This document shows, piece by piece, positions 1 to 64,000 of a stretch of 64,000 nt of DNA (within the stretch, counting starts at the first letter, position 1; every line of letters begins with the position of its first letter). The stretch covers positions 96,001 through 160,000 of IMG/VR virus record IMGVR_UViG_3300046615_000208; one strand, 5' to 3'. The position numbers and the translations under genes were made by a program. The notes below the pieces were generated by a model. It saw nothing but the letters and a program-made list of their open reading frames with translations. It searched no databases and was not told where the DNA came from. Source of the DNA: a virus (lineage: Duplodnaviria > Caudoviricetes).

Positions 1-1
1 G

Positions 2-256
2 GAGTCGTTGGAGACTCGCGCCACGGATGAGATTTGCGGCGTCTGGTACAACCGTCTGGGAGCCTCTAAGCATGCGGCAGGGGAATTGTGCCAGTGGGAT
101 ATGTTCAGCCGCCCATGGTGCCACGTAGCGCGTTACGCGTCCGAAGAGCTTACGGAGTGGTTCGCTCGCAATGGCCGGATGACGTTTTCCGAGTGGCGCG
201 AAAGTGAGCGCGAATTCATGCGGGAACAGTTTGACATGTACGCACAAAGCGCGTAG
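2..256 (+). CDS. hypothetical protein, 5'-truncated at window edge
   Basis: Frame open from base 2 to TAG at 254-256. Confidence 0.6.
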   Translation, partial: ESLETRATDEICGVWYNRLGASKHAAGELCQWDMFSRPWCHVARYASEELTEWFARNGRMTFSEWRESEREFMREQFDMYAQSA

Positions 257-293
257 TCTTTAGGTATCAGTTCAACCAACTTAGGAGTCGGTC

Positions 294-425
294 ATGGAAA
301 AGGAAGAACCCAGCTACATGATGTTTGCAAGGGCAAACGTGCGGGACGGGTACCAAACGTCACCCCGAGTAGTCCGCGAACTACTCGCCCGAATTGACCG
401 GCTCGAATCTACAAAAGACGCTTAG
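294..425 (+). CDS. small hypothetical protein (43 aa, MEKEEPSY...STKDA)
   Basis: TTAGGAG RBS then ATG 294; below ORF-track cutoff, translated manually. Confidence 0.55.
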   Translation: MEKEEPSYMMFARANVRDGYQTSPRVVRELLARIDRLESTKDA

Positions 426-434
426 GAGAAGATC

Positions 435-617
435 ATGGACACGAAAGAAATGGGCACATCGGACCTTGTACGGGAGTTCGCAGACATCAAGTGCGAAGGT
501 GTACGGCGAGCGTTCAAGGGTGAACGCGTGACCAGCGCCGAACACTCTCGGCTCTGTGATGTTGTCCACGAACTGCGCGTCCGTGGTGTGCTTGACAGAG
601 GCACACCTGCCCTGTAG
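435..617 (+). CDS. hypothetical early protein
   Basis: AGGAG RBS, ORF track. Confidence 0.65.
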   Translation: MDTKEMGTSDLVREFADIKCEGVRRAFKGERVTSAEHSRLCDVVHELRVRGVLDRGTPAL

Positions 618-658
618 GCTCTAGGTAACAACCAAACACAACGGCTTAGGAGGCCACA

Positions 659-1042
659 GTGAACCACGATCTTACCACCGAAGAGGGACGCATCGAGGCG
701 GCGAAGGAAGCAGGCCGTAACATCGCGGCCTACGAAATCCGTAGCGGGTACACGCTACTACGTGACTGGAACAAGGACGACGTACAGAACGCACGCGCAT
801 TCTCTCACCTTGCCGCCGTTGGGTTTACCCGTGCGGGTACGCGGATGTTCTCGCAGACGTTCGTGGACGCCTACAGGGCTGAATTCATCCGCCTGCGGCT
901 GGAACACCTGCGCGGAATTCTGAGGGCTGAGAGCATCAGCTACGGCGAACTGGTGGAGCTTCAGGGACTGGCTGAACACATCCAGCCGGGAGACGTGGAA
1001 CTGTTGGAGGCGGCAGGGGTTCCGGAGTTCCCGGAAGACTAA
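659..1042 (+). CDS. hypothetical early protein
   Basis: AGGAGG RBS, GTG start. Confidence 0.75.
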   Translation: MNHDLTTEEGRIEAAKEAGRNIAAYEIRSGYTLLRDWNKDDVQNARAFSHLAAVGFTRAGTRMFSQTFVDAYRAEFIRLRLEHLRGILRAESISYGELVELQGLAEHIQPGDVELLEAAGVPEFPED

Positions 1043-1132
1043 GCGTTTTTTGTAAGGGAGCCGGTGTTGACAGCATCGGCTCCCTTGCACTAGATTAGGT
1101 ATTACAAACCAACTAGTCCACAGGAGGACATC

Positions 1133-1531
1133 ATGGCAAAGCTCATCAAGCTGGACAACCAGACCATCAACGAACTGTTGGAAAGCCTGAAGCTCGTTGC
1201 GGGACAGAGCGGAGACTGGCGCGGAGTGCTGGACGGCGCAATCGACACCGTGGAGTCGTGGGCTGAGGCCACGGACGTACCGGAGCGCGTGATCTTCCGG
1301 AAGTTCCCCCACAACGGGGAAGTGATCGCCCTGTTCCCCGACCAGTACAACGAGCGGAACGGTAACATCGGGAGCTACATGCACAACGGACAGCACGCGG
1401 AAACGGCTCCCGACTTCGGAGACACCAAGCCTGCGGAGGCGCACGAGTACTACCACCTACAGCAGGAACTCATCCGGCAGGGATACCACAACCTGCGGAT
1501 CGTGAAGCGCTTCGGCAAGCTGGGCAAATAG
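1133..1531 (+). CDS. hypothetical early protein (VIFRKF...VIALFP...SYMH.GQH motif)
   Basis: GGAGGA RBS; own TTGACA/TAGATT promoter at about 1067-1096. Confidence 0.8.
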   Translation: MAKLIKLDNQTINELLESLKLVAGQSGDWRGVLDGAIDTVESWAEATDVPERVIFRKFPHNGEVIALFPDQYNERNGNIGSYMHNGQHAETAPDFGDTKPAEAHEYYHLQQELIRQGYHNLRIVKRFGKLGK

Positions 1532-1587
1532 TTACAAAAAACGCATACAGTCTAGGATTTGTGTCCTAGGCCGTATGCGTGTAGTCT
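1532..1587 (+). promoter_or_regulatory. cassette element: box + palindrome + -35 TTGTGT /17 bp/ -10 TAGTCT
   Basis: ACGCATAC..CTAGGA-TTTGTG-TCCTAG..GTATGCGT inverted repeat. Confidence 0.8.
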
Positions 1588-1624
1588 TTAGGTATCGGTT
1601 CATCAACGGCTTAGGAGGCCCACC

Positions 1625-2095
1625 ATGGTACACATGCTCACCATCAAGGATTTGGAAACCCGTTCGGACGGTACCTACTACACCGGACCACTGGAAGAGG
1701 CTAAGGCTTTCATCCACGACTGGATCGCCTCAACGGAGGCCCGATACAGCGACAAGAACGGGGAGGACAAGTACACCGTCCTGCTGGCCTACAGCGCTCC
1801 GAATGGCGAGATGGTGGAGACTGCCAACTACGACGAGTACGGGACCGGGAGGACCATGGAAGAGGCGTGGCGGTATGCTCTGGGCGCAGAGTTCGGTCCT
1901 GCCGACGACGAGTTCAACGCGTTCCCGCTGACACACGACAAGCGTGAAGCTGTCGCGGCCATGGTGGAACACCACTTCCCGGAACGTCTGGACACATTCT
2001 ACTCGGAGAGTACGGGACTGGCCGCAGTCGAGGACACGGATGGGAACATGTGGCGCGTATGGCCGGATGGGGACATTGAGGTCTACCGGCGCTAG
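1625..2095 (+). CDS. hypothetical early protein
   Basis: AGGAGG RBS; TAG adjacent to next box. Confidence 0.8.
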   Translation: MVHMLTIKDLETRSDGTYYTGPLEEAKAFIHDWIASTEARYSDKNGEDKYTVLLAYSAPNGEMVETANYDEYGTGRTMEEAWRYALGAEFGPADDEFNAFPLTHDKREAVAAMVEHHFPERLDTFYSESTGLAAVEDTDGNMWRVWPDGDIEVYRR

Positions 2096-2096
2096 G

Positions 2097-2152
2097 TTAC
2101 AAAAAACGCATATCGGGTGGGATTTGCATCCTGCCCGATATGCGTGTAATCT
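2097..2152 (+). promoter_or_regulatory. cassette element: -35 TTGCAT /17/ -10 TAATCT within hairpin
   Basis: ACGCATATCGGG..GGAT-TTGC-ATCC..CCCGATATGCGT. Confidence 0.85.
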
Positions 2153-2189
2153 TTAGGTACAAGGTAAGAACAACGGCTAGGAGGCCACC

Positions 2190-2435
2190 ATGAACAAGGC
2201 AAAAGCACTCAAGGTTCTGGCAGAGGTTGAAGAGCAGTTCAAGCTCTACATCGAAGCAGGGTACCCGCAACCGAACCTGCGGGACGCGGACCATGAGGAA
2301 CTGCCCAAGGGTTCATGGTCCATCGATTGGGAGGACGGTCCCGACGAATGGTGCTACGCAATGCCTGCGTCGAAGATTCCCGGTGTGTTCGTGGAACCGA
2401 TCATGTCGTTCATTCTCGGAGTCTACGACGACTAA
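2190..2435 (+). CDS. hypothetical early protein
   Basis: AGGAGG RBS. Confidence 0.8.
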   Translation: MNKAKALKVLAEVEEQFKLYIEAGYPQPNLRDADHEELPKGSWSIDWEDGPDEWCYAMPASKIPGVFVEPIMSFILGVYDD

Positions 2436-2494
2436 GACACCCTGAGAGGCCCTAGGAACCGCCTAGGGTCTCTCACTACCTGAGAGGCTACACA

Positions 2495-2710
2495 ATGTCC
2501 GCAAAGACGCTTACAAAGGCCGTAGCGATACGGGAAGGCTTGGCAGACTTCCAAGAGCAGGAACGGGAGGCGTGGCGGGCCTATGAAGAGGCTAACGCGT
2601 GCCACTGTTGCTGTTGTACCGGAGAGTGCTCCTACGCGTTCCAAGAGTCCACACCGGAGGAACAGGAAGCGTGGATGCGGAACTACTGGGACTGGTGGGA
2701 GAACCGATAG
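2495..2710 (+). CDS. small Cys-rich hypothetical protein
   Basis: CHCCCCTGEC motif; TAG abuts box. Confidence 0.65.
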   Translation: MSAKTLTKAVAIREGLADFQEQEREAWRAYEEANACHCCCCTGECSYAFQESTPEEQEAWMRNYWDWWENR

Positions 2711-2813
2711 TTACAAAAACCGCTTAGGCCGGTGGACTTGTGTCCATCGGCCATAGCGGGTAGAATCGTAGTATCGGGAACAAAGGGTTCCCCTGAAACC
2801 TTAGGAGGCTACA

Positions 2814-3047
2814 ATGGCAACACCACAGCATGCGGTCAAGGTAACACCGGCAGTAGTGGCACAGCGTTTTGCAATGGTGGAAAACGCGCCCACGGCTCCC
2901 ACAATCAACGGAAACCCTGCCAAGGTGTCCGGGTTCGCAAACCGGTTCGCGACGGTCACAGACAGCTTCACAGGCCTCTCTGCCGAGTGGTCTTGGGAGT
3001 CCGTCGAGCATGTAGTGAACAACCGGTTCGCGGCGTTCAAGGCATGA
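2814..3047 (+). CDS. hypothetical early protein
   Basis: AGGAGG RBS; promoter TTGTGT/17/TAGAAT at 2738-2766. Confidence 0.8.
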   Translation: MATPQHAVKVTPAVVAQRFAMVENAPTAPTINGNPAKVSGFANRFATVTDSFTGLSAEWSWESVEHVVNNRFAAFKA

Positions 3048-3181
3048 TCACGGTCACGGTCACATTCAAGGATGGGTCAGTAGACAACTGGTCTACCACC
3101 TTGGATTACGCGGTACATCTCACCGGCCAGTTGCTCATCGATCCGGACATTGTGGACGTGAGGCTATCGCGTCACGGATAG
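3044..3181 (+). CDS. small hypothetical protein (45 aa)
   Basis: ATGA overlap with upstream gene; TAG abuts box. Confidence 0.6.
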   Translation: MITVTVTFKDGSVDNWSTTLDYAVHLTGQLLIDPDIVDVRLSRHG

Positions 3182-3271
3182 TTACAAGAAACGCATAGCG
3201 GCTAGGACTTGCACCTAGCGGCTTTTGCGTGTAACCTTGAGGTATCAAGTCAAGCACTCAAGGGAGACACA

Positions 3272-3442
3272 ATGAACTTCGAAGCCGGAACCAAAGTCGA
3301 AATCCTCGAACGCGGCGCATGGGTAGGCCCGTTTGTCGTAACGCCTCATACGGCACGTACCGCCGATCATCTGGTACTCACCGGACCTAGCGGACTCTTC
3401 GAAGTCTACAACGACGCACCGTTCAACATCCGTAAGGCTTAG
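3272..3442 (+). CDS. hypothetical early protein
   Basis: Start moved to ATG after AGGGAG RBS; promoter TTGCAC/17/TAACCT. Confidence 0.7.
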   Translation: MNFEAGTKVEILERGAWVGPFVVTPHTARTADHLVLTGPSGLFEVYNDAPFNIRKA

Positions 3443-3539
3443 TTACAAAAACCGCTTAGGCCCTAGGACTTGCACCTAGGGCCTTAGGCGTGTAATGTTG
3501 TTCTTAGAGGGAGAGAGGGACTCTTCCGGATAGGGCACC

Positions 3540-3725
3540 ATGGAACTCTACAAGATCACCACAGCGGTCAAGGTCACTGAAAACCTCACGTGGGACCGCG
3601 TGTGTGACATTCTGGCAGTCTCCGACGATGGAGACGCGTGGGGCGCTCACGAGTGGCTCGAAGAGCGTGGAGAGTACCCGTTCCTGTCCGCCTACGGCGA
3701 CCAGATGATCCTGACTCGCATGTAG
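3540..3725 (+). CDS. hypothetical early protein
   Basis: Own promoter TTGCAC/17/TAATGT. Confidence 0.7.
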   Translation: MELYKITTAVKVTENLTWDRVCDILAVSDDGDAWGAHEWLEERGEYPFLSAYGDQMILTRM

Positions 3726-3827
3726 GTTACAAAAACCGCTTAGGGAGTCGGACTTGCATCCGGCTCCCCTAGCGGGTAAGCTTTAGGTAATGGAGCAACC
3801 GGCTCCCGGAAGTCCTAGGAGGACACA

Positions 3828-4091
3828 ATGGGTTACATGGAAGAATCAGACCGCCTCGAAGAAGCAGCGAACAAGAACCCGCTCAAAGAAGGCGTAGTCG
3901 GAAGCAAGCTCGTTGCGTACTTCGAGAACCTTGACGGACGCGTAGCGGTCGATGCCGAGTCCATCGAACACGTGGGCGTGGCCCAGCACGACTACAAGAT
4001 CACCTTCGAGGGTGGACTCGTTCAGGCCTACCGCGTGACGTTCGCGGACGGCATGAGCTCCGAGATTCTGGACGCAACGCCGCTCAACTAG
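3828..4091 (+). CDS. hypothetical early protein
   Basis: AGGAGG RBS; promoter TTGCAT/17/TAAGCT. Confidence 0.8.
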   Translation: MGYMEESDRLEEAANKNPLKEGVVGSKLVAYFENLDGRVAVDAESIEHVGVAQHDYKITFEGGLVQAYRVTFADGMSSEILDATPLN

Positions 4092-4186
4092 TTACAAAAA
4101 CCGCTTAGGGTCCGGACTAGACATTCGGACCCTAAGCCGGTAGACTCATCACAACGGAACAATCCGGAAACCAAAAGGAGCAAGTC

Positions 4187-4474
4187 ATGAAGTCGGTAAT
4201 CACCAAGCTGGAAGTCTCGGAGCGTCTGCTGGGCGTGGATCGCTACGAACTGGAAGTCAAGGGCCAAAAGGCCCACAACACCATCGTGGAACTCCACACG
4301 GACATCAACACCGGAGACCGCCACGTCTTCGTCCAGACGCCGGTAAACGGCGGCCTGACGCCGTCCACGGCTGATGCAGTCGCTCGACGCCTCATCGACG
4401 GTGCACGGAAGTACGCGGGAAACCACGTGACACCCGCCAGCGTGGTACGGGTTGGACGCTACGCGGCCAGCTAG
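4187..4474 (+). CDS. hypothetical early protein
   Basis: AAGGAG RBS; promoter TAGACA/17/TAGACT. Confidence 0.8.
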   Translation: MKSVITKLEVSERLLGVDRYELEVKGQKAHNTIVELHTDINTGDRHVFVQTPVNGGLTPSTADAVARRLIDGARKYAGNHVTPASVVRVGRYAAS

Positions 4475-4568
4475 TTACAAAACACGCGTAGAGCCTCGGA
4501 CTTGTGTCTGAGGCTCTTTGCGTGTAAGCTCTAAGTATCGGAACAATCCGAAGACGAAAGGCAAGACA

Positions 4569-4826
4569 ATGAACATCAAGCTCATTCACAACATCGTGGA
4601 CATGACCCAGATGCACGGATTCGGCAACGATTTCTCGCTGGTCTACGGCTTCGATAACGGCACCAAGATGGCCGTATCGCGTAACCCCATGACAGGTGGA
4701 CACAAGGCCGGTTTCATGGCCGTCCTGCCCTACGACAAGGCCGGTAACCAGATTGACGAGCGTGCCGAGTCGTGGCTCACCCCGCAGGAAGTCGCGGAGA
4801 AGATGGAAATCCTCGCCAGCGAGTAG
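4569..4826 (+). CDS. hypothetical early protein
   Basis: GAAAGG RBS; promoter TTGTGT/17/TAAGCT. Confidence 0.75.
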   Translation: MNIKLIHNIVDMTQMHGFGNDFSLVYGFDNGTKMAVSRNPMTGGHKAGFMAVLPYDKAGNQIDERAESWLTPQEVAEKMEILASE

Positions 4827-4909
4827 TTACAAGAAACGCGTAGGGCCTAAGTTGACTTCGGTCAGCTTAGGCCTTATGCTTGTAGTACACACCAACGAAA
4901 GAGGAAACC

Positions 4910-5116
4910 ATGGCTCGCTACTCCACTCCAGCAACTCGCGCCTACGCTCGTGACAAGGCCGAAATCATCGGCGCGGCTGAGCGCGTGATCTACGGCGAAA
5001 TCCTCGACTTTGTCCTGCGGGTAGGCAGGCACAAGGCTACGCCGTTCCTCGCCGTACTGGGCGGGTTCGCGTACATCATCTTTGGTCACGGGCTTGTGAA
5101 CTCCATAAACCTGTGA
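4910..5116 (+). CDS. small membrane protein
   Basis: C-terminal hydrophobic segment; promoter TTGACT/17/TATGCT. Confidence 0.7.
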   Translation: MARYSTPATRAYARDKAEIIGAAERVIYGEILDFVLRVGRHKATPFLAVLGGFAYIIFGHGLVNSINL

Positions 5117-5384
5117 TACAATAAACTCACAGACATACACTGAAGCCTCCGGAGATGACCACCAAATCTCTCCGGAGGCTTCGCCAATTGTGGGATAGTT
5201 GGCTTACAAAAAACGCGTAGCGGATAGGTTTGCATTCCGGCGCAAAGGTGGTAAGCTTAGAACATGGAAGGGGAGGTTAGGAGCCTCCACCCGCCAGACT
5301 AAGAATCTGGGGGTTCGGGAAGTGATCGCCCACCGATCACCGGCAGGCCAGTCCGCAACTGGCCGTATAACTCAACAGTGAAAG

Positions 5385-5603
5385 GTGGACACCATGGTAG
5401 AAGTTCCCATGGAAGAGGCTGACGTTCTGGAACAGGTCAAGGCCAAGACGGGAGCGGTAGACGCGAAGGTGTCTGGGAGGCCCACAAACTGGGTCTGGTC
5501 GGTCCTGCTGGCATTCCCGGATGGTCCGGACGCCTACACGTTCCAGACGCGTCTGGTGGACGTAGAAGGCCCTGAGATTCGGTTCGTCGGCTTCGACTTC
5601 TAG
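5385..5603 (+). CDS. hypothetical early protein behind a structured leader
   Basis: GAAAGG RBS; TAG abuts box. Confidence 0.7.
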   Translation: MDTMVEVPMEEADVLEQVKAKTGAVDAKVSGRPTNWVWSVLLAFPDGPDAYTFQTRLVDVEGPEIRFVGFDF

Positions 5604-5712
5604 TTACAAAAAGCGCATAGCCTGTCTTCGGACAGGCTATTTGCATTTGGGCGCAAAGGTGGTAAGCTTATTCCATAAGCAGTTCACAACTCCACAGAGA
5701 AAAGAGAGACCA

Positions 5713-5919
5713 GTGAAGGTTTTCTTCGAAGCACTTGTCGATGGACAGTACGTCAACCAGAAGCGCCTCGCGGATATCCCGGATGAGAAAGCTTACGCTA
5801 GGGCGGCTAAGGCCTACCCGAACGATCCGGACTACGTGGAGGAAATGCTCGACGGACGCGGCTACATCACCATCAAGGGCCACAACTGCCGGTTCACTTA
5901 CCAGCAGGACAGCCTCTAG
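5713..5919 (+). CDS. hypothetical early protein
   Basis: GTG start after purine-rich RBS; TAG abuts box. Confidence 0.7.
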   Translation: MKVFFEALVDGQYVNQKRLADIPDEKAYARAAKAYPNDPDYVEEMLDGRGYITIKGHNCRFTYQQDSL

Positions 5920-6022
5920 TTACAAATAGCGCATAGGGCCTCTACGGAGGCCCTATTTGCATTTGGGCGCAAAGGTGGTATCGTTGAGTTATCGGCAAGG
6001 GTTGCCGGTGAGAGAGGGAACC

Positions 6023-6337
6023 ATGGACAAGTACACGACTGAAGCTCTGGAAGCTGCGAAGAACAGCACTAGCTCGATGAGCGCGGGGGATCGCAACGCC
6101 GCTCCCTACCTGCTCAAGCTGGACACTGTGGAGCAGCGTAAGCGTGCTGTAGGGGACGCGCACACTCGGATGAACCTCATGGGGTTCCGCTACTCCGAAG
6201 CTGTCTACCACTCCGTTAGTGACCTGCTGAAGAACATTGCCGCAGGGGAAGAGGACAAGCCACTCTATGGCGAAGCCACTGCGAAGAAGTACCGGGACGC
6301 GGAAAACGAACGCCGGAAGCTGGAACGCGGCTACTGA
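6023..6337 (+). CDS. hypothetical early protein
   Basis: GAGGG RBS, ATG 6023. Confidence 0.75.
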   Translation: MDKYTTEALEAAKNSTSSMSAGDRNAAPYLLKLDTVEQRKRAVGDAHTRMNLMGFRYSEAVYHSVSDLLKNIAAGEEDKPLYGEATAKKYRDAENERRKLERGY

Positions 6338-6351
6338 TACAAAAAGCGCTT

Positions 6352-6387
6352 AGGCTCTCATCCTCCGGGGTGGGAGCCTTTTGCTTT
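6352..6387 (+). terminator. intrinsic terminator closing the rightward arm
   Basis: AGGCTCTCATCC-TCCG-GGGTGGGAGCCT followed by TTTGCTTT. Confidence 0.75.
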
Positions 6388-6607
6388 GCCTGCGGGTGGC
6401 CCTCTGTGACGTTCTGGGAGCCTCTGAGGCTCGGGGTGGCACTCTCACCCACGCGGGCGATTCTAGGGCCTTAGACGGGCACGTAAGGCCTGCGGTAGGT
6501 CTACACGTGCTGTGCGACTCTGGGCGGCTGTTTAAGGGCCTAACTGGGCGCAGACGTACAAAGACCCCCAACCTTTCGGTTGAGGGCCTCTGTGGGGCTG
6601 TGAGGGC

Positions 6608-6838
6608 CTAGAACGGCGGTTCAAACTCTGGGAGGTAAGTCCGGAGTTCCGGAGCGGGAAGTTCGGGGACTACGTGACCGTAAGGGCAAGCGTTGTCGTA
6701 GTCGAGGTAGTCGTGCTCTTCGCAGTAGTAGGCCTGTTCATCCGCGAAGTGATCGACGTTGTCCGCCGCCATTGCTTCGCGCCACGCGGAGTCATCCCGG
6801 TTGTAGTCCTGCTCTTCCTGCCACTGTACCTGAGACAT
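6608..6838 (-). CDS. acidic hypothetical protein
   Basis: GAGG RBS, ATG 6838; C-x2-H..C-x3-H motif. Confidence 0.7.
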   Translation of the reverse strand: MSQVQWQEEQDYNRDDSAWREAMAADNVDHFADEQAYYCEEHDYLDYDNACPYGHVVPELPAPELRTYLPEFEPPF

Positions 6839-6935
6839 TTTTTCCTCTCGTGGCCGGTGTTTCCGGCTCATGTACTGAGCTTAGCACGGCAAACAGAAAA
6901 CGCGCAACCCCGAAGGGTTACGCGTTTTTTGTAGG

Positions 6936-7169
6936 CTACAGATCGTTCCGGTGTTCGTAATCCGAAACCAGCTTAGCCTCGATAGCTTCGTCAAGCTCTT
7001 CCCGTGTCACGAACGGCTTGTTAGGGTGTTCGTGTGACTCCATGGCCTCGCACTTTTCGCAAGTCTCGTACAGGTCCGGGAGGTAGATTGCGGCAACCCA
7101 AGATTCTTCACCGGTAGCCTTCGTCCACTCGGCAGCGGCTTCGTTGAACGGGATGAGTGATGCGGACAT
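6936..7169 (-). CDS. hypothetical early protein
   Basis: AAGGAG RBS; CxxC. Confidence 0.75.
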   Translation of the reverse strand: MSASLIPFNEAAAEWTKATGEESWVAAIYLPDLYETCEKCEAMESHEHPNKPFVTREELDEAIEAKLVSDYEHRNDL

Positions 7170-7261
7170 TGGTTTCTCCTTGGTTGTTTTTGACCTTGTA
7201 CCTAAAGCATAGCACGGTTTGGTGGAGCGTGTCTAGTCGGGAGGCTGTGCGTTTTTTGTAA

Positions 7262-7312
7262 GTCCCATTTTTATTTTATGGGTCCTCCGGTTTCCCTGCT
7301 GGTGGGCTTCAT
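7262..7312 (-). ncRNA. candidate small RNA copy A (AUGAAGC...GGAGGACCC family)
   Basis: Promoter TTGACA(7347-7342)/17/TAGACT(7324-7319); no substantial ORF; similar to 9629 and 10258 copies. Confidence 0.5.
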
Positions 7313-7362
7313 GGTTCAAGTCTAAGGCCTGTCGGCCTGAGTGTCAAGCCTACGGCAGACAC

Positions 7363-7392
7363 AAAAGAGGGGAGCCTTTCGGCTCCCCTCTT
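7363..7392 (-). terminator. intrinsic terminator (identical 20-mer at 9753-9772)
   Basis: GGGGAGCCTTTCGGCTCCCC hairpin with U-tract on - strand. Confidence 0.8.
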
Positions 7393-7404
7393 ATGCGTTT
7401 TTTG

Positions 7405-7662
7405 TTACCATGCGAAGTAGCTTGAGGTCCGCCAGCTACGGAGGATGGTGTAATCGGTAAGGCGTTCGGCCTGTTCCCACGTGGTGGGCTGTACAAGGCC
7501 CGTAGCGGGGTTCAGAATGGCTGGCTTGACCGCGTGTACGCCGATGAGGATTGCAGGCTCTCCTTCGAGCGTGAAGCGCTTTGCGGCGATTGCCTCGCGG
7601 CGTTCCATGCTCACGATGGTGAGCGGCTGAGTGGCGAGGATTCGAGCGACTGTGCGGAACAT
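7405..7662 (-). CDS. hypothetical early protein
   Basis: AGGGAG RBS, ATG 7662. Confidence 0.7.
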   Translation of the reverse strand: MFRTVARILATQPLTIVSMERREAIAAKRFTLEGEPAILIGVHAVKPAILNPATGLVQPTTWEQAERLTDYTILRSWRTSSYFAW

Positions 7663-7752
7663 TTTGACTCCCTGACTGGTGGCTTGCTGTTGGTACAAGC
7701 TTAGCATAGGTCCGGTGCTGTTGCCAACACCGAACCTATGCGTTTTTTGTAG

Positions 7753-7998
7753 CTAGTCGATGTCCACCGCGACACGTGCCAGCGATCCGGTACCGAAGTA
7801 GTCCACATTCAGCAGGTACTCCGCGCCATTCCAGCGAGCGCGTGCGCCGCTCCTGTAGCCGTTGTCGAGCATGTGATCAGCGATGGCCTCGCTGGATGCG
7901 TTCTCGATGGCGTAGGCCTTGCCACGGACGACGTAGCGGCTTCCGGCCACTCCGCGAACTGTGCGCTGGGTCTGGTTCTTCTTGATGGTCTTTCCCAT
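7753..7998 (-). CDS. hypothetical early protein
   Basis: AAGGAG RBS. Confidence 0.75.
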   Translation of the reverse strand: MGKTIKKNQTQRTVRGVAGSRYVVRGKAYAIENASSEAIADHMLDNGYRSGARARWNGAEYLLNVDYFGTGSLARVAVDID

Positions 7999-8094
7999 TG
8001 TCTTTGTGCTCCTTGTGAAGTGTGTTGTTGAGTTGCCCTAGTTGGCATTCCCGCTTAGGTGATACTTGAGTGTACCACCTAAGCGAGCAAACCG

Positions 8095-8343
8095 CTAGGG
8101 GAGTTCCAGTAGCCAAGTGTCTGAGTAGACATTCTTTCGGATGATAACGGTATCATCCTTTGCCAGTTCTTCCAGCTTCCGGGAGTAGTTCCGGATGTTT
8201 TCCGGAGTCTCCGCTATGTCGTGGTAGGAGAGGACATTCTCTACCGTCTTCCGGATGAGCGTTGCGCGATCCTGTGAGTGGGAATCGTAGAATCCATCGT
8301 GCCATTCTTCGATGTACTGGAGGATGTTTGCTTCGCGTGACAT
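8095..8343 (-). CDS. hypothetical early protein
   Basis: AAGGAG RBS; promoter TTGCAT/17/TAGACT. Confidence 0.75.
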   Translation of the reverse strand: MSREANILQYIEEWHDGFYDSHSQDRATLIRKTVENVLSYHDIAETPENIRNYSRKLEELAKDDTVIIRKNVYSDTWLLELP

Positions 8344-8433
8344 GTCCTGCTCCTTTGTTCTCGGCTTGTTCCGATAACTAGAGTCTACGCTAGTCCGGAG
8401 AGTTATGCAACCCTCCGGACTAAGCGTTTTTTG

Positions 8434-8625
8434 TTAGTCTTCGAGGTCTTCGATCTCTTCCGCCTCTGCGGGCTGGAATCCGTGCTGGTCTTCGAGTTCT
8501 TCGAGGGTGGTGTAGAAGAATCCACCGATCCCATCCGGAGTGATGAAGTACATGTCATCCTTGCGGATGTAGTAGGCCGTGTCCACGGCGAGTTCGGAAC
8601 GCGGGGTGATGGTTGCCTGTGCCAT
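8434..8625 (-). CDS. acidic hypothetical protein
   Basis: AAAGGA RBS; promoter TTGCAA/17/TAAGCT. Confidence 0.75.
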   Translation of the reverse strand: MAQATITPRSELAVDTAYYIRKDDMYFITPDGIGGFFYTTLEELEDQHGFQPAEAEEIEDLED

Positions 8626-8713
8626 TGTTTTTTCCTTTGTTTGAGTGGCTATGTATCTAGCTTAGCCTAGGTGAGGGAGTCTTGCAACTCCCCCACCTAA
8701 GCGTTTTTTGTAA

Positions 8714-8968
8714 CTACGCTTTACCGTAGTGGCCACCATCCGGCAGGCCAGCTGTGCAGGGGTAGAAGTGGATCGGCCACGCGGCATCTTCGCCACCCTC
8801 AGCGAGGAAATCCGAGTTGTAGTCGAGCCACAGATCACGCTTGGAGTCGAACTCGTCGTTAAACCAGTCGTGGCCTTTGGTGGCCTTTGCAACGTCTGCA
8901 CAGTCTGCGCGGTGGACGCTGACGTCGTAGTCGTTGTTCCCGTTGCCGTTAATGGTTACCAGCTTCAT
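8714..8968 (-). CDS. hypothetical early protein (H-x3-C...C motif)
   Basis: AAGGAG RBS; promoter TTGTAT/17/TACGCT. Confidence 0.8.
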   Translation of the reverse strand: MKLVTINGNGNNDYDVSVHRADCADVAKATKGHDWFNDEFDSKRDLWLDYNSDFLAEGGEDAAWPIHFYPCTAGLPDGGHYGKA

Positions 8969-9061
8969 GATGACTCCTTAGGTCTCGGCTTGTTCCGATA
9001 TGACTAGCGTACACGCAAAAGGTCCGAGATACAAATCTCGGACCCTATGCGTTTTTTGTAG

Positions 9062-9493
9062 CTAGCCGATGTAGATGCTCACCTTGTTGGCAACATCCCA
9101 GACGGCGAGTTGTTCGCGTTCCTTGGCAACGAGAATGGCCATCTCGTAGTCTTCGAACCACTCTGAGGCCTCTGCGTAGACGACTCCGGACTCTACCCAT
9201 GTTCCCATGAGTCCGAGGCCGTCAGTGGCTGCGTAAGCCATTCCCAGAGCGAATTGGTAGTCTCGTGTGTCCGAGTCTGCGAGATTGAACATGTGGGGCT
9301 TGTGGAGGCCTGACACGTAGTAGCCGTGCGTGTGCGTGGCGATTGCCATTGTGGGGCTGGAGAGGTCCAGCGTTACGCCACCGTTGGCGTGTGTCTCACG
9401 TGAGAGGGTGACGCCGCGAATCTGACCATAGGTCCGGAGCTTCGGGGTGACGCCGGAGTTTTCGTTACGCATGGTTTCGACGGTGACAGTCAT
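9062..9493 (-). CDS. hypothetical early protein
   Basis: AGGAGG RBS, ATG 9493. Confidence 0.75.
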   Translation of the reverse strand: MTVTVETMRNENSGVTPKLRTYGQIRGVTLSRETHANGGVTLDLSSPTMAIATHTHGYYVSGLHKPHMFNLADSDTRDYQFALGMAYAATDGLGLMGTWVESGVVYAEASEWFEDYEMAILVAKEREQLAVWDVANKVSIYIG

Positions 9494-9628
9494 TGTTTCC
9501 TCCTGAGTGGATCGGATGGTTTGATATGAAGAGCATACCACTACTTTAGGAGATGATGCAAACTACGCGATTGTTACGTGCGTTTTTTGTAAGTTGCGTG
9601 TGAGCGCGGATGCGTGTATGCTCAGAGT

Positions 9629-9682
9629 ATGAAGCAACCGATTGAAGCTGGGTCACTGGAGGACCCCTAAAATAAGTGGGCC
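9629..9682 (+). ncRNA. candidate small RNA copy B
   Basis: Promoter TTGCGT(9594)/17/TATGCT(9617); ATGAAGC...GGAGGACCCCTAAAATAAGTGGG. Confidence 0.45.
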
Positions 9683-9782
9683 GGAAAGTAGGCATCACTC
9701 CATTCTCTCATAGTTTTTGGGTGGTTGTCAAGCTGCCGGAGGGCAAAGAAAAGGGGAGCCTTTCGGCTCCCCTTCCCTCACC

Positions 9783-10094
9783 TTAGAGGGTTTCGTACTT
9801 GCCGTCCGCCTGACGGTACTTGATGTACGTGCAACCCGCGTCATGCGTGGCCCAGTCGAGCGGCTGGAACGCGTCCTCCGAGTCCGCGTCACCATAGAAG
9901 TAGCCGGTGAAGTAGCAGTTGTCGTCGTCGTCGTACAGCTTGAAGTGGGTGCCCTTGCCAGCCTTGCCAGCCTTGATCGCGTCACGCTCTGCGGGGCTGG
10001 TGCCGTACACGCGGGGCTTCTCCAGCTTCTCCAGCTTCTCACCGAAGTTCGGGTTGTTCTCTTCGATTGCCGAGTGAGTGATCGTGAATCCCAT
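9783..10094 (-). CDS. hypothetical protein (FKLYDDD..YF.G...PLD....AGCT.I.Y)
   Basis: TAGGAG RBS. Confidence 0.8.
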   Translation of the reverse strand: MGFTITHSAIEENNPNFGEKLEKLEKPRVYGTSPAERDAIKAGKAGKGTHFKLYDDDDNCYFTGYFYGDADSEDAFQPLDWATHDAGCTYIKYRQADGKYETL

Positions 10095-10196
10095 TGTGAC
10101 TCCTAAGTCCGTTTCTCAAGCTCCCTGCTTGATGACTTAAGTCTCTCATACATTCCGGACGGATGCAACTCCATTCTGACAATGCGTTTTTTGTAA

Positions 10197-10258
10197 GTGT
10201 GGTTTGTGGAGGTTGGAGTTTTTGGGGTCCTCTGGTTTCCCTGCCTCCGGAGCTTCAT
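10197..10258 (-). ncRNA. candidate small RNA copy C
   Basis: Promoter TTGACT(10293-10288)/17/TAGACT(10270-10265); about 70-bp similarity to 7280-7350. Confidence 0.5.
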
Positions 10259-10360
10259 AGTATGAGTCTAAGGCCTATTCGGCGCAGAGTCAAGCGGCGC
10301 TGTGTGGCGTTCTAAGCCACGCAAAAGGACCCTACCGTAGTAGGGTCCTAGTGGCCGGTG

Positions 10361-10633
10361 CTAGTCGCAGCAGTGGCGGCTGGTGCACGTGTGGTTGTGG
10401 ATGTTGCACGCGCTGTCCGTCAGGATTCCCTCGGTGGACTCGGTACGCTCCACTTCCTGCATCTCGGAGGGGTCAGCGTATCCGCCCAGTTCCTGATCGC
10501 ACTCGGTGCACTCGGTGTTGCTGGTGGAGTACTCGCCACAGTTGGAGCAGGCGAACAGGGTGGGGCAGTCGCACTCGGTGTTGGCCGGTTCCATGTTTTC
10601 GTACTGCCGCTGTGCTGAGGCGAATCCGCGCAT
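10361..10633 (-). CDS. Cys/His-rich putative zinc-binding protein
   Basis: Multiple CxC/CxxC; TAGGAG RBS. Confidence 0.7.
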   Translation of the reverse strand: MRGFASAQRQYENMEPANTECDCPTLFACSNCGEYSTSNTECTECDQELGGYADPSEMQEVERTESTEGILTDSACNIHNHTCTSRHCCD

Positions 10634-10730
10634 CTTGACTCCTAAGTCGTATCGGCTTGTTCCGATGTACTAAGCCTAAGGCATGCGGTGAGGGATTGCA
10701 ACACCATGCGGTGAAGCGTTTCTTGTAACC

Positions 10731-11180
10731 CTATGCGGTGCACTCTGGGTAGCTCCACAGTTCGTCGTATTCGAACTGGTGAGCGTAGGCCTCAGCCTCG
10801 CACTCGTTGGCTCCCATAGTGTGTGCAAGCTCATGGAACAGGATGTGATTCCCCCACGCTGTGTAGGCAAGCTCAGGGGAGATAAGGACAGCGTACTGTC
10901 CATTGTCCATAGGGACAGTGCATCCTCCCTGCCCAACAGTGGAGAGTTCAGCGCCACAGTTGTCTTCATTCTGGAACAGGAACACCACGTTCTCAGGGTA
11001 GTCTACGCCACCATCAGCAAGGGCCTCACGCGCCCAGAGTGAGGGTAGCTTGAATGGTGCGAGGGATAGGGTGGTGGAGTAGTTGGCAGTCTCCCTAACA
11101 GGCGCTGACGTGGGCGCTGGGGCCTGCACTGGTGCAAAGATAGCTGACAGTGTGAGCAGGATGGTGAGCATGATGTTCAC
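10731..11180 (-). CDS. secreted or membrane-anchored HExxH metallopeptidase-like protein
   Basis: Signal-like N-terminus; FHELAH..G..E.EAEAYA. Confidence 0.65.
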   Translation of the reverse strand: MNIMLTILLTLSAIFAPVQAPAPTSAPVRETANYSTTLSLAPFKLPSLWAREALADGGVDYPENVVFLFQNEDNCGAELSTVGQGGCTVPMDNGQYAVLISPELAYTAWGNHILFHELAHTMGANECEAEAYAHQFEYDELWSYPECTA

Positions 11181-11209
11181 TGTGACTCCCTTGTGAGTGG
11201 TTGACTAAG

Positions 11210-11470
11210 TCAATCCTCTCATGAGTTTGTCTCATGTGTCAACTCGAAACACTAAGCGTCTTTTGTAAAGTTTGTGCCTTGTTTCTACACACGCGCACAT
11301 GTGCACGCGATTGTCCTCTATTGTTTGGTGTTTGTCAACATGCTGGCCCTAAGAGTTTTTTGTAACCCTCGTGTGGGAGTGCGTGATTATCCTCTAGTTT
11401 TTTGGGATTGTCAATGGGTTTGGCAAAGAGTTTTTTGTAACCTCGTGCGCGTGAAGCGTTTTTTGTAACG
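11210..11470 (-). promoter_or_regulatory. tandem leftward promoters with boxes
   Basis: Three box + TTGACA units and a fourth box; no convincing ORF. Confidence 0.65.
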
Positions 11471-11629
11471 TGTGGGTTGTGTGGGATGGGTTGCGCGATT
11501 TGACACGGTGTGGTAGGCTGGTAACGGATGCGGACCATTCTTCGAAACTTTCCGGGGTACCCCTTCCCTGCATACGGTTACCCCTCTCAAAAAATATAAG
11601 GTTTTTTGGCTAATATACACAGTTAAGTG

Positions 11630-12503
11630 TTAACTAGCGTCAAGTACCGCTCTCACTACATCATTCATGTCCTGCTCCACCCAGTATTCGTGCCCATCTG
11701 TCGTGGTTACCTTTGTCCGGAAGTAGTCCTTGAATTGAGGCTCCCCGTTAGGGAACTGAGTATCCATAGCAGCCTTTAGGCTTTCCATCTGATCAGGCGA
11801 CCCCTTGGCCCTTTCGATATCCCTCTTCGCCTTGAAGTGCGAAAGCGAATCTCGGCGGTACGCTTCGTGATCCATCATGCAGTCCACCGTAACGACATGC
11901 CTCACCACGATCTTCTTCCCATCAGGTGTCGATAGCAGCTTCATTTGCTCTCCTTCGGTTTCTTGATCGCTACCTTCTTAATCGCACACGGCCCGTAGTG
12001 CCCCTTCCATAATCCACAAGTCCCTTCAGCACACGGACCTTGCCGATCCATCAACTCCTGCTCACGCATAGCCAAGATGCGCTCCAGAACCTGAACACGC
12101 ACCCCCACACTCTCCCGGAGCCTCTTGTCGATCTTCTTCTCCGCAGCATCGAAGCTCGGAATCCCGAACGATTTCCCGTCTGCCAAAACACCCTCCCTTT
12201 TTCCAAATCCCAAAAATAAAATAGAAAAAATTCTACATAACCATACACACTTACGTGTTAACTTCCATCCGCGAGTCCAGCAGCTAGCTCATCGGCTGAC
12301 AGGATATCCACTGTCACACCGACCTCAGCCAGTATCGCCTTTAGGTCTGCAATGTTCAGGCCGTCACCACTCCGGAGGTTTGCTGGCGCTGTACACGTCT
12401 TGCATTCCTCCACTAGCGGAATCGAATAGCTGTCAGAGTAGTCCACAGTCACTACGTCCTCCCAGCGTCGGAATCTGCCGCAGATATTACACTTGGCTGT
12501 CAT
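11630..12503 (-). CDS. three small hypothetical genes (11630-11944, 11941-12213, 12258-12503 CxxC)
   Basis: Tightly packed; ATGA/TGA overlaps. Confidence 0.65.
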
Positions 12504-13237
12504 ACGTTCACCACACCCAGAAGATCGGCTTCCATGAACCTCGGAGCAGGCTCCAGAATCCACTTCTTCCGTGTGAACTTCACCGTTTCCGTCACGCCGT
12601 TCTTGCGCGTGAAGGAGGTACTCCCCTGTGTAAGAGCGCGTCGGACCAAGGTTCCTTCCCGCACCCACGGAGCAACATGCTGGTAGTTCACCCCGATCTC
12701 GTCCAGCTTACGGATGCGCCCGTACGTGGACACCCCGTCCAGTTCCTTGTGCGAGAAGTGGTGCGAAGCCAGCATGCTCACGCTGTTCTTGATCGCATCC
12801 CCCTGCCGCCAGTCGAGGTAGGCCCTCACATCCCCAAGAGTATGCAAGTGATGGACTCGGGCGTCAAACAACGCCACATCCCCACTAGGCCGCAGGGAAT
12901 TGAACTTCGCAGTCGCCATGGCCGCAGTGATCGAGACGATCTTCTGGGTCTGACCGCCGAACCACCAGTCCGTGTTCTCACCAGCAAGATCGGAGAACAC
13001 CACGGAGATTTCATCCGACTGGGTGTATGCCAGCACAGCCCCGTCAATATTCTCACACAGGTACCGTGCAGTCTCCTGCATGTCCTGAGTGAATTCCGCG
13101 TCGAACGGTTTCTTCAGCTTCTTCGTGTACTTGGAGAAGCCCTTCCCGTCCACGCGCACCACGGCGTAGCTCTTCTTGGGGAGGTACAGCCTGTACTCCT
13201 TCTCCAAATCCTTCATTACGGTGTTCTCGTTATTCAT
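12500..13237 (-). CDS. thg1: tRNA(His) guanylyltransferase Thg1-like protein
   Basis: RVDGKGFSKYT, YTQSDEIS, FDAR and WRQ.D..KNS motifs. Confidence 0.92.
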   Translation of the reverse strand: MNNENTVMKDLEKEYRLYLPKKSYAVVRVDGKGFSKYTKKLKKPFDAEFTQDMQETARYLCENIDGAVLAYTQSDEISVVFSDLAGENTDWWFGGQTQKIVSITAAMATAKFNSLRPSGDVALFDARVHHLHTLGDVRAYLDWRQGDAIKNSVSMLASHHFSHKELDGVSTYGRIRKLDEIGVNYQHVAPWVREGTLVRRALTQGSTSFTRKNGVTETVKFTRKKWILEPAPRFMEADLLGVVNV

Positions 13238-13246
13238 GCTTCTACT

Positions 13247-15099
13247 CTACACCTCTTCCCCATTATATGCAAGTCCAGCAGCCACCAATACCGACTTTAG
13301 AAGAAAAATCTCGTCTTCCATCTTCTCAATCTGACGCGCAGCGAACTTCGTCACACGTAGCAAAGCCTCCGGATCACCCTTGTACAACTCAATCGAATCC
13401 TCGATCTCGCTCAGGTAGTACTCGATGGATTCCTTGCGTGCCTCTATCATCTTCCGAACAGCGTCTTCAACGTTACCCATCCAGTAGTAGTCCCGCCAAA
13501 GAGTCAAGCTCATCCAGTTCGTAGAGGTTCGCCCACACGGCATGGTTCTTGCCCAGCACAGTCTCTACCTGAATCTGCTTGTAGTAGTCGTCGGCCCTCG
13601 TGATGTTTGCCATCACGTCCTTGAACGCAGCATCCTTGTTGTACCCAATTCCAACCGTAGATACATACTCCGGATTCACCCACACATCCCTTGACAGTCT
13701 GAACAGTTCATGTGCAACGGGGTAAACGTCTTCCAATCCCACGGTACTGCCCGACACCAGCCGTGCAATCTGGTAGTCTTCCTTTCGCTCTACCGTCACG
13801 ATGTGGTCGAAGTTGACCGAACACCCGTCATCATCCAGCTTTACGCGCCTCATTATGCCCTTTCCAGCCAAATCTCTACTTCGGTACGGGTATCTCCCGC
13901 GACCCACGACACCTTGATCCGATCTCCGTCCCATTCCTTCATCATCTCCAGACCAGACCCGCGTTCCCACCAGTCATCAGCCAGAGCCAGAAACTTCCAT
14001 CTAGCCACGTCATACGTGTCCCGGAACAACTCGTTCTCCTGCTCGGAGATCACGTTGCCCTTCTTCACACCCACACAGCGCATGGTGCCCTTGATGTACC
14101 CTCCATTGTCAGGTACCGTCACTCGGACACCCTGTACTTAGCTTCAGTCCGCACACGCAAAGCAGCGTACTCTGCCGCAACCGCATTTACCTGCATTGCC
14201 GCGTCCAAGTAGTGTAACCGCTCCGGAGAGTCATGCCGTTCTTTGTTAGCAGCCTCAACAAAGTGGTCCCACACTTCATGCAATACCTTCGAACGGAGCC
14301 TCATCGTTGCCAGTTCATCTGCTTTTCTATCTACTGAATCCATCTTTTTCCTCTCATCTTTATCACATCTGTGATAGCCTTTAGCAATCAGCGTGTCTGT
14401 AATCAGTCCCATTTTCGAGGGAGCCTTAGAAAACAGGCACTCCTGTACCAAGGCCATCATGTCAATGCGGTCATCCCACATCGTAGCCGCCTCTCAGGCC
14501 AGTAACCACGTATCCGACCAAGCTGTTTACTTCCTTGCCTCGCGGAACCATCCCACGGCGCTTCAAAAAGCTGTAGACAAACGGATAGGACCGAGACACG
14601 CTCTCATCTGAGAACATCACGGCGTCCGCAGCAGCCAGAACCCTTTCCATGCGGATTGTCGCAGAAGCGACGAGGTCCTGATCCTCCCATTCATCGATCT
14701 TCGGGTGCCCAGCTAAAAGAGCAGCCCTTAGTCTCGCTTCATCGTTCAAATCTTATCTCCTTCTAGAGTTGGTGCAAGCCAGCAGTTGCAGTTACGGCGT
14801 ACGCTTACGGGACGCCCCCGGTAGAGTTCCCGGATTGGGAAGTAGACAGCGCATCGGTGGTCGTGCACGTCCCACTGCCGTTCGAAGGTGAGGATGATGG
14901 CTCGCTGGGTTTCAAAGTCCTCCGGAAACGGCTCGGAGAGCCAGCAGTCACACTGCGGGAAGATGTACACGTCGTACGTTTCGCCGGTTAGTTCGTTCGT
15001 GGGCGGGATGTAACGCTTCCGGGTGTTGCAGGAGGACTGGTGGAAGCCTTTGGCGTTGAATTCTAGTAGCAGTAGCTCAGCGCGTTCCTCAGGACTCAC
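13247..15099 (-). CDS. run of six small hypothetical genes (13247-13480, 13473-13853, 13853-14122, 14119-14481, 14471-14749, 14746-15099)
   Basis: Overlapping start/stop codons on - strand. Confidence 0.65.
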
Positions 15100-15258
15100 C
15101 TAAGCCCCGCCAAAAACTTATCCACCCTAGCCAGTCGCTTTCGGGAATTCCTGATCTCAGCCAGTGCCCGAAGCTCGCCAACAGAGCACTTTGCAAGATG
15201 TTTGTCGAAGAACTCCCGGCTCAGCACCATAAGCTCTTCATCGTAATCGGACCTGTAA

Positions 15259-15504
15259 TCAGCCATTCTCTCTCGCTTTCTTCTTCAAATCAAAATGATA
15301 CCAGCGCACCTTGCGCCAGAAGATAGACCAGACCGGTCTGGAACCACCGGGTTGAGTCGCAACATCGGCGTACCAAAGCTGCCCACACGTTTTACACTCG
15401 ATGACAGCCCCGTGAGCTAGGCTAGGAGGCTCGAATGAGACGTAGAGGCCCGCATCACACTTGTGTGGCGGCTGGGGCTTCTCAGGGGCATACAGCGTGA
15501 TCAT
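15259..15504 (-). CDS. HxC/CxxC/RWYH family paralogue 1
   Basis: HKC..IECKTC..W..WRKVRWYH; start moved to ATG 15504. Confidence 0.75.
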   Translation of the reverse strand: MITLYAPEKPQPPHKCDAGLYVSFEPPSLAHGAVIECKTCGQLWYADVATQPGGSRPVWSIFWRKVRWYHFDLKKKARENG

Positions 15505-15505
15505 G

Positions 15506-15751
15506 TCAGGCAATTTTACTCCTAAGAACCCAGTGATACCAGCGCAGCTTTCGCCATTTATTCTTTCTACAGTCTCCGTAATCCACATGTGCCCACCAGC
15601 GCTGTGCACACTGGTCACACTCCATGATGGTGTACGGTTCTACCGGGAGATACTGGTTCAGCACGTTTAGTTTCGGCAGCTTGCACCGATGCTCGGCTGC
15701 CGGGTTGTACAGCAGTACCATTTCGTTCTGGTCAAATTCTCTCGATTCCAT
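15506..15751 (-). CDS. HxC/CxxC/RWYH family paralogue 2
   Basis: HRC..MECDQC..W..WRKLRWYH; GGAGG RBS. Confidence 0.8.
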   Translation of the reverse strand: MESREFDQNEMVLLYNPAAEHRCKLPKLNVLNQYLPVEPYTIMECDQCAQRWWAHVDYGDCRKNKWRKLRWYHWVLRSKIA

Positions 15752-15817
15752 TACTTCCTCCTTTTCTTTAGTCCACCCTCCATACTACCTGATTTTAACG
15801 ACAAAAGCAAGCCCACC

Positions 15818-16890
15818 CTAGAGGGGCCAGCGCTTGAGGAATTCCTCGTCTGAGACGATTTCCCACTCCGGTTCCCCTGCCCTGCAAGCCTCACAGTAGT
15901 CATTGGGTTGAGGCCCAACTACCACAGTCTCTCCGGATACGTAAACGTCGAATTCGTTGCACTCGGTGCAGATCGACCGGGAGCCATCTGCTGTTCGTAT
16001 GTGTGTCATCTTTCCTCCTTCCTTACAGGTCTTTGGCGATGCCACGGAGACGGTATGAAACATCCCGCATAGTCATCCGCAGTCGCAACATGTTCGTTTC
16101 CGTATTGGCGTCAGTCTCAAGCCTATCGGCAAGCTTGACAAGCTCAGCAGCAAGGCCCGGTTCTACATGTTCGGCGTTGATGTCCGTGTAGATGGCCTCA
16201 TTGATCTGAGCGGTAAGAACCGCTTCATGTTCTGCATCGGCAATGAGTTCCAGCGTGTCGTACGTCACCAACACAACCTTATTCTTCTCCCGGTCGAAGA
16301 CCACATCCACCTTGGACGGGTCAAACTGGTCGGAGATTACGGTACCGAACTTCTGCCGGTTGTAGAGGACCCGGTCGCCCTTCTTGAACCTCATGAGCCT
16401 AGGCTTTCTGAGCACTTGGTGCAGGTTACCTCGGTGACCTTGTGTTCCACGGCAGTAGGGTCCGGGACCTGCTTGCCACACAGGGTGGCCCACTTGTCCG
16501 TCTTGTAGTCCATGACGAACGCGGCATGGACCCTTCCGTGAAGGTGTACCGGGAAGATTGTTGTAGGCATCTCTCTTTCTCCTTTTCTATAGGCTTGATT
16601 GATGCCCCCTAGCATAGATGCACGGCCACCGTATGTCAAGCGCCCCGCACCGCATCGATTGCTACGCCGTAGAGTCTCCGCAACTCGCGAGCCTCAGCGG
16701 CTTCCTGTTTGGCGAGATCGCGGCTGGCTTTAATGGTGGGCAGACTCGGCAGGTCGTGTTCCTGATTAAAGATCATGTCTGCGTCGTACCGGTTCACCGT
16801 GGTGTCCCAGCGTTTTACCTCGGCGTTGGCTTGCTTCTCATCCGCTTCGAGGGCTATCAGCAGCTTCTCTTTGGGTGTTCGCTTTGACAC
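15818..16890 (-). CDS. four small hypothetical genes (15818-16009 Zn-ribbon, 16023-16394, 16391-16639, 16636-16890)
   Basis: RBSs, overlaps, CxxC motifs. Confidence 0.65.
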
Positions 16891-17010
16891 GGTGACTCCT
16901 TTCGGACCAATAGGGATCAGAAGACCCTTCCCGGAGGAAGGGCCTTCTGTGGCGGATACCGCCTACCTGATACAGTATAATCCTACCGCACTGACCCGGC
17001 ATCTGTCAAC

Positions 17011-17373
17011 TCACCGGATCGGCATGATCCTTACCGGGTACGCCCCGGCAGGCCGTACAAATACTGCCTGCCTGTTCCCGTACCGTACCTGCTGAAGCTC
17101 CACAGAGTATACAGCAATCTTGTACCCGAGGTCCGCAAGCGAATCGTCATACCCGGCAAACCATTCCTCCAGAGCGCAAAGAGTAGGGAACCCGCACACC
17201 TCGTCCGGGTAGATTCCATCCAGCATGGGGTCGTCAAAGGGGTCCGGGTGTTCCTCATCCCCATGGACGGCAAACATGTGTGCCAGTTCTTCGTTGTCTT
17301 CGTTACCTGCATACGGCCCCGCACCGTGTGCAGACTCTACCCTAAACATAGAGACCTTCATTTTCCCTGCCAA
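17011..17373 (-). CDS. hypothetical phage protein (FRVE..GPY..HP.P..D..CGF..L..WF)
   Basis: ORF track; motif pattern. Confidence 0.7.
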   Translation of the reverse strand: MAGKMKVSMFRVESAHGAGPYAGNEDNEELAHMFAVHGDEEHPDPFDDPMLDGIYPDEVCGFPTLCALEEWFAGYDDSLADLGYKIAVYSVELQQVRYGNRQAVFVRPAGAYPVRIMPIR

Positions 17374-17515
17374 TCCATAATTACAGCCTTGCTATTTATG
17401 CCGGGACAAAAATATGGGCGCACCACTGGGGCACGCCTTCAACCCGCACCGTGTGTCCCGCACGGTGCATGTCTATGTAGTTGTCCGACCGGCAAGCTGC
17501 TTTACCGGATCAGGG

Positions 17516-17731
17516 TTACTTCTTCTTCAGGAGGGCCTTGCCGTGGCTGCTGCGTGTCGGCTCGGAGAGCCGTACCGCATCACCTATAAAACAGTAGGCC
17601 GCACCTTCATTCGTACTGACCCGCACCGTATCGCAGTTCAGTTGCCTGTCCTCTACCACGCCTTCAAGCCCCTTATAGGGTCCAGCCGTGATCCGTACCG
17701 CATCTCCAACATCAATAATGGCTTGGTTCAT
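17516..17731 (-). CDS. KOW-motif protein
   Basis: VGDAVRITAGPYKGLEGVV matches the KOW consensus. Confidence 0.7.
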   Translation of the reverse strand: MNQAIIDVGDAVRITAGPYKGLEGVVEDRQLNCDTVRVSTNEGAAYCFIGDAVRLSEPTRSSHGKALLKKK

Positions 17732-17884
17732 ACCTAGAGCTTACCCGGCACTACTTGGTTTATCAAATCGATACGCATTATGACTACTTGACTTGACTTT
17801 TGGCACTACTTGTGTTTAGGATCAAAAACCCCGGAATCTAGCGGTTTTTAGGGTGCCACCACAGACGATTTCAAAAATAGGGGG

Positions 17885-17913
17885 TTGCATAGTGTTGCGT
17901 GTCGGCGTAGTGT
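17885..17913 (+). promoter_or_regulatory. sigma-A-like promoter of the DGQHR gene
   Basis: TTGCAT/17/TAGTGT. Confidence 0.65.
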
Positions 17914-17997
17914 TTGAGTCATGGAAAGCAGCCGACCAAGGAGGCCTACCAGACAACAAACAAATCAATCAAACACCAACCGAAAGGAAATCATATC

Positions 17998-19419
17998 ATG
18001 ACTACCAAGACCCTCACTCGCGGACAGAAGGCAGCAGCAACCCGTCGAAGCAACATCGAGAAGGCCGAGGCCATGGCAGCAGCGGTAAAGGAAGACGCGG
18101 CAGCAGCCCTCGCGGCGGAAAATCTTCCGAAGGGTTCAGCCGCTCCCAAGGTCGATCCGATGTTCTCGGACGAAATCGACCCCAACGAGAACATCGACAC
18201 CGAAGGTCTTCCCGAGGAAGTCGAGGACGAACTGGACGAGGAAGACACGCCGGAAGTGCAGAAGGAATTCCGGATGCAAATCCTGACGGAGTTCGTCCCC
18301 GGTAAGGCGGCACTCGCCACACTGACACCGCAGGCTCTGAAGTCTCTGGCGTTCGTCTCCACCTACAACACCATCGATGACCAGTCCTCCAGCCCACGCC
18401 AGCACGGCTACCAGCGCGATCCGCTGGACGCACGGTTCCCCGCCATCGGTCGGTACTTCGCCCAGCAGGAGGGTGACGGGGTCCACACCCACGCACACCT
18501 GATCACGCCGATCATCGCGTCGGTGCGCGTCTACTCCGACAAGGAGCGGGAAGAGTTCGTCAAGCTCTTCAACGAGGGCGACATCCACGCGATCCACGAA
18601 CGCTTCGGTCGCTCGGTGGTCTCCATCGTGGACGGCCAGCACCGAACCGGAGGCCTGTTCTGGGCTTGGGAGAAGGAACACGACTTCAACCCGGACGTGC
18701 CGGTGATGCTGTACTTCGGACTCCGCTACGCCGATGAGGCCACGCTGTTCGATGACATCAACACCAACCAGCGCAAGCTCCCCAAGGCGCTCATCGAGGC
18801 CACCAAGGTCCACATGGAGGCAGGCGAGAAGTCCCACGCCCAGACCATCCGTGAGGTTGCGTTCGACCTCGCACAGGACGGCGACTCTCCGTGGTACGGC
18901 CAGATCAACATGACCGGTGCACGCGACCCGGAGAAGCCCATCTCCTACGAGGGCCTGCGCCGTGCTACTGGCAACATGCTTCAGGAGAAGCTGATTGCCC
19001 GTCTGGAGCGGCAGGGGATGGCTCTGGACACGGTCGCCAAGAAGTACTGGGAGATGGTCGCTCGGGCCTGTGCCCCGGCATGGCAGGAGCGTCCGCGCAT
19101 CGTCCGCACCGACGAGGGGACCGAAGAGGAACAGGTCAAGTACCGCCTGAAGGATTTGGCTGGCGTGGCATCCGTGTCGCGTGTCGGCTTCGACATCCTG
19201 AACACGGCACTGGATCAGTCCAAGACCGACGAGGACTTCTGGAGCGCTGTGGCCTCCATGGTCTCCAAGCTCGGCGTCATCGACTGGGAGAAGCGTCCGG
19301 GCAACCCTTGGACCGCTGCCGGGGCCGGTTTCGCAGGAATGACCGGCCTCTACAAGATGCTCTACGAACTGGTGTACTTGGACAAGTCGCCCGGTGTCTC
19401 TGCCGAAGCTGAAGAGTAG
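17998..19419 (+). CDS. DGQHR-domain protein (DndB/ParB-Srx-like superfamily)
   Basis: YQR, IVDGQHR and F.DIN..QRK motifs; GAAAGGA RBS before ATG 17998. Confidence 0.85.
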   Translation: MTTKTLTRGQKAAATRRSNIEKAEAMAAAVKEDAAAALAAENLPKGSAAPKVDPMFSDEIDPNENIDTEGLPEEVEDELDEEDTPEVQKEFRMQILTEFVPGKAALATLTPQALKSLAFVSTYNTIDDQSSSPRQHGYQRDPLDARFPAIGRYFAQQEGDGVHTHAHLITPIIASVRVYSDKEREEFVKLFNEGDIHAIHERFGRSVVSIVDGQHRTGGLFWAWEKEHDFNPDVPVMLYFGLRYADEATLFDDINTNQRKLPKALIEATKVHMEAGEKSHAQTIREVAFDLAQDGDSPWYGQINMTGARDPEKPISYEGLRRATGNMLQEKLIARLERQGMALDTVAKKYWEMVARACAPAWQERPRIVRTDEGTEEEQVKYRLKDLAGVASVSRVGFDILNTALDQSKTDEDFWSAVASMVSKLGVIDWEKRPGNPWTAAGAGFAGMTGLYKMLYELVYLDKSPGVSAEAEE

Positions 19420-19429
19420 CCCAGTAGGA

Positions 19430-19466
19430 AAGGCCCCGGTCCCCCCAAAGGACCGGGGTCTTTCTC
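19430..19466 (+). terminator. intrinsic terminator
   Basis: GGCCCCGGTCC..GGACCGGGGTC then TTTCTCT. Confidence 0.8.
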
Positions 19467-19469
19467 TGG

Positions 19470-19587
19470 CCAAAAGAAGAGGCCACCCGGCCCGCACGTT
19501 GGGGGACTAGTCAAACCGGGTGACCTCATCAATCGGGGGGTTCCGACACCCACCTACCGCAACAAAGCCGTTCGCTCCTGTGTTGGT
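19470..19587 (-). ncRNA. candidate about 115-nt sRNA with C-rich loops
   Basis: Promoter TTGTGA(19622-19617)/17/TAGAAT(19599-19594); ends in GAGGTCACCCGG..CCGGGTGGCCTC-TTCTTTT. Confidence 0.5.
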
Positions 19588-19654
19588 GATAAGATTCTAG
19601 CAAGAGGTGAGTCACCTCACAATAGGTGTACGGAAGTTAATAGGAGGTTGACAA

Positions 19655-19879
19655 ATGGCAAGGCGTCAGGTAGTACACAGCACATGCGACAGGTGCCACA
19701 AGGAAGTGACCACTCCGATGACCCCGAACAGACGGGGAGACGAGTTTCAGGTTCCGGATGGCTGGATACACATCTCGGCCAACGGTAGGAACACTACCCT
19801 CTTCGAGATGGACCTGTGCGACGACTGCAAGGGCATCGTAATCGAGGCGGCAGGACTGGCAGACCGGGTTCACTCCTAG
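19655..19879 (+). CDS. zinc-finger protein, paralogue A
   Basis: CDRC..P.GW.H..DLCDDCK. Confidence 0.75.
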   Translation: MARRQVVHSTCDRCHKEVTTPMTPNRRGDEFQVPDGWIHISANGRNTTLFEMDLCDDCKGIVIEAAGLADRVHS

Positions 19880-19983
19880 AGGGAAGAAGACCCCCACAAG
19901 ATAACCGGGGAAGGTTGATTGAGTGGGGGTCTTCCTGTGGGTAAGCTTACGCTGTCACTACCGGGCACGGAAGGGGTTGAGTT

Positions 19984-20208
19984 ATGTACCAGCAGGTGGT
20001 ACGATATGAATGCGATAGTTGTCACAAGATCGTGGAAGAGCCTATGGCTACCGGCTTCAAGTGGCGGGGCAGGGTTCCCAAGGACTGGCTACACGTGGAT
20101 GGCTTCACAAACAGCCATAGTGTGTTTAAGCTAGACCTCTGCGATGAGTGCAAAAAGGAAGTACTGGAGTTCACCCAGAGCGACCAGAGCAAGAACGTCG
20201 AGGAATAG
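19984..20208 (+). CDS. zinc-finger protein, paralogue B
   Basis: CDSC..P.DW.H..DLCDECK. Confidence 0.75.
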   Translation: MYQQVVRYECDSCHKIVEEPMATGFKWRGRVPKDWLHVDGFTNSHSVFKLDLCDECKKEVLEFTQSDQSKNVEE

Positions 20209-20216
20209 GAGGATAC

Positions 20217-20459
20217 ATGTTTGTTGTAGCACGTGTCAAAGCAGATCGGGTCCATGAGGTAGAGGCATACCTGTACAACGGCCAGAATATTGTCTCTGAG
20301 CCGGTGCTGAATGAGTTCGGTTCGGCCATGGTCATTGTGGAGTCCGCCCACGGTCTGGCGGGTAAGATGCTGGCTGACAGGCTGGCATCAGGCCTCATGG
20401 GAGCGAGTCAGTTCCAGACCCGCGAAGAGGCAGACGCATATATCCAGTCGGAGATGTGA
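20217..20459 (+). CDS. hypothetical protein
   Basis: AGGAGG RBS, ATG 20217. Confidence 0.7.
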   Translation: MFVVARVKADRVHEVEAYLYNGQNIVSEPVLNEFGSAMVIVESAHGLAGKMLADRLASGLMGASQFQTREEADAYIQSEM

Positions 20460-20520
20460 CGGGTAGGGGCCGGGAAGTCCGACCCCTACCGGTTACCCGA
20501 TGAGACCGTCTCGTATCCGT

Positions 20521-20781
20521 TCATCGCACGTACTTCCTCAGCCTGAAGTGGTACCAGCGTACCTTTGACCAGTGTACATGGTACTCCTTTGGGTCTAGGT
20601 ATTTGTCCTTACCTCCGGTGGTAAACACCGAGACCCACCAGAAGATGCCGCAGTCATTGCACTCGATGATCGTGCGGTCCTTGTAGCTTGGCATAGTACC
20701 GCCTGCATAGTTTTTAGGGCGACACTGGTGTGGCGGGATTGGGTCATCCGGAATGTGAACTGTCCTGTAGCGCTCGCTCAT
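20521..20781 (-). CDS. HxC/CxxC/RWYH family paralogue 3
   Basis: HQC..IECNDC..WSKVRWYH; ATGA overlap. Confidence 0.75.
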   Translation of the reverse strand: MSERYRTVHIPDDPIPPHQCRPKNYAGGTMPSYKDRTIIECNDCGIFWWVSVFTTGGKDKYLDPKEYHVHWSKVRWYHFRLRKYVR

Positions 20782-21020
20782 CGGTGCAGGTTCCTTTGCC
20801 ACTTGAAGTGGTACCACCTGAGCGGAATCCACTTGTTGCTGTAAGAGGCGTCTTTGTAGGTCATAGCAACCCACTTTTGCGCACATTCCTCACACTCGAT
20901 GATTGTTTGCCACCAGATTTTGTTGTCATCGTGGCGGTTGCGGGTGAGGTCCGGGAGATCGCACTTGTGTTCCTTTGCTGCGACTTCTCGCGGGTCATAT
21001 AGTACTACATACTTAGCCAT
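20778..21020 (-). CDS. HxC/CxxC/RWYH family paralogue 4
   Basis: HKC..IECEEC..WIPLRWYH; TAATG overlap. Confidence 0.75.
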   Translation of the reverse strand: MAKYVVLYDPREVAAKEHKCDLPDLTRNRHDDNKIWWQTIIECEECAQKWVAMTYKDASYSNKWIPLRWYHFKWQRNLHR

Positions 21021-21283
21021 TATCTTCCTTTCCTTGTCGCTACGATGAACTGGAGCCGCATGTGGTACCACTTGAGGGGCTTCCACTCGTTCTTGTGGTC
21101 GTAATCTTCTCTGGCCCAGATAATGGCGTACCACTTCTTGGCACACTGTTCGCATTCGATCACAGCGCGGTACTCAAACTCTCCACCATCGTTCCCACTG
21201 ATCTTAGGCGGGTCGCACTTGTGCTTTGCTGCCATCTCCGTCTTGGGGTTGTAGAGTGTCACATAGCTCTTGCTATTTTCCAA
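21020..21283 (-). CDS. HxC/CxxC/RWYH family paralogue 5
   Basis: HKC..IECEQC..WKPLKWYH. Confidence 0.75.
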   Translation of the reverse strand: MENSKSYVTLYNPKTEMAAKHKCDPPKISGNDGGEFEYRAVIECEQCAKKWYAIIWAREDYDHKNEWKPLKWYHMRLQFIVATRKGR

Positions 21284-21512
21284 CGATGGCCTTCCTCATC
21301 CTGTAATGGTACCAGCGTACCCGCGTCCAAATTCGTGTGTCATCGATCCACTTTATCCTCACGTACCAGTGCCTGCCGCAGTCTTTGCAGCACACGATAC
21401 GGCCCTCTACGGAGTTCCCTGCCCCTCTTCGGCCCTTATCGAAACACCGGTGCTTGTCGAAGACCTCCTTACGATCTACGACAATCTCAAAGTCATCTAG
21501 GGTTCTAGCCAT
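21273..21512 (-). CDS. HxC/CxxC/RWYH family paralogue 6
   Basis: HRC..CCKDC..WTRVRWYH. Confidence 0.75.
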   Translation of the reverse strand: MARTLDDFEIVVDRKEVFDKHRCFDKGRRGAGNSVEGRIVCCKDCGRHWYVRIKWIDDTRIWTRVRWYHYRMRKAIVGK

Positions 21513-24500
21513 TGGATTCCTCCGCAGCTACAACTGCACGGCCATAGGAAATTGCGTTGTTCATGATCTCCATGATATTCGAGAAGTCAACTTCTGTCAA
21601 CTCACAGAAAAACTCTACAGTGTCGATCCCGCCAGCAGACATAGGCGCACGCAGAGTCATCGCGAAAAGCTGCATCTCCATCGCCAATCCTGCGGCTCCG
21701 TATCCGCCGTCTTCGATGTCAAAGGTCTCGCGCCACAGTGCGGTCTCTCCACGCACGAGCGAGCGGGCAATCTCGACAGCCTTCAGGTGTCGATCCCATT
21801 GTTCCTGTTCATTCTCCATGTATTTCCCTTCCTTGTTCATAACACAAGCCTACCCTGACCTAACCAAATGTCAAATCAGGGTAGACGCTAACTCTCTCCG
21901 CGTTCCAAAGCAATCATCGAGACCGCCATTTTATGCATGTCAAACGAACTTACTCCTGCAAAGTCACAGTACCGATCCGCCATGAGGAATGCTGCACCCC
22001 AGTATCCGCGCTTCATAGCGTATGCCGTCACGTAAAGCTGGAGGGCAATACCAGTCACAGACACACCGTCTTCGTCAGATTCCAGATTTTCTTCTTTCAG
22101 AATCTCCTGTATGTCCTTCAGCACTGCCGCACACGCCTTCTGCCTTGCCAGCAGTTCTTCTCCCGACTCACTCATTGTCTACCCACTCGCTCGTTGTTAT
22201 TGCCCGACTCTGTCTCTTCCTCGGCCACAGGCGTAAACTTCTTCGCCCGTTCGATCTCGAACTCGCGCAGAGTCATCTTGGTCTCAACCAAGTGAATCTT
22301 CCCACTGCGTAGCGTGATCTTCAGTCCTCGGTCGTAAGGGTGAGGGCCAGCATTCATGTAAATCTGGGGACGACGATCAAACCGCGTCACAGATTCAATC
22401 TCATCTACATTCAAGAGTACATTGTTTTCCTCCGAACTCACGCTCTCCAGAAGGACCATCCGGTCTGCTGGTAGTTTAATGTCCGGCGTACTCATCAGGC
22501 TCCTTGTGCCATGAGGTCCGCTCGGAACCCAATACCTCCAGAATCGCCGCCCGACGATAGTCAAACGAACTCCAGAACCCCGGATGCATCAGTTCCTCGA
22601 TCTTGGCAAGCTTCTCTTCTGCCGTCATTTTGTCCTTGCCCTTTCCCTTGCCGCCAGTATCCAACGTGCCGCTGTATACCGGGATTCCTTTTGTAGTTTA
22701 GCTGCCAGATGACTGGGCGGTTTGGGGTCCTCATATTTCCGTCGATCCCAGCCGAACTTGATCTCTAGACGCTTATACAGAGGTGCCCAAGCCCATCCGG
22801 CCCATGCAATGTTGTCATGGGTAGAGTACCATTTACGGGCGCACTCCGGGCAAACAAAGGTTGAACCAAACGGAGTGTACGACCTTGGTGTGGGGCAGTC
22901 GCACCCCCATTCCTCGTCGCGCAGTGTCTCCCGTCTAAAGTACCACAGGTCGTAGAAAAAAGCAACCGCCTGTAGAATACTAAGACCTACAAAGCCCCAG
23001 AGTGCTAGGTTTGCGATGACCATTCCTTCTCCTTCCACATGTCGTCAAGCAGTTCGCAGTCTGCGGTGCTAGCTCTCCCGTAGAAGTCAAAGAACTCCCC
23101 CGAATAAATTAGTTCTTCAGTCTTCCAGTCCGTGGACAATGATGTATTCCCATTCTGCTAGGCTAATATCTGAATCTTTGAAAAGCTCTTCTTCCTCGAT
23201 GGAAGTCAGCCGGAATTCATCCCAGTCCTGCGAGCAAATGGCGCACAGGTCATACAGTCCATCCGAATATCCGGGATCAGCAGGTCCGCCACACTTACAG
23301 CACTCTAGGTCCACTTAGAAATCCACTGGAAAAATCGCCGTAACCTTCAACTGCACGCCAAATCGCAGGCCATCCGGAGTCTCACCGTAGATTTCTACCG
23401 TGTCATCTTCTGTAATCTCCGACTCATCGAACTCAAAGTCCGAGAATCCTCCGAGGAAGTCCAGTTCTTTGAGGATTGTACGGGCATCAGGGAGCTTACG
23501 GTCCCGAAGCTGCTGCGGGGTCTTCACTAGGCGGACATTGTCCTTGCGTGCTGCAACCCAGCTATCCTGAGTGGTGTACCCGGAATAGACCTCGGAGTAA
23601 TACTCCGGATCGTCGTTGAACGGGGCGTAATCATCCACGATGAACTTCTGACCGCTATAAACCCGGTCTCCGCTGTCCTCCAAGGCCTCTGACTCGATGA
23701 CCTCAACCAGTGAGCCAATAGGGATGATGTTTTCTTTAGTCATTTCTTTGCCCTTCCTGTTAGAATGAACCAAAAGGTCACCCATTTATCCTTTTTTCTT
23801 CTCAATTTTTCCCAACCAATGCCTCGATTGGGATGTCGATGCCGCTTTTTGTGGCTTCAATCATCAGGTCGCGAAGCTCTGTGTTCTGTTTTTGAAGCTT
23901 CGCGGCTCTGGCAGTCGCATATTCAAGCTCCGAAATGGCAGTAGCAAGGATCGAGTCGTCAGACTGCTTCAGCTTCTCCATCGTTTCGATCTGATCCACT
24001 AATGCTCGGATGAGGTCTCCATCACTGCTGAATTCAGCCCTGACACGTGCCTCATGTAGGTTTACTGCCATTTTGTAGCCTTTCTTTACTTATATTTCGT
24101 CTTTATCCCACGTTGGAATGCTCGCCTAGAACGATCCTATCACTTTTCCTCCGGTTCGTCAACCCCCCGAGCCGAAAGTAGCTCAGAAGTCCACTTGATC
24201 TGGCTTTCAACGTATGCAACCTGACCTCTCAGATGCTCAATACCATGGTTCAGGCCGTGGATGTACCCCGACTGGTATGGGTCCTCTGTCTGGACATCCT
24301 TTAGAATGGCCTCGTGGTGCTCTTCAAGCTGGAGAATCCAGAGTCTAAGATGGTTGAGAACACTGGAACTCGCTGAATGCGACATTCGTAGGTATTCCTG
24401 TACCTTTTTGTCATCTGTCATTTCTTGTGTTCCATTCCTGCTCGGTACCCTCTGCTAAAGGCAGCGGAGTACTCGTCTATGTTTTCATCGAGACCGGCAT

Positions 24501-25248
24501 TGTTCAGGTACGAACTTTCGGCTAACCCCCGGATGTGTTTAGTCAAAGCAGCTTCCGCAGCAGCAAGCTCCCGGTCCACCTTCTCGATGTTAGCAGCAAG
24601 CTCGCCCTTCTTCCATGGAAGCTCGACATCGCCTCTCTTAATAGTATACAGCAGCGACCAAGCACCGTCAACCAACTCGTAGATTTCCATCTCACAGCCG
24701 GTGTGCTTGAAGTCGTAGTCCCGCTCATCAAATCCGGTAACGTACTTTCCCCATCCCATCCCGCCGTGTCCCTCGTGGTACAGGTCTTCGCCCTTATACC
24801 CGATGAAGTAGTTGTTCACGGCGCTCTTGGCATGGTTCACCTGTTTGTGGATTTTGTCCATAGGGTGCCGAGATGGTATCCTGCTTAGAAACTGCTTGGT
24901 TGCAGCAATCGGCAGAGGCTTGGGATAGAGATCGCTCTCACTCATTGTCATTGTCTTCCTTCCAGAGGTCATCCAGACGCGCAGAAACCAAAAGAGCTTT
25001 GGCCGCGTCGTAGTCCATCATTGTCTTTTCCATTACAGACTCTACCATAGAATCGGTGATTTCCGCAATCGCCTCTGCTTCCATCTGCTTCTGCATATCG
25101 AGGATAACATCGAAGTTGGTGGACTCGATGACTCGGGCCATTGCGTCGATCTGCACAGCCAACAGACCCATACCCTTGCCTACCCGCCGAAGGGCCTTGT
25201 GGTGTTTACGGGATTCAGCACTGATTGTGCTATGATTGGTGTTATTCA
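21505..25248 (-). CDS. run of about 11 small leftward hypothetical genes, including membrane-anchored CxC/CxxC protein 22625-23038
   Basis: ORF track, overlapping starts/stops, RBSs. Confidence 0.6.
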
Positions 25249-25338
25249 TCCGTCCATCGTACCTACGCAGGCCCTGTTTGTCAACAGGAGGTGTGCATGC
25301 GTTTGCAATCGGCGGCAGAATCTGGTAGGATAGAGGGC

Positions 25339-27215
25339 ATGTGGAAAAAGAAGACAACACGTAAGTGGGACGAGACAATCGTACCCGACAATTTCTCTGT
25401 GGTACGTGTCGAAGAGTACGCCGATGATGGGCGGTCCTATGGTTCGCACATAGAGCCACCTCTGTCCTCCTTTGAGGGTGCGAATGATCTTGACCGGCTC
25501 CGCTGGAATGCAGCGGTAGTGAGTCATGATTCTGGTATCAAAGTCAAAGTAGGCCCTGCAAAAGAGTGGGTCAACGGTAAATCGGTTACAGGTGTCTATG
25601 ACATCTATACCAAGAATAGTACACTGGGCGCAGGAGATTTTAATTCCTCGTGGAGTGTGCTTATAGGCATCTCGTTAGGCGCTGACGCTGCTAGAGAAGA
25701 ACTTCAAGGACAGGAATCAAATGGCTATCAGCCCTAAGCAATTCGTAGCAACAACCGAGTTTCACCAGAAGAACCTCAATGCTCTACTGGAACAGTACAT
25801 CGACCTGCCAGAAGCCCCCGGTATTCTTGCAGCAATGCTCTACCTCCAGCGCTCTATTCAGGCCGCAAAGACGGCAGACTCCGAAATAGAAAAGGACAAA
25901 AAGTGAAGAACCTCATTACAAACGCGCAGGCCGGATTCGACTCCCTCTCCGATGTGGACAAAGAGGCCCTACAGGTGGCCGCACGTCTTCTCGGGCAGTC
26001 CCTCCTGTTCTCCCTCACGAAGGTCACCATCGTGCACGTCATGGGCCGTAAAATCGCGCCTAACGTCTTCAAAAACTGGGGACGTACATTCGCCGTGGTT
26101 TCTCTCATTGAGGCCGCTACGGGCCGCTACAAGGTCTCTGAAGAGGACAAGAAGACCGTCGCCAACATCAAGGAACGTCAGGCAGAGCAGAAGCTTGCCG
26201 AAATCCGGAAGTTCGGCGCATGAGTGCCCTTCCGGTCCTGAAATCCTCTGCCGACTGGCAAGAGATGGTGCAGGACAGGTACATCGTACGAGACCCGGAT
26301 GGCTGGGACCGGGCAAACTTTAGTATGTCGTGGGCAGAACTAATCACCTTCGAAGAGTTCGAGGAACGCGCCCACATGTCTACTATCCAGTTTACCCCCG
26401 AGTACATGCAAAAGCTACTCGAAGCACAAAAATAACCCTTTACCTAGACTATTCACATATTCGCGTGATAGAATAGAAAAACCCTATCAAAGGATGCAAC
26501 AAAATGGCTACACCTACAGAAATCGCTAACCTTATCGCACAGGCATGGGAGCTTGACCCGGAGGAAAACTTCTTCGAGTTCCTGTACGACGTGCTCCAAA
26601 CAAACCAGACCCTGTTCGCACTGGGTGAAGTGACCAATGACCAGCTTCAGCAGACGCTGAACGCGTACATCGCGGCTGGGGGGAACACAGATGACGGGGA
26701 TACAAGCAGCGACTCTACAGGAGATTCGGGAAATCCGGAAGGGGATTCTACTAGCACACCATGACCACATGGTAGAATCCTTCAAGGCGAAGCACGAGAA
26801 CGAACCCTACGAGTTTATCCACGGCTGGCTCGAAATACAGGAGCATGCGGAAAAACTTATCACAGGTGGAGAAGTTCTCTCGGGCTTGACAATGAAGGCG
26901 TACTGGCGTACAAAGGATGCACTGAAGGGCTAAGACTAGCCCACCTACTACCAAGAAATGACAAAGTTGCCTAAGAAGCAAAAGAAGTACATTGATATCC
27001 GTCTCCATCTCTCTTCAGAGATTGAAGACTTCGGCCCCGACGACACCTACGAACACTTCGAGATTGATGGCGTAGAGCGTATCAAGATCAAGGGTATCGA
27101 AGAGGACCAGCTTGACAACCTTGCAGAGACAGTGGCGCAGAGTGACCACTACCAGATTTATCTGTTTGGTGCCGTAACCACGGCCCTCGATACGGAGGGC
27201 GTCCATGAGCTTTGA
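25339..27215 (+). CDS. run of about 7 small rightward hypothetical genes
   Basis: ORFs 25339-25737, 25721-25906, 25903-26223, 26220-26435, 26504-26764, 26691-26933, 26958-27215. Confidence 0.6.
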
Positions 27216-27657
27216 GATCGTGAAGGGTGATCTTTTCCACCCTGTCTTCGAGTTTGACGGCATCTGTCAGGGAGTGAATACTCTGGGTGTAATGGGTGCA
27301 GGGATCGCTGTACCGTTCCGTGAGACGTGGCCTTCGATGTATAATGAGTACAGGCGTAACTGTAAGAGGTTCGGTGCGTCCCTAGCAGGGTCACTCCATA
27401 CGTGGTACGACCGGGAATCTGACCTCGTCATTTTCAACCTGTTCTCGCAGATCGAACCGGGCCGAAATGGTGACTACATTCTGCTCCGCAGGGCTGCTGT
27501 ACAGCTTGTCCTCGAAGCCGAATCGCGAAACCACGCACGTGTCGGACTGCCGTGGATTGGTTGCGGTATTGCTGGTCTTGCCAAGCACAATGTGGAAGAG
27601 ATTCTACATGAAGTGTTTGACGACTCTCCGGTGCATTTTGTACTAGTGGAGCAGTAG
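27205..27657 (+). CDS. macrodomain protein (ADP-ribose binding/hydrolase, Poa1p/DarG-like)
   Basis: KGDLF, VN..GVMGAGIA and PWIGCGIAGL motifs. Confidence 0.88.
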   Translation: MSFEIVKGDLFHPVFEFDGICQGVNTLGVMGAGIAVPFRETWPSMYNEYRRNCKRFGASLAGSLHTWYDRESDLVIFNLFSQIEPGRNGDYILLRRAAVQLVLEAESRNHARVGLPWIGCGIAGLAKHNVEEILHEVFDDSPVHFVLVEQ

Positions 27658-27829
27658 TCTGACATTTCTCAAGATTCTGTCGAGTAATCACATTACTTAT
27701 TAACTTCATGTTAACCTCAGAAGCCGGTACCTAAGCAGGTACCGGCCTCTGTGCTGCCCAATTACTTTTTAACACTACATATTCTCATAAATGCTATACT
27801 GGGTTGACCATCTATCAGAGGAAACCAGC

Positions 27830-28303
27830 ATGAGAAACAACCTAAAGCGTGTTCTGGGGGATACTCGGAAGGTGATATCTACGCGTTGGTCTGCTTCAAA
27901 CCTACATGTTCCGTCATGGGCAATCAACGCGGTTATCTATATAACTCTCATTCGATCCTTCTCGTACGGTGTTGAACTGTTTATCTTGGGTAACTCCGCC
28001 GCTGTATCCCCTCTGGCTGTCTACACAGCTATATTGGGAATCCATATTTGGGGGGCATTGATTCTTGTCGGTGTACTTGTACTGTCTACCGGTCTCCTGC
28101 TACGTAATTCCATAGTTGTCACTGTGGGTGTACTGCTGTGTGTCGCTGTGTGGGCTTCCCTCGGGATAACCCTCACTTTCGGGGCACTAGTAGTCGGCAC
28201 CGGACTCCGGTTTGCGATTGCTGCACTGGCAACTGCTGCGACATGGGCAGTATTCTTTGGCCTACAGCTAAAGACGATTCGCAGAAATGGGGTTGAATCG
28301 TAA
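27830..28303 (+). CDS. multi-pass membrane protein
   Basis: About four hydrophobic helices. Confidence 0.7.
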   Translation: MRNNLKRVLGDTRKVISTRWSASNLHVPSWAINAVIYITLIRSFSYGVELFILGNSAAVSPLAVYTAILGIHIWGALILVGVLVLSTGLLLRNSIVVTVGVLLCVAVWASLGITLTFGALVVGTGLRFAIAALATAATWAVFFGLQLKTIRRNGVES

Positions 28304-29010
28304 TGAAGTTTTACAGGTACCTTTCGTGGGTTATTATCGGCTTCACAGTCGTTGTCGCCCTGTTAGGTACAGTATCTGCGGCTGAGGCGTCGGTAACCCC
28401 GACAACGTCCGTTTCACAGGTACTCGTACCCACCCCGGCCCCTACGCCTAATACGGCAAAAGACCCGTCCACTGTGGCACAGCCTAGCTCACCGGGAGTA
28501 CTGGAGCAATTCGGTCCTCCGGGCGTTATCATTACTACTGTGTTGACAGGTGTCCTCATGATTATTAAGTCAATCAATGAAGGTAAGAAGATTGACGTAA
28601 CTACATATAAGGAACGAGCGGCTGATGCAGAAGCCCGTTCCAATGAGGAAATCGGTAAGGTCCACAAGAAGCTCGGGGAGCTTGAAAAGAAGCTTGACGA
28701 AGTTATTGCAGACCGAGATGAATACAGGGACACACTAGAAGAGCGCAAGGCACACTTCACACGGCAAATTCTGGATATGGAACGTCGTCACCAGAGGGAA
28801 CTCGAAGATATGCACTCTGCTCTAATGGTAGAAGTTCACACCCGTCACAGGCTCGAAAGAATCTTGGCGGAGAATGGAATAGCGGTACCACAAACACCGC
28901 CTCCATATACCCAATCCATGAAGGCAGAGGTCACAGTCCAAGACCGTGTAGAGGCTACAGCCTCCACAGCCTCCATGAGGGTACTACGAGAATCCGAAGA
29001 ATCAGAATAA
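28303..29010 (+). CDS. membrane-anchored coiled-coil protein
   Basis: Signal/TM, Pro/Thr linker, second TM, heptad-rich C-terminus. Confidence 0.7.
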   Translation: MKFYRYLSWVIIGFTVVVALLGTVSAAEASVTPTTSVSQVLVPTPAPTPNTAKDPSTVAQPSSPGVLEQFGPPGVIITTVLTGVLMIIKSINEGKKIDVTTYKERAADAEARSNEEIGKVHKKLGELEKKLDEVIADRDEYRDTLEERKAHFTRQILDMERRHQRELEDMHSALMVEVHTRHRLERILAENGIAVPQTPPPYTQSMKAEVTVQDRVEATASTASMRVLRESEESE

Positions 29011-29029
29011 CATCCCCTAAGGAGTAAAC

Positions 29030-29464
29030 ATGGATGCAGCACTACTTATTTTCCTAGGCCTTTTGGCCCCGTTCCTCACAGCGGCACTTAACCGTGTAGG
29101 CTGGACAGCTAAGACCAAGCACCTCGTTGCGTTTGGTGTGTCCATTGTTCTTGCAGTGTTCTGGTTGGTAGTTACAGGCGGCTTTGCCGTCTTCGACGTA
29201 CCAGCTATTATTGCTGCAATGCCTGCAATTTACACCATCTCGCAGGCCGTATACGCATTCTTTGTCAAGAATATCGCTTCAAAACTGGAAGCAGCCACCG
29301 ACAAGAATGCTGTTGTCATTTCACCGGCTGAGGAACCTGACAAAGTGATCGTGACATCCAACGACACCATTGAGGTCTCCAACGAAACTGGCGCACCCGC
29401 CAACGTTGAGACTTCTGCCCCTGTCAGGGTAGACACCGTTGAAGAGAACGAACCACGAGGCTAA
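29030..29464 (+). CDS. holin-like membrane protein
   Basis: Three TM segments and acidic tail; AAGGAG RBS. Confidence 0.5.
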   Translation: MDAALLIFLGLLAPFLTAALNRVGWTAKTKHLVAFGVSIVLAVFWLVVTGGFAVFDVPAIIAAMPAIYTISQAVYAFFVKNIASKLEAATDKNAVVISPAEEPDKVIVTSNDTIEVSNETGAPANVETSAPVRVDTVEENEPRG

Positions 29465-29543
29465 CACTAAGTGAACACAGGGGGCATCCTACGGGGTGCC
29501 CTTTGTGTTTGACTGGACCTGTAAAATCGGGTATACTTATAGC

Positions 29544-30051
29544 ATGATGCACATTCGAACTGAAGAGGGGGTATACAGGATTGACCGATACCCTCACGAC
29601 ACAACAAAAATCATCGTTGTCTCGCGTAGCCGTGAGGCTCTGCTCTCTATGGTCGATAGCATCGAACTAGCGGGTACGGCTGAAGACGAAGACTTTGACG
29701 ACCTCTACATCTATTCACTCATGGATGATCAACTGCGTTTGTGGTACGAACTGGTCCTCGACCGTAGCACCTTGAAACTGTGGTTCAACTTTGAACTCGA
29801 ACACTATCAACATCTTGACGGGATTTTCAATGTTTAAAAAAGCTCTTGACTACCTTAGCGGCCTGTCATGGTTCCTGATTCTGGCCTTTGCACTCATGGC
29901 AGTATCCGTAGGCTACATGCTCTTCGGTTTACTTGGTTTTGCATTCTACTGGTTGCTGCTGGCCCTGTTCATGCTCGGTGCCTCGTTCCGCGAGCCGCCT
30001 AGAGTCATTACCAAAACCGCACAGGGCGTGAAGGTTACCACTAAGAAGTGA
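29544..30051 (+). CDS. two small genes (29544-29837; membrane protein 29830-30051)
   Basis: ORF track. Confidence 0.6.
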
Positions 30052-30413
30052 GAATACTGATTACTGGCTCCCGGACTTGGACAGATGTGTCCTGTATCAT
30101 CGAAGCAATCACCGATGTAGTCCGGGAGTCCGGTGTCTCCAAGGAAGACACCGTGATCGTACACGGAGCCTGCCCTCGCGGGGCAGACGCAATCGCGGAT
30201 GCACTGGCCGTCCAGTGGGGAGTTGCAGTAGAAAGACACGCCGCTAACTGGCGAGAACACGGGCGCAGAGCAGGTTTTGTCCGCAACGCCGAGATGGCCG
30301 AGCTTGGCGCTGACGTTTGCCTCGCTTTCAACCACAACAACTCAAACGGCACAAAGATGATGGCAGACCTGACTCAGAAAGCAGGCATCCCTACTAAAAT
30401 TTACAGGAGATAG
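30048..30413 (+). CDS. SLOG superfamily (YspA/DUF2493-like) protein
   Basis: ILITGSR.W, IVHGAC..GAD, AG..RN.EM and GT..M motifs. Confidence 0.85.
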   Translation: MRILITGSRTWTDVSCIIEAITDVVRESGVSKEDTVIVHGACPRGADAIADALAVQWGVAVERHAANWREHGRRAGFVRNAEMAELGADVCLAFNHNNSNGTKMMADLTQKAGIPTKIYRR

Positions 30414-30414
30414 A

Positions 30415-30870
30415 ATGGACCCACTAATAGCTCTCACGATACTGGGAAGTGTCGTGGTGGCAATAATGCAGCACTATGCTTCGTGGAGTCGCGCGAAGAC
30501 GGAGCAGATCGAACAGGCACAGGTACAAGAAGAACCCATCGAGGATATCCTAGACCGGTATCGCAGGTCTCGCAGGCAGCGTAGGGTTGACCAGAAAACC
30601 GCATGGGACGAATGGTACTTTCTTTCCCTGCCTATAGAGGAACACCCTGAGTATTTCGAGTTGAACCTAGCAACAGACAATGTCGATTCCTTCACCCAGA
30701 AGAGTGCCGATGGTATGATCTGCGCACAGTTTGAATTCAGGTCGAACAGCCGAGGACAGGCATATAATCTGGAGATCGACCACGTAACCCAGATGGCAAA
30801 GGTAAGCACAGGAAAAATCTCTTGGGAAGTTCCGCTCCATCGAGTTGACAACTGGAGACAACTCACGTAG
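30415..30870 (+). CDS. membrane-anchored hypothetical protein
   Basis: N-terminal TM. Confidence 0.65.
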   Translation: MDPLIALTILGSVVVAIMQHYASWSRAKTEQIEQAQVQEEPIEDILDRYRRSRRQRRVDQKTAWDEWYFLSLPIEEHPEYFELNLATDNVDSFTQKSADGMICAQFEFRSNSRGQAYNLEIDHVTQMAKVSTGKISWEVPLHRVDNWRQLT

Positions 30871-30879
30871 ACTATAGTC

Positions 30880-31788
30880 ATGATCACATACAAGGCAAAG
30901 ACAAGTAACGGAGAGATCATCAAGTCCGCTCTCTCCCCTTTCACCTTCCCAGCAGGGGAAGCGCACACAAAGCGCGAAGAGCGCCGCGAACTGGAACCCA
31001 CCGAGATCGCAATCCTCCAGTTCTCTCCCGAATCGATCCACGATGACCTGTTCCAGCTTGCCATGTGGAGCAATACGGTCTTCAGTGAATCCGGTAAGAT
31101 CAAGCGTGTTGCAATCATCCCTTACTTCCCCGGTGCACGTGCCGACCGTGGTACTCCTTTCGGCGCTGAAGTCTACGTGGAGTTCGTCTACTCCCTGATG
31201 CTCGATCAGGTCATCACCTACGACCCACACTCTGAGGTCTACGTTAAGCTTCTCCAGAATGATCCGGCCCTGACGGTCACTCCCGTCTACCCGCACGAGA
31301 CTCTGGGGACCATGACTGCACAGATCACTATGCCCAACGTCTATGACGGTGTCATTGCACCCGACAAGGGTGCAAAGGTGCGTGCAGGCGCTGTGGCTCG
31401 TGAACTAAATCTGCCTCTGTACACTGCCACCAAGACTCGTGACTTCGAGACAGGCAAGCTCAACGGTTTCGGTATGGAGCAGACTCTTCCCAATGATGGT
31501 CTTTACCTTATCGTGGACGACATCTGCGACGGTGGTGGTACCTTCGTCGGACTGGCTAACCACCTTCAGGAGACCACAGAGAACATCCGACTTGACTTGT
31601 ACGTCTCTCACGGTGTATTCTCTAAGAGTGCCCTAGAGAACCTCGAAAAGGCATTCTCCAAAATCTTCACCACAGACTCCTATGACCCGCATCGGAGCCT
31701 GACCACCCGAGTTTCCGAATTCCAAGATGACTCTACGTGTTTCCACCGTATTGACATCATTCGGCCCCTACTTCAGAAAGTGAACTAA
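30880..31788 (+). CDS. ribose-phosphate pyrophosphokinase-like protein (candidate NARP1 Adps)
   Basis: FPAGE, PYFPGARADR, DPHS, APDKGA, VDDICDGGGTF and VSHG motifs. Confidence 0.88.
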   Translation: MITYKAKTSNGEIIKSALSPFTFPAGEAHTKREERRELEPTEIAILQFSPESIHDDLFQLAMWSNTVFSESGKIKRVAIIPYFPGARADRGTPFGAEVYVEFVYSLMLDQVITYDPHSEVYVKLLQNDPALTVTPVYPHETLGTMTAQITMPNVYDGVIAPDKGAKVRAGAVARELNLPLYTATKTRDFETGKLNGFGMEQTLPNDGLYLIVDDICDGGGTFVGLANHLQETTENIRLDLYVSHGVFSKSALENLEKAFSKIFTTDSYDPHRSLTTRVSEFQDDSTCFHRIDIIRPLLQKVN

Positions 31789-31791
31789 GAC

Positions 31792-33303
31792 ATGTTTCTC
31801 CTTAACCCGCTTCTCGCAACCGACTCCTACAAGCTCTCCCACATCTTCATGTACCCGGATGGTCTGGAACATGTAGAGTCCAACTACACCAACCGCAAGT
31901 CCCGCGTCGAGGGAATCAACCATGTCGTCCAGTTCGGGCTTCAGGCGTGGCTGAAGGACCTGACCGAGTCCTACGAGCGCTTTTTCGCTGCGGACAAGGA
32001 CAAGGTCATCAACGAATACAAGGACAATGTGGCCACCTTCGTCTCCCCCGGCTTCACGCTGGCACACGTCGAGGCCCTGCATGACCTTGGCTACCTCCCG
32101 ATCCAGTTCTCCGCAGCCCCGGAAGGCTCCCTTGTTCCGATTGGCGTTCCGTCAATCCTGATCAAGTCCACGCACAAGGACTTCGCATGGCTGGTAAACT
32201 ACCTCGAATCCGACCTCTCGGCAGGTGTGTGGCACCCGTCCACCGTTGCCACCCTTGCGTGGAGCCTTCGTCGCGTCTTCGAGAAGGCCGCACGAGACAC
32301 TGGCGGAGCCATGGAAGCTGTTGACTTCCAAGTCCACGACTTCTCCTACCGTGGGCAGGTCAACCGTGAAGCTGCCATGGCCTCCGGTGCCGCACACCTT
32401 CTCTCCTTCAAGGGTTCAGACGGTGTTCCGGTTGTGCCTTGGGTTAATTACTACTACCCCGGAGAAGACAACGGCGACATCGCGTACTCTGTTCCGGCAA
32501 CGGAACACTCTGTGATGTGCCTTGGTGGCGAAGAGGACGAACTCGAAACGTTCCGCCGCCTGCTGAAGCAGTTCCCGACCGGTATCCTCTCCATCGTGTC
32601 CGACACGTGGGACTTCTTCAAGGTTCTCACCGAGTACCTTCCGGCACTCAAGGACGAAATCCTTGCTCGTGACGGCAAGCTCGTCATTCGCCCGGACTCC
32701 GGCGATCCCGCAGATATCATTTGCGGTACGGTAGGTATGCGTTTCCCGCGTCTCTCAAAGGATGCGACAGACTCCGCAAAGGAAGCTAAGGGTGCCATGG
32801 AAATCCTTGCAGACCTGTTCGGTACCACGACCAACGAGGCCGGATTTGAAGAACTCGACTCCCACATCGGCCTGATTTACGGCGACGGCATGTACAAGGA
32901 GCGCATCGAGGACATCAACGCCCGCCTCAAGGCCAAGGGCTTCGTCTCCACCGTCTGGGTTTCCGGTATCGGCTCCTTTCAGTACCAGATGAACACCCGT
33001 GACACCTTCGGCTCGGCTGTCAAGGCTACCTTCGGCATCGTCAACGGAGAAGGCCGCAACGTCCAGAAGAACCCGAAGACTGACGATGGCACCAAGAAGT
33101 CCGCCAAGGGCCGACTGGCTGTCCTGCATCAGGCCAACGGCAACCTCTACCTCGTACAGGATGCCACGGATGAGCAGATTGCGAACTCCGTCCTCAAGCC
33201 CGTATGGGAAGACGGCAAGTTCCTGAAGGAGTACTCCTTCAACGAATCCCGCGAAAACCTGAAGCGCACCACCGGAATCCTCGAAAGGAATGGCAGCATT
33301 TAA
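31792..33303 (+). CDS. nadV: nicotinamide phosphoribosyltransferase-like protein (candidate NARP1 Namat)
   Basis: TDSYK.SH, HDFSYRG, ATEHSVM, SIVSDT, IRPDSGDP, YGDG and KKSAKG motifs. Confidence 0.92.
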   Translation: MFLLNPLLATDSYKLSHIFMYPDGLEHVESNYTNRKSRVEGINHVVQFGLQAWLKDLTESYERFFAADKDKVINEYKDNVATFVSPGFTLAHVEALHDLGYLPIQFSAAPEGSLVPIGVPSILIKSTHKDFAWLVNYLESDLSAGVWHPSTVATLAWSLRRVFEKAARDTGGAMEAVDFQVHDFSYRGQVNREAAMASGAAHLLSFKGSDGVPVVPWVNYYYPGEDNGDIAYSVPATEHSVMCLGGEEDELETFRRLLKQFPTGILSIVSDTWDFFKVLTEYLPALKDEILARDGKLVIRPDSGDPADIICGTVGMRFPRLSKDATDSAKEAKGAMEILADLFGTTTNEAGFEELDSHIGLIYGDGMYKERIEDINARLKAKGFVSTVWVSGIGSFQYQMNTRDTFGSAVKATFGIVNGEGRNVQKNPKTDDGTKKSAKGRLAVLHQANGNLYLVQDATDEQIANSVLKPVWEDGKFLKEYSFNESRENLKRTTGILERNGSI

Positions 33304-33682
33304 TGGAATGGCTCAAAACCCTACTCTACGGCAAGAAGCTGACACACAACAGAGTCTTCTACATGTCCAAAGCCCCTAACCCCAAGAAGGGGTGGCTGAA
33401 AAAATCAGCCCTCATGGTCGGTGACCTTTGGTTCGACACTTCCCATACGCCGCATGTGTGGGCAGACGGACGCTGGAAGAAACTGGGCACTGACTAATGG
33501 CAGAACTATGGCTTGACAGCTTCCCACCACCTAGGAAAGAATCATGGTGGCGAAAAGTTTTTGTCCTCAGACCCGGAGATGTATGGGAGCAACGGGTCAA
33601 TGAGTGGGGAGTGTGGGACGAAGACGCTCTAAGCCGTTGGGTATGGGACGGTAAAAAGTGGGACGAACTTGATACCGACTAG
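33303..33682 (+). CDS. two tandem Trp-rich small proteins (33303-33497, 33497-33682)
   Basis: GD.W...W.DG.W motifs; TAATG overlaps. Confidence 0.6.
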
Positions 33683-33716
33683 TTAACGCTGCCCTACAAG
33701 GTGGTATAATAGGAAA

Positions 33717-34229
33717 ATGAATAATCTATCCTCCCCACCTAGCACAGGACTGCCCTCGCTGTCTGCTGCCACCGTAGAGACCCTAAAAAGCCTACGAGCA
33801 ACAGACGCGAGGGCTTTCTTGCAGTATGTCCGATCTCTTCGAGCCAATAAATGGCCCCACAGAGCCATTGCAGAGGCCCTAGGAGTCTCCAGAACTGCCT
33901 CCCTGAACTGGGAGAAGGCTGCGTCAGTTTCAGACCCTCTCGTGGACACTGAGCGCTTCCCTGCGTCCCCTCCCAAGCGTGTACGCACCCCCAGACATAA
34001 GTACACCTTCACAGATAAGCAGATCAAGGAGCTTAGGCATCTCGCCCACGAGGCTTCCAAGGTTCGTAGGTTTACTGATGCGGATGCTGACTCCCGCAAA
34101 TCAGCCACTAAGCTTGAGAATCTACTACAACACTACGCTAAGGCAGGGGCATCGCTCGGTCAACTAGCGGCCCACTGCGAGGTTTCCCGCTCATCTATCG
34201 CTCAAAGACTGAGGAAGTATCAAGATTGA
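33717..34229 (+). CDS. helix-turn-helix DNA-binding protein
   Basis: Two HTH-like segments (AIAEALGVSRT; QLAAHCEVSRSSI); TGG-TATAAT promoter upstream. Confidence 0.75.
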   Translation: MNNLSSPPSTGLPSLSAATVETLKSLRATDARAFLQYVRSLRANKWPHRAIAEALGVSRTASLNWEKAASVSDPLVDTERFPASPPKRVRTPRHKYTFTDKQIKELRHLAHEASKVRRFTDADADSRKSATKLENLLQHYAKAGASLGQLAAHCEVSRSSIAQRLRKYQD

Positions 34230-34826
34230 ACGTAACACTAGACTTTGCCCCATCAACTAAGTACATCAAACTTGATTTATTCCCTGCTAGCGTGTATACT
34301 GGTAGTATTGGTGCGACAGACAATGAGAGAATCTTCTCTGAAGTTCGAGCTATCGTGACCAATGACTATATCTACTTCGTTGCGATGGGTCCTGAAGGCC
34401 CGTATTTTGCAGTCAAAGAAGAATTAGTCCAATATGACCTTAATTCCACCGGCATCTCGCTGGCGACCGGAATTAACGGGACATACATTATCGAAAGAGA
34501 CGGCAACTGCGGATGCGGAACCCGTCTACGGGGTATGCGTCTGCTTCCCGGTGTGCCAATTACGGCAAGAATCGTAACACTAGAGTAAAGGCAAAGACAT
34601 GTCATCAAGAATCCCTGATTACAGCAGCTTGGTACAAGGTTCTGTACATCTACCCGGCCACGACACCCAGTTTGGATGTGTCTGGTGCGTCAGGGACGAC
34701 AGTATAGACGGACCCGCGAAAGGCGGAGTCATCTATATGTACGCAGGAACAACAACTTGTGCCACCCATTTGAAATCTATATTAGAACAGCAGGCAATAA
34801 ATGTCACTAATCAACCTACTAGTTGA
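34226..34826 (+). CDS. two hypothetical genes (34226-34588 with CGCG motif; 34599-34826)
   Basis: ORF track. Confidence 0.6.
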
Positions 34827-35085
34827 TATCGCAGCAGTCTATCGGCTGACTAAACTTGTAATTGAGGATGAAATCCTAGCGGACATCCGTGAAAAGGTGT
34901 GGGAGAAGTTCCCGCCAGAGAGTACCAAGATTGGGTATCTCACAACTTGTCCATGGTGTGTATCAATTTGGATGGCTGGACTGGTATTCGCATTACGCAA
35001 GCTAAACCCAGAACTTGCCACCTACATATCGTCTACACTGGCTGCATCAGCCGCTACCGGAATAGCCTACACCCGAGGCCTCTAG
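34801..35085 (+). CDS. DUF1360-like membrane protein
   Basis: YRLT.LV..D.I...R and L.TCPWC.SIW. Confidence 0.7.
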   Translation: MSLINLLVDIAAVYRLTKLVIEDEILADIREKVWEKFPPESTKIGYLTTCPWCVSIWMAGLVFALRKLNPELATYISSTLAASAATGIAYTRGL

Positions 35086-35134
35086 CTAGCATGGTAGAAT
35101 TAGACTCATACCATTTTATATTTCCGGAGATGTC

Positions 35135-36793
35135 ATGCCCAATATTTTCCAAAGAGCTACTGTCGAGGAACCAAATGACAGAAGACAAGCTCTCCCCGCG
35201 AATACTCCGAGACCAATCACAGCATCGGCTGTTCGAATCAATCTCAAAGAAAAGAAAGAAGTCGAAGCTGTTGCCCTTAGGCGACTAGTTGACAAGTGGC
35301 AGGAAGAGGCGTGGGACTACTACGACTACATTCCTGAGGTAGCATCCTCAGCAAATCTTGTTGCCAATGTTCTTTCCAGAATTAACCTTTACGTTGGTTT
35401 TGTTTCCGACACATCACAGGCACCCTCCGACATTTCTAAGGTCGAAGGACTGGACCCCGATCTCGTTGACACAGCCAAAGAGGTACTCTACCTTCTTGAA
35501 TCTGGAAATGGCGGAACATCTGGTGTCCTCCGAGATGCGGCACTGAACTTCTTCATTGCGGGCGAGTGCTACTTGGTGCGCGAGCCTGCCCGTTTCTCCA
35601 ACGGGATGCAGGAGAAGTACCAGATTCGGTCCATCAATGAGATCGTTACAATCGAAGCCAACCGTAAGCTCACAGTGGCTATTAAGCCGCGTAGAGACTC
35701 AAAGCCTGAAGACTTCATCAAGATTCCTGCAAACGGCGGATACTGTGCACGTATGTGGAAGTCTCACCCGCGTTACGGAGATGAAGCGGATTCATCGCTC
35801 CGTCCGTTGCTCGAAACCTGTGATTCGTTGCTTCTACTTGAGCGTACCATAAACGCGCAGGCAAAGGCAATGCTTCCAGCCGGTATTTTGTTTATTCCGG
35901 ATGGTCTGTCTAACGGTTACCAGTCTGACGGAGACCTAGAGCCAGAGTTCGATGAGAACGGTGACGAGATCGCGCCACTCTCCGACGATGAATCTGAGTC
36001 CTTTGAAGAGGCCCTACAGCGTGCGCTCATGTCTCCTTTGACAGATGAAGCCAACGGTGGTAGTGTTGTACCGTTGATTCTTCGCGGCGCTCCTGAGCTT
36101 GGCGAAAAGATCAAGCACATTAACTTGTCCCGTCCGTTCGACCCGTCCCACAACAACATGGCTCAGGCTAAGCTTGACCGTATCCTCGGTGGTCTGGATA
36201 TTCCGAAGGATGTTGCCGCTGGTTTCGCCAGTGTCAAGTACTCCAACGCTATCCTCATCGAAGAGCAGTTGTTCAAGGCACACATCGAACCGCTCATCCT
36301 GTCTATCTCGGATATGCTTACAACGGCATTTCTACGACAGGCACTGCGTGAGCAGGGACGCTTTGACGAGAAGGACATCAACAAGGTTGTCGTATGGTAT
36401 GATCCGTCTGCCATCACAGCTAAGCCTTCTCGCGCAGAGGCAGCTACCACCGGTTACGAGATCGGTGCAGTGTCTCTGGACGCATGGCGACGTGCAAATG
36501 GGTTCTCTGCTACAGATGCACCTACCGAACTTGAGCGTCTACAGCGATTTGGTATGGAGAAGGGTATGCTCAATGAGGCTACAACCGAAATGGTCATCAA
36601 CTCTCTCATTCCAGAAGAAATGCAGCAGAAGCTCCGCCAGAGTCAGCTTGCAAACTCTGACCCAGCCGCTGTAGAATCCCTCGGAAATGCGCTTGGAGAT
36701 GAAGAAATGCAACCGGTGGAGCCTTCACCAACACCAGCAGCGGATTCCCCTACTCCGGTAGAGGCTCCGCCTAACACACTATTGGAGCCATAG
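35135..36793 (+). CDS. portal protein
   Basis: 552 aa, first large structural gene; WQ.EAW.YYD, GECYL, ADS and GILFIP motifs resemble actinophage portals. Confidence 0.8.
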   Translation: MPNIFQRATVEEPNDRRQALPANTPRPITASAVRINLKEKKEVEAVALRRLVDKWQEEAWDYYDYIPEVASSANLVANVLSRINLYVGFVSDTSQAPSDISKVEGLDPDLVDTAKEVLYLLESGNGGTSGVLRDAALNFFIAGECYLVREPARFSNGMQEKYQIRSINEIVTIEANRKLTVAIKPRRDSKPEDFIKIPANGGYCARMWKSHPRYGDEADSSLRPLLETCDSLLLLERTINAQAKAMLPAGILFIPDGLSNGYQSDGDLEPEFDENGDEIAPLSDDESESFEEALQRALMSPLTDEANGGSVVPLILRGAPELGEKIKHINLSRPFDPSHNNMAQAKLDRILGGLDIPKDVAAGFASVKYSNAILIEEQLFKAHIEPLILSISDMLTTAFLRQALREQGRFDEKDINKVVVWYDPSAITAKPSRAEAATTGYEIGAVSLDAWRRANGFSATDAPTELERLQRFGMEKGMLNEATTEMVINSLIPEEMQQKLRQSQLANSDPAAVESLGNALGDEEMQPVEPSPTPAADSPTPVEAPPNTLLEP

Positions 36794-36831
36794 GATTGAT
36801 GAACATTAGAACAGAAACAAAGGAGTCCTAG

Positions 36832-39800
36832 ATGGCTTGGGGTAAGAATCAAAACTGGAAGTGGCAGCTTCGCGATAGCAAGGGCCGCTGGATTGAAATG
36901 GGCCGTGGGGTAAAGTGGTACTCCCCGTCATTGGGCCGCGAGGTCTCCGGAACAGTCGTAGGGCAGAAGGGTAAGAACGCAATTGTCAATCTTACCTCTG
37001 AGCCTGCCAATGCTAAAACCGGTAAGCCACAGCAGGTATCCGTTAAGGGTAGTGACATTGAGGTCATTCAGAACAAGGCTACCCTGAACCCAACAGCCGA
37101 CAAGGCCATTAGTGCCACCGATGCGATGCTGAAGCAGGGCCAGCGCACGGCTGGTCCTAAGGCCTCAGTACCTACTGAGGTAGAGAACGCGCCTGCGCCT
37201 GTTGCTAACAAGAAGTACAACGAAGCAGGCCTGACTCCTGATGAGCAGAAGGCTGTTGACTTCCAAGAGAAGAAGGCAAAGCAGGCGGCAGACAAGGGCG
37301 ACCTTGACGCTGCTGACCGCTATGAAACTGCCGCTGCCAAGACCCGTAAGATCGGTGAAGACCGCATCAAGAACGGTGAAGGCGACACTCCTGCCGAGGA
37401 TACACCCGCCGCTGGAGAAACACAAGGGCCAGCTACGTCTACCAAGGCACCTACACGTAACGCCGACATTGAGCGCGACCTCGGTCTTCTGGAGCAGGAA
37501 GCAGAAGACATCAACAACCTCGCGGACGAAGATGAGAAGGCTTCTGCCCTCGAAGCTGCACAGTACGACCTAGTCAACGACGCTGGCGACGATGTCACCA
37601 TGCGCCTAGCTGAGGGTGACGACGAAGGCAGCTATGATGTAGCTGTGGAGGACGCAGACGGCAAGGAACTAGGTCGCGTACCTATGTCAGAGAGCGCTGG
37701 CGAGCGTATCGACACGGCTAAGGCTGTGCGAGAGCTTGCCAACGGTCGTACCCCTGCCAAGGCCACCATCAGCGACGAACCCGTAGACGAGTCTCCAGAG
37801 GCTTCGGAAGCTCCCAAGGCCAACGTACCGCTGGCCGAACTTGAGAAGCAGGCCAAGGCTGATGGGGACACTGTCCTCTACCACGGTGGTCTACCTGAGG
37901 GCACGACCCTCGATGGCATCGACCTCAACCGCAATGGAACCCAGCAGAACAAGCGTGGGCAGTCCTTCGGAGGTTTCTATCTCACTGACGAGTCCTCCAA
38001 GAGTTGGTCTGACAAATACGCCATGGAGCGTAACGGTGTCATGCACGGCTTCGCTATCGACAAGAACGCCCGAATCGATGACCGTGGAAAAGAGCAGATC
38101 GACCGCATCTCCGCAGAGGACCGTGCCAAAGCTGCCGAGACCTCCGATATCATCAAGGGTAGGGACCTTCTCGGGCGTACCCAGTATGTCATCCTCAACA
38201 AGGATGTCATCAAGGGTGTTGGTGAAACCAACCTCAAGACGGACAAGGCCCCTGAGGCAACTCCTGAGGTCCCTGAGGTGGCACCAGAGGCCCCTGATGC
38301 GGCTCCTGCCGACTCCGGACTGCCCGAGTTTGATCCTGTCACCATTGCTCTGCCTAGGGACGCGTTCAAGACAGCCGACAAGATTGCAGTCGGTGACCGT
38401 CTTTTGACCACTGCCCATGCTAATAACGGCAAGGAAATGCCTGTCAGCAGGACCGATACCAATATTGCCAACGGCGAGACGGTTGACCTGACCGGTAAAT
38501 CTGCTACAGTTACTGGTGTGCAGAAGATCATGGGACAGAACAAGACCTCGCAGGGTAAGGTTGTCGGCAGCAGGGTTGCCCTACAGTACTCCGATGGCCG
38601 AACCGAATCTATGGACCTCTACGCGAACCGTGGCGGTAGTAACTCTAAGGGTGGTGTCTTCATTGACTCCCCTGAGTTCCGTGCTGCCCACATCGATAAG
38701 GCACCTGAAGAAGCGCCAAAGGATGAAGCACCGGTCGATGGTGGCAATGCTGGAAGCCCTGTTGCCAAGCCTGAACCTGTTGTGGCAGAGAGTGTTGAAG
38801 ATAAGCTCAAGGCTGCTGGAGTTGCCCGCACCGAACCTGTCGCCCTTCCGGGTGAGAAGTTCGCTCCGACGCGCCAGCAGCAGGACATCATCGACTCGGT
38901 CATGGCTGGGAAGAACACCGCAGTACAGGCTCTCGCCGGTTCCGGTAAGACCTCCACACTGGAAGCACTTGCCAAGCGTATTCAGGCACAGTACCCGGAC
39001 AAGAAGATTGCGTACATCGCATTCAACCGTTCGGTTAAGCTTGAAGCTGAAGGCCGCATGCCGTCCAACGTTGAGTCCAAGACTCAGCACGGTCTGGCAT
39101 ATGGTTGGGCACCGAAGTGGATGAAGGACCGCTCCAATGATACCGGCTCGCTTCGTCGTGGTGATGATGTTGCAGGGTTCTTGGGCATCCGCGAGACCAT
39201 CCGTCCAAAGGATGGAGAGCCTATGTCTGTCAAGGAACAGGCACTCGCCGCCATGCGTACGGTTGACACCTTCGCAAACAGCGCTGAGGATGTTCCGGAT
39301 GCCTCCCACATGCCTGAGAAGATCAAGGCTATGGGTCCTGAGGTTGAAGCTGCCGTTCTCGCGTCTGCTGCTAAGATTTGGGAGGACCTCCAGAAGCCTG
39401 ATGGTAAGATGCGCTTCTCCCTTGACCACATGCGTAAGCAGTGGGCGCTGACCAAGCCCGACCTGTCCAAGGCCGGTACGGGTCTGTCCCGTCCTGCTGA
39501 TATCATCTTCATGGATGAGGCTCAGGATACACCTAAGGTCATGGCTGCGCTCATGGACCACCAGACAGCCCAGAAGGTTGTCGTTGGTGACTCCAACCAG
39601 AACATCTACTCGTCCTTTACTGGGTCCATCGACTACATGTCGCAGGTCCAGAAGGACATCGAACTGCCGCTGACCAAATCATGGCGTTTCGGACCGGCTG
39701 TTGCTGACATCGGTAACCGTTTCCTCCAGCTTGCAGAGTCGCCTCACCGTGTAGAAGGCGGCGGCGAGTCCTCTATTGTGGAAGGTATGCAAGAGCCTGA

Positions 39801-42800
39801 CGCTATCCTCGTACGCTCCAACGCAGGTATGCTCGGAGAAATCCTCGGAGAACTTGAAAAGGGCCGCACGGTTGGTGTACCATCGGGTACTAAGAAGGAC
39901 ATGATGTCTCTTGTGGACTCAGCCGCTTTCCTAAAGGGACAGGGTGACGCTCCTTCCAAGATGCACGATGACCTAGCAGCTTACCGCTCTTGGGATGAAG
40001 TTGTTGCTGAGGCTGAAGCGGGTAACGCGACCATGGCTAAGGTTGCTAACATGGTCAACACCCACGGTATCGGTGGACTCCGCAACATCCTGAATCAGGT
40101 CGTTGAAAAGGGCGGCGATGGTCTGGCTGGTATGGTACTCAAGGGTACCTCCAACCCTAACATCTCTGTTGCCGATGGTAAGACTTTCGGTAACAACAAC
40201 GCTGATTACCTGAAGCAGGCTGGGTTCAAGTTCGGTGAGATTCCGGGCGCTGAGCCGATGAAGTCCGGTAAGAATAAGGGCAAGCCGCGTAAGGGTTGGA
40301 TCGCCACTGGTGATGAAGACGCACGTCGCGCTATGTTCAAGAAGGCACAAGAGCTTGCATCCGGTGAAGCTGTTGACGTTACGATTTCGACTGCCCACAA
40401 GTCCAAGGGTCTTGAGTGGGATAAGGTCAAGATTGGCGATGACTTCCGTGGTCCGAAGCTCAATGAGGAAACCGGCGAAACAGAGATGCCATCTCCGGAA
40501 GAGTTGCGTGTAGCTTACGTAGCTGTTACTCGTGCGGCTAAGGAACTCGATCCGGGTTCTCTCGGTTATGTCTTTGATCATACCGATGAAAATGGTGGAA
40601 TCCCTAAGCCTGCTGAAACTGGCGAACAGGATAACGCTAAGGAAGACGAGCGTCCGCTTCCGGGAACTCCCGACGATCCGGAAGCACCTTCTGATGAGGA
40701 TGTCAATGAGCCTGCTCCTGAAGCTGGGGAGCCTGCTCCTGTAGAGGAACCGACTCCATCACCCGAGGCAGAGGAACCGACTCCAGCACCTGAAGGTGGA
40801 GCACCTGAGGGTGGGGCACCTGTAGCCGTAGAGGAACCAGTCCCTGACGACGAGCAGGAGCCAGAACCAGAACCTGATGAGGTTGTAGATGCAGGCGAGC
40901 CTTTGCCTGACCCTGCACCTTTGCCGGTGAAGGAAGAGGAACCAGCGCCTACGCCGGAACCTGAGCCGACTCCTGCGCCTGTGGATGAAGAGACACCGGG
41001 ACCTGCTCCTGCACCATCTCCGGAGCCGACTCCAGCGCCTACGCCGGAACCGGAGCCTGCCCCAGAGCCGACTCCTGCACCTGTGGACGGAGAAACACCG
41101 GAACCAGAGCCAGCAGGGCCTACAGGGGGCCGTACAGAGCTTCCTACACCTGACCCACGCCCTGTGCACCCGGTCAAGCTGAAGGCCGCACAGTACCCTG
41201 ACGGTACTGTTGTACGTAGCGCTCGTAGTGGCGAAGCGTACGAGAAGACCAATGGGCAGTGGCACGTACAGGGTGATGAGGCTACTACTGTCGATCCTAT
41301 GGACTGGGAGACCCCGTTCGTATACGATATGCCGAAGCAGGACGCTGATAGCTTTGACGCCTTCGACGGAATTGACTCTGCCGAGATTGGTGATATCATC
41401 ATTACTCGTAAGGGAACACAGGCCTCTGTTGTGGGCAAGCGTGACGGCAAGCTTATTGTTGCCGCACACAACCAGAGTGAAGAGCAGCGTCGTCTTCGTC
41501 CAGCACTTGTCGCGATTGATCCGGTAACGGTCAAGGGTATCAACAAGTTCGCTGGCGCTCCTGCCGCACAAGGACCTACTCGTCCGCCGAGGACTCGTAC
41601 ACCGTTCTCTGGCAACCGTGGTAACTCCAATGTTACTATCAAGGACGTTGGCGGAAACGAGATCAAGATTGGCGACACAGTCCGTACCGACATGGGTACG
41701 GGTAAGGTTGTCCGTGTTCGTCCTTCTGATGGTCCTAGTGGTTCTGCATTCATTGAGTTCCCAGACGGCACCATCAAGAGCTTCCGTTCAAACAAGATGC
41801 GTAACACTGCATTTGCTGAGGAACAGGCTACTGGCGGTGACGATCCATCCAAGATGGAAATCGGCTCCATGGGCGAGGCTGGAGACGGTCGAGCATTCAT
41901 GGTCGGTAAGGGCAACAAGCCTATCTTCAAGGGAGACGTAGTCGAACTTGCAGACGGTACCACAGGTAAGATTTCCGGTTTTGCGAAGGGCGTTCAGTCT
42001 GTCAACATCCGTGTTGAAGGACGTGCGAGCGACCTCCGCAAGAAGGCTTCGGTTGTGGATGTTCCCGGATACAACGCTCCTGCTACTGATGCTGCCACTC
42101 CTGCTCCTGAAGAGTCGGGATCGGGCACAGCTTCTGATGGAGAAACAGCAGTCAGCGGTTTCGTGGTTGGGAGCAACGCAGCGGCTCGTGCATTCGTCCG
42201 AGAGATTGAGGACTCGGGGTGGACTGTTGACCAATTCGCTAAAACAGCGGAAAAGTCACTTGGGAACATGGGCCGTATTGACGGTAATGACCCACTGACC
42301 GCTATCTTGTCTGATGATGTTACGGACAAGCAGAGGGCCAGAGCCTCTAGTCTGCTCCGTATGATCGCAGGTTCGCACAAGATCATGGCGGACTACAACC
42401 CGGCTACCACGCCGGAAGAGAAAAAACGCCTTGAAGACCTAGACACTGCATTGTGGTTCTTCCACGAGAAGATGGAGAGAGTATGGAAGTCTCAACTCAA
42501 GAAGCTCAGGACCACAGAGGAAGCAACCCCGCTCTCCAAAGAGCAGTTGGCATCTTACGATGGTAAGGCAGATTTCTCTGGCTTCAACTACGACACTTCC
42601 CGCTTCAACCCCCTTTCCCCTGAGGGCCGTAATACGAATGATCCGGAAGATATTCTTCCCGGTACTGACATTCGTCCGGGTGTTCGTGTAGCTGACAAGA
42701 ACGGCAACGTTCTTGGTATCGTCCTCGGGTCGGCTGCGGCTCAGTACCAAGGAAGTGACAAGGTTTCTGTTCTAAAGGCGGACTCCAATATTGTCAAGTC

Positions 42801-44352
42801 TCGCGGTGTTCAGTCTCAGGATTACGAATGGAAGGACTTGGTAGCAGTTGCTCCGAAGTGGGACACATCTACCGACTTGGACTTCTCTGAAGAGGCCACA
42901 CCACAGCGTGTGGCTAACAAGTTGGAAGCGTCCTACCCCGGTGTAGCCTTTGGGTTCGAAGGACTTGACATTGAGACTTCTAGGGCGTATGCTCGAAGTG
43001 TATCAAAGATGTTCAACAAGTACCCAATGCTTCAGCAGGCACTTGCAAGCGTTTCCTCCGGTAAGAGTAAAGATGAAGGCTACCAGCCACCGTCAGGGTC
43101 TAAGCCCGTGTCAGACGACTGGTACGCCTACGCATCATTCCCCGGTGGAACTCTTGACACAACGTACAATGGTGTTAGGATGGTATTCAACTCCGGTGGA
43201 CCTAACATTCGTGGGTACAACGGAACCGTCAGGTCGGTAAAGAATGATATCGACGCTAAGTTCCACCACCCGTCACCGGAGGGTCAAGAAATTGACTCGA
43301 TTGTGATCCACGAGTTCGGACATGTTCTGGACTTCATGACCGGTAAGTTGGCTGAGGAAGACTTGTTCGATGTTTTTGCGACGGTCTGGGGTTCGGATGG
43401 GGAGACCAATCCGAACGTTGGTAAGTACCTACAGAATAAGGGAGAAATTTCGGGTTACTCGCAGATTGACGGTAAGATCAACATTACTGAATTGGTTGCA
43501 GAAGCATTCGAAGATGTGGAAATGAATGGAGTGAAAGCTACAGACCTCTCCAAGCAGATTCACGCAGAACTAATTAGAAGACTAGCTGAGCCAGATGCAC
43601 TAGCCCCAAGGGCTAATGTAGCTGCCCCTGCGGTTTTCGCTCTGGCGGATGAAATGCAAGCGTCTTTTTCCAAAGGGGGGTTCACCCTCAAGGGTGAACT
43701 CCCCGGAGGAAACTCAGGTGCGTCGATTATGCTTGGAACTCTGTCGGATGGAAAGGAAGTTGTCATGAAGACTCATGGTGGAGGGAATGCGGATAAGGAG
43801 CACCTTGCCTCCCGTGTCCTGAACACTCTCGGAGTTGACAACATCGGCACGGTGAAGGTTGATGACACGACGACCATTACCAACTTTGTTCACGGAAGGT
43901 CCGGTCTTGAGTGGATGAATGAGTCTGAGTTCAATACCCCCGTTGAGATGCGGGACGCTATGACTAAGCTGAAGAACTCGCGTGAAGTCGGCTTGTTTGA
44001 TTTCATTACCTCCAATCAGGATAGGCACGCCGGGAACTGGCTGCTTTCCGAGGACGGAACTGTTGCCCCTATTGACCATGGAGGGACATACTACAAGGCG
44101 TGGAGTCCACAGAAGGATGGGCGCTACCTGTTTGCTGAAGGCAAGTTTGCACAAAGCACTCTAGGTGTTAATATGGATAAAGAAACCTATATCACTTCGG
44201 TGGACGCATCGGTCTCTTGGACACGTGCCGAGCTTGAAGGAATCCGGGCGAAGATCGAGGGCCTTGCCCCCGACTACGCGGATCACCCCGAGTGGCATAA
44301 ATTCATGCTGGATCGGCTAGACTATCTAATGGAGGGAACCCCATGGCAGTAA
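36832..44352 (+). CDS. giant (2506 aa) polyvalent head-associated protein: ART-like, UvrD-like SF1 helicase, SH3/KOW repeats, HExxH peptidase, PI3/4-kinase/HipA-like
   Basis: LYHG..GFYLT (37873); AGSGKT (38935); DEAQD (39514); TAHKSKGLE; YVAVTRA; HEFGH (43309); DRHAGN (44020); DHG (44074). Confidence 0.85.
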   Translation: MAWGKNQNWKWQLRDSKGRWIEMGRGVKWYSPSLGREVSGTVVGQKGKNAIVNLTSEPANAKTGKPQQVSVKGSDIEVIQNKATLNPTADKAISATDAMLKQGQRTAGPKASVPTEVENAPAPVANKKYNEAGLTPDEQKAVDFQEKKAKQAADKGDLDAADRYETAAAKTRKIGEDRIKNGEGDTPAEDTPAAGETQGPATSTKAPTRNADIERDLGLLEQEAEDINNLADEDEKASALEAAQYDLVNDAGDDVTMRLAEGDDEGSYDVAVEDADGKELGRVPMSESAGERIDTAKAVRELANGRTPAKATISDEPVDESPEASEAPKANVPLAELEKQAKADGDTVLYHGGLPEGTTLDGIDLNRNGTQQNKRGQSFGGFYLTDESSKSWSDKYAMERNGVMHGFAIDKNARIDDRGKEQIDRISAEDRAKAAETSDIIKGRDLLGRTQYVILNKDVIKGVGETNLKTDKAPEATPEVPEVAPEAPDAAPADSGLPEFDPVTIALPRDAFKTADKIAVGDRLLTTAHANNGKEMPVSRTDTNIANGETVDLTGKSATVTGVQKIMGQNKTSQGKVVGSRVALQYSDGRTESMDLYANRGGSNSKGGVFIDSPEFRAAHIDKAPEEAPKDEAPVDGGNAGSPVAKPEPVVAESVEDKLKAAGVARTEPVALPGEKFAPTRQQQDIIDSVMAGKNTAVQALAGSGKTSTLEALAKRIQAQYPDKKIAYIAFNRSVKLEAEGRMPSNVESKTQHGLAYGWAPKWMKDRSNDTGSLRRGDDVAGFLGIRETIRPKDGEPMSVKEQALAAMRTVDTFANSAEDVPDASHMPEKIKAMGPEVEAAVLASAAKIWEDLQKPDGKMRFSLDHMRKQWALTKPDLSKAGTGLSRPADIIFMDEAQDTPKVMAALMDHQTAQKVVVGDSNQNIYSSFTGSIDYMSQVQKDIELPLTKSWRFGPAVADIGNRFLQLAESPHRVEGGGESSIVEGMQEPDAILVRSNAGMLGEILGELEKGRTVGVPSGTKKDMMSLVDSAAFLKGQGDAPSKMHDDLAAYRSWDEVVAEAEAGNATMAKVANMVNTHGIGGLRNILNQVVEKGGDGLAGMVLKGTSNPNISVADGKTFGNNNADYLKQAGFKFGEIPGAEPMKSGKNKGKPRKGWIATGDEDARRAMFKKAQELASGEAVDVTISTAHKSKGLEWDKVKIGDDFRGPKLNEETGETEMPSPEELRVAYVAVTRAAKELDPGSLGYVFDHTDENGGIPKPAETGEQDNAKEDERPLPGTPDDPEAPSDEDVNEPAPEAGEPAPVEEPTPSPEAEEPTPAPEGGAPEGGAPVAVEEPVPDDEQEPEPEPDEVVDAGEPLPDPAPLPVKEEEPAPTPEPEPTPAPVDEETPGPAPAPSPEPTPAPTPEPEPAPEPTPAPVDGETPEPEPAGPTGGRTELPTPDPRPVHPVKLKAAQYPDGTVVRSARSGEAYEKTNGQWHVQGDEATTVDPMDWETPFVYDMPKQDADSFDAFDGIDSAEIGDIIITRKGTQASVVGKRDGKLIVAAHNQSEEQRRLRPALVAIDPVTVKGINKFAGAPAAQGPTRPPRTRTPFSGNRGNSNVTIKDVGGNEIKIGDTVRTDMGTGKVVRVRPSDGPSGSAFIEFPDGTIKSFRSNKMRNTAFAEEQATGGDDPSKMEIGSMGEAGDGRAFMVGKGNKPIFKGDVVELADGTTGKISGFAKGVQSVNIRVEGRASDLRKKASVVDVPGYNAPATDAATPAPEESGSGTASDGETAVSGFVVGSNAAARAFVREIEDSGWTVDQFAKTAEKSLGNMGRIDGNDPLTAILSDDVTDKQRARASSLLRMIAGSHKIMADYNPATTPEEKKRLEDLDTALWFFHEKMERVWKSQLKKLRTTEEATPLSKEQLASYDGKADFSGFNYDTSRFNPLSPEGRNTNDPEDILPGTDIRPGVRVADKNGNVLGIVLGSAAAQYQGSDKVSVLKADSNIVKSRGVQSQDYEWKDLVAVAPKWDTSTDLDFSEEATPQRVANKLEASYPGVAFGFEGLDIETSRAYARSVSKMFNKYPMLQQALASVSSGKSKDEGYQPPSGSKPVSDDWYAYASFPGGTLDTTYNGVRMVFNSGGPNIRGYNGTVRSVKNDIDAKFHHPSPEGQEIDSIVIHEFGHVLDFMTGKLAEEDLFDVFATVWGSDGETNPNVGKYLQNKGEISGYSQIDGKINITELVAEAFEDVEMNGVKATDLSKQIHAELIRRLAEPDALAPRANVAAPAVFALADEMQASFSKGGFTLKGELPGGNSGASIMLGTLSDGKEVVMKTHGGGNADKEHLASRVLNTLGVDNIGTVKVDDTTTITNFVHGRSGLEWMNESEFNTPVEMRDAMTKLKNSREVGLFDFITSNQDRHAGNWLLSEDGTVAPIDHGGTYYKAWSPQKDGRYLFAEGKFAQSTLGVNMDKETYITSVDASVSWTRAELEGIRAKIEGLAPDYADHPEWHKFMLDRLDYLMEGTPWQ

Positions 44353-44555
44353 TAAAGTTCTACACCGCAAAGGACGACAGGCTCCTAGGCACCGTGACGG
44401 CGACTGAGAGCACGCTCACAGGAGACACCAACGGGGTCCGCGAGATGGTGGACGCGTGGGGGAAGTCCGCCGCCGAGTTCATCGCCGCCTATGCGGACTG
44501 GGGCAACGGCTATCTCTACTCACGAGAAGAAGTTGACGGATCGGATGAATCGTGA
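44343..44555 (+). CDS. small hypothetical protein overlapping the giant gene end
   Basis: GGAGG RBS, 10-nt overlap. Confidence 0.7.
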   Translation: MAVIKFYTAKDDRLLGTVTATESTLTGDTNGVREMVDAWGKSAAEFIAAYADWGNGYLYSREEVDGSDES

Positions 44556-44605
44556 TAAAGTGGATCAACTAGATAACGTAGGAACCTCTAACAGAAAGGA
44601 CGAAC

Positions 44606-45103
44606 ATGCTACTACCTAACACCACATGGGGACAACTCCGCGAAGAGTATCTTGCGGATGTTGAGCAAGGGGTTGTCTCATCTGAGAACCCGCTCCATGA
44701 CATCAAATTCCGTCAACTGTCATCGGATAAGAAAAACGAGGACTTTGTCTGGCCTGAAGAGGCTAAGCTCTTTAATGAGACAATCGAACAGGACCCAGAG
44801 GCTGTCACAGCCTCTGGGGAACCTGAGGGAGAGCCTGAAGCCGAATGGGAACCGCCTTCCCCGCTATATTTCACTGTAGCAGAGGATGGCTCGGTACTCG
44901 AACTGGTGAAGATGGAAGACGATGGACTCTTCATCCGCATCGAGTCGAAGTGGGTTGACATTTCCGACGAGGAAGAGTTCCCCACAGTCTACGAGCAAGA
45001 CATGCACTTCGCTAACGACGAGTCGGTGGGGGCATGGGACGCCGAGCTTGAAGATAATGACGAACTAAAACTCGAAGATATCCAAGACTACCTAATCAAA
45101 TAG
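44606..45103 (+). CDS. acidic hypothetical protein (head module)
   Basis: GAAAGGA RBS; AVTASG motif. Confidence 0.75.
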   Translation: MLLPNTTWGQLREEYLADVEQGVVSSENPLHDIKFRQLSSDKKNEDFVWPEEAKLFNETIEQDPEAVTASGEPEGEPEAEWEPPSPLYFTVAEDGSVLELVKMEDDGLFIRIESKWVDISDEEEFPTVYEQDMHFANDESVGAWDAELEDNDELKLEDIQDYLIK

Positions 45104-45251
45104 CGGCTAACACGGAAGACCAGCCATTATGGTATACTAGTACAAACACACTAACTTTGTACTTTATCCTGTGGCTGGTCTTCTCTGTGTTGCCACCAAT
45201 AACGGAAAAATATTATGCTTGACAATAACTTTGTATCCGAAAGGCAAAAAA

Positions 45252-47609
45252 TTGGCTACTAGAGCAAAGAACAGCGTCGAAAACCAGCCAAGGGACCGAT
45301 TTGGACGCTGGGTCGCGCAGGGCGCAAACATCAAATGGCGTGCCGATGGCCGAAACAAGATCGGTATCGTAAAGAGCGCTCTCGACGGGATTGCCAAGGT
45401 AGAAGAAAGAAACCCAGACGGTACATCATCTGGGAATACCTATGACGTTCCACTTAAGGAAGTACAGGTTCTCGCCTCCAAGGCTCGCATTCCAGTTGCT
45501 GGAGAAGAGTTTACCGGAAAGTCAGACAATCTGCAAGATAACCTTGACGATCCTGCCTTCCAAGATGAACTAAAGAAAAAGGGTCGCAAGTATCTCACCA
45601 TGCCTTCAGGCTACGCGCTTGAGGTCAAGGACGAGGATGACACCAACCCTCTCACCTACCAGCTATACGCACCAAATGGTCAGAGCCTAGGTATCTTCTC
45701 CAAGGAAGCACTGGCGGTTCTTCAGGAAATGATCGATATGGCAGAGAAGCCGGAAGATTCGGCTCCGGAGGATGATCAGTCAACTGAAGAGACCGTGGCC
45801 CCTGAGCAGGCAGCTTCTCTACAGACCCGTGAAGTACGGAACTTCCGCGTCCCGCCTAAGGTCAAGGAAGAGATTTCCGCCGTACTGGAGGCTGGAGCCA
45901 CAAGCTTTTCGGCTGAGGACTTGACAAGGGCTAAGGCCCTCGCGTACGATGACACTGTGTCGCTCTCCGACATCAAGTGGATCGGGGCTTACTTCTCTGA
46001 AATTGAGGCAGCAGAACGGCTGCGTGGCGGCTACAATGGCCGTAAATGGGCCTCTAAGGTCCTAGCGCCTGTCGAGAGCGACCCCTTTGCCCCCCAGTCG
46101 TCGGGCATCGAGTACGGGCGTTATGACTTTGATGACGCGGTGTTTGATTACTTCGCCATCAGCGGTGAGGAAGGCTCGCTTGATTCCTTCGCCCTTATTG
46201 CTGTAGACTATGAGACAGGTGCGGTGTACGTCTGGAGGGATGAAGGCTTCGAGTTTGAAGAAGACATCGACATCTCCACGTTTGACGCACCAAATATCAC
46301 ACCTATCGATGTTGATACAGCACTGGAGCTAGCCAAGTACATCGACACCAATGTCGATGTTGACGGATACGATATCCGCGATTCCGATGAAGAAGAGCGA
46401 AATCTATTCCTCATGGCCGAGGCAGAGCTAGATGATGATGAAATGTACCGTGTGTACACAATTATCGCTGATGCTACAGGGTACACCCCACAGGAGCGTT
46501 CTGTCAACGCACAGCGCCAGAAGCGTGGACCGGGTGGTAAGTTCGGCGGCGGACAGGCTACGGGTGCTGCCCCGGCAGGCCAGCTAACGCCTCAGTTCCC
46601 TAAGGCCAAGCTTTCCTCCGAGCTTCCTCTTGTTGCAGACATCTCTGCACGAATCGAAGAGTGGATCGCATCTGCACCAGAAGCCACAGAAGGCGCTCTA
46701 ACGGCCTCTGCTGAGTTTGCTGGGGAAACACCCGCACCTGTTGCAGGAGAGGCCCCAGCAGCCGACGCAGCCCCTGTAGGAGAGGCACCAGCCGAAGCGG
46801 CACCAGCCGCTGAAGGGTCAGCCCTCTACTTTGCCATAGTGGACGAGGTTGACAAGACTGCTGTGCTGAACGCGTTCGCTATCCTGAAGCAGGACAACGG
46901 GCCAAAGGCATACCTACGCGAAAACGCAAAATGGGCAGAGTCTCCGGATGTCCTTGCAGACATTCAAGGAACAACTCCGCCGCCTGTTGTTGAATTGGCC
47001 GTCCCGGAGCCAGCTAAGTCAGTCCTTTCGCAGATCGACCAGCACGACTCTACACAGACACAGCAGACTACAGACAGCGAGAACCAGCCAGCCGTAGTAA
47101 CTGCCAGTGCCTTTGACGATGCGGGTGTTCGAGGGTACGCGCTACCTAATGGCAGCTACCCGATCTTCGATGCAACCGATCTGGCTGTCTGTGTGGCAGA
47201 GTTCTCCGCCAAGGGCGATCCGGAAAACTTCGAAGTAAAGCGCCATATCCGTAAGAGGGCGTTTGCGCTCAACCGCATGGACCTTGTCCCGGCTGAATGG
47301 CGTACCCCAACTACAGTCGAACGCGGCATCGAACTAGAGTCCGCTCCAAATCTCTACGGAGAATTTGGGGAAGTCATCCTAGCTGCTGGCGGACATCGAG
47401 GACACCGTGGCGGCAACGCTGCGGCACTGAAGCGTTACTGGACCGTTGGTCGAGGCGCAGCAAAGATTCGCTGGGGCACCAAGGGAGACCTTACACGTGC
47501 ACACCGACACCTAGCAAAATACGTTGGCTCAGAACGCGCTTGGGGCTTGGTACAGAACTACCACCAGTCCCTGTTCGGAGTTTCAAACTACAAGAGAGAT
47601 CACGGGTAA
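45252..47609 (+). CDS. head-associated multidomain protein
   Basis: TTG start after GAAAGG; N-terminal RD..GRW module; ALPNGSYPI..HIRKRA..L....P.EW and YW..G.GAAKIRWG domains. Confidence 0.7.
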   Translation: MATRAKNSVENQPRDRFGRWVAQGANIKWRADGRNKIGIVKSALDGIAKVEERNPDGTSSGNTYDVPLKEVQVLASKARIPVAGEEFTGKSDNLQDNLDDPAFQDELKKKGRKYLTMPSGYALEVKDEDDTNPLTYQLYAPNGQSLGIFSKEALAVLQEMIDMAEKPEDSAPEDDQSTEETVAPEQAASLQTREVRNFRVPPKVKEEISAVLEAGATSFSAEDLTRAKALAYDDTVSLSDIKWIGAYFSEIEAAERLRGGYNGRKWASKVLAPVESDPFAPQSSGIEYGRYDFDDAVFDYFAISGEEGSLDSFALIAVDYETGAVYVWRDEGFEFEEDIDISTFDAPNITPIDVDTALELAKYIDTNVDVDGYDIRDSDEEERNLFLMAEAELDDDEMYRVYTIIADATGYTPQERSVNAQRQKRGPGGKFGGGQATGAAPAGQLTPQFPKAKLSSELPLVADISARIEEWIASAPEATEGALTASAEFAGETPAPVAGEAPAADAAPVGEAPAEAAPAAEGSALYFAIVDEVDKTAVLNAFAILKQDNGPKAYLRENAKWAESPDVLADIQGTTPPPVVELAVPEPAKSVLSQIDQHDSTQTQQTTDSENQPAVVTASAFDDAGVRGYALPNGSYPIFDATDLAVCVAEFSAKGDPENFEVKRHIRKRAFALNRMDLVPAEWRTPTTVERGIELESAPNLYGEFGEVILAAGGHRGHRGGNAAALKRYWTVGRGAAKIRWGTKGDLTRAHRHLAKYVGSERAWGLVQNYHQSLFGVSNYKRDHG

Positions 47610-47614
47610 CACGG

Positions 47615-49129
47615 ATGAAGATTCCACCAAAGTTTGATGAAGACATCATCAAGAACTTCAACCTCATCGACCCTGTCATTGAAACTGCACTAGTAGCAGC
47701 AGCGACATCGGTTCGTGAACTACAAGAAACTATACCAGAGACGGTAGAGGATGTCCAGTCATCCGGAGCTAAATTCTTCATCCCTCTCGCGGTACCCGAA
47801 GGTGTATCGTCCGGTGACGAACGCATCTTCGATGAAAACTCTATCACCATCCGCGACCTACCGCTACCCCTACGCTGGCAAATCATTTCTGATGAGGGCC
47901 ACAAGGGGTCTGTGGTGGTCGGACGCATTGACTCCATCGAAAGAGTTGAGGGCGGTCTTGGAAATGTGCGAGGCGTATTCGATGTCGGCGCATATGGCCG
48001 AGAATGTGAACGTCTTGTGCGGGGTAAGTTTATCCGTGGTGTATCGGTAGATGTTGACAAGTTCGAAGCGTCTCAGGCTCCTGAAGAAGGCGAAGAGCGT
48101 CAATTTGCAGACAAGGACGAAATTAAGAATCAAAAGATTCGAATTAAGTCCGCAAGGCTAATGGGCATAACAGTTGTCCCAATGCCTGCCTTCCAAGAGG
48201 CAATTATTATGATCGAAGAAGAGCCTTCACTATCGAATGGAGATGATGTTGTGGAAGACGGCATCTACACAGAACAGCTAGAGGGTGAAGACATGGAGTA
48301 CGCAGCAATTCTTGCTTCCGCTGCCCCAGTAGTACCACCGCGTAGCTGGTTCAATAACCCCAAGCTAAACGAACCTACACCCCTGAAGGTCACAGATGAG
48401 GGGCAGGTCTTCGGACACATTGCCCTCTGGAACGCCACCCACATCGGTATGCCGAGTGCAACGAAACCTCCGCACTCTTCATCCAAGTACGCCTATTTCC
48501 GGACCGGAGAACTGCGTACAGACGATGGCGACGTACAGGTAGGCCAGCTAACACTCGTGGGTGGACACGCAGATTACAATGCGAGCGCATTTGCCGCTGT
48601 CAAGCACTACGATGACACCAAGAGCGCTGTAGTGGACGTTGTGGCTGGCGAAGACCAGTTCGGCATCTTCGTAGCTGGCGCTTTGCGTCCGGGAGTCTCA
48701 CCTGAGCAGGTACGTGTCCTGAGGGCGTCATCGTTCTCGGGCGACTGGCGACCAATCAACGGCAGGCTTGAGCTTGTTGCTGTCTGTGCCGTCAACGTTC
48801 CGGGTTTCATGACCCCACGTGCAATTCTTGCTTCCGCAGGCGGAAAGGTTACAGCGCTTATTGCGGCTGGAGCATCCCCACTGGCTGACCTAAAGGAAAA
48901 CCAGAGGTTCCGCGAAATGGAAGAGCGACTTTCGCGCATGGAGTTTACCATCAACTCCAAGCGAGCAGCCGAGCTTCTGTCCCGCTTCTCTGATCTTGAG
49001 GCGCAGGAAGAGGCTAGCCTGTCCGCGAGGGCAGCAGCCGCGTTCAGCAGATTTGAGCCGGAAATCCCATCTGAGGAATCCGAGCTATCTACTAAAATTG
49101 AACAACTAATGAGCCGATTTAACGATTAA
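47615..49129 (+). CDS. capsid maturation protease
   Basis: GH..S.VVG.ID, RGVSVD and G.T.VP.PAF HK97-type protease motifs; SGDWR domain; upstream of capsid gene. Confidence 0.8.
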   Translation: MKIPPKFDEDIIKNFNLIDPVIETALVAAATSVRELQETIPETVEDVQSSGAKFFIPLAVPEGVSSGDERIFDENSITIRDLPLPLRWQIISDEGHKGSVVVGRIDSIERVEGGLGNVRGVFDVGAYGRECERLVRGKFIRGVSVDVDKFEASQAPEEGEERQFADKDEIKNQKIRIKSARLMGITVVPMPAFQEAIIMIEEEPSLSNGDDVVEDGIYTEQLEGEDMEYAAILASAAPVVPPRSWFNNPKLNEPTPLKVTDEGQVFGHIALWNATHIGMPSATKPPHSSSKYAYFRTGELRTDDGDVQVGQLTLVGGHADYNASAFAAVKHYDDTKSAVVDVVAGEDQFGIFVAGALRPGVSPEQVRVLRASSFSGDWRPINGRLELVAVCAVNVPGFMTPRAILASAGGKVTALIAAGASPLADLKENQRFREMEERLSRMEFTINSKRAAELLSRFSDLEAQEEASLSARAAAAFSRFEPEIPSEESELSTKIEQLMSRFND

Positions 49130-49134
49130 CAGGA

Positions 49135-49165
49135 AAGGCCACCTATTCACTTAGGTGGCCTTTTC
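49135..49165 (+). terminator. intrinsic terminator
   Basis: AAGGCCACCTA-TTCACT-TAGGTGGCCTT followed by TT. Confidence 0.8.
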
Positions 49166-49331
49166 GTGTGTCTACGAAAAACTAAACACACACACGGTAA
49201 AAATTGATGTGCTACAATAGATATTATTAACGAGCGAAGAGCCACCTACGAGCTACTTTCCCTCCGTTTCACAAATGACGTGCCTCCATGAGTATCTAAA
49301 CTCATTTACCAAAACTTTGAAGGAGGGAACC

Positions 49332-51320
49332 ATGGATAATATCCTATCAAGCCTAGAGCGCATCTCAGAACTTTCTGAGGACGAGCTAAAGAGCCTACAG
49401 GAATCCGTGTTTACCGAATACAAGTCGGTTAAGCCGAAAGACGAGACCGCCTACACCGCAGACACAGTAGCAGCCCTAGAACAGCTTGCAGATGCCAAGG
49501 ACGCGATTACCGCAGAACTGGCAACACGCGCAGAGCAGGCTTCACAGCTTGCAGCAGCCGCAGAAGCAGCAACTTCCCGCCTAGACGCAGCAGAGCCAGA
49601 CTCCGGGTCTGACGATGCCGTAGAGGGCGATCCAGCAGCAGAGGAAGCTCCAGCAGAGGAAGCTCCTGTAGAAGAAGCCCCAGCCGCTGATGAGGAAGAG
49701 AAGAAGAAGGAGGAAGACGACAAGAAGATTGGCGAGTTTGCAGCCGAAGAGCCTGTCGTTGAAGCTCCAGCAGAGGAAGCTCCTGTAGCAGCCGAAGCTG
49801 AGGTCACTACCGATTCCGAAGCCGAAGCAACCGGCAATGTCACTGAGGAAGAGAAGGCAGAGGAAACTCCAGCCGTCGAAGCCGAAGAAGTTGCAACAGA
49901 AGAAACCCCAGAATCCACTGAAGAGGACAAAGATTCCGCTTCAGATGCTACCACAGAAGAAAGCTCGGAGGAAACAGTGACTAACTCAAACCTCAACTCA
50001 TTCTCTGCTCCAGAGGAAAACGCCCCGGTTGTTGAAGTTGCAAAGGCAACCACAACCATTACCGCCAGCGCTGATTTTGACCGTATCACATCCGGTACTC
50101 AGCTAACAAGCCTGCGTCAGGTTGCACAGGGTATCGTTACCAAGCGTAACGCCATCAAGAATGGCATGGGCGCTGACAACGAATACATCAACGTTGCTAC
50201 CATCAACACCGAATTCTCCGCTGATCGCGTTCTTGAGCGCAATGACGCCGAGGGCAACAAGGCCATCATCGACGCAGTCGTCTCCCCTGAGGCACTCGTT
50301 GCTGCCGGTGGTCTGACCGCACCTGTTGAGACCAGCTACGATATCTTCGAGCTTGGCGAGACCGATGCACGTCCAGTACGTGACTCCCTCCCGAAGTTCA
50401 ACGCTGAGCGTGGCGGTATCCGCTTCCTCACCGCTCCGATCATCGATGACCTTGACGGTGCCGTATCCGTATGGACCCTTCAGGACGACATCGATGCCGC
50501 ATCGGCTGGCGCTCCTAACCCGGTCAAGCCTTGCCTCCGCGTTCTTGCAGGAGAGGAAGTCACCGTTCACGTTGACGCCATCCCTCTCTGCTTGACCTTC
50601 GGTAACCTCCAGACTCGTGCATACCCTGAGCTTGTAGAGCGTCACATCAAGCTTGGTATGGTTTGGCACGCACGTTTCGCTGAGCAGAAGCTGCTCACCG
50701 AGATCGGTCGTCTGTCCACTAACATTGCAGTTGGTGCAACTCTGGGTGCCGCTCGCGACATCTTCTCCCAGATCGAAGTTGCTGCCGCAGCTTACCGTAA
50801 CCGTTACCGTATCGCTTCCAACGCGAAGCTCCGCGTAATGTTCCCAGAGTGGTTCCGTAACGCTCTGCGCTCTGACCTCATGAAGCAGCTTCCGGGCGAC
50901 GGTCGTGACGGTACATTCAACCTTGGCGAAGCCGAGATCAACTCATGGTTCGCTTCTCGCGACATTGCAGTTACTTGGTTCATCGATGGCGAAGAGGGCC
51001 AGATTTTCGGCGCTCAGGTAGATGCAACAACTGACGGCGGCACTGGCGTTGTCACTCCTGCTGCACTGCTTGCCTTCCCTGATACTCTGGTATGGTACCT
51101 CTTCGCAGAGGGCACCTTCATCTTCCTTGACGCTGGTACACTTGACCTCGGTCTTGTCCGCGACTCCGCCCTCAACGGCACCAACGACTACAAGATTTTC
51201 TTGGAGACATTCGAAGGTGTTGCCAAGGTCGGTCAGGAATCCCTCCGTATCAAGTCTGACCTCTCCATCCGTGGTGCCTCTTCAGGTACCGTTGATGTTC
51301 CGGTGACAAACAGCATCTAA
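49332..51320 (+). CDS. major capsid protein with N-terminal acidic scaffold region
   Basis: GGAGG RBS; highly biased codons; ALVAAGG, RPVRDSLP.F.A.RGG and LDLGLVRDS.LN.TNDY motifs. Confidence 0.85.
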   Translation: MDNILSSLERISELSEDELKSLQESVFTEYKSVKPKDETAYTADTVAALEQLADAKDAITAELATRAEQASQLAAAAEAATSRLDAAEPDSGSDDAVEGDPAAEEAPAEEAPVEEAPAADEEEKKKEEDDKKIGEFAAEEPVVEAPAEEAPVAAEAEVTTDSEAEATGNVTEEEKAEETPAVEAEEVATEETPESTEEDKDSASDATTEESSEETVTNSNLNSFSAPEENAPVVEVAKATTTITASADFDRITSGTQLTSLRQVAQGIVTKRNAIKNGMGADNEYINVATINTEFSADRVLERNDAEGNKAIIDAVVSPEALVAAGGLTAPVETSYDIFELGETDARPVRDSLPKFNAERGGIRFLTAPIIDDLDGAVSVWTLQDDIDAASAGAPNPVKPCLRVLAGEEVTVHVDAIPLCLTFGNLQTRAYPELVERHIKLGMVWHARFAEQKLLTEIGRLSTNIAVGATLGAARDIFSQIEVAAAAYRNRYRIASNAKLRVMFPEWFRNALRSDLMKQLPGDGRDGTFNLGEAEINSWFASRDIAVTWFIDGEEGQIFGAQVDATTDGGTGVVTPAALLAFPDTLVWYLFAEGTFIFLDAGTLDLGLVRDSALNGTNDYKIFLETFEGVAKVGQESLRIKSDLSIRGASSGTVDVPVTNSI

Positions 51321-51374
51321 TCTAGCTTGAACAACGAATACGTAGCTGGACTCAATTTACCCTAAGGATACCAC

Positions 51375-52238
51375 ATGGTACGCAGTAACACAACCATAGT
51401 AGCGACAGAAATGCCGTCAATGGCTCCTTTCGGTATTTTGAGTCCAGCTACTACTCTTAAAGAACTTGATGACTCTTCAACAGCGGGTCTGACATACATC
51501 ATATCTGACGCTGGGCTTCTTGTCAACAACCGCACCATCAATGGTGGCGGCACTGAGACTGAGACAGTTGTCGATAACACTGAGAACAAGCAGACTCACG
51601 GATTCTACTACCCATTCGAGATCGAAGCGTCTTTGACATCTTCGACCATGGGTCGTCGTCCTGAGTCCCTGTATGAGGCCGCGTCAAACGCTCTGGACCT
51701 CGTAGCTCAAAAGGCTATCGAGTCTGAGTTCTGGCACGGCACTATCGCTAAGTCTCTGACCAAGGAAAACGACAACCGTTACCTTTCTCAGGACCATGCT
51801 CTCGATGTTACACCAACTGCTGGTACAGCGGTCAAGGTGCGTTACGGTCAGGCCCTCCTAGAAGAAGCTCTGGCTGAAACACCCCTAAGCGCTGTAGGCA
51901 CCATCCATGCCCCGAAGCTTATTGCCAGTGTTCTCCAGACAGCAAATGACAACGGCGCTCTAAGGACTAACTTGGGCACCTACGTAGTTGCAGGATCAGG
52001 CTATTCGCACATTGGCCCAGACGGAGTACTTGCTCCGACAGGTCGCGCATGGATGTATGCGACAGGGCCAGTCACTGTACACCTTGGCAGTATCAATGTG
52101 GTTCCTGAAAAGATGAACCAGTCTATTGATACAGCTACAAACACCATCACGTACTACGTGAACCGACCAGCCGCTGTTACATGGTCCACCACACATCTTT
52201 ACGCAGTACTCGTTGATCTAACACTAGATTACGCCTAG
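51375..52238 (+). CDS. second capsid protein (candidate pentamer or decoration protein)
   Basis: Directly after MCP; T.LGT.VV.GSGY and WMYATGPV motifs. Confidence 0.55.
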   Translation: MVRSNTTIVATEMPSMAPFGILSPATTLKELDDSSTAGLTYIISDAGLLVNNRTINGGGTETETVVDNTENKQTHGFYYPFEIEASLTSSTMGRRPESLYEAASNALDLVAQKAIESEFWHGTIAKSLTKENDNRYLSQDHALDVTPTAGTAVKVRYGQALLEEALAETPLSAVGTIHAPKLIASVLQTANDNGALRTNLGTYVVAGSGYSHIGPDGVLAPTGRAWMYATGPVTVHLGSINVVPEKMNQSIDTATNTITYYVNRPAAVTWSTTHLYAVLVDLTLDYA

Positions 52239-52255
52239 ACTAGGAGAATAACCCA

Positions 52256-52939
52256 ATGGCACAAGATTACGCATCTTCCATCATGGGTGTTGCGATTAGG
52301 GTCAGCCGACTCACTCCATCCGGAGCTATCGCAACAGGAGCAAACGCTTCATACGTCACTTCAAAGTTCGTATCCCTTTCTTTCACACCTGAATTTGAAG
52401 CCGGTGACGAGTTCACCCAGAAGGCAGCAGACGGTAGCGTTTGCTCGTCCCTCAAGGCTCCTGATACACTAAAGCGCGTCAACATCTCCATTGCTCTCTG
52501 TGACCCGGACCCCGAGTTTACAGAAATCATTGCCGGTGGTACCCTACTTACCGAGGTAGATGGCGCAGACACCAAGACCGTTGGTTGGAAGGCCCCTCTC
52601 GTAGGTGTCGATGCTACTCCTAACGGTGTCGCTATCGAGGTTTGGTCCAAGGCTGTTGCAGGCGGTAAGGTTTCTGGCATTAACCGCTACTTCCACTGGA
52701 TTTTCCCTTACGCACAGATGCACATCTCCGGTGACCGAGTAATCGAAAACGGTATGATGGCAACTAACTTCGAAGGCTGGGCTGTCGGTAACGCCACATT
52801 CAGCACTTCCGTCACTGCTCTGACAGGCACCAAGCCTTCACCGGCATGGGCGTACACCACTGAATCCCCGATTGCCTACGCCCGAGTAGATGCAGCCCCA
52901 GCGGTTCAGGGTTACAACCTCGTTGGCACAGCGGTCTAA
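52256..52939 (+). CDS. major tail protein
   Basis: RVSRL...G, E.GDEF.QK.A.G.VC and GVAIEVWS motifs; terminator follows. Confidence 0.75.
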   Translation: MAQDYASSIMGVAIRVSRLTPSGAIATGANASYVTSKFVSLSFTPEFEAGDEFTQKAADGSVCSSLKAPDTLKRVNISIALCDPDPEFTEIIAGGTLLTEVDGADTKTVGWKAPLVGVDATPNGVAIEVWSKAVAGGKVSGINRYFHWIFPYAQMHISGDRVIENGMMATNFEGWAVGNATFSTSVTALTGTKPSPAWAYTTESPIAYARVDAAPAVQGYNLVGTAV

Positions 52940-53043
52940 TAGTAGCTCGTAGCTAAATAAGTTCTGGTCGATCCCTTAGGGGGTCGGCCAGACCTGTTTA
53001 TGGGCATGATATAATTGAACCACACCTAAGTAACGGAGACAAA

Positions 53044-53733
53044 ATGGCAAAACTGTGGATAAGCCCTTCGGACACCATTGATCCTACCGGTATGTACACG
53101 GACGAAGCAATTCAAACTGCCAGCACCGTTCTTTACAAATTGACCGGTGAGAAATACCCCGGTATTTCCACTTCAACCGATGCAATTACCTCCACCGCAT
53201 ACACAAACATGATGACTACCCCGCAGGTTATCCGTGGCCAGATGTACAATCTACCACGAGCAACCATGGGCGGTCAACGTGAACTGAATCTCAGGCAAAA
53301 ACCTGTACTTGCAGTGGAATCCGTGTATGCCAATGGTGTATTGCTCGATCCTTCCCAATATTCCTTGCGGAACAACGCTTACATTGTCAGGACCGCACCG
53401 TACCAATGGATTCTAAGCCCGACATCCGAGATTATAGTGACCTATAAGCACGGTGCAAGGCCTCCTGTAGCCGGAAAAGCGGCTGCAACAAGGCTTGCTA
53501 ATGAGATTATCCTGTGGTACCTCGGTGACAACCGATGCGCCCTTCCGGAGCGTATCACGTCTGTGGCCCGTCAGGGTATCTCGTATACCATTCTAGACCC
53601 TCAGGACTTCATTAGTCAAGGCAAGACCGGAATCTACTCCGTGGACTCCTTCATTGCAGCCGTAAACCCTGACAAACAGCGTAAGAAGCCAGCAATATTC
53701 CATCCCGGAACCAGAATAGAGAGAATCAACTAA
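53044..53733 (+). CDS. head-to-tail adaptor
   Basis: CALPERITSVARQGIS and G.TGI..VD.FI..VNP motifs. Confidence 0.7.
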   Translation: MAKLWISPSDTIDPTGMYTDEAIQTASTVLYKLTGEKYPGISTSTDAITSTAYTNMMTTPQVIRGQMYNLPRATMGGQRELNLRQKPVLAVESVYANGVLLDPSQYSLRNNAYIVRTAPYQWILSPTSEIIVTYKHGARPPVAGKAAATRLANEIILWYLGDNRCALPERITSVARQGISYTILDPQDFISQGKTGIYSVDSFIAAVNPDKQRKKPAIFHPGTRIERIN

Positions 53734-53734
53734 T

Positions 53735-53989
53735 ATGTCTACTTCACACAACCCGTACGCACCGCGTGTAAAGGCCCCAGAAGCCGCTGTAGAAGCCGAA
53801 AAGACCGAAGAGGTCCAAGAGTCCGTCGAGACCGCCCCAGAGCCTCAGGGAGTACCTGACGGCCCTGCCGCAGAAGTTCTAGAATGGGTTGGCGACGACA
53901 AGGACCGCGCCAAGAAGGCACTTGAAGCTGAGGAAGCAGGCCAGCAGCGTGTAGGCCTCACCAAGAAGCTCAAGGAACTAGCAGAATAA
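53735..53989 (+). CDS. small virion-associated hypothetical protein
   Basis: EVLEWVG.D..RA..AL..E motif. Confidence 0.7.
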   Translation: MSTSHNPYAPRVKAPEAAVEAEKTEEVQESVETAPEPQGVPDGPAAEVLEWVGDDKDRAKKALEAEEAGQQRVGLTKKLKELAE

Positions 53990-53996
53990 GGTCACC

Positions 53997-54572
53997 ATGC
54001 CTGAACTAAATGACATAATTGACATGGCCCAACACTTGTTGGACACAATCAATCGCGTCTACGCAGATGCAGGCCTTGAAGCCCCTGACCGCCAGTACTA
54101 TGTTATTGGCGGTCAGGGACAGACAGTGCATGATTGTGAACAAGTAACAGTATCTTGGGACCAAGCATATTCGGGAATCCCAGCTAATGAAGCGGCAGTA
54201 CCTGTCGTCTGCGATACCATGCACACAGCAAGCTTTATTGTGGAGGTTGTTAGAAGGGTAAATACCGCTCGAACACCGGAAGACCCGATGGCATTGCCAA
54301 ATCAGCAGACTACAAAAAATCTCCCCGGAAGATACGCAGGCGGAACGCTTGGACAGGCCGAAGTACCTACGCCTGAAGACTTTATTAGGGAAGCGCGAGT
54401 ACAAATGCAGGACGCGATCCTGCTTTTGAGGGCTGGGCTTTTGGCTGGAGAGTCTACAACTCTTGGTACCTCCATTGTTGATGTCTCCGCAGGCTCTCCA
54501 AGTGGCGGCTATCAGGCCACCATCATGAATTACACAGCAGCATTCGGCTTCGACCCGATGATGATGCTGTAA
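53997..54572 (+). CDS. tail terminator/completion-like protein
   Basis: Position; DCEQ.TV.. Confidence 0.5.
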   Translation: MPELNDIIDMAQHLLDTINRVYADAGLEAPDRQYYVIGGQGQTVHDCEQVTVSWDQAYSGIPANEAAVPVVCDTMHTASFIVEVVRRVNTARTPEDPMALPNQQTTKNLPGRYAGGTLGQAEVPTPEDFIREARVQMQDAILLLRAGLLAGESTTLGTSIVDVSAGSPSGGYQATIMNYTAAFGFDPMMML

Positions 54573-54575
54573 ATC

Positions 54576-54959
54576 ATGGCCACATTTCATCCTGACCGCA
54601 CAGCGATGCGGCACATGCTACGTGGTCCGGGTGGGCTGGTATACAACGAGATACACAAGCGCACCCGACGCGCTAATACCTTTGCAAAGGCACAGGTAGG
54701 TAAGGATACAAGAGAACTTTACCGTTCCATCAGTTACAGAATTACCGCTGGATCAGGGAATGTTCTAGGCGTGGTAAGTGCAAATAACAAAATTGCGCTC
54801 ATGCACCACAATGGTACGCGTCCGCACATCATTGCGGCTCGTAATGCACAAACACTGCGCTTTAAATCTCGTGGTAAAATAGTATATGCAAAGGTTGTTC
54901 GTCACCCCGGAACTCGTCCAAACCGATTCCTCACCGACAGCCTTCACAAAGTAGTTTAA
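54576..54959 (+). CDS. HK97 gp10-like tail completion protein
   Basis: Basic; H.GTRPH.I and V.HPGTRPN.FL motifs. Confidence 0.7.
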   Translation: MATFHPDRTAMRHMLRGPGGLVYNEIHKRTRRANTFAKAQVGKDTRELYRSISYRITAGSGNVLGVVSANNKIALMHHNGTRPHIIAARNAQTLRFKSRGKIVYAKVVRHPGTRPNRFLTDSLHKVV

Positions 54960-54981
54960 TTGACGCTAATTAAGGAATGAC

Positions 54982-55314
54982 ATGGCAGCACGCAGAACAG
55001 TAAAGTCTTTTACCTCTTCTAAGGAAAAGGCAGTTGTAGCACCGATTGAGTTCGAGCTTGAGGGTGAAACCTTTGAAGCTTACGGACAGGTTCCCGGTGC
55101 GGTACTCTTGGAGTTTATCGCCGCATCCGCAGGAGAGGACTCCAACGGAACAGCAGGCGCAATTCTCGCCTATCTGAAGAGTTCCATGAATAAAGAGAAT
55201 CACAAGCGATTCGACACGCTAATCCATGATCCTGAGAAGGCCATCGAGCTACAGGTCCTTGCCGATATCGTCGCCCACCTTGTAGAAGAGCGTTCTTCGC
55301 GCCCTACCGAGTAG
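54982..55314 (+). CDS. tail assembly chaperone
   Basis: Upstream of tape measure; ends ..RPTE. Confidence 0.7.
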   Translation: MAARRTVKSFTSSKEKAVVAPIEFELEGETFEAYGQVPGAVLLEFIAASAGEDSNGTAGAILAYLKSSMNKENHKRFDTLIHDPEKAIELQVLADIVAHLVEERSSRPTE

Positions 55315-55337
55315 TCATAGGCGTTGGTCAAGATTTC

Positions 55338-55679
55338 TTGAGGTGGTGGCCGTATCATTACGGCCACTATCTTCTTGAAAAAGGTATTGACCTCTTGGAA
55401 CTGTTCAACACACATGATACCCAGCAGGTATTCGATATGATCGATAGCCTGCTCATTACGGACAGTGTCTATGACGATGCAAATGAGGGTAGAGTTGTTA
55501 AGCGCCGTGCACAGCTAAACAAAGAATATGGTAGAATAGGTACTGCCATAGATGACGATTTCGCTGCAAAGAACGGCGCAACCGGGGCACTTGATGAACT
55601 TGAACCTAACGAAGACGGCTCCCTTCCGGGACTCGAAGGTATCCCCATGATGGGCGAGTTCTCTCCCCACCCCGAATAA
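55338..55679 (+). CDS. tail assembly chaperone C-terminal extension (probable -1 frameshift product)
   Basis: -1 frame open from within the TAC 3' end; weak TTG start. Confidence 0.55.
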   Translation: MRWWPYHYGHYLLEKGIDLLELFNTHDTQQVFDMIDSLLITDSVYDDANEGRVVKRRAQLNKEYGRIGTAIDDDFAAKNGATGALDELEPNEDGSLPGLEGIPMMGEFSPHPE

Positions 55680-55706
55680 GTCTATGATGAAAGTGAAGTG
55701 GTTTGG

Positions 55707-58700
55707 TTGGCCATTATCGGTAGTGCGTCTATCCAAATCCGCGCAGACGACAAGTTTTTTGAAGCGGATGTACAACGCGCAGTCAAGCGCATCAAAAATG
55801 TTGCTATCCAGCTAAAAGCTGACGTAGACCTCACAAAAGCCTCGAAGAAAATCCGTGATCTTAGGTACCGCATCACTTCCAAGGATGCGGTACTTAAGAT
55901 TGACGCAAACGTAGCCAAGGCAGAAGAAAAGCTGGCACGTCTTCTCGCTAAGTTCATCGACAAAGACTTGAACTTCAATGTGGTCGCAAACACACAAGGC
56001 GCAAACACTGCCTTGCGCCAACTTGACGAACGCTATAGAAATAGAAGAATCCCCTTCACCGCGCAAGCTGACACTGCCGCTGCGCGTGCGCAACTAGCAT
56101 GGGCCGCTCGTAACCGCAGTGTGGGATTCACGGCGCACCTTGACCCGTCCACACGCAGGGCACTCCAAGGTATGTTCAATACCTTGACAGGAACTCTTCC
56201 GTTTGAGAAGATCAAGGGTGCCATTACGGGTATGGCTGCTAACTTTGAAGGCCTTGCCGTCAAGGGTTCCGCAGCAGTCGCCGTGATCGGTAACCTCGCT
56301 GCTGAGGTTCTGACCTTGGGTGCCAACATCCTGAGTATCGGTGGTGACGTAACCCAGCTTGTGGGACTCGCCGCCCTGCTCCCTGCTGCCTTCGGGTCGA
56401 TGGCCTCTATGATGGTCGTCAACAAGATGGCATGGAATGACTTTGGTGATGCCCTCACAGGGACCGGTAAGAAAGCCTCCCAAGCACTAGCTAAGCTCAA
56501 CCCTATCGCAAAAGAAGCTGTACTGGGACTCAAGGGAACATGGACCGCGATCCAGAAGCCTGTCCAGAATGCCTTCTGGACCAAGATGGGCACCTCCCTT
56601 CAGGACACCGTTCATAAGCTCCTGCCGTCCCTAAAGACTGGTCTCTCCGGAATTGCAAGCTCCATGGGTGGGCTTACAAGGGAGACCCTTCTAGCATTCG
56701 GTAAGCTCTCTGACGGAACCCTCAACAAAATGATGGGGAACCTTGCCAAGGGTCTTTCCAATCTCCAGCCAGCAGTCCAGCCGTTTATAGGCGCACTGAA
56801 CACGCTCGGAGAAGTCGGTACCACTTACCTCCCTCAGTTCGGTACATACCTTGCGGACGCCTCAAAGCACTTCGCCAGCTTCATCGACAACGCTGAGAAG
56901 ACCGGACAAATCAACGTCTGGATTGAAACCGGTGTTAAGAGACTACAGGAACTTGGCTCAATTGCCAAATCGACTGCCGGATTCTTCACAGGTCTGACCA
57001 ATGCTGCCCGAATGTCAGGGGCACCGGGACTCACCGAAATGGCAGCGGGTATGGAGAACCTTGCCGCCGTCGCCAACGACGAGCCTTTCCGTTCCCGTCT
57101 TGTTGCCATCCTTGAGGGTGCCCGTGAGGGTGCCGAAAAGCTGGGTGCAGGCTTCAGGACGCTGACCGATTTTGTCTCGAAGTCGGCACCGGCTATTGGG
57201 CTGTTCCTTTCTGCTGCCGGTAGGGTCGGCCAGCTTACTTTCGAGAACATCACCGGACTGTTTGACGGCACCGGCCTAGGCAGTGGCCTCATGGACGCTG
57301 TTGGTGGTCTTGGGGATGCCATGGAGTTGATGAAGCCCGGATTCAAGGACTTGGGGTCGCTTCTTGGTGACCTCGGAGAAATCGCGGGTGAAGTCCTCCG
57401 CAACATGGCTCCCGGCCTAAACCAGCTTTTCTCTACACTTGGTGGCGTAATTGCTGGTTTCAAGGACGGCGTCATGAACGCCATGCCTGTCTTCAACGAG
57501 TTCATTCAGGCTATGATGGGTCTGGCTTCTGGTCCAATTGTAGCCCTCGCAGAGACACTTGGCAACCTCCTTACTGGCTTCTCACAGCTTCCCGGAGGAA
57601 TCCAGACTGTCATCATGTCCATCGGGCTATTCCTGCTCCTGAAGCCTAAGCTCATGAACATGTTCACCGGCTTCGCGGCATCAGCTTCCTCAGCATTCAA
57701 AGGACTCGCTACCACTGTGGATTCCGAAGGCAACCGCACTTCTACCGCCTTCGGTAAAAACATGGACAAGATTAAAACCGCGTGGGGGTCTGTAAGCACG
57801 GCCTTTAACAACCCTAGTGTAGGTAACGGTCCCGTCCGACAAATGGACAGGATTGCGGCAGGCGCGGGGCAGGTTAGGAGTGCCCTAGGGACCACAGCTA
57901 ACCAAGGACTCCGTGGTGCCGCGAACGGTGCCATAGGTCTGCTTGGTGGCCCATGGGGTGCCGCGCTTGCTGTTGCCGCTGTCGGTATCGGTATCTTTGC
58001 CGAACATCAGGCAAATGCCAAGGCTGAAGTTGACGCCCTTGCTGGTGCTTTGAACCAGCAGACCGGAGCCTTTACCTCTGCTGGTAAGGGTCTGGTAATG
58101 GACAAGGTAATGGATGTCAAGGCGAACTGGTGGGACGACTTCAACCGTCTTGGTCAGAAGAACATGAAGGAGTTGGTGGCAGCAACTCACATGAATATGA
58201 CTGATGTCGCCAACACGCTGGGTGATCCGAAGGGTAGGGACGAATATCTCAAGAACTGGGACGCGCTCGTAAATGCCGCCGGTGAGGGAAATGATGTCAC
58301 CGACCAAATGGCAGCTTCTGTCCATATGACGAAGGAGCAGTTCGCAGGTCTCTCCGAGATAAACCTTCAAGACATCAACGGCCAGATGAAGAAGGGTGCC
58401 GAGCTTGCAAAGCAGGCCGAAGAGAAGGTCAAGGGTGTCGCTGATGCAATGCAGGTCAACACCATCGTTGCAGGCCAGTTGTCCAAGAACTATGACATCC
58501 TCTCTGACTCAACGTCAAGTGCGGATGCAAAGTTTGGTGCCCTAAAACAGAACCTCGACCTACTCAACGGTAGCCAACTCACCGCACGTGCGTCCAGCCG
58601 AGATTACCAGCAGAGTTTGGCGAACACTGGCGACGAAATCAAGCGCCTTGTCACCGAGAACCATGGAGTCATCGACTCCACTGGTAAGATCGATGCTGCC

Positions 58701-61523
58701 TTCCGTAACACTCTTGTGAACGCGAAGGGCCAGTTCTCTGACGCCACCCAAGGCTCACGAGACTTCTCCATTGCCATGGAAAGCTCCGCTGACGCTATCC
58801 TGAAGCAGGGTACCAACGCACTCCAGCTAGCCCTACAGGCAGGCGACAGCCTTCCAGACGCACAGGCCAAGGCGCTTGCCGCCATGGACGCTCCTATGGG
58901 TGCAATGCGTGCAAACCTCTCCAAGCTTGGCTTTGACACCGAGCAGGTCAATGGTATCATGAAGTCGCTGGGTCTTGACCCGGACAAGCTTAAGGGTGCC
59001 CTTTCAGTCGATACAGCCAAGGCTCAAATTGACATTGCCCGTACAGCACTGGCCGCTGACGCATTCTCCAAGGGTAACTACACCGCTGTACTGGCCGCTC
59101 TCCCTGACGAAGCCAAGAAGAAGATCGGTGAAGCTACCGGAACGGCTGAACTGTTTGCCAAAGGTGACTACGAAGGTATTCTTAAGGTTCTTGACGAGAC
59201 TCCGGGTAAGCGAGAAGCTGCTTTGGCGGCATTCCTCAGCTATGATGGAACAGAGTGGTGGTCCTACCTAAAGGCCCACAACCTCATCCCGGATGAAGTC
59301 CTAAAGGCTAACAAGGACGTTGAAGGGCTTATCCCTGAGAAGACCCTTCAACTCAAGGCCCAAGACAACGCAAAACCTATCTTGGATGGCCTTAATGCCT
59401 ACATTCTCGGTGACAAGAATTCCAAGCTCACCGTGGACGATCAGATTACTGCTGTCCTCGCAAGGGTGAACGGCTCGCCGCTTACGGATAAGGACAGCCA
59501 GCTAACCACTCGGGACCTTGTTTCAGGGGTTGTTGATCAGGTCAACAGCAAGGAAATGAAGGGTAAGCTCAACACGCTTCAGACTTCGGACCTTGTTTCC
59601 CATGTGATGGATATTGTAAACGCGAAGACCCTTAATGGTAAGTCGAACACGCTTACCACTAAGGACCTTGCAAGCATCGTTGTTCACGCCGCTAATGAGG
59701 TTGTTCTCAAGAACAAAGAGAACACCCTCAGCACTACTGTCCGAACCATCTTCCAGACATTGGGGCAACCACCATCGGGCATAGCTAGAGCCGCTGGTCC
59801 ACAGGCAGCCGAACAGGCTAATGGTGGTGTTTGGAGCGGTGGCGGTATCCAGAGATTCGCCAATGGTGGATTCAGTCAAGCAGTAAAGGCGTTTGCAAGG
59901 GGCGGACGCGAAAATCACGTTGCCCAAATTGCAAGAGGCGCATGGCCTGCACGTGTGTGGGCCGAACCGGAGACTGGGGGAGAGGCCTACATACCTCTCA
60001 GCAAGGCAAAGCGCCCCCGCTCTTTGAAGATTCTTGAAGAGGTCGCCAAGACGTTTGGCATGTCTCTCTTCAAGATGTCTTTCGCTAACGGTGGAACAAC
60101 TGGTGGAAGCCCAGCCTCATCGGCTGGATCATCCTTCAGTGCTGCCTCCAATGGTAAGGTACCTGCTGCCCTTCTGTCAAGCATCTCTCACAGCCTGCTA
60201 AACAATGGCGGCGGACTGAACAACATTGGTCAGAACATTGTAGATGGTATAATTGGTGGTGTCAATAACAGGCGCGGTGATGCTGTTGTTGCCATGGAAA
60301 ACCTCAGTGACGACCTTGAGAACACCGTACGAACCAAACTCGACATCCACTCTCCGTCCAAGGCATTCCTTGCACTCGGAAGGTACATCGTTGATGGTCT
60401 TGCTGTTGGTATCAAAACCAACGCTGGCATTGTCTACAAGAACATGGATACGCTGATCAACCGAATCTACATGGCTAGTTCGGACGTTGCCAAGGCAACG
60501 GGACGAAGCACGGCCAGTTCTCTAGCCCTGCTCAGGTCCCAGAGGACGCTCAGTGCAGAGTGGTCAAAGATAGCTCCGAAAACGTTCACGGACGCTATCG
60601 TAGACTACTACCAGAAGACTGGAAGCACCGGAAACCGCACACTAGCTGATATTGTCCGCGCTCGTGATGACGTTACCTTCCGTCTCGGTCAGGCTAACGA
60701 GCGTCTGAAGACTCAGAACGCGGACTACGCCAACACCGTCAAGGATGTCTCATCCAAGATGAACAGCGAGTTCAAGCTGGGAACGAATATCCTCTCGGAC
60801 AGCCAGCCGTACGTCCCTAAAATGAAGTTCGAAGATGTCAAGACGTACGCCACTGGTGTGCTAGGCCGTCTCCGCTCCTTCAACTCCAAGCTCCAGAAGC
60901 TTCGCAAGGCCGGGGTCGCTCCGGCCCTCATTAACGAGGTCGCTCAGCTAGGGTCCGCAGAAGGCAGCGCCATGGCTGACGCTCTGCTCGACGGTAGCAG
61001 CAAGGACATCCAAGGTCTGAACGCGGATGTAGCGGCCATAGCAGGCATTTCGAACCAGATTGGCGTCTCTACCGCAGACGGCATGTATAAGGCCGGTCTG
61101 GACGCCACCAAGGGTCTTGTAGCGGGTCTTCTGAAGGACCAGTCCTCCTTGACTCAGGCGGCTACCCAGATCAGCAACAGGCTCATCAACACGGTCAAGA
61201 GTACCCTCGGTATCCGTTCTCCATCCCGTGTGTTCGCTCAGCTTGGGCGATACACTACAGAGGGCTACATTGTCGGTCTAGACCAGATGCAGCCGGTTCT
61301 CGACCAACGTGTGTCGGCGCTTGTCAATCCTTCACCGCGCAGGAGTAGCTTCAACGGATTCAAGGGTGCCACAGGTACCACACCCGCTGTGGCCCCCACA
61401 GCACAATCCGCAGCGGCTCCGACCATTGTCACCAATGTTTACCCTTCTCAGGGTCTGAACGAGACGCAGGTAGCCAACTCCGTTTCGGAGAACATCTACT
61501 GGCGACTATCTACCAAAATTTAG
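55707..61523 (+). CDS. tape measure protein
   Basis: About 1940 aa, Ala/Gly-rich; AEPETGGEAYIPL and two L.I.SPS motifs. Confidence 0.9.
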   Translation: MAIIGSASIQIRADDKFFEADVQRAVKRIKNVAIQLKADVDLTKASKKIRDLRYRITSKDAVLKIDANVAKAEEKLARLLAKFIDKDLNFNVVANTQGANTALRQLDERYRNRRIPFTAQADTAAARAQLAWAARNRSVGFTAHLDPSTRRALQGMFNTLTGTLPFEKIKGAITGMAANFEGLAVKGSAAVAVIGNLAAEVLTLGANILSIGGDVTQLVGLAALLPAAFGSMASMMVVNKMAWNDFGDALTGTGKKASQALAKLNPIAKEAVLGLKGTWTAIQKPVQNAFWTKMGTSLQDTVHKLLPSLKTGLSGIASSMGGLTRETLLAFGKLSDGTLNKMMGNLAKGLSNLQPAVQPFIGALNTLGEVGTTYLPQFGTYLADASKHFASFIDNAEKTGQINVWIETGVKRLQELGSIAKSTAGFFTGLTNAARMSGAPGLTEMAAGMENLAAVANDEPFRSRLVAILEGAREGAEKLGAGFRTLTDFVSKSAPAIGLFLSAAGRVGQLTFENITGLFDGTGLGSGLMDAVGGLGDAMELMKPGFKDLGSLLGDLGEIAGEVLRNMAPGLNQLFSTLGGVIAGFKDGVMNAMPVFNEFIQAMMGLASGPIVALAETLGNLLTGFSQLPGGIQTVIMSIGLFLLLKPKLMNMFTGFAASASSAFKGLATTVDSEGNRTSTAFGKNMDKIKTAWGSVSTAFNNPSVGNGPVRQMDRIAAGAGQVRSALGTTANQGLRGAANGAIGLLGGPWGAALAVAAVGIGIFAEHQANAKAEVDALAGALNQQTGAFTSAGKGLVMDKVMDVKANWWDDFNRLGQKNMKELVAATHMNMTDVANTLGDPKGRDEYLKNWDALVNAAGEGNDVTDQMAASVHMTKEQFAGLSEINLQDINGQMKKGAELAKQAEEKVKGVADAMQVNTIVAGQLSKNYDILSDSTSSADAKFGALKQNLDLLNGSQLTARASSRDYQQSLANTGDEIKRLVTENHGVIDSTGKIDAAFRNTLVNAKGQFSDATQGSRDFSIAMESSADAILKQGTNALQLALQAGDSLPDAQAKALAAMDAPMGAMRANLSKLGFDTEQVNGIMKSLGLDPDKLKGALSVDTAKAQIDIARTALAADAFSKGNYTAVLAALPDEAKKKIGEATGTAELFAKGDYEGILKVLDETPGKREAALAAFLSYDGTEWWSYLKAHNLIPDEVLKANKDVEGLIPEKTLQLKAQDNAKPILDGLNAYILGDKNSKLTVDDQITAVLARVNGSPLTDKDSQLTTRDLVSGVVDQVNSKEMKGKLNTLQTSDLVSHVMDIVNAKTLNGKSNTLTTKDLASIVVHAANEVVLKNKENTLSTTVRTIFQTLGQPPSGIARAAGPQAAEQANGGVWSGGGIQRFANGGFSQAVKAFARGGRENHVAQIARGAWPARVWAEPETGGEAYIPLSKAKRPRSLKILEEVAKTFGMSLFKMSFANGGTTGGSPASSAGSSFSAASNGKVPAALLSSISHSLLNNGGGLNNIGQNIVDGIIGGVNNRRGDAVVAMENLSDDLENTVRTKLDIHSPSKAFLALGRYIVDGLAVGIKTNAGIVYKNMDTLINRIYMASSDVAKATGRSTASSLALLRSQRTLSAEWSKIAPKTFTDAIVDYYQKTGSTGNRTLADIVRARDDVTFRLGQANERLKTQNADYANTVKDVSSKMNSEFKLGTNILSDSQPYVPKMKFEDVKTYATGVLGRLRSFNSKLQKLRKAGVAPALINEVAQLGSAEGSAMADALLDGSSKDIQGLNADVAAIAGISNQIGVSTADGMYKAGLDATKGLVAGLLKDQSSLTQAATQISNRLINTVKSTLGIRSPSRVFAQLGRYTTEGYIVGLDQMQPVLDQRVSALVNPSPRRSSFNGFKGATGTTPAVAPTAQSAAAPTIVTNVYPSQGLNETQVANSVSENIYWRLSTKI

Positions 61524-61529
61524 GAAATT

Positions 61530-62390
61530 ATGTACCTCAAAACTGACAGAATCATAGTGACGCTGAAGGGCATCAATTTCCGTTCCTACCGTTTGGGCGG
61601 TACGGGCGAGTATGTACTCGACCCTACCGCCCTTACGGGGTGGGACGACGGAGTGAATGTCCGCAGAAATGCAACTGTACGCCCCGTCTCAAATGGTGAC
61701 TTCAAGGAGCCATACACTTTTTCGTCCCGACTTATTGGTATCTCGGGTACTGCAATTGCCGCAAGCCGTGGAGAGCTTCAGAGAATGCGCGATGCTCTGG
61801 CTGGAATCCTAGCTGACGGCGAATATGCAGATATCAGCGTAGAGACCAGCGACTCAACTCGGTACGCTGTTGTGGGCCTTGAAAAGTCGCTGGAGTGGAC
61901 ACAGCAGCACGATAGGGTTGCGGTGTTTCGTCTGGAGCTTTATGCTCCGGACCCGCATATCTATGGTTCGGAGAGGACTGTAACACTCGGCGCTACAAAT
62001 GACGTGGGAGGCGGTCTGATCTACCCTATCTCGTACCCGATAAGCTACAATCCGCAAGGCCTACTGGAGTTCTCTCCTGCATTGCGTAATACGGGTAACG
62101 CTTTTGCGTGGCCTAAATTTAAGGTTACGGGGGATTACTACTCTGGGTTTACTCTCACCGATGGTGGGGACAACAAAGTCACCTACAGTGGCATGGTCAG
62201 TAGCGCTGCTCCGGTGGAGATAGATATGGGTAGGGGAACTGCAATTCAAAACGGTACTGACAAAACGGTACTGATCTCTGAACGGGACTGGTTCGGTATC
62301 CCACCGGGAGAAACAATCAAACCACAATTCAATCCGCTTCAGAGCGGTGTTGGCTGGTGTGATATAATCATTAGAGATACTTTTATCTAG
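61530..62390 (+). CDS. distal tail (Dit-like) minor tail protein
   Basis: Immediately after TMP; APDP..Y, N.GN..AWP. Confidence 0.75.
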   Translation: MYLKTDRIIVTLKGINFRSYRLGGTGEYVLDPTALTGWDDGVNVRRNATVRPVSNGDFKEPYTFSSRLIGISGTAIAASRGELQRMRDALAGILADGEYADISVETSDSTRYAVVGLEKSLEWTQQHDRVAVFRLELYAPDPHIYGSERTVTLGATNDVGGGLIYPISYPISYNPQGLLEFSPALRNTGNAFAWPKFKVTGDYYSGFTLTDGGDNKVTYSGMVSSAAPVEIDMGRGTAIQNGTDKTVLISERDWFGIPPGETIKPQFNPLQSGVGWCDIIIRDTFI

Positions 62391-62406
62391 TAGAAGGAAC
62401 GACAAA

Positions 62407-63330
62407 ATGACTTCAGGTTGGGGCGTAGATGCCACTGTCTCAGGCGGTGTAGCGACATCTGGAACAACAGCATCGGATGTTCGCAAGGTATGGGGTGCTC
62501 TTTATTCGAAGGGTATCGTCAGCGGGTGCAAAATCACACGAAGCGGCTCGGCTATGACTTATACAGTCAGCAGCGGGGTAATAGCTATTTCGACATCAAG
62601 TGGGCAAGTGGTCATGGCCCCCGTCCAAGGCGTATCGGTGACCGCGAGTAGTCCGCCCGCATCAGGTACCCGCGTGGATGTGGTATTTGTTACTCAGAAC
62701 CAACCGGGTGACGGTGACTCCGATGTTTCTGTACGTGTTTTGTCCTTTGCGACCACAGGGGCAGTTGTCCTGCCGGATTGGTCTCAAGAAATAGGACGTT
62801 TCACGGTGTCTGCGGGGCAGTCAGGCTCTAACGCAGCCACACAAATTGGAGATGTTATCTACTCCATCCCATACGGTGGCACTCTAGGTCGTCTCCATTA
62901 CTGGCAGAACAAGTATGATGGGGTGCTTACCAATCCGCTGAAGCGAGAGGGCTACGGAACTTTTGATCTGCCTACAGATAGACTTGTCAGGTTTACCTAC
63001 CGTGCAGTTCTGAGTGCCCAAAATGCGGCTGGGTTTGATAACAGTAAATACTGCGAGTATGGGTACATCTTCAACTCCGACCGCATCGGCGGCTCTGGAG
63101 ACTTTATTATTCATACCACTCCGGGTCTACACCAAGCTTGGGGAACATATGAGTTCAACTCTACCATTATTCTCCCTGCCGGTAAGAACACAGTGTCCAT
63201 GGCAGGGGTTAGGACCGTTGGTCCGGGTACTGTGGTACAGCATTATGGTACGGACGCTATGGGATATGGCCGTAATGGTGGCGAGTTTTCCGTGGTAGAC
63301 CTCGGCCCTGCCAACTACGTTGGTCTCTAA
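62407..63330 (+). CDS. minor tail protein
   Basis: Position; R.D.V...Q motif. Confidence 0.7.
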   Translation: MTSGWGVDATVSGGVATSGTTASDVRKVWGALYSKGIVSGCKITRSGSAMTYTVSSGVIAISTSSGQVVMAPVQGVSVTASSPPASGTRVDVVFVTQNQPGDGDSDVSVRVLSFATTGAVVLPDWSQEIGRFTVSAGQSGSNAATQIGDVIYSIPYGGTLGRLHYWQNKYDGVLTNPLKREGYGTFDLPTDRLVRFTYRAVLSAQNAAGFDNSKYCEYGYIFNSDRIGGSGDFIIHTTPGLHQAWGTYEFNSTIILPAGKNTVSMAGVRTVGPGTVVQHYGTDAMGYGRNGGEFSVVDLGPANYVGL

Positions 63331-64000
63331 ATGTGGAGTGCATATCTTTTCCAAACGACAACAGGGCGGATAGGGCCAAGACTTAATTATGAGACAGTGG
63401 ACTGGTCTATCGATCTAAATGATGTTGAAGGTATCAACCTAAGGCTCCGTAAGAGTGAACTACCGGACATTAACCTAAAAAAGTGGCTCTCTCCGTGGTG
63501 GGCTGGTGTGGTGCTTCTATGGAACAGAACGCCCGTTGTGGCGGGACCACTTATCAGTAGGCCATATGAGAATACTGATTTCATTACTATAGGCTGCGGA
63601 GGAATCCGTTCTGTACTGACCAAGAGGTTTGTAGTCGAAGAATTCTCCAACTGGGACGATCTACCAAGGAAGGGGCATCTTGGCTGGAAAGATTACAGTC
63701 TAGGTACCATCGCAAAGAAGGTAGTACAGGCTGCACAGGACAAACCGGGTGGTAAACTTCCTATTACATATGCCCTCCCAGATATTGCAGGAATCCACGA
63801 AAGAAACTATGAAGGTTTCAATGTAGCTAACCTCACTGCCGATGGCGTTCTGTCGAATTTGTCAGACGTTACTGGCGGACCTGATATAATGTTTAAACCA
63901 AGACTTTTGCAAGACAGTGTTTTGACATTTGATATGTGGACAGGCACTGACACCCAGCCGAGGATTTACCAGAAGCACACTCCTGTATGGGACGTGACCC
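63331..64000 (+). CDS. minor tail protein (Tal/hub-like), 3'-truncated
   Basis: ATG 63331 MWSAYLFQTTTG..., open to window end; GPDI.F.P motif. Confidence 0.7.
   Translation, partial: MWSAYLFQTTTGRIGPRLNYETVDWSIDLNDVEGINLRLRKSELPDINLKKWLSPWWAGVVLLWNRTPVVAGPLISRPYENTDFITIGCGGIRSVLTKRFVVEEFSNWDDLPRKGHLGWKDYSLGTIAKKVVQAAQDKPGGKLPITYALPDIAGIHERNYEGFNVANLTADGVLSNLSDVTGGPDIMFKPRLLQDSVLTFDMWTGTDTQPRIYQKHTPVWDVT

Follow-up and report, generated by a model that had tools for sequence, protein, structure and literature searches.

We find that a 13-bp box, followed in most copies by a hairpin and a promoter-like sequence, recurs at the joints of a long array of small genes in a soil phage. The reading we favor, with a probability of about 0.7, is an array of composite promoter-terminator cassettes of early-type ORFans, which resembles the promoter-early stem-loops (PeSLs) of T4-type phages and would be shuffled by homologous recombination. 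The phage is a 172-kb actinobacterial siphophage of Arthrobacter-type bacteria, related to Arthrobacter phage Racecar, and its genome is 99% complete. The window, by which we mean the whole 64,000-nt stretch analyzed, holds ~40% of the array.

Extent and gene content of the array

Allowing up to two mismatches, the box TTACAAAAAACGC occurs 29 times at window positions 409-11468 and once elsewhere in the window, whereas shuffled sequences average 0.84 copies and never exceed 5. Box strand tracks gene direction, + up to 6349 and - from 6922, with one inverted copy, and the two arms within the window are convergent (Table 1); the rightward arm has an A>T skew of +0.15. There are 64 copies genome-wide, of which 60 lie at genome positions 80.6-107.5 kb. 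The box is thus nearly confined to the array, which starts ~15 kb to the left of the window. The original prediction of single-gene cassettes, each bounded by a box and a hairpin-promoter element, holds for a larger array of ~60 boxes and ~85 small ORFs in 27 kb.

The cassette genes are real, as indicated by a pooled dN/dS of 0.23 across 28 shared cassettes. A Pfam scan of 37 array proteins gave no match of known function except one HNH endonuclease (genome 81561-81986), plus one DUF. Among 20 array proteins, two could be placed in PHROGs, both in families of unknown function, and the cassette proteins scanned gave zero matches to DNA-binding domains. A role of these genes in host takeover or anti-defense, as first proposed, is putative. 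No recombinase had been seen in the window, and this holds for the genome, in which neither a tyrosine nor a serine recombinase was found. A sigma-70 region 2 domain (PF04542) was likewise not found in the genome, nor were a repressor and an integrase found, and the phage is apparently lytic.

In the cultured phage Racecar, the same two-arm array fills a ~20-kb direct terminal repeat (1-20,468), which contains both arms and ends just past the leftward one. Here, the contig has about two-fold k-mer depth across window 1-11.7 kb in each of three metagenome runs, with a drop of about two-fold thereafter. Based on the relatives and this depth hint, the array may be a collapsed direct terminal repeat, possibly with its right end at ~11700..12200.

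Table 1. Features of the array in window coordinates (hairpin energies in kcal/mol)
Feature	Position	Strand	Description
Rightward arm, in-window part	1..6611	+	Boxes and ORFs; arm start at genome 80.6 kb
Promoter-less joint	409..434	+	Box, then directly RBS; start at 435
Lone inverted box in rightward arm	1043..1055	-	Just past stop of ORF 659-1042
Module	1532..1587	+	TAG abuts box; hairpin -26.7; -35 in loop 1559; -10 TAGTCT 1582; start 1625
Module	2097..2152	+	Box; 16-bp hairpin -31; -35 in loop 2123; -10 TAATCT 2147; start 2190; compensatory changes versus G001 orthologue
Module	2711..2768	+	TAG abuts box; hairpin -33; weaker promoter TTGTGT / TAGAAT; start 2814
Module	3182..3237	+	TAG abuts box; hairpin; -35 at 3209; -10 at 3232; start 3272
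Module	3443..3498	+	TAG abuts box; hairpin; -35 at 3470; -10 at 3493; start 3540
Module, best covariance-model match (74 bits)	3727..3782	+	Box; hairpin; -35 TTGCAT 3754; -10 TAAGCT 3777; start 3828
Module	4092..4146	+	TAG abuts box; hairpin; -35 TAGACA 4118; -10 TAGACT 4141; start 4187
Module	4475..4530	+	TAG abuts box; hairpin -35 kcal/mol; -10 TAAGCT 4525; small leader hairpin; start 4569
Module	4827..4880	+	TAG abuts box; long hairpin; -35 TTGACT 4852; -10 TATGCT 4875; start 4910
Hairpin-less box and promoter	5204..5393	+	~130-nt leader, near-identical in G001; start 5394
Variant module	5604..5668	+	TAG abuts box; tetraloop hairpin; promoter shifted downstream by one helical turn; 36 nt from box to -35
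Variant module, type of 5604..5668	5920..5984	+	Box to -35, 36 nt; start 6008
Rightward-arm end terminator (putative)	6337..6394	+	Box, hairpin, and T-run, without promoter
Leftward arm	6608..11468	-	Convergent with rightward arm
Leftward-arm end module	6878..6934	-	Box A-run pairs with T-run: bidirectional-looking terminator; then -10 TAAGCT
Hairpin-less box and promoter	7206..7261	-	Box to -35, 26 nt; start 7169
Split module	7319..7407	-	Box bases 1-3 form TAA stop; GAAA-tetraloop terminator, T-run; separate promoter TTGACA 7347
Module	7698..7752	-	TAG abuts box; hairpin -32; -10 TAAGCT; start 7662
Module	8382..8436	-	TAA stop within box; hairpin; -35 TTGCAT; -10 TAGACT; start 8343; compensatory change versus G001
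Module	8659..8713	-	TAG abuts box; hairpin; -10 TAAGCT; start 8625
Module	9004..9061	-	TAG abuts box; hairpin; weaker promoter; start 8968
Hairpin-less box and promoter	9532..9592	-	Start 9493
Box and weak promoter, without hairpin	10184..10196	-	Start 10094
Box and promoter, without strong hairpin	10673..10728	-	Start 10633
Leftward-arm head	11206..11468	-	Boxes 11268, 11365, 11440, 11468; three tandem TTGACA promoters; no upstream gene, TAG, or hairpin; box still 26-27 nt before -35
k-mer depth drop zone	11700..12200		May mark where a collapsed direct terminal repeat ends on the right (hint only)

Box and stop codon

In 29 of 60 copies the upstream stop triplet runs exactly up to the box (every other offset, ≤3), and TAG is used by 37 of the 45 ORFs that end beside a box, versus 38% genome-wide (p = 2e-9), in line with the abutment of ORFs, mostly with TAG, on the box that had been noted from the window. 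Four to five related phage lineages retain the 8-bp core, TTACAAAA, which is invariant in Racecar, Atuin, the 75-93% identical relative G001, and a fourth lineage known from metagenomes. The flanking bases are lineage specific; lineages sharing this invariant core have proteins that are merely 57-64% identical. The TTAC of the box is conserved base by base and is not merely A/T-rich, and orthologous boxes are 94% identical versus 77-87% for their surroundings, at a dS of 0.46. Besides promoters, the box adjoins terminator-only hairpins and promoter-less joints where an RBS follows (four per genome in both genomes compared, with one pair orthologous), and it is the sole element present at all of these joint types. 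As it persists without a promoter, a role as an upstream promoter element is by itself insufficient to explain the box.

Promoter and hairpin

Past the 3' arm of the hairpin lies TAnnnT, whose T, A, and T do not vary in any of the 29 aligned copies, and 45 of 60 copies have a -35-like hexamer 17-19 nt further upstream; the hairpin loop holds this hexamer, and the proposed promoter is real as a sequence. The distance from box start to -35 is 25-28 nt in 37 of the 45 promoters, and the exceptions (15, 17, and 36 nt) are off by about one helical turn. This spacing is unchanged in hairpin-less promoters and in the gene-less promoters of the head, and in Atuin, where the box comes after separate terminators, it stays with the promoter. 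A generic sigma-70 scanner yielded 10 sites versus 5 expected, a low number explained by a -10 that belongs to the TAnnnT type of Actinobacteria.

The hairpin arms differ between copies and keep pairing, as had been noted from the window. In a covariance-model alignment of 71 copies, which is fitted to the structure and favors G-U pairs, 77.6% of cells are paired, versus 54% in shuffles and ≤47% in slid controls, with 247 double-change cells against 97 expected and 115 G-U type pairs versus 49 A-C. Compensatory changes are found at 17 of 17 hairpin pairs and also between orthologous modules of this phage and G001. Sense RNA is stabler than antisense in 66 of 69 copies (-25.5 versus -20.0 kcal/mol, p = 2e-12), and the duplexes are long and perfect (13-17 bp). 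Of the 8 nt past the stem, 2.7 are U in the sense and 5.4 in the antisense direction; the internal hairpins would thus be weak sense terminators by canonical rules, and the arm-end copies of both arms, with tetraloops and T-runs, take textbook terminator form. An outer TTACA/TGTAA fold, which had been suggested for the element, can form in ~6 of 30 copies, only where the extended -10 reads TGTAA, and is not a conserved feature.

Cassette turnover among relatives

About half of the cassettes are unshared between this phage and G001. Of 60 breakpoints between them, 33 fall in modules (22% expected, p = 4e-8) and 16 (27%) at the box (5.4% expected, p = 7e-8; p = 0.012 against an intergenic-only null). 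Such enrichment can also stem from selection against junctions within genes or from alignments snapping to the conserved box, and homologous recombination is therefore a putative mechanism. At one place, G001 carries a 978-bp insert between two boxes where this phage has a single box, and other cassettes are replaced with ORF precision between relatives. Racecar has one cassette more than Mimi and Talia1610, with the left breakpoint directly past a box. Order changes at greater distance: the 16 cassettes common to this phage and Racecar or Atuin are ordered differently, and one has switched arm. Gain, loss, and reordering of cassettes had been anticipated, replacement occurs as well, and breakpoints do concentrate at modules; the expectation that junctions fall exactly between TAG and TTAC was too narrow, as they also lie past the promoter, within the leader, and at the RBS, a spread that homologous recombination should give wherever a patch is conserved.

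Interpretation of the module

Most genes would be expressed separately, each joined to the next through a composite module of ~110 nt in which an upstream stop codon is followed by the 13-bp box, a GC-rich hairpin, the -10, a short leader hairpin, and an RBS. The hairpin is selected as RNA of the upstream transcript, where it may serve as an attenuator, a terminator, or protection of the 3' end. Its arms fill those stretches of a putative host SigA-type promoter that are free in sequence, the loop holding the -35 and the 3' arm forming the 17-nt spacer. Placed at about -62 to -50, the box would act as an upstream promoter element, recognized either in UP-like fashion by the RNA polymerase of the host or by a conserved factor, and its A-run could double as the U-run of the hairpin for antisense transcripts. 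UP elements are A/T-rich, lie at about -40 to -60, and make contact with the C-terminal domain of RNA polymerase alpha. The array box is similar in its A-run centered near -55, its fixed -35 spacing with helical-turn exceptions, and its presumably strong promoters, but differs in the base-by-base conservation of TTAC and in persisting at promoter-less joints. We know of no UP-element consensus for Actinobacteria.

An unlikely but tenable alternative is that the box is an operator, at which a sequence-specific regulator (phage encoded and possibly injected, or from the host) switches ~50 array promoters together, akin to mycobacteriophage stoperators read by one repressor, with the hairpin and shuffling being secondary. 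An asymmetric 13-bp site that is always oriented with transcription, has an invariant core across such divergent lineages and a TTAC that is more than A/T-rich, is confined to the array, and is retained at promoter-less joints would suit an operator. However, the cassette proteins scanned offer no candidate binder, the earliest genes have to be switched on when phage proteins are not yet made, unless injection delivers the factor, and the fixed -35 distance with its helical-turn exceptions fits an activator or RNA polymerase contact equally. We regard as improbable a role of box and hairpin mainly as an insulator that halts polymerases from the convergent arm. On its opposite strand the module reads as a hairpin and then a U-run, the form of an intrinsic terminator; the higher U content past the antisense stem, the convergence of the arms, and arm-end copies that resemble bidirectional terminators agree with this. 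Wobble pairs and folding energy nevertheless favor the sense RNA, the A-run of Racecar and Atuin is shorter and detached from the stem, the box keeps its position in hairpin-less promoters, and ~50 antisense terminators far exceed the need.

Selection on the sense RNA and the long, perfect duplexes could also point to RNA processing sites that separate the genes of long early transcripts, comparable to those cut by RNase III in the early region of T7, with the A-rich box as a single-stranded cleavage or landing region; read-through transcripts containing hairpins are likely, since the sense U-runs are weak. We give this reading even less credence. Most genes have their own promoter, so that their monocistronic messages need no processing, and the box does not move where the hairpin is missing; typical RNase III substrates have longer stems than the array hairpins. 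Least probable is that the box is a dedicated recombination site, cut or paired by a phage enzyme such as the array-encoded HNH endonuclease or an unrecognized recombinase, for targeted, integron-like movement of cassettes. The box common to all joint types, the abutting stop codon, the clean two-box versus one-box indel, the ORF-precise replacements, and the HNH gene inside the array are all in keeping with such a site. Yet tyrosine and serine recombinases are absent from the 99%-complete genome, no HNH gene is annotated in the array of either Racecar or Atuin, junctions are spread as homology-driven exchange predicts, every cassette brings a promoter of its own, which integron cassettes do not, and the fixed -35 spacing is left unaccounted for.

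Relation to known systems

The PeSLs of T4-type phages RB49/phi1, PST/T4, and nt-1/KVP40 (Arbiol et al. 2010, PMC2839356; Comeau et al. 2014, PMC4122927), to which the element had been likened from the start, are the right analogue. Both are intergenic composites in which the upstream stop lies within A/T-rich sequence and is combined with an early promoter for host sigma, a stem-loop, an RBS, and a start. In both the stem-loop overlaps the promoter (one described PeSL class overlaps the -35), dense arrays precede ORFans in hypervariable regions, relatives differ by indels and replacements with junctions at several points within the element, and a dedicated recombinase is not needed. The two are not homologous, since the present phage is an actinobacterial siphophage with a SigA TAnnnT promoter rather than a T4-like myophage. 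Its strict 13-bp box (8-bp core across lineages), fixed -35 distance, and abutting stop set it apart, as do variable, covarying arms in place of polyG/polyC stems and a single two-arm array (a terminal repeat in relatives) in place of several internal hyperplastic regions. Promoter and terminator activity of the present modules is predicted from sequence.

The terminal redundancy of Bacillus phage SPO1 carries a host-takeover module, and the T5 terminal repeat carries pre-early genes. Like the array, these hold tens of small genes, mostly of unknown function, within a long terminal repeat, with many strong host-type early promoters and terminators, and are presumed to be expressed first. In the array, early timing and a takeover role are putative, and to our knowledge neither module has a conserved box at its joints. 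Integrons likewise array single-gene units that all point the same way and each close with an imperfect, structured palindrome, and their gene content too varies between relatives. The attC analogy drawn earlier fails on defining features: the phage has no integrase, the array lacks the R''/L''-L'/R' architecture and the GTTRRRY core, every cassette has its own promoter, junctions are spread over several points, and structure is selected as sense RNA rather than bottom-strand DNA. Cluster A mycobacteriophage stoperators are 13- to 14-bp asymmetric repressor sites near stop and start codons. The box is likewise a multicopy, asymmetric site of ~13 bp, in one orientation relative to transcription and in short intergenic spaces beside stops. 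Stoperators are genome-wide in temperate phages and bound by the immunity repressor, whereas the boxes lie in one array of an apparently lytic phage with neither repressor nor integrase found, at a fixed distance upstream of promoters.

With this array, the PeSL pattern of T4 reaches a new group of phages; the array does not amount to a new type of system. Being repeated ~60 times, the module supplies patches of homology, at which general homologous recombination with co-infecting relatives may add, delete, or swap whole self-expressed cassettes while leaving neighboring genes unharmed, as in the PeSL principle.

A two-arm array of conserved boxes

The conserved 13-bp box, TTACAAAAAACGC, occurs 30 times in the 64-kb window (96001-160000 of the source record) with up to 2 mismatches allowed, and 29 of these copies lie at 409-11468, compared with a chance mean of 0.84 (maximum 5) in dinucleotide shuffles of the window. 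Boxes as far as 6349 read on the + strand and those from 6922 onward on the -, in agreement with small-ORF direction and A/T skew; a single inverted copy lies at 1043-1055. The source record, 171,752 bp long and rated 99% complete, holds 64 boxes, of which 60 fall inside one 27-kb array at 80.6-107.5 kb in whole-record coordinates (hereafter, genome). The array of box-bounded cassettes described in the original prediction is therefore borne out as the right-hand 40% of a larger one, which has about 60 joints (box, hairpin, promoter, and ribosome-binding site [RBS]) and about 85 small ORFs. An inverted pair of boxes, at genome 81391 (+) and 81478 (-), adjoins an HNH gene.

Genes were said to end, nearly always in TAG, against the box, and they do: a stop triplet ends exactly at the first box base in 29/60 copies, with every other offset found in 3 copies or fewer, and TAG ends 37/45 box-adjoining ORFs versus 38% of long ORFs genome-wide (p=2e-9). 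In a few copies, the stop is a TAA supplied by the opening bases of the box itself (TAAC variant). That the TAG belongs to the box is ruled out by gene-less head promoters, which have the box without it. Also ruled out is a -1 frameshift signal (A AAA AAC in the box, before the hairpin), which sits after the stop codon; this heptamer is missing as well from the boxes of the cultured Arthrobacter phages Racecar and Atuin. One cassette, at window 2711-3181, contains two overlapping frames: an ORF at 2814-3047 (77 aa, good RBS) stops 134 nt short of the next box, and a second frame, open over 2732-3181, ends in a TAG abutting the box. Two small genes, a frameshift, or an assembly error might each account for this arrangement.

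Right of the array, PHROGs matches include portal, head protease, major head protein, a 1941-aa tape-measure protein, and NAD-salvage enzymes. In its major head protein, the phage shares 63-64% identity with the Arthrobacter globiformis phages Mimi, Racecar, Talia1610, and Atuin (192-194 kb) and 37-44% with large Gordonia and Microbacterium phages. The metagenome runs containing the phage come from rhizosphere. Window 1-12 kb had no megablast match among GenBank phages, and IMG/VR searches with Racecar-type and Atuin-type boxes gave no multi-copy contig.

The box keeps a fixed distance from putative promoters

A typical joint runs from the stop codon through the box, an inverted repeat (13-17 bp per arm), and a TAnnnT -10 (most often TAAGCT) to a TTAGGTA-like stretch, a small leader hairpin, an AGGAGG-like RBS, and a start codon about 90-100 nt past the box. 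In an alignment of 29 canonical copies from the source genome and one relative, box positions A3, C4, A5, A6, A8, C11, G12, and C13 are invariant, as are the T, A, and T of TAnnnT (29/29). Altogether, 45 of the 60 joints score as promoters, combining the actinobacterial-type TAnnnT with a -35-like hexamer (TTGACA, TTGCAT, or TAGACA) across a spacer of 17-19 nt (17 nt in 34/45), and would thus carry sigma-70-family promoters. With the -35 placed in the hairpin loop and the promoter spacer formed by the 3' arm, the stem occupies exactly the promoter positions that are free to vary. As a whole-genome scan found no sigma-70 region 2 domain (PF04542), host RNA polymerase is the likely reader of these promoters. 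Enrichment was weak with a generic sigma-70/terminator scanner, a result of its looking for TATAAT and T-runs.

The box starts 25-28 nt ahead of the -35 in 37/45 promoters, which places it at about -62 to -50; exceptions at 15, 17, and 36 nt are about one helical turn off. This spacing is kept in about a dozen promoters without a hairpin and in the three tandem promoters at the head of the leftward arm (11206-11468), which have neither an upstream gene nor a TAG. It recurs in relatives. Racecar intergenic spaces read TAG and then TTACAAAA, the 8-bp core of the box, followed by lineage-specific bases and a hairpin with TTGACA in its loop; the Atuin box is TAACAAAAA or TTACAAAAA with its own continuation; and L071, a 168.6-kb metagenomic phage, has TAG and TTACAAAA with a third continuation. 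In all three, the -35 begins 26-27 nt past the box start. Several Atuin genes end in a separate classical terminator, and the box comes after it, staying with the promoter. A position fixed relative to the -35, even where hairpin or upstream gene is missing, would make the box an upstream promoter element, either UP-like or the site of a factor.

Such a role does not explain the joints that consist of box plus RBS or box plus terminator. Four joints of the source genome, and four of the metagenomic relative G001 (a 95-kb fragment), pass from box to RBS without a promoter, and one such pair (88223/42323, source genome/G001) is orthologous across a dS of about 0.46; three joints are box and terminator only. 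Judging from their sequences, many box-plus-RBS joints may have arisen through loss of the DNA between two TTAGG copies, one at the stem foot and one in the RBS context.

Promoters of Zooman, a Microbacterium phage, likewise have the -35 in a hairpin loop, without the TTACAAAA box. In its early array (2.7-16.4 kb), the -10 is of the same GTAAGCTGTAG type, and an upstream motif of ~24 nt containing ACTCTTGCGTG stands in place of TTACAAAA, occurring 6-7 times after terminators. Within the window, the promoters at 5229, 5640, and 5956 have a common sequence and an identical 16-nt spacer. The first (joint 5204-5393) precedes a ~130-nt leader that is almost identical in G001, adjacent genes being about 85% identical; its fold z-score is only -1.8, and it may be a regulatory leader or a small RNA.

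The hairpin covaries and probably folds as RNA

Folding energies of -21 to -38 kcal/mol, at z-scores no higher than -4, are reached by about 35 of the 60 copies. Searching with a covariance model built on a 17-bp stem gave 71 matches in the source genome, G001, and Racecar. In the resulting alignment, whose pairing statistics are limited by its being fitted to the model, 77.6% of stem cells pair, compared with 54% in shuffles and <=47% with slid partners; both sides have changed in 247 stem cells versus 97 expected, and compensatory change is seen in all 17 stem pairs. Compensatory substitutions are also found between independently aligned orthologous modules of the source genome and G001 (98097/52180 and 104436/57798), and at 97532/51616 the whole hairpin has been replaced between a conserved box and a conserved -10. 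These orthologues, with the covariance model, bear out the claim that the palindrome arms differ between copies but keep pairing. Of the outer TTACA/TGTAA fold proposed for several copies, less is left: it is present in some, but only where the extended -10 reads TGTAA.

On the sense strand, G-T type pairs number 115, versus 49 A-C pairs, which correspond to wobble in an antisense RNA. Model-free folding of each copy gives the sense RNA the lower energy in 66/69 copies (mean, -25.5 versus -20.0 kcal/mol for the antisense; p=2e-12). A DNA cruciform would lack such asymmetry between sense and antisense, and the wobble bias points to folding as RNA. Each hairpin precedes the inferred transcription start of its own promoter and would therefore exist only in read-through RNA from the upstream gene; we infer a role in attenuation, termination, or 3'-end protection of that message. 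Copies at the arm ends (6337, 6934, and 7407; genome 95222) look like textbook terminators, with tetraloops and T-runs. The 8 nt past internal hairpins contain 2.7 U on the sense strand versus 5.4 on the antisense, where the U-run is supplied by the box A-run; by canonical rules, these hairpins would therefore be weak sense and good antisense terminators. Weak U-runs on the sense side do not fit neatly with a hairpin presumed to act on the upstream message.

Cassette junctions between relatives concentrate in the modules

Relatives gain, lose, and reorder cassettes, as expected of a shuffled array; a fixed colinear order with indels unrelated to the boxes is not what the alignments give. G001 has the same two arms, with 48 boxes (up to 1 mismatch). 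Blocks common to it and the source genome are 75-93% identical and colinear, and about half of the ORFs are unmatched between the two. The pooled dN/dS of shared genes, 0.23 at a dS of 0.46, indicates that the shared array genes are real. Breakpoints were taken as the ends of chained colinear matches and measured to the nearest box. Block ends fall in modules (-8 to +100 of the box start) in 33/60 cases (55%; 22% expected, p=4e-8) and at the box itself (-8 to +16) in 16/60 (27%; 5.4% expected, p=7e-8), an enrichment that could partly reflect selection removing junctions inside genes and to which the alignments, necessarily extending through the conserved box, could have added. On an intergenic-only null, the expectation at the box is 14.8% (p=0.012), and G001 coordinates agree (17/58 block ends at the box, p=0.001 on the intergenic null).

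Homology typically restarts 1-4 nt ahead of the box and ceases 14-16, about 30, or 54-86 nt past it. Junctions are not restricted to the predicted boundary of TAG and TTAC at the box; they also occur at the -10/start region, the leader, and the RBS. In the clearest indel, a single box at genome 91005 corresponds to two G001 boxes around a 978-bp insert, the upstream gene matching to the first G001 box and the downstream promoter matching from the second onward. In an independent lineage, that of the cultured phages, Racecar gene 18 is an extra cassette relative to Mimi and Talia1610 (about 94-96% identity), with its left junction directly past the box and its right junction at the RBS. Sixteen cassettes have homologues in the Racecar or Atuin arrays, in a different order and, for one, in the opposite arm.

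What the breakpoint data locate is surviving junctions, not how these were formed. A search of the 99%-complete genome for tyrosine and serine recombinases (PF00589 and PF00239) found none, with positive controls, so for these two families the earlier remark that no recombinase is visible holds genome-wide. With junctions at several patches and neither type of recombinase, general homologous recombination is the economical mechanism; it has been proposed and partly shown for the PeSL promoter-stem-loop cassettes of T4-like phages (PMC2839356).

Candidate box-to-box recombinants among contig joints and loose ends of four rhizosphere runs were rejected as repeat-induced: the contig joints have sides of 30 nt or less that trace to repeated modules, and 5/17 checked loose-end consensus sequences match other module copies of the source genome. 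A few loose ends matching neither genome, each a single low-depth contig, start exactly at the boundary of TAG and box (2708) or at the box (6337 and 5926). That at 5926 (run X9), from a co-occurring strain, has after TTACAAA a Racecar-like box and a different tetraloop hairpin, and box variants may therefore coexist in one habitat.

Location and gene content of the array

Racecar has a direct terminal repeat of 20,468 bp (1-20,468), identified from repeated matches offset by 173,709 bp, and this repeat contains both arms, annotated with 36 small genes rightward and 4 leftward; the Atuin arms have 23 and 9 genes. In the source phage, contig k-mer depth over window 1-11.7 kb is about two-fold that over 11.7-13 kb (runs X4, X8, and X9), with the drop at 11700-12200, and the 171.8 kb of the record is close to the non-redundant 173.7 kb of Racecar. 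Depth and length fit a collapsed direct terminal repeat of about 27-28 kb with its right end near 11700-12200, though as a hint only.

None of the 27 in-window array ORFs has a significant Pfam match (the ORF scanned at 9728-10042 [-] is probably in the wrong frame, the RBS indicating 9783-10094), and 2/20 array ORFs belong to PHROGs, both of unknown function. Among ten larger array ORFs left of the window are one HNH endonuclease and one DUF7178 protein. The HNH endonuclease is 89% identical in G001; the genome has three more HNH-like ORFs at other sites. Of the array proteins, the most conserved is 94% identical in G001 and 57-61% in Racecar, Atuin, and L071; in Racecar and Atuin it is the product of gene 1, at the left physical end, whereas here it lies 6 kb inside the array. 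The pyrophosphokinase and phosphoribosyltransferase form an NAD-salvage pair that is annotated in Racecar as well. ParB_N has no match in the genome, and window 1-30 kb gave no Rfam match, not even a tRNA.

Features of the array and its surroundings (L035, stretch of the source genome left of the window)
Feature	Position	Strand	Basis
HNH endonuclease	genome 81561-81986 (L035:5561-5986)	+	Pfam HNH_5/HNH, E=4e-11; inside array
Most conserved array protein, 199 aa	genome 86343-86942 (L035:10343-10942)		no Pfam family
tRNA-His guanylyltransferase (Thg1-like), just right of array	window 12500-13237	-	PHROGs E=1e-66
Ribose-phosphate pyrophosphokinase and nicotinamide phosphoribosyltransferase, adjacent	window 30880-33303		PHROGs E=6e-63, 7e-175
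2506-aa ORF directly after portal gene	window 36832-44352		PHROGs: SF1-type helicase region and zincin-like region

Comparison with known systems

PeSLs and integron attC sites had been named as analogues, and the two comparisons fare differently. With the defining features of PeSLs taken from PMC2839356 and PMC4122927, the array has the stop in an A/T-rich stretch (the box A-run) and an element that runs on to the downstream start, a host-type early promoter by sequence, a stable stem-loop overlapping the promoter with the -35 in its loop, association with ORFans in a hypervariable region, and indel or replacement junctions between relatives inside the elements. Every PeSL-defining feature that can be read at the sequence level is present. 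Structural genes of actinobacterial siphophage type and an unrelated module sequence argue for an analogue of PeSLs, not a homologue. The array differs from them in its strictly conserved box at a fixed distance from the -35, its variable and covarying stems, its single two-arm layout corresponding to a terminal repeat, and its actinobacterial host.

The attC analogy does not hold. An attC site has an inverse core, a core of the form GTTRRRY, and extrahelical bases, and is folded as DNA. In contrast, the box is a single asymmetric 5' element without an inverse copy on the 3' side, and the fold, from its wobble asymmetry, would be that of RNA. The array has no IntI tyrosine recombinase, and 45/60 joints carry their own promoter-like site, whereas integron cassettes are promoter-less and depend on one Pc.

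Three further systems resemble parts of the array. The host-takeover module in the terminal redundancy of SPO1 and the pre-early region of T5 are similar in place and gene type, and location in a long direct terminal repeat is established for the Racecar array. From this position and analogy, the cassettes may act in host takeover or anti-defence, as originally proposed. The A/T-rich box, in fixed helical phase with the -35 in 37/45 promoters, is like an UP element, a type of site located at about -40 to -60 that stimulates through the alpha C-terminal domain. Its likeness to stoperators is one of form only: stoperators are genome-wide sites bound by a phage repressor, whereas 60/64 boxes lie in one 27-kb array, and no repressor or integrase was found in the source genome.

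We regard it as unlikely that the TTACAAAA core is the site of a factor dedicated to the clade (either a protein delivered in the virion or made very early, or else a nuclease, for instance the array HNH) that coordinates the ~50 terminal-repeat promoters and targets strand exchange. Were this true, the array would be a true cassette-capture platform of a lytic phage, operating without an integrase. As it stands, the array is PeSL-like, the most regular documented in this phage group in the present analysis. In the literature searched, with incomplete coverage, the element is not described for Arthrobacter phages or for any other actinobacteriophage.

The array does not amount to a new kind of system. 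It provides a catalogue of about 85 small putative early ORFans and could serve as a source of portable promoter and insulator parts for use in Arthrobacter-type hosts. Of most interest are the identity of whatever reads the invariant TTACAAAA core and the related question of why that core persists, abutting TAG stops, at promoter-less joints. Because Racecar, Mimi, Talia1610, and Atuin, all cultured on Arthrobacter globiformis, carry the same modules, the reader of the box, termination at the hairpin, and excised circles are testable at the bench. The PeSL design connects self-expressed, insulated cassettes through a recurring promoter-terminator linker that is at the same time a seam for recombination. 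It extends to large siphophages of Actinobacteria, and its form here is unusually regular, the array having about 60 joints and an 8-bp core kept across lineages.

Follow-up and report, generated by a model that had tools for sequence, protein, structure and literature searches.

A promoter-driven RNA family with a predicted 5' AUG in an Arthrobacter-type phage and its uncultured relatives

Among the early small genes of a 172-kb phage of the Arthrobacter type lie cassettes that are best explained as RNA genes rather than broken protein cassettes, and that belong to a previously undescribed RNA family confined to this large phage and its uncultured relatives. Three copies (A, B and C) lie in the 64,000-nucleotide stretch of DNA analysed here (the window) and share one layout: a host-type promoter is followed after exactly 6 nt by ATGAAGC, from which a linker that varies between copies leads to a purine-rich core (GGG-N6-GAGGACCC); the tail behind the core is A-rich. 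The reading that we prefer, at a probability of roughly 0.4, is that the RNAs are high-dose early decoys that resemble the start of an mRNA in combining a 5' AUG with a Shine-Dalgarno-like tract.

The shared motif, already pointed out in the initial annotation, is confirmed in the form ATGAAGC-N(8-30)-GGG-N6-GAGGACCC, which has three matches in the window (7312-7280 and 10258-10225 on the minus strand, 9629-9666 on the plus strand) and none in 100 shuffles. Across the whole genome, a sequence model of the core (R1) gives 32-33 bits to exactly four copies and 12 bits to the match ranked after them (Table 1). Distinct members number 25, from nine related phage contigs, with four diverged copies in the source phage and two to four in its relatives. 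In every one of the 25, TTGnnn is separated by 17-18 nt from a -10 box, and ATGAAGC begins 6 nt after that box; a search for the core without the requirement for ATGAAGC returns only these members, all of them with ATGAAGC. The consensus of the core, written as RNA, is GC(A/U)GGG-NN-AC-NN-G-RR-GA-S-CC; it is purine-rich and weakly structured, and in every member it includes a Shine-Dalgarno-like tract of the GGAG/GAGG type. Linkers of 9, 10, 11, 13, 14, 19, 22, 23 and 24 nt occur, and most members end in an A-rich tail (two copy C orthologues have a U-rich tail instead). Searches of 185,579 prokaryote species genomes found no family member, nor any RNA or repeat of a host for the core to mimic; Rfam 15 gave no match in the window at gathering thresholds and, at E up to 10, terminator-like noise only.

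Table 1. Features of the cassettes (window positions, except for the fourth copy)
Feature	Position	Strand	Basis and remarks
Terminator of upstream gene 7405-7662, just before copy A promoter	7365..7392	-	Scan; bidirectional intrinsic terminator, 12-bp stem, U-run on both strands
Copy A promoter, TTGACA-17-TAGACT	7319..7347	-	Promoter scan, 10/12 consensus matches; then 6 nt (TGAACC), ATGAAGC
Copy A RNA 5' domain (predicted): ATGAAGC, 9-nt linker, GGGAAACCGGAGGACCC, tail ATAAAATAAAAATGGGAC	7262..7312	-	R1, 33 bits, E 1e-8
Copy B promoter, TTGCGT-17-TATGCT	9594..9622	+	Read from sequence, 7/12 matches; local TTGCnT type
Copy B RNA 5' domain (predicted): ATGAAGC, linker AACCGATTGAAGCT, GGGTCACTGGAGGACCCC, tail TAAAATAA	9629..9680	+	R1, 32.3 bits
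Convergent promoter facing copy B, TTGACA, 18 nt, (TG)GAGAAT	9702..9731	-	Scan, 10/12 matches, TG extension
Hairpin GGGGAGCC-TTTC-GGCTCCCC	9753..9772	.	Read from sequence; terminates gene 9783-10094 on the minus strand
Gene P0001, 103 aa, phrog_12268, unknown function	9783..10094	-	Flanked by copy C, which reads in its direction, and by copy B, which is convergent to it
Copy C RNA 5' domain (predicted): ATGAAGC, linker TCCGGAGGCA, GGGAAACCAGAGGACCCC, C/A-rich G-free tail up to box 10184-10194	10195..10258	-	R1, 32.1 bits
Copy C promoter, TTGACT-17-TAGACT	10265..10293	-	Scan, 9/12 matches; then 6 nt (CATACT), ATGAAGC
Terminator hairpin of gene 10361-10633, just upstream of copy C promoter	10326..10349	-	Read from sequence; 10-bp stem, loop TACG, UUUGCG
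Fourth family copy	Genome position 93067	-	Outside the window, 2.9 kb upstream

Copies A and C, for which about 70 shared bp were originally claimed, are alike at 56 of 77 aligned positions between -40 and about +40. In all three copies of the window exactly 6 nt separate the -10 box from ATGAAGC, on which +1 is predicted to fall. The description of all three promoters as near-consensus is apt for A (10/12) and C (9/12) but overstates copy B, whose promoter has 7/12 matches and is absent from the scan list. Likewise, a terminator upstream of both A and C had been proposed: that of A is found by the scan, and that of C (10349-10326, followed by UUU) by sequence reading only, since its T-run is too weak for the threshold of the terminator scan. 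The T-run upstream of copy B has no solid hairpin with it. Downstream of A and of C the first 300 nt contain no terminator, so that transcription of copy A should continue through the box at 7249-7259 into gene 6936-7169; both copies could be additional 5' leaders of the next gene. A length of about 50-60 nt, as first suggested for the RNAs, is not borne out for A or C, nor for copy B, which has about 145 nt from its predicted start to the hairpin at 9753-9772. On the plus strand the copy B RNA probably ends at this hairpin, whose equivalents in the relatives L001 and L028 lie at +125 to +145.

Copy B is oriented antisense to the gene array. Its promoter is identical to that of the L001 orthologue at 37 of 40 positions, and stronger promoters (TTGACA...TAAAAT or TTGACT...TAAGCT) stand at the B-type copies of L009 and L028. 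The strong promoter that faces it, conserved in L001 and L028, is followed by 6 nt and a predicted start at 9695 (ATGCCTAC), and the RNA made from it would be complementary to the core of copy B. Convergent promoters of this kind stand opposite about half of the members, an arrangement that also fits cis-antisense control or transcriptional interference.

Conservation in the family is that of nucleotides. The core lies in frame 0, 1 or 2 relative to the AUG in 9, 3 and 13 members, respectively, so that all three frames are used across the relatives as they are in the window, where GAGGACCC was correctly reported, with its three peptides, to fall in three different frames. The copy C element is identical to its orthologues at 35/35 and 34/35 positions (97-100%), while third codon positions of the adjacent coding sequence differ by 25-30% (P about 5e-5) and the 40 nt upstream of the element retain only 19 identities. 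The copy B element matches the L009 copy at 37 of 39 positions next to a protein that is only 31% identical there. Elements that are near-invariant beside diverged genes and unalignable promoters, with a core read in every frame, indicate at the level of sequence comparison that purifying selection acts on RNA or DNA sequence rather than on a peptide; selection on RNA rather than peptide had been proposed initially.

Single-sequence folding is no better than that of shuffled sequences (z about 0), and no covariation is seen in the hairpin of the core (70% paired, against 71% in shuffles); the structural signature of a protein-binding aptamer is therefore absent, which counts against the decoy reading. 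Covariation is limited to the optional linker hairpin of long-type members, which is formed by five different complementary stems; in one of these the RNA-sense strand has a G-U pair.

Some members are oriented with the gene array and others against it, and terminators lie directly downstream of members in L009, L010, L007 and L015, at +44 to +85. These two properties together favour discrete RNAs that would act in trans. The general idea of a promoter-driven small decoy RNA is plausible, judging by its fit to two to four strongly promoted copies per genome in both orientations and to the dedicated terminators of some relatives. In the mechanism that we propose, a host RNA polymerase promoter would set the transcription start on the invariant AUGAAGC, the RNAs would be produced in bulk right after infection, and they would act in trans as decoys by occupying a factor. 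What the RNA would imitate is the start of an mRNA, with a leaderless 5' AUG and a Shine-Dalgarno-like tract and no gene behind them. Because of this resemblance, the likeliest class of target may be one that recognises 5' regions of mRNA, candidates being an RNase, a defence nuclease of the host or the apparatus of translation initiation. For a phage decoy RNA encoded close to its promoter, an effect that depends on dose has been described before (PMC10651486).

The invariant 5' AUG is significant because in Actinobacteria a 5' AUG by itself loads ribosomes (in mycobacteria, any transcript beginning with AUG or GUG is translated; PMC4633059). Ordinary early mRNAs of the source phage have a predicted start of AUC, and the family RNAs one of AUG. 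A sharper and improbable version of the decoy proposal would make the RNAs gene-less imitations of mRNA starts whose 70S-loading 5' AUG and Shine-Dalgarno-like tract, made in large amounts as infection begins, capture or misdirect some host factor that examines the 5' ends of mRNAs. If that factor were the machinery that initiates translation on the many leaderless mRNAs of the host, the consequence would be a selective host shut-off that spares the Shine-Dalgarno-led genes of the phage; alternatively, it might be a defence toxin that targets ribosomes or mRNA. In both cases the RNAs would form a new class, serving phage takeover or anti-defence.

The best-surviving competitor of the decoy reading, which we nonetheless regard as unlikely, is that the elements are cis-acting modules that adjust the neighbouring cassettes, either as 5' leaders or as cis-antisense partners. 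Such a module could operate through collision or interference of convergent transcription, through duplex formation with the partner RNA followed by RNase III cleavage, or through translational coupling into the next gene. Its appeal lies in local arrangement: copies A and C run into the next gene, and the ORF that begins at the AUG of copy C stops at a TAG overlapping the Shine-Dalgarno sequence of gene 9783-10094 (P0001). Moreover, a convergent promoter stands 68-130 nt from copy B, from the fourth genomic copy and from all long-type or paired members, and a module made up of copy C, P0001, a terminator and a convergent B (or A-type) copy is kept in three phages; outside the window, the bracketing of P0001 by members recurs in L001 and L007. 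P0001 adjoins members in three more distant phages as well (L008, L009 and L010). On the other hand, one conserved core is found beside unrelated genes and in both orientations, one member in L015 (at +851) and one in L007 (at -4028) stand alone, each having a terminator of its own and lacking a partner promoter, the P0001 homologues of L188 and L189 are not flanked by members, and neighbouring genes retain promoters of their own. A leader, in addition, would have no need of two to four paralogues with one invariant core. P0001 is a conserved neighbour of the RNA family; proteins neighbouring the cassettes contain no Pfam domains.

An element that functions as DNA would make the RNA incidental; it could be a replication origin primed by transcription (R-loop), or a site bound by a regulator of the phage or of the host. 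The origins of T7 and T4 are the basis for comparing a purine-rich RNA strand followed by an A/T-rich tract with a promoter-plus-unwinding-element origin. That analogy, the weak structure of the RNA and the roughly 190-bp imperfect palindrome formed by paired members in L008, L009 and L010 would suit this explanation, which we rate as quite improbable. Against it stands the fixed position and orientation of the element relative to the promoter in 25/25 members, with exactly 6 nt from -10 box to ATGAAGC: fixed geometry combined with free replacement of the promoter sequences points to a defined RNA 5' end. Compensatory changes in the linker hairpins, including the sense-strand G-U pair, and the U-rich tails of two copy C orthologues are also hard to accommodate.

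It is very unlikely that the elements are leaderless micro-ORFs, acting through tiny proteins (MK...) or through a minigene-like effect of translating a short ORF, even though the predicted +1 is the A of the AUG in 25/25 members, at least one real leaderless gene of the phage (window coordinate about -560) has identical geometry of -10 box, 6 nt and ATG, transcripts that start with AUG or GUG are translated in mycobacteria (PMC4633059), and 13 of the 25 members share a frame reading ...GNQRTPK. Apart from the use of all three frames by the core, ORFs from the 5' AUG range from 8 to 80 codons with unconserved stops (the subtype of L060, L061 and L133 has an ORF of only 8 codons, which stops short of the core), the lengths of the linker show no bias to multiples of three, and nucleotide-level conservation extends to would-be synonymous sites.

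There is also little to be said for mimicry of a specific host RNA, whether as an RNA anti-CRISPR, as a type III antitoxin mimic (both put forward in the initial annotation, and neither sustained) or as a decoy 23S sarcin-ricin loop for a ribotoxic defence toxin. The cassettes do recall Racrs: they are solitary, lie close to a strong promoter and occur in several copies (PMC10651486). In long-type members the hairpin followed by a roughly 12-nt ...GGGAAAC segment has an architecture like that of a CRISPR repeat, and the phage invests heavily in translation RNAs (three tRNA genes were checked). The sarcin-ricin loop of rRNA has the sequence ACGAGAGGACC, which ACGAGAGGAC or ACGAGAGGAG, present in 3/25 members, resembles. 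Yet the hairpin is absent from short-type members, Rfam, including its CRISPR-DR families, gives no match at E up to 10, and searches with strict patterns of the 185,579 genomes, which need not include the host, find no array of the core; the pattern matches that do occur there are chance numbers in unrelated phyla, or, where array-like, collagen-like Gly-Asn-Gln coding repeats. A pseudo-ToxI type of antitoxin mimic is not supported: searches of the prokaryote genomes return neither a tandem nor a single counterpart of the core, and the phage copies are single units. A sarcin-ricin mimic, taken to need a GAGA tetraloop closed by a C-G pair and a bulged-G motif (AGUA/GAA), is not supported either, as the tetraloop-equivalent positions vary across the family (C/G/U, A/G, G, A/G) and, in place of AGUA, the 5' strand has GAAA, GUCA or GACA.

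To our knowledge, decoy small RNAs of phages are a recent and still small class, about which almost nothing is known in phages of Actinobacteria. The present family has clear boundaries, measurable purifying selection, several copies and host-type early promoters, and is small enough for direct testing; were its target the translation apparatus or a defence nuclease, it would represent a new, RNA-only means by which phages take hosts over or disarm them. The 'cassettes' of an early array can hold RNA genes besides protein genes.

Among known systems, the put RNA of HK022 is a processive antitermination element of two stable stem-loops that acts in cis on its own operon. The family resembles it in placing a conserved RNA element right after strong early phage promoters in a terminator-filled region, and differs from it in having no conserved stable fold; a put-type antiterminator at the head of an operon is not supported, several members being antisense to the array or followed by their own terminator at +44 to +85. 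Mycobacteriophages L5, D29 and StarStuff make abundant early non-coding RNAs from Pleft at the right genome end (PMC5712189). Like the family, these belong to actinobacteriophages, are ORF-less, follow a strong early host-type promoter and are of unknown function, and they are highly expressed; they are, however, single regions of about 500 bp at the genome end (PMC5712189), whereas the family consists of conserved domains of about 45 nt with a 5' AUG, in several copies inside a cassette array, and blastn of the region against phage records gives no similarity to the L5, D29 or StarStuff RNAs. With the leaderless mRNAs and small ORFs of Actinobacteria the predicted family transcript shares its initial AUG, which is necessary and sufficient for ribosome loading in mycobacteria (PMC4633059); it differs in conserving nucleotides and not a frame, an ORF length or a peptide. 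Racrs, finally, are short non-coding intergenic units of mobile elements, directly downstream of their own strong promoter, that are defined by similarity to CRISPR repeats and act by dose as decoys for host proteins (PMC10651486). Family members are likewise solitary, intergenic, directly downstream of a promoter and not beside cas genes; they differ from Racrs in showing no detected similarity to any Rfam repeat or to a repeated unit in the 185,579 genomes, and in having an invariant 5' AUGAAGC and two to four diverged copies per genome.

The window has three occurrences of the motif ATGAAGC-N(8-30)-GGG-N6-GAGGACCC, each in a cassette devoid of an ORF, as the initial annotation had it, and 100 shuffles have none. 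(GAGGACCC is the conserved end of the core motif; CUCCUGGG denotes a designed altered form of it, not a natural variant.) The sharing of sequence between copies A and C is borne out at 73% identity over 77 aligned positions, promoter included, and the -10 box is separated from ATGAAGC by exactly 6 nt in copies A, B and C. Near-consensus promoters had been assigned to all three copies. The assignment holds for A and C and is too strong for B, which is absent from the promoter-scan list; its promoter is of the TTGCnT type, which is frequent across the array, though weaker. A terminator just upstream, also proposed, is clear in the scan for A and visible by sequence reading for C, with none of note for B. 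A fourth full copy lies 2.9 kb upstream of the window, and a core sequence model scores exactly four copies at 32-33 bits across the genome, with 12 bits for the match ranked after them.

Features of the RNA loci and their surroundings (window coordinates unless marked genome)
Feature	Strand	Position	Predicted start	Sequence elements	Promoter score
Copy A	-	promoter 7347-7319	7312	TTGACA-17-TAGACT	10/12
Copy B	+	promoter 9594-9622	9629	TTGCGT-17-TATGCT	7/12
Copy C	-	promoter 10293-10265	10258	TTGACT-17-TAGACT	9/12
Fourth copy, long-type	-	genome 93067-92890 (L027, a stretch of the same genome: 13067-12890)	genome 93,067	ATGAAGC, linker hairpin CCGC-AAAGGA-GCGG, core GGGTCACCGGGAGACCCC, A-rich tail	
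ORF-less cassette promoter facing fourth copy		genome ~92900-92935			
Convergent promoter facing copy B	-	9731-9702			
49-codon ORF opposite copy B	-	9546-9695			
Bidirectional hairpin downstream of copy B		9753-9772			
Gene of P0001	-	9783-10094			
5' UTR of P0001 gene	-	10103-10150		opens AUCAAGCAGGGAGCUUGAGAAACGGAC	
Relic	+	genome ~95250-95350		A-rich tail and GGCCTTCCCCGCCACCCGTCTCAGGGCGGCTATCATG domain only	
Leaderless-looking gene	+	genome ~95385-95470 (window ~-616 to -530)		TTGCGG-17-TACGCT, 6 nt, ATGGCAACCC, long ORF	
tRNA-Val(TAC)	+	genome 5654-5726			

At least 25 distinct members of the family are found on nine contigs, with 2-4 per phage, and every one has the same promoter layout: TTGnnn, a 17-18 nt spacer, a -10 box nAnnnT, 6 nt, and ATGAAGC. 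(IMG/VR and metagenomes were scanned with patterns, and whole related records were then searched; the number of members is a lower bound.) A core-only search of IMG/VR that did not require ATGAAGC, and so guards against ascertainment bias, returned 12 matches, all of them known members and all 12 with ATGAAGC. The RNA loci have no match among GenBank phage records by megablast or blastn. These predicted small RNAs of phages form a genuine, conserved family that had not been described before.

The window covers positions 96,001-160,000 of a single contig of 171,752 bp (53% G+C), classed in IMG/VR as a virus record that is 99% complete. Its nucleotide matches among GenBank phage records (megablast and blastn) are confined to one protein gene, weakly matched in Arthrobacter and Microbacterium phages, and the genomes obtained in a search for homologues of the phage NAPRTase all lie outside the Actinobacteria, Polaromonas among them. 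Genome positions 80.6-107.5 kb are occupied by two convergent arrays of about 55 small-gene cassettes, in which a stop codon is followed by the box TTACAAAAAACGC, an inverted repeat with the -35 box inside its loop, the -10 box, a 5' UTR of ~30 nt (whose first bases are usually AUC), and a Shine-Dalgarno sequence with ATG. Copies A, B and C are cassettes of this array without the ORF. Cassette junctions are modular (window 1043-11468 and genome 80.6-96 kb): orthologous cassettes of related phages lose homology in the promoter/hairpin region and are nearly identical in the transcribed part, which suggests, from sequence comparison, that cassettes are shuffled by recombination at box and promoter junctions. 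The array also holds a leaderless-looking gene with a promoter similar to that of copy B.

Members with long linkers have a hairpin of 4-6 bp at the same position in all, built from five different complementary stems: CCGC/GCGG, GCCG/CGGC, ACGCC/GGCGU, GUCCC/GGGAC (GGGGC in one case, with a G-U pair) and UAUCCC/GGGAUA. Outside this hairpin the RNA has only weak structure. Since single-sequence folds are no more stable than those of shuffled sequence, and no covariation was found in the apparent core hairpin GGGUC/GACCC, the core is apparently recognized as sequence that is mostly single-stranded. Changes at its variable purines are all A/G transitions, and 18 of 23 aligned cores retain a GGAG/GAGG-type tract. 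A further domain, GGCCTTCCCCGCCACCCGTCTCAGGGCGGCTATCATG, lies downstream of long-type members, namely the fourth copy of this genome and those of four related contigs (L002, L003, L061 and L132); it also persists, behind an A-rich tail, in a relic that lacks promoter and 5' domain. In every copy the hairpin of this domain has an A-C mismatch when read on the family strand and a G-U pair on the opposite one, and one compensatory change is seen. The structure is therefore probably part of the transcript of the convergent partner.

What the RNAs resemble is the start of an mRNA without a gene behind it: the 5' AUG is followed by purines resembling a Shine-Dalgarno sequence and by an A-rich spacer. 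The phage's ordinary early mRNAs are predicted to start with AUC and the family with AUG, and what looks like a leaderless gene with the same geometry of -10 box, 6 nt and ATG is present in this phage. Several strong early promoters would supply the RNAs. It is plausible (with a probability of about 0.4) that they act as a dose-dependent decoy for something that recognizes mRNA 5' regions, with the translation-initiation machinery, an RNase and a nuclease of host defence as candidate targets; the inference draws on the likeness to an mRNA start and on the number of strong promoters.

A decoy would act in trans, and the family might instead consist of leaders or antisense modules acting in cis. 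Convergent promoters do face members. A strong one faces copy B, and its predicted transcript combines an AUG start with the complement of the B core; the fourth copy lies antisense within the plus-strand array and faces the promoter of an ORF-less cassette, so placed that its RNA would end at an antisense terminator formed by the hairpin of the convergent promoter, at a predicted length of ~175 nt. Conserved bracketing of one gene also speaks for cis action: the gene of P0001, a 103-aa product encoded between copies C and B, is bracketed by family members in three phages and adjoins them in three more distant ones (in two further contigs, L188 and L189, it is not flanked by members). Against this, members stand alone elsewhere. 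Terminators lie directly 3' of members in related contigs, at +44 to +62 (paired members, L009/L010), +65 to +80 (L007) and +68 to +85 (L015). Facing pairs of members, ~105 nt apart, are present in L008, L009 and L010; in L009 and L010 the two share a central hairpin with an A-tract on one side and a U-tract on the other, like a bidirectional terminator. Members are found in sense and antisense directions of the array. Direct terminators, facing pairs and both orientations favour self-contained RNA genes working in trans, and cis modules are judged unlikely. The size of ~50-60 nt proposed for the window's RNAs is not established there, since no terminator lies in the 300 nt after copy A or copy C, which would read into the next cassette, and copy B would extend ~145 nt to a bidirectional hairpin.

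P0001, a member of PHROG 12268 (a group of unknown function), lacks any Pfam domain and has the invariant motifs DD..Y..G and F.PL...GCT. Its AlphaFold model is confident (pLDDT 89, pTM 0.78), and neither Foldseek (best E 0.3) nor VIA-align (best Z 3.2) matches it to a PDB entry. The modelled fold may therefore be undescribed; these searches give no clue to an RNA-binding role. The 5' UTR of its gene, 100% identical between this phage and the related contig L001, has AU-N-AAGC, GAAAC and GGAC in common with the family. An ordinary 5' UTR of a cassette may have given rise to the RNA family, or one factor may read both.

That the conserved sequence works at the level of DNA, for example as an R-loop origin, is improbable. 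Leaderless micro-ORFs are more improbable still. The ORFs opening at the family AUG run from 8 to 80 codons, ending in one subtype after 8 codons, upstream of the core; linkers of 9-24 nt show no bias to multiples of three; and the core stands in frame 0, 1 or 2 relative to the AUG in 9, 3 and 13 members, so that relatives keep no single reading frame. The three peptides first quoted for the window are correct and place the core in a different frame each; three core frames, variable ORF length and constrained nucleotides uphold selection on RNA over peptide. The C element (35 nt) is 35/35 and 34/35 identical between this phage and two relatives, against third-codon-position differences of 25% and 30% in the adjoining gene (P ~5e-5), and the 40 nt upstream of it are essentially unalignable among these phages. 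The B element (39 nt) matches a copy in another phage at 37/39 positions, the homologous protein next to it there being only 31% identical. Opposite copy B, the AUG of the convergent transcript, also at exactly 6 nt spacing, opens a 49-codon ORF that crosses copy B, the box and the following promoter in antisense direction. Its frame is kept in L028 (6-nt indel) and lost in L009, so this ORF is rejected as a conserved feature and is probably not a gene.

Mimicry of a specific host RNA is as improbable as leaderless micro-ORFs. Rfam gave no match over the whole window at gathering thresholds, and terminator-like noise only at E up to 10 for the three loci and two relatives. Across the genomes of 185,579 prokaryote species the patterns matched at chance level only, in ORFs of unrelated phyla without promoter context, and array-like repetition of the core in these genomes was confined to collagen-like Gly-Asn-Gln coding repeats. 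RNA anti-CRISPRs and antitoxin mimics, suggested initially, are unsupported by Rfam and the genome scans. No tRNA or tmRNA genes were found in the window, and perfect 11-13 nt complementarity of the RNAs to the phage genome occurs in chance numbers. The 5' part of copy C shares a 13-nt same-sense identity, GAAGCTCCGGAGG, with the anticodon-stem, variable-loop and T-stem region of the phage tRNA-Val(TAC); chance alone would give about one such 13-mer, so the identity is taken as coincidence.

Among known systems, a put-type antiterminator is rejected because conserved stems are absent from the family and terminators lie directly 3' of members. A likeness to the 23S sarcin-ricin loop, ACGAGAGGACC, is seen in only 3 of 25 members, and positions equivalent to its tetraloop vary across the family; the resemblance is a lead only. 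Racrs (PMC10651486) are alike in their promoter-proximal solitary unit and dosage logic, but their defining feature, similarity to a CRISPR repeat, was not found for the family in Rfam or the genome scans. The early non-coding RNAs of L5, D29 and StarStuff, to which blastn against phage records detected no similarity of the family region, come from single 500-bp regions and are the nearest actinophage precedent (PMC5712189).

Follow-up and report, generated by a model that had tools for sequence, protein, structure and literature searches.

The locus analysed here raises the question of what a protein of 2,506 residues, in which several unrelated enzymes appear to be strung together, does amongst the head genes of a large actinobacterial phage. 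Proteins that phages inject decide the first minutes of infection, and to our knowledge few of them have been studied beyond T4 Alt, the N4 virion RNA polymerase and P1 Dar. The family described below offers four predicted enzymes on one carrier together with cultured relatives, and since these grow on laboratory hosts (Arthrobacter globiformis B-2979 in the case of the Arthrobacter phages), packaging, processing and early action are directly testable.

The source record is a 171.7-kb phage genome, 99% complete according to CheckV. The window, i.e., the whole stretch of 64,000 nucleotides that was analysed, had no detectable tRNA genes and contains the following genes around the giant ORF:

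35135 to 36793, plus strand: portal protein gene (phrog_776 at 6.1e-80), corresponding to the annotated portal genes Racecar gp77 and Atuin gp70
36832 to 44352, plus strand: giant polyvalent protein gene (P0001, 2,506 aa), an uninterrupted ORF with a ribosome-binding site and 55 giant homologues
44343 to 44555, plus strand: 70-aa partner gene, overlapping the end of the giant ORF by 10 nt
44606 to 45103, plus strand: conserved 165-aa head-module gene, homologous to Racecar gp79, Atuin gp73 and neighbours in the relative loci L003, L004 and L005
45171 to 47609, plus strand: gene for a head-module protein of about 800 aa with an RDxxGRW module (motif Q-P-R-D-R-F-G-R-W) that aligns with the N-termini of the giant proteins
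47615 to 49129, plus strand: prohead protease/scaffold gene (phrog_859, phrog_18402, weak Peptidase_S78 match), its start set just past the stop of the preceding gene
49275 to 51320, plus strand: major capsid protein gene (phrog_777 at 8.3e-84)

The giant ORF has no internal stop over its 2,506 codons, and an AAGGAG sequence lies 7 nt 5' of its ATG. It begins 38 nt after the end of the portal gene, and three genes coding for proteins of 70, 165 and about 800 aa separate it from the protease gene, the start of the last being uncertain (GTG at 45171 or, more likely, TTG at 45252). The slot between portal and protease that the preliminary description had assigned to it is hence correct, with the portal gene directly upstream and the genes for the protease and then the major capsid protein, which is 64% identical to that of phage Mimi, downstream. 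In a Pfam search, neither a MuF (PF04233) nor a portal domain was found in the giant protein at E ≤ 1. The chain itself can be divided as follows:

36832 to 37095, plus strand: N-terminal module (aa 1-88) with a basic stretch, the motif Q-L-R-D-x-x-G-R-W and a small beta-rich domain
37096 to 37857, plus strand: low-complexity spacer (aa 89-342) rich in Ala (18%), Glu (12%) and Asp (11%)
37858 to 38241, plus strand: ADP-ribosyltransferase (ART)-fold domain (aa 343-470), from its predicted fold and the invariant H351, Y383 and D439
38344 to 38706, plus strand: beta-rich domain (aa 505-625), conserved at 39-66% in P0003, P0011, P0020 and P0022
38824 to 40581, plus strand: UvrD/Rep-type SF1 helicase (aa 665-1250; PF00580, PF13361, PF13245; phrog_1967)
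40594 to 41226, plus strand: Pro/Glu-rich linker (aa 1255-1465; 29% Pro, 18% Glu)
41239 to 42156, plus strand: conserved beta-rich region (aa 1470-1775) with three units of the type GD-x-V...G-x-G-K-V
42199 to 42885, plus strand: region before the zincin (aa 1790-2018), 27-38% identical in relatives
42886 to 43599, plus strand: zincin metallopeptidase (aa 2019-2256) with HEFGH at 2160-2164, D2167 and ELVAEAF at 2220-2226
43639 to 44349, plus strand: atypical kinase (PI3/PI4-kinase, CtkA, HipA-like; aa 2270-2506), from its predicted fold and catalytic residues

Seven modules had been proposed in the preliminary description, and six of them were confirmed, namely the N-terminal RDxxGRW module, an ART-like domain, an SF1/UvrD helicase, a linker recognisable by its Pro/Glu composition, a zincin with HEFGH...ELVAEAF and a PI3/4-kinase/HipA-like domain, the models of the ART, zincin and kinase domains bearing out the mapping of motifs to folds. 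The seventh, a series of SH3/KOW-like repeats, is a possible reading of the conserved beta-rich region at aa 1470-1775.

With respect to the ART domain, the top Foldseek matches of the AF2 model (pLDDT 88.7) are all ARTs (exotoxin A at E 9e-4, cholix, PARP2), nearly all of the top 50 structures retrieved by VIA belong to the ART superfamily (diphtheria toxin, Z 7.4), and the shape matches in the protein atlas are DUF3990, ART-PolyVal and PARP. The residues H351, Y383 and D439 are invariant in an alignment of 30 sequences and sit at the model strands E13-18, E49-51 and E106-110, the H-Y-D pattern being one of strands 1, 2 and 5. Since the ART-PolyVal model (PF18760) does not match the giant protein above its gathering score, with weak matches in 5 of the 30 relatives (best E 0.018), the predicted domain is filed here as an H-Y-D ART related to, and not a member of, the ART-PolyVal (PF18760)/Tox-ART-HYD2 clade. 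The exoenzyme-type ART PF03496 is absent from the giant protein and is found in P0011, P0019 and Atuin gp71 elsewhere in the chain, where it represents a different module. The sole PDB profile match of the ART alignment, a phosphoglycerate mutase at E 0.012, was rejected as spurious. For the spacer preceding the domain, Pfam returned no family.

The helicase scores above the curated Pfam cut-offs for PF00580 (42 bits, cut-off 23) and PF13361 (36.4 bits, cut-off 25.6), is matched by PF13245 as well, and aligns with phrog_1967 at 4.6e-78 and with FBH1 (9xzj_F) at 5.8e-26. Motifs I, II and VI are present as the Walker A sequence GSGKTS (703-708), DEAQD (895-899) and VAVTRA (1229-1235). A DnaB-type helicase was not found in the genome.

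The beta-rich parts of the chain are conserved and, for the most part, without recognisable family. The three units at aa 1470-1775 possibly form SH3-like barrels, judging from their sequence pattern; the region is 42-75% identical across 13 relatives, with many invariant Gly, Asp and Pro residues, had no match in profile searches of Pfam and the PDB, and received a score of 0.84 in the protein atlas, with low recognition. Seven beta-rich segments, aligned locally in pairs and compared with shuffled sequences, yielded z ≤ 3.1 and no significant internal repeat. Neither aa 505-625 nor aa 1790-2018 matched any Pfam family, the latter region lying upstream of the zincin in every relative that has it.

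In the zincin, the H-E-x-x-H motif, the Asp, a Tyr and the E..AE.F motif are invariant in 28 sequences (H2160, E2161, H2164, D2167, E2220/E2224). The AF2 model (pLDDT 87.7) resembles the catalytic domain of anthrax lethal factor (1yqy_A; Z 12.2, 184 residues aligned at an rmsd of 4.0), the alignment spanning model residues 20-257, and the sequence matches phrog_7153, labelled 'zinc-finger protease', at 3e-6. An Asp three residues past HExxH is a trait of the zincins of polyvalent proteins, for which self-processing by the zincin is a published hypothesis (PMC5512222). Pfam gave no match of the giant protein to MPTase-PolyVal (PF18818), and comparison with the PF18818 domain of P0039 reached an hhalign probability of 6%, the template being a single sequence.

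The kinase carries the full set of catalytic residues, comprising a G-loop at 2292-2298, K2313, E2323, the stretch D2397-R-H-A-G-N2402 and D2415; across 32 sequences K2313, D2397/R2398/N2402 and D2415 never vary, and the conservation of E2323 amounts to 90% or more. At the sequence level, the isolated segment scores 27.2 bits against PF00454 (cut-off 27.1), compared with 23.6-25.9 bits, over the catalytic loop only, in longer contexts; PF00454 matches 24 of 59 relatives (best 2.4e-8), and four relatives have HipA_2 Pfam matches. The predicted fold is that of the PI3K/PI4K/CtkA/HipA kinases: Foldseek retrieved VPS34 at E 2e-8, and VIA retrieved CtkA (Z 13.0, 197 aligned, rmsd 3.4), PI4KIIa (12.9), HipA (10.9) and HipT (10.2). 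Amongst the kinase relatives, P0095 is fused to Phage_Mu_F (58.5 bits) and P0135 to VG15 (62.6 bits), and P0094 has a weak Phage_portal match.

Directly beside the kinase lies the 70-aa gene, homologues of which (64-71 residues) adjoin the giant gene in all eight kinase-bearing loci and in none of the three kinase-less ones, either up- or downstream of it, and in three lineages upstream, after the portal gene. A small gene that adjoins the kinase module and co-varies with it is what one would expect of a toxin-immunity pair. The predicted complex of the kinase with the 70-aa protein reached ipSAE values of 0.83, 0.85 and 0.83, as opposed to 0.00 for the best control; when the tool was calibrated, 58 of 80 solved complexes and 2 of 110 mismatched pairs attained this mark, and the score, obtained with a shallow partner alignment of 5 rows, expresses the confidence of the model. 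The partner has a pLDDT of at least 86, the runs share at least 94% of contacts, and the predicted interface comprises the G-loop (2290-2301), the hinge (2353-2373), the catalytic loop (2399-2404) and D2415. What is new here is thus a small gene that tracks the presence of a kinase and whose product is predicted to sit in its catalytic cleft, the two forming a compact candidate enzyme-inhibitor pair.

By itself the modelled complex indicates a position, into which an inhibitor, a substrate or a cofactor would fit alike. It is accordingly conceivable, if somewhat doubtful, that the 70-aa protein mimics a substrate of the kinase, activates it as a subunit or is packaged with it as a chaperone, instead of inhibiting it, as it lies outside the known antitoxin and immunity families, and as the gene order of the three lineages with the small gene between the portal and giant genes would also suit a co-assembled subunit. 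However, the predicted contacts on the G-loop, the catalytic loop and the metal-binding Asp are those of the ATP/substrate cleft, as for a plug, and in MuF toxins the combination of a toxin domain on a phage head protein with a small immunity gene downstream of it is well established (PMC5576092, PMC11699363). Searches of Pfam and of PDB profiles assigned the 70-aa protein to no known family, for which reason the idea of a HipS-like or other known identity was dropped. HipA/HipT and Helicobacter CtkA are nevertheless the nearest solved folds of the kinase, and the control of a kinase by a small protein would be a further likeness, here predicted. Unlike these proteins, the kinase described here lacks sequence-level membership and is the C-terminal module of a chain of 2,506 aa, and, in contrast to the HipA systems, its partner has no similarity to HipB, HipS or any Pfam or PDB entry.

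The preliminary description had not recognised this combination of domains, which is, however, not unique, since 55 or more giant relatives place the protein in a family. This family comprises proteins of 1,650-4,400 residues occupying the same slot in Arthrobacter and Microbacterium phages, with the Arthrobacter phages Racecar, Mimi, Talia1610 and Atuin as cultured members and the Microbacterium phages Zooman and Cece linked to it via the common N-terminal module. The giant gene (gp78 in Racecar, gp71 in Atuin) follows the portal gene immediately in all six relative loci that contain a portal, and Racecar, Atuin, L003 and L004 share one gene order (portal, giant gene, ~150-aa gene, ~800-aa gene, protease, major capsid protein). 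Parts of this order recur in L008, in L009 and in L005, the contig of the last beginning with the giant gene. Relatives of 2,700-3,100 residues are labelled 'DNA helicase' in GenBank, a label which can now be corrected.

Between P0001 and P0011 the identity amounts to 92% in the ART, 84% in the kinase, 47% in the helicase and 36% in the zincin, and the nucleotide identity to Atuin of 86% extends over the ART module only. Comparison of the domain architectures of relatives, proposed as a check in the preliminary description, shows that the N-terminal module is constant while the enzyme modules are swapped between phage lineages.

The N-terminal module, with its motif at aa 12-20 and a small beta-rich domain that ends in NKATL, begins almost every giant relative, helicase-less ones among them, in conserved form; it lies near residue 15 in 44 of 56 giant proteins, five of them without a detectable helicase. 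A KOW (Spt5) match at E 0.19 is the only, and weak, similarity to a known domain. The module has a homologue at the start of the ~800-aa head-module protein, the C-terminus of which matches phrog_6439 and which represents a family of more than 100 family clusters. In the 171.7-kb genome, these two proteins alone carry RDxxGRW N-terminally, a third match being internal to an unrelated ORF. The constant module constitutes a concrete candidate for a capsid-loading signal.

As unrelated enzymes (ART fold, SF1 helicase, zincin and kinase) are joined in one ORF in the virion-gene setting of a portal phage, the giant protein can be placed amongst the polyvalent proteins described by Iyer et al. 2017, as a new variation on their theme. 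We favour, with moderate confidence, the reading that it is a phage-type polyvalent protein with probably active enzymes on one carrier, most likely loaded into the capsid and released with the DNA, and from the comparative evidence we infer that the 'packaged, co-injected toolbox' of the preliminary description is the best reading. This is suggested by the giant gene being the immediate downstream neighbour of the portal gene, both in the window and in the six relative loci, by the N-terminal module common to a second head-module protein, by the kinase relatives on MuF, VG15 and, weakly, portal carriers, and by the immunity-like partner of the kinase. In the literature searched, no virion proteomics was found for relatives of the giant protein, Racecar and Zooman included.

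According to this proposal, the giant protein would be made along with the head genes, loaded into the procapsid by means of the N-terminal module as a loading or anchoring address, and delivered together with the DNA when the next host cell is infected. Once ejected, its ART and kinase domains would modify host molecules, the helicase would act on the entering DNA or on nucleoprotein barriers of the host, and the zincin would cleave either the chain itself or host targets. In the producing cell, the 70-aa product would plug the kinase cleft, in the manner of an immunity protein that guards against a toxin domain.

Polyvalent proteins contain H-Y-D ARTs, zincins and kinases and are predicted to be packaged into capsids (PMC5512222). 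The giant protein shares with them a single giant chain of unrelated enzymes with an H-Y-D ART, a zincin and a kinase, a location amongst the virion genes of a portal-terminase phage, shuffled modules and predicted injection (PMC5512222). However, its core is a UvrD-type SF1 helicase, whereas in the polyvalent set such helicases are restricted to a small number of plasmid proteins of actinomycetes, in which they accompany SNF2 helicases, and its kinase is a complete PI4K/CtkA/HipA-like domain in actinophages, whereas the polyvalent kinase is devoid of the C-terminal subdomain and found in Verrucomicrobia-Chlamydia and Bacteroidetes (PMC5512222). Its carrier is also different, being a new N-terminal module and not MuF, portal or ArdC-N.

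DarB of the Dar antirestriction system of phage P1 combines an adenine methylase with a helicase that belongs to a different superfamily, and its packaging has been demonstrated. It is regarded as the archetype of a packaged methylase-helicase (PMC5512222). Both are very large helicase-containing phage proteins, and DarB travels in the head and acts early in infection, on the entering DNA or on barriers of the host, as would be expected for the giant protein; in contrast to DarB, however, the latter has no detected methylase and possesses an ART, a zincin and a kinase in addition. The virion RNA polymerase gp50 of coliphage N4, a podovirus of Gram-negative hosts, has about 3,500 aa, and its encapsidation was shown experimentally. 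It is likewise a giant protein, ejected so as to act ahead of host-independent expression, but its cargo is an RNA polymerase, with no helicase, ART or kinase. It also contains a lethal-factor-like zincin domain (PMC5512222), lethal factor being a structural neighbour of the zincin described here, too.

As to the polymorphic MuF toxins of temperate phages, swappable C-terminal enzymes, a small protective gene and a head gene beside the portal are likenesses to the systems described by Jamet et al. 2017 (PMC5576092) and in the work on Bxa with its two immunity proteins (PMC11699363), and the kinase relative P0095 even resides on a MuF carrier. In contrast, the giant protein has no MuF domain, is 2-5 times larger and unites four enzymes, and its phage has a genome of 172 kb. 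The word 'kinase' occurs zero times in the text of PMC5576092.

Two further explanations concern the giant protein as a whole. According to the first, which appears unlikely, it is a cytoplasmic late protein, i.e., a recombination or repair helicase with accreted host-modifying domains that is active in the producing cell, its location in the head operon reflecting expression timing only. Of the enzymatic modules, the helicase is the one that the relatives retain most widely, and it is the only UvrD-type (SF1) match of the genome, for which reason a role in replication or repair in the cytoplasm is possible; moreover, standalone homologues (phrog_1967), labelled DNA helicases, occur in non-structural regions of many phages, and the MuF and portal domains are absent from the giant protein. 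However, at least five relatives (P0041, P0042 and P0054-56) keep the slot and the N-terminal module without a detectable helicase, the same N-terminal module is present in another head-module protein, and relatives of the kinase occur in fusions with MuF, VG15 and, weakly matched, portal domains. Furthermore, the genome encodes a separate SF2 helicase elsewhere, and an inhibitor-like partner is hard to square with an enzyme that is active in the producing cell.

A structural role in the ejection apparatus, as an internal head body, ejectosome conduit or DNA-internalisation motor whose helicase pulls in the 172-kb genome with the other enzyme domains as secondary passengers, is similarly improbable: the size, long linkers and beta-rich repeats resemble those of ejection proteins, giant ejected proteins such as the N4 virion RNA polymerase are known (PMC5512222), the ART model can be aligned to a solved chain of the cyanophage A4 pre-ejectosome (9k3a_B; Z 6.4), and the helicase is the commonest core, but it is missing from some relatives, inspection short of a systematic scan identified no membrane-spanning or conduit-like segment, and even distant relatives have, without exception, the same catalytic residues in the ART, the zincin and the kinase, domains which are hence under selection as enzymes.

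If the reading as packaged cargo is extended, one may speculate, rather tentatively, that the RDxxGRW motif plus barrel is a general capsid-loading address for otherwise unrelated proteins in a large clade of actinophages, that a HipA/CtkA-like kinase is silenced in the producing cell by a 70-residue plug of a new family, and that a UvrD-type motor is delivered by the virion onto the entering genome. Were this true, the virion cargo of a large phage would include a toxin-immunity pair, and the short core of the motif would serve as an address in many other phages as well. A related header, [FY][DN]PxQxRDxxGRW, lies ahead of the modules in the unrelated kinase-bearing proteins P0112, P0127 and P0159.

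The gene for the giant polyvalent protein P0001 lies on a source record of 171,752 bp, for which CheckV gives a completeness of 99% and of which the window covers bases 96001-160000. Its ORF codes for 2,506 residues without interruption, and the ATG is preceded by AAGGAG at 7 nt. The surrounding genes, listed in their order along the window, are as follows:

35135-36793, portal gene, upstream neighbour of the giant gene (phrog_776, 6e-80)
36832-44352 (+), giant gene coding for P0001
44343-44555 (+), 70-aa ORF, overlapping the end of the giant gene by 10 nt
next, 165-aa ORF
next, ~800-aa ORF
downstream of the ~800-aa ORF, prohead protease/scaffold gene (phrog_859/18402)
downstream of the protease, major capsid protein gene (phrog_777)

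Since the portal gene is found upstream and the head genes follow in order downstream, the giant gene occupies the slot directly after the portal. The preliminary description had located it between portal and protease; three genes intervene before the protease. The G + C content is 0.517-0.518 across window positions 42001-46000, a stretch with zincin, kinase, the small gene and the genes that follow it, as compared to 0.55-0.56 in the initial 5 kb of the giant ORF.

Among cultured phages, Racecar, Mimi, Talia1610 and Atuin of Arthrobacter (~194 kb) are the closest relatives, and gp78 of Racecar (2,709 aa) and gp71 of Atuin (3,113 aa) take the place of P0001 and are annotated as "DNA helicase". 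A search of 5.8 billion proteins yielded 55 giant relatives of 1,483-4,376 aa, and in the metagenomic contigs examined the order of portal, giant gene, ~150-aa gene, ~800-aa gene, protease and capsid protein is wholly or partly kept. In one of these loci (L004, 18145-18978), the ~800-aa gene and the protease gene are separated by an insertion, a 277-aa gene that weakly matches GIY-YIG and probably codes for a homing endonuclease.

Mapping segments of P0001 onto its relatives shows that nearly every one begins with the N-terminal ~85 residues, including those lacking a detectable helicase (P0041, P0042, P0054-56), while the enzyme modules are present or missing from relative to relative. With respect to the relative P0011, identity amounts to 92% for the ADP-ribosyltransferase (ART) module and 84% for the kinase, and to 47% and 36% for helicase and zincin, respectively. 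The giant gene is a clear recombination mosaic, as its DNA similarity to Atuin (86%) is limited to the ART module (window 37780-38238, ORF nt 949-1407), the rest of the gene being without megablast match. Other cargo includes an intein (PF14528) in P0012, a weak GNAT match in P0019, RNase T, ArdC-N and MPTase-PolyVal in P0039, NUDIX in P0040/43/44 and ParB in P0311; judged by these sequence comparisons, the family consists of modules shuffled on a fixed carrier.

The core of this N-terminal module, Q-L-R-D-x-x-G-R-W, recurs near the N-terminus of the ~800-aa protein encoded two genes downstream, which is the sole other N-terminal carrier of the motif in the genome, one more match being situated inside an unrelated ORF. 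The two families align across about 75 residues. In a profile search, the module turned up in over 100 clusters of the ~800-aa family and also in 1,650-2,000-aa proteins of the Microbacterium phages Zooman and Cece, some of which bear a kinase, ParB or ART domain. A related header, [FY][DN]PxQxRDxxGRW, stands ahead of modules in unrelated kinase-bearing proteins. We infer that the module might serve in loading or anchoring. The ~800-aa gene has no ATG; candidate starts are GTG 45171 and TTG 45219, 45231 and 45252, the last of which would put the motif at residues 12-20, about as far from the N-terminus as in P0001. The last ~60 residues of the protein match phrog_6439.

Polyvalent proteins are a known class, anchored in experiment by P1 DarB and the N4 virion RNA polymerase. 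The literature searched yielded no description of an actinophage giant family with a UvrD core, of its N-terminal carrier module, or of a PI4K/CtkA/HipA-like kinase that is complete and has its own small partner. What the data establish is the domain architecture, the integrity of the catalytic motifs, the conserved gene order, the exchange of modules and the joint occurrence of kinase and partner. According to the mechanism proposed here, the N-terminal module would load P0001 into the capsid and the protein would be ejected together with the DNA, whereupon the helicase might work on incoming DNA or host barriers, the zincin would cut, and host targets might be ADP-ribosylated and phosphorylated.

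A role of P0001 in the cytoplasm is a live alternative because the protein carries the only SF1 helicase of the genome. A second helicase, of SF2, is encoded outside the window by a 709-aa ORF with a Helicase_C match (G000:C1:38826-39071); a DnaB-type helicase was not matched anywhere in the whole genome. Residues 665-1250 of P0001 exceed the Pfam cut-offs for UvrD-helicase, AAA_19 and UvrD_C, match phrog_1967 (4.6e-78) and human FBH1 (5.8e-26), and contain Walker A, DEAQD and motif VI. The SF1/UvrD assignment made earlier thus stands, and the amino-acid composition confirms the Pro/Glu linker. The beta-rich region (aa 1470-1775) is conserved among relatives and may comprise SH3/KOW barrels; Pfam and PDB sequence searches gave no match for it, and a comparison of its segments gave no significant internal repeat.

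When the last 507 residues were searched exhaustively and without a profile, 662 relatives came up, and these separate two modules which also recur as a pair; the zincin and the PI3/4-kinase/HipA-like domain proposed for this part are both well supported. The zincin (aa 2019-2256) has an invariant H-E-x-x-H, an Asp three residues on, which is a trait of a widespread phage-type zincin clade (Iyer et al., PMC5512222), and an E..AE.F helix. Its model (pLDDT 87.7) has the catalytic domain of anthrax lethal factor as best structural neighbour (Z 12.2, 184 residues aligned). The kinase (aa 2270-2506) retains its ATP-binding Lys, a Glu in helix C, DRHxxN and the Asp for metal binding. As an isolated segment it scores 27.2 against the PI3_PI4_kinase gathering score of 27.1, and 23.6-25.9 in longer contexts; the family is matched by 24 of 59 kinase relatives (HipA_2 by four). 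Structural neighbours of its model are VPS34 (Foldseek E 2e-8) as well as CtkA, PI4K-II-alpha, actin-fragmin kinase and HipA (Z 13.0-10.9). Its substrate may be either proteins or lipids. Kinase relatives are fused to Phage_Mu_F (P0095), VG15 (P0135, P0142, P0176) and, weakly, a portal domain (P0094), and fusions of this type are a published argument for effector domains packaged in heads (PMC5512222, PMC9503650).

Homologues of the 70-aa partner overlap the kinase end in a like manner in four loci (L003, L005, L006, L007), the identity of the partner dropping to about 36% at a kinase identity of 46%. In three remoter kinase-bearing lineages a homologue is located between portal and giant gene (L008, L009 and, in part, L010), and the partner is missing from Racecar, Atuin and L004, i.e. 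the loci without kinase. It matched no Pfam family and, by sequence, no solved structure. The predicted kinase-partner complex scored 0.83, 0.85 and 0.83 versus 0.00 for the best control, on a calibration whose mark is reached by 58 of 80 solved complexes and 2 of 110 mismatched pairs and which is only rough for analyst-built alignments as used here. Partner pLDDT is at least 86, and at least 94% of contacts agree between runs. As the predicted contacts involve the G-loop, hinge, catalytic loop and D2415 of the kinase, the simplest reading of the model would be an immunity-like plug silencing the kinase where the phage assembles, although the partner may instead be a substrate or cofactor.

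The ART-like domain that had been proposed (aa 343-470) has no Pfam match of its own and is upheld by residues and fold. H351, Y383 and D439 are invariant among 27 stand-alone and five fused homologues, in the same placement as in the ARTs of polyvalent proteins, where the His belongs to strand 1 and the Tyr to strand 2, and the Asp precedes strand 5 (Iyer et al., PMC5512222). The best Foldseek matches of the confident AlphaFold model (pLDDT 88.7) are all ADP-ribosyltransferases (exotoxin A, E 9e-4, TM 0.52, then cholix, PARP2 and tankyrase). Nearly all of the best 50 matches of an independent aligner are ART-superfamily chains (diphtheria toxin, Z 7.4, ParT, RhsP2, NatT, RES, PARPs, Tpt1), and an Atlas shape search led to DUF3990, ART-PolyVal and PARP clusters. 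Because the Pfam ART-PolyVal model is matched weakly and in only 5 of 30 relatives (best E 0.018), the modelled domain is filed as an H-Y-D ART related to, and not a member of, that family. The PF03496 ART of P0011, P0019 and Atuin gp71 was rejected as its counterpart, being a different module that is missing from P0001.

The ART model also aligns with 9k3a_B, one chain in the solved pre-ejectosome of cyanophage A4 (Z 6.4, 120 residues), which suggests an ART-like domain within an ejection protein of known structure. Upstream of the portal, at a distance of a few genes, a PRPP-synthetase-like gene (phrog_619) adjoins a NAMPT gene (phrog_448, 7e-175) at window 30880-33303, and a 159-aa macrodomain ORF (PF01661, 29.8 bits; 27271-27603) lies ~3 kb upstream of this pair; these NAD+/ADP-ribose genes could be tied to the ART cargo or to an NAD+-depleting defence of the host.
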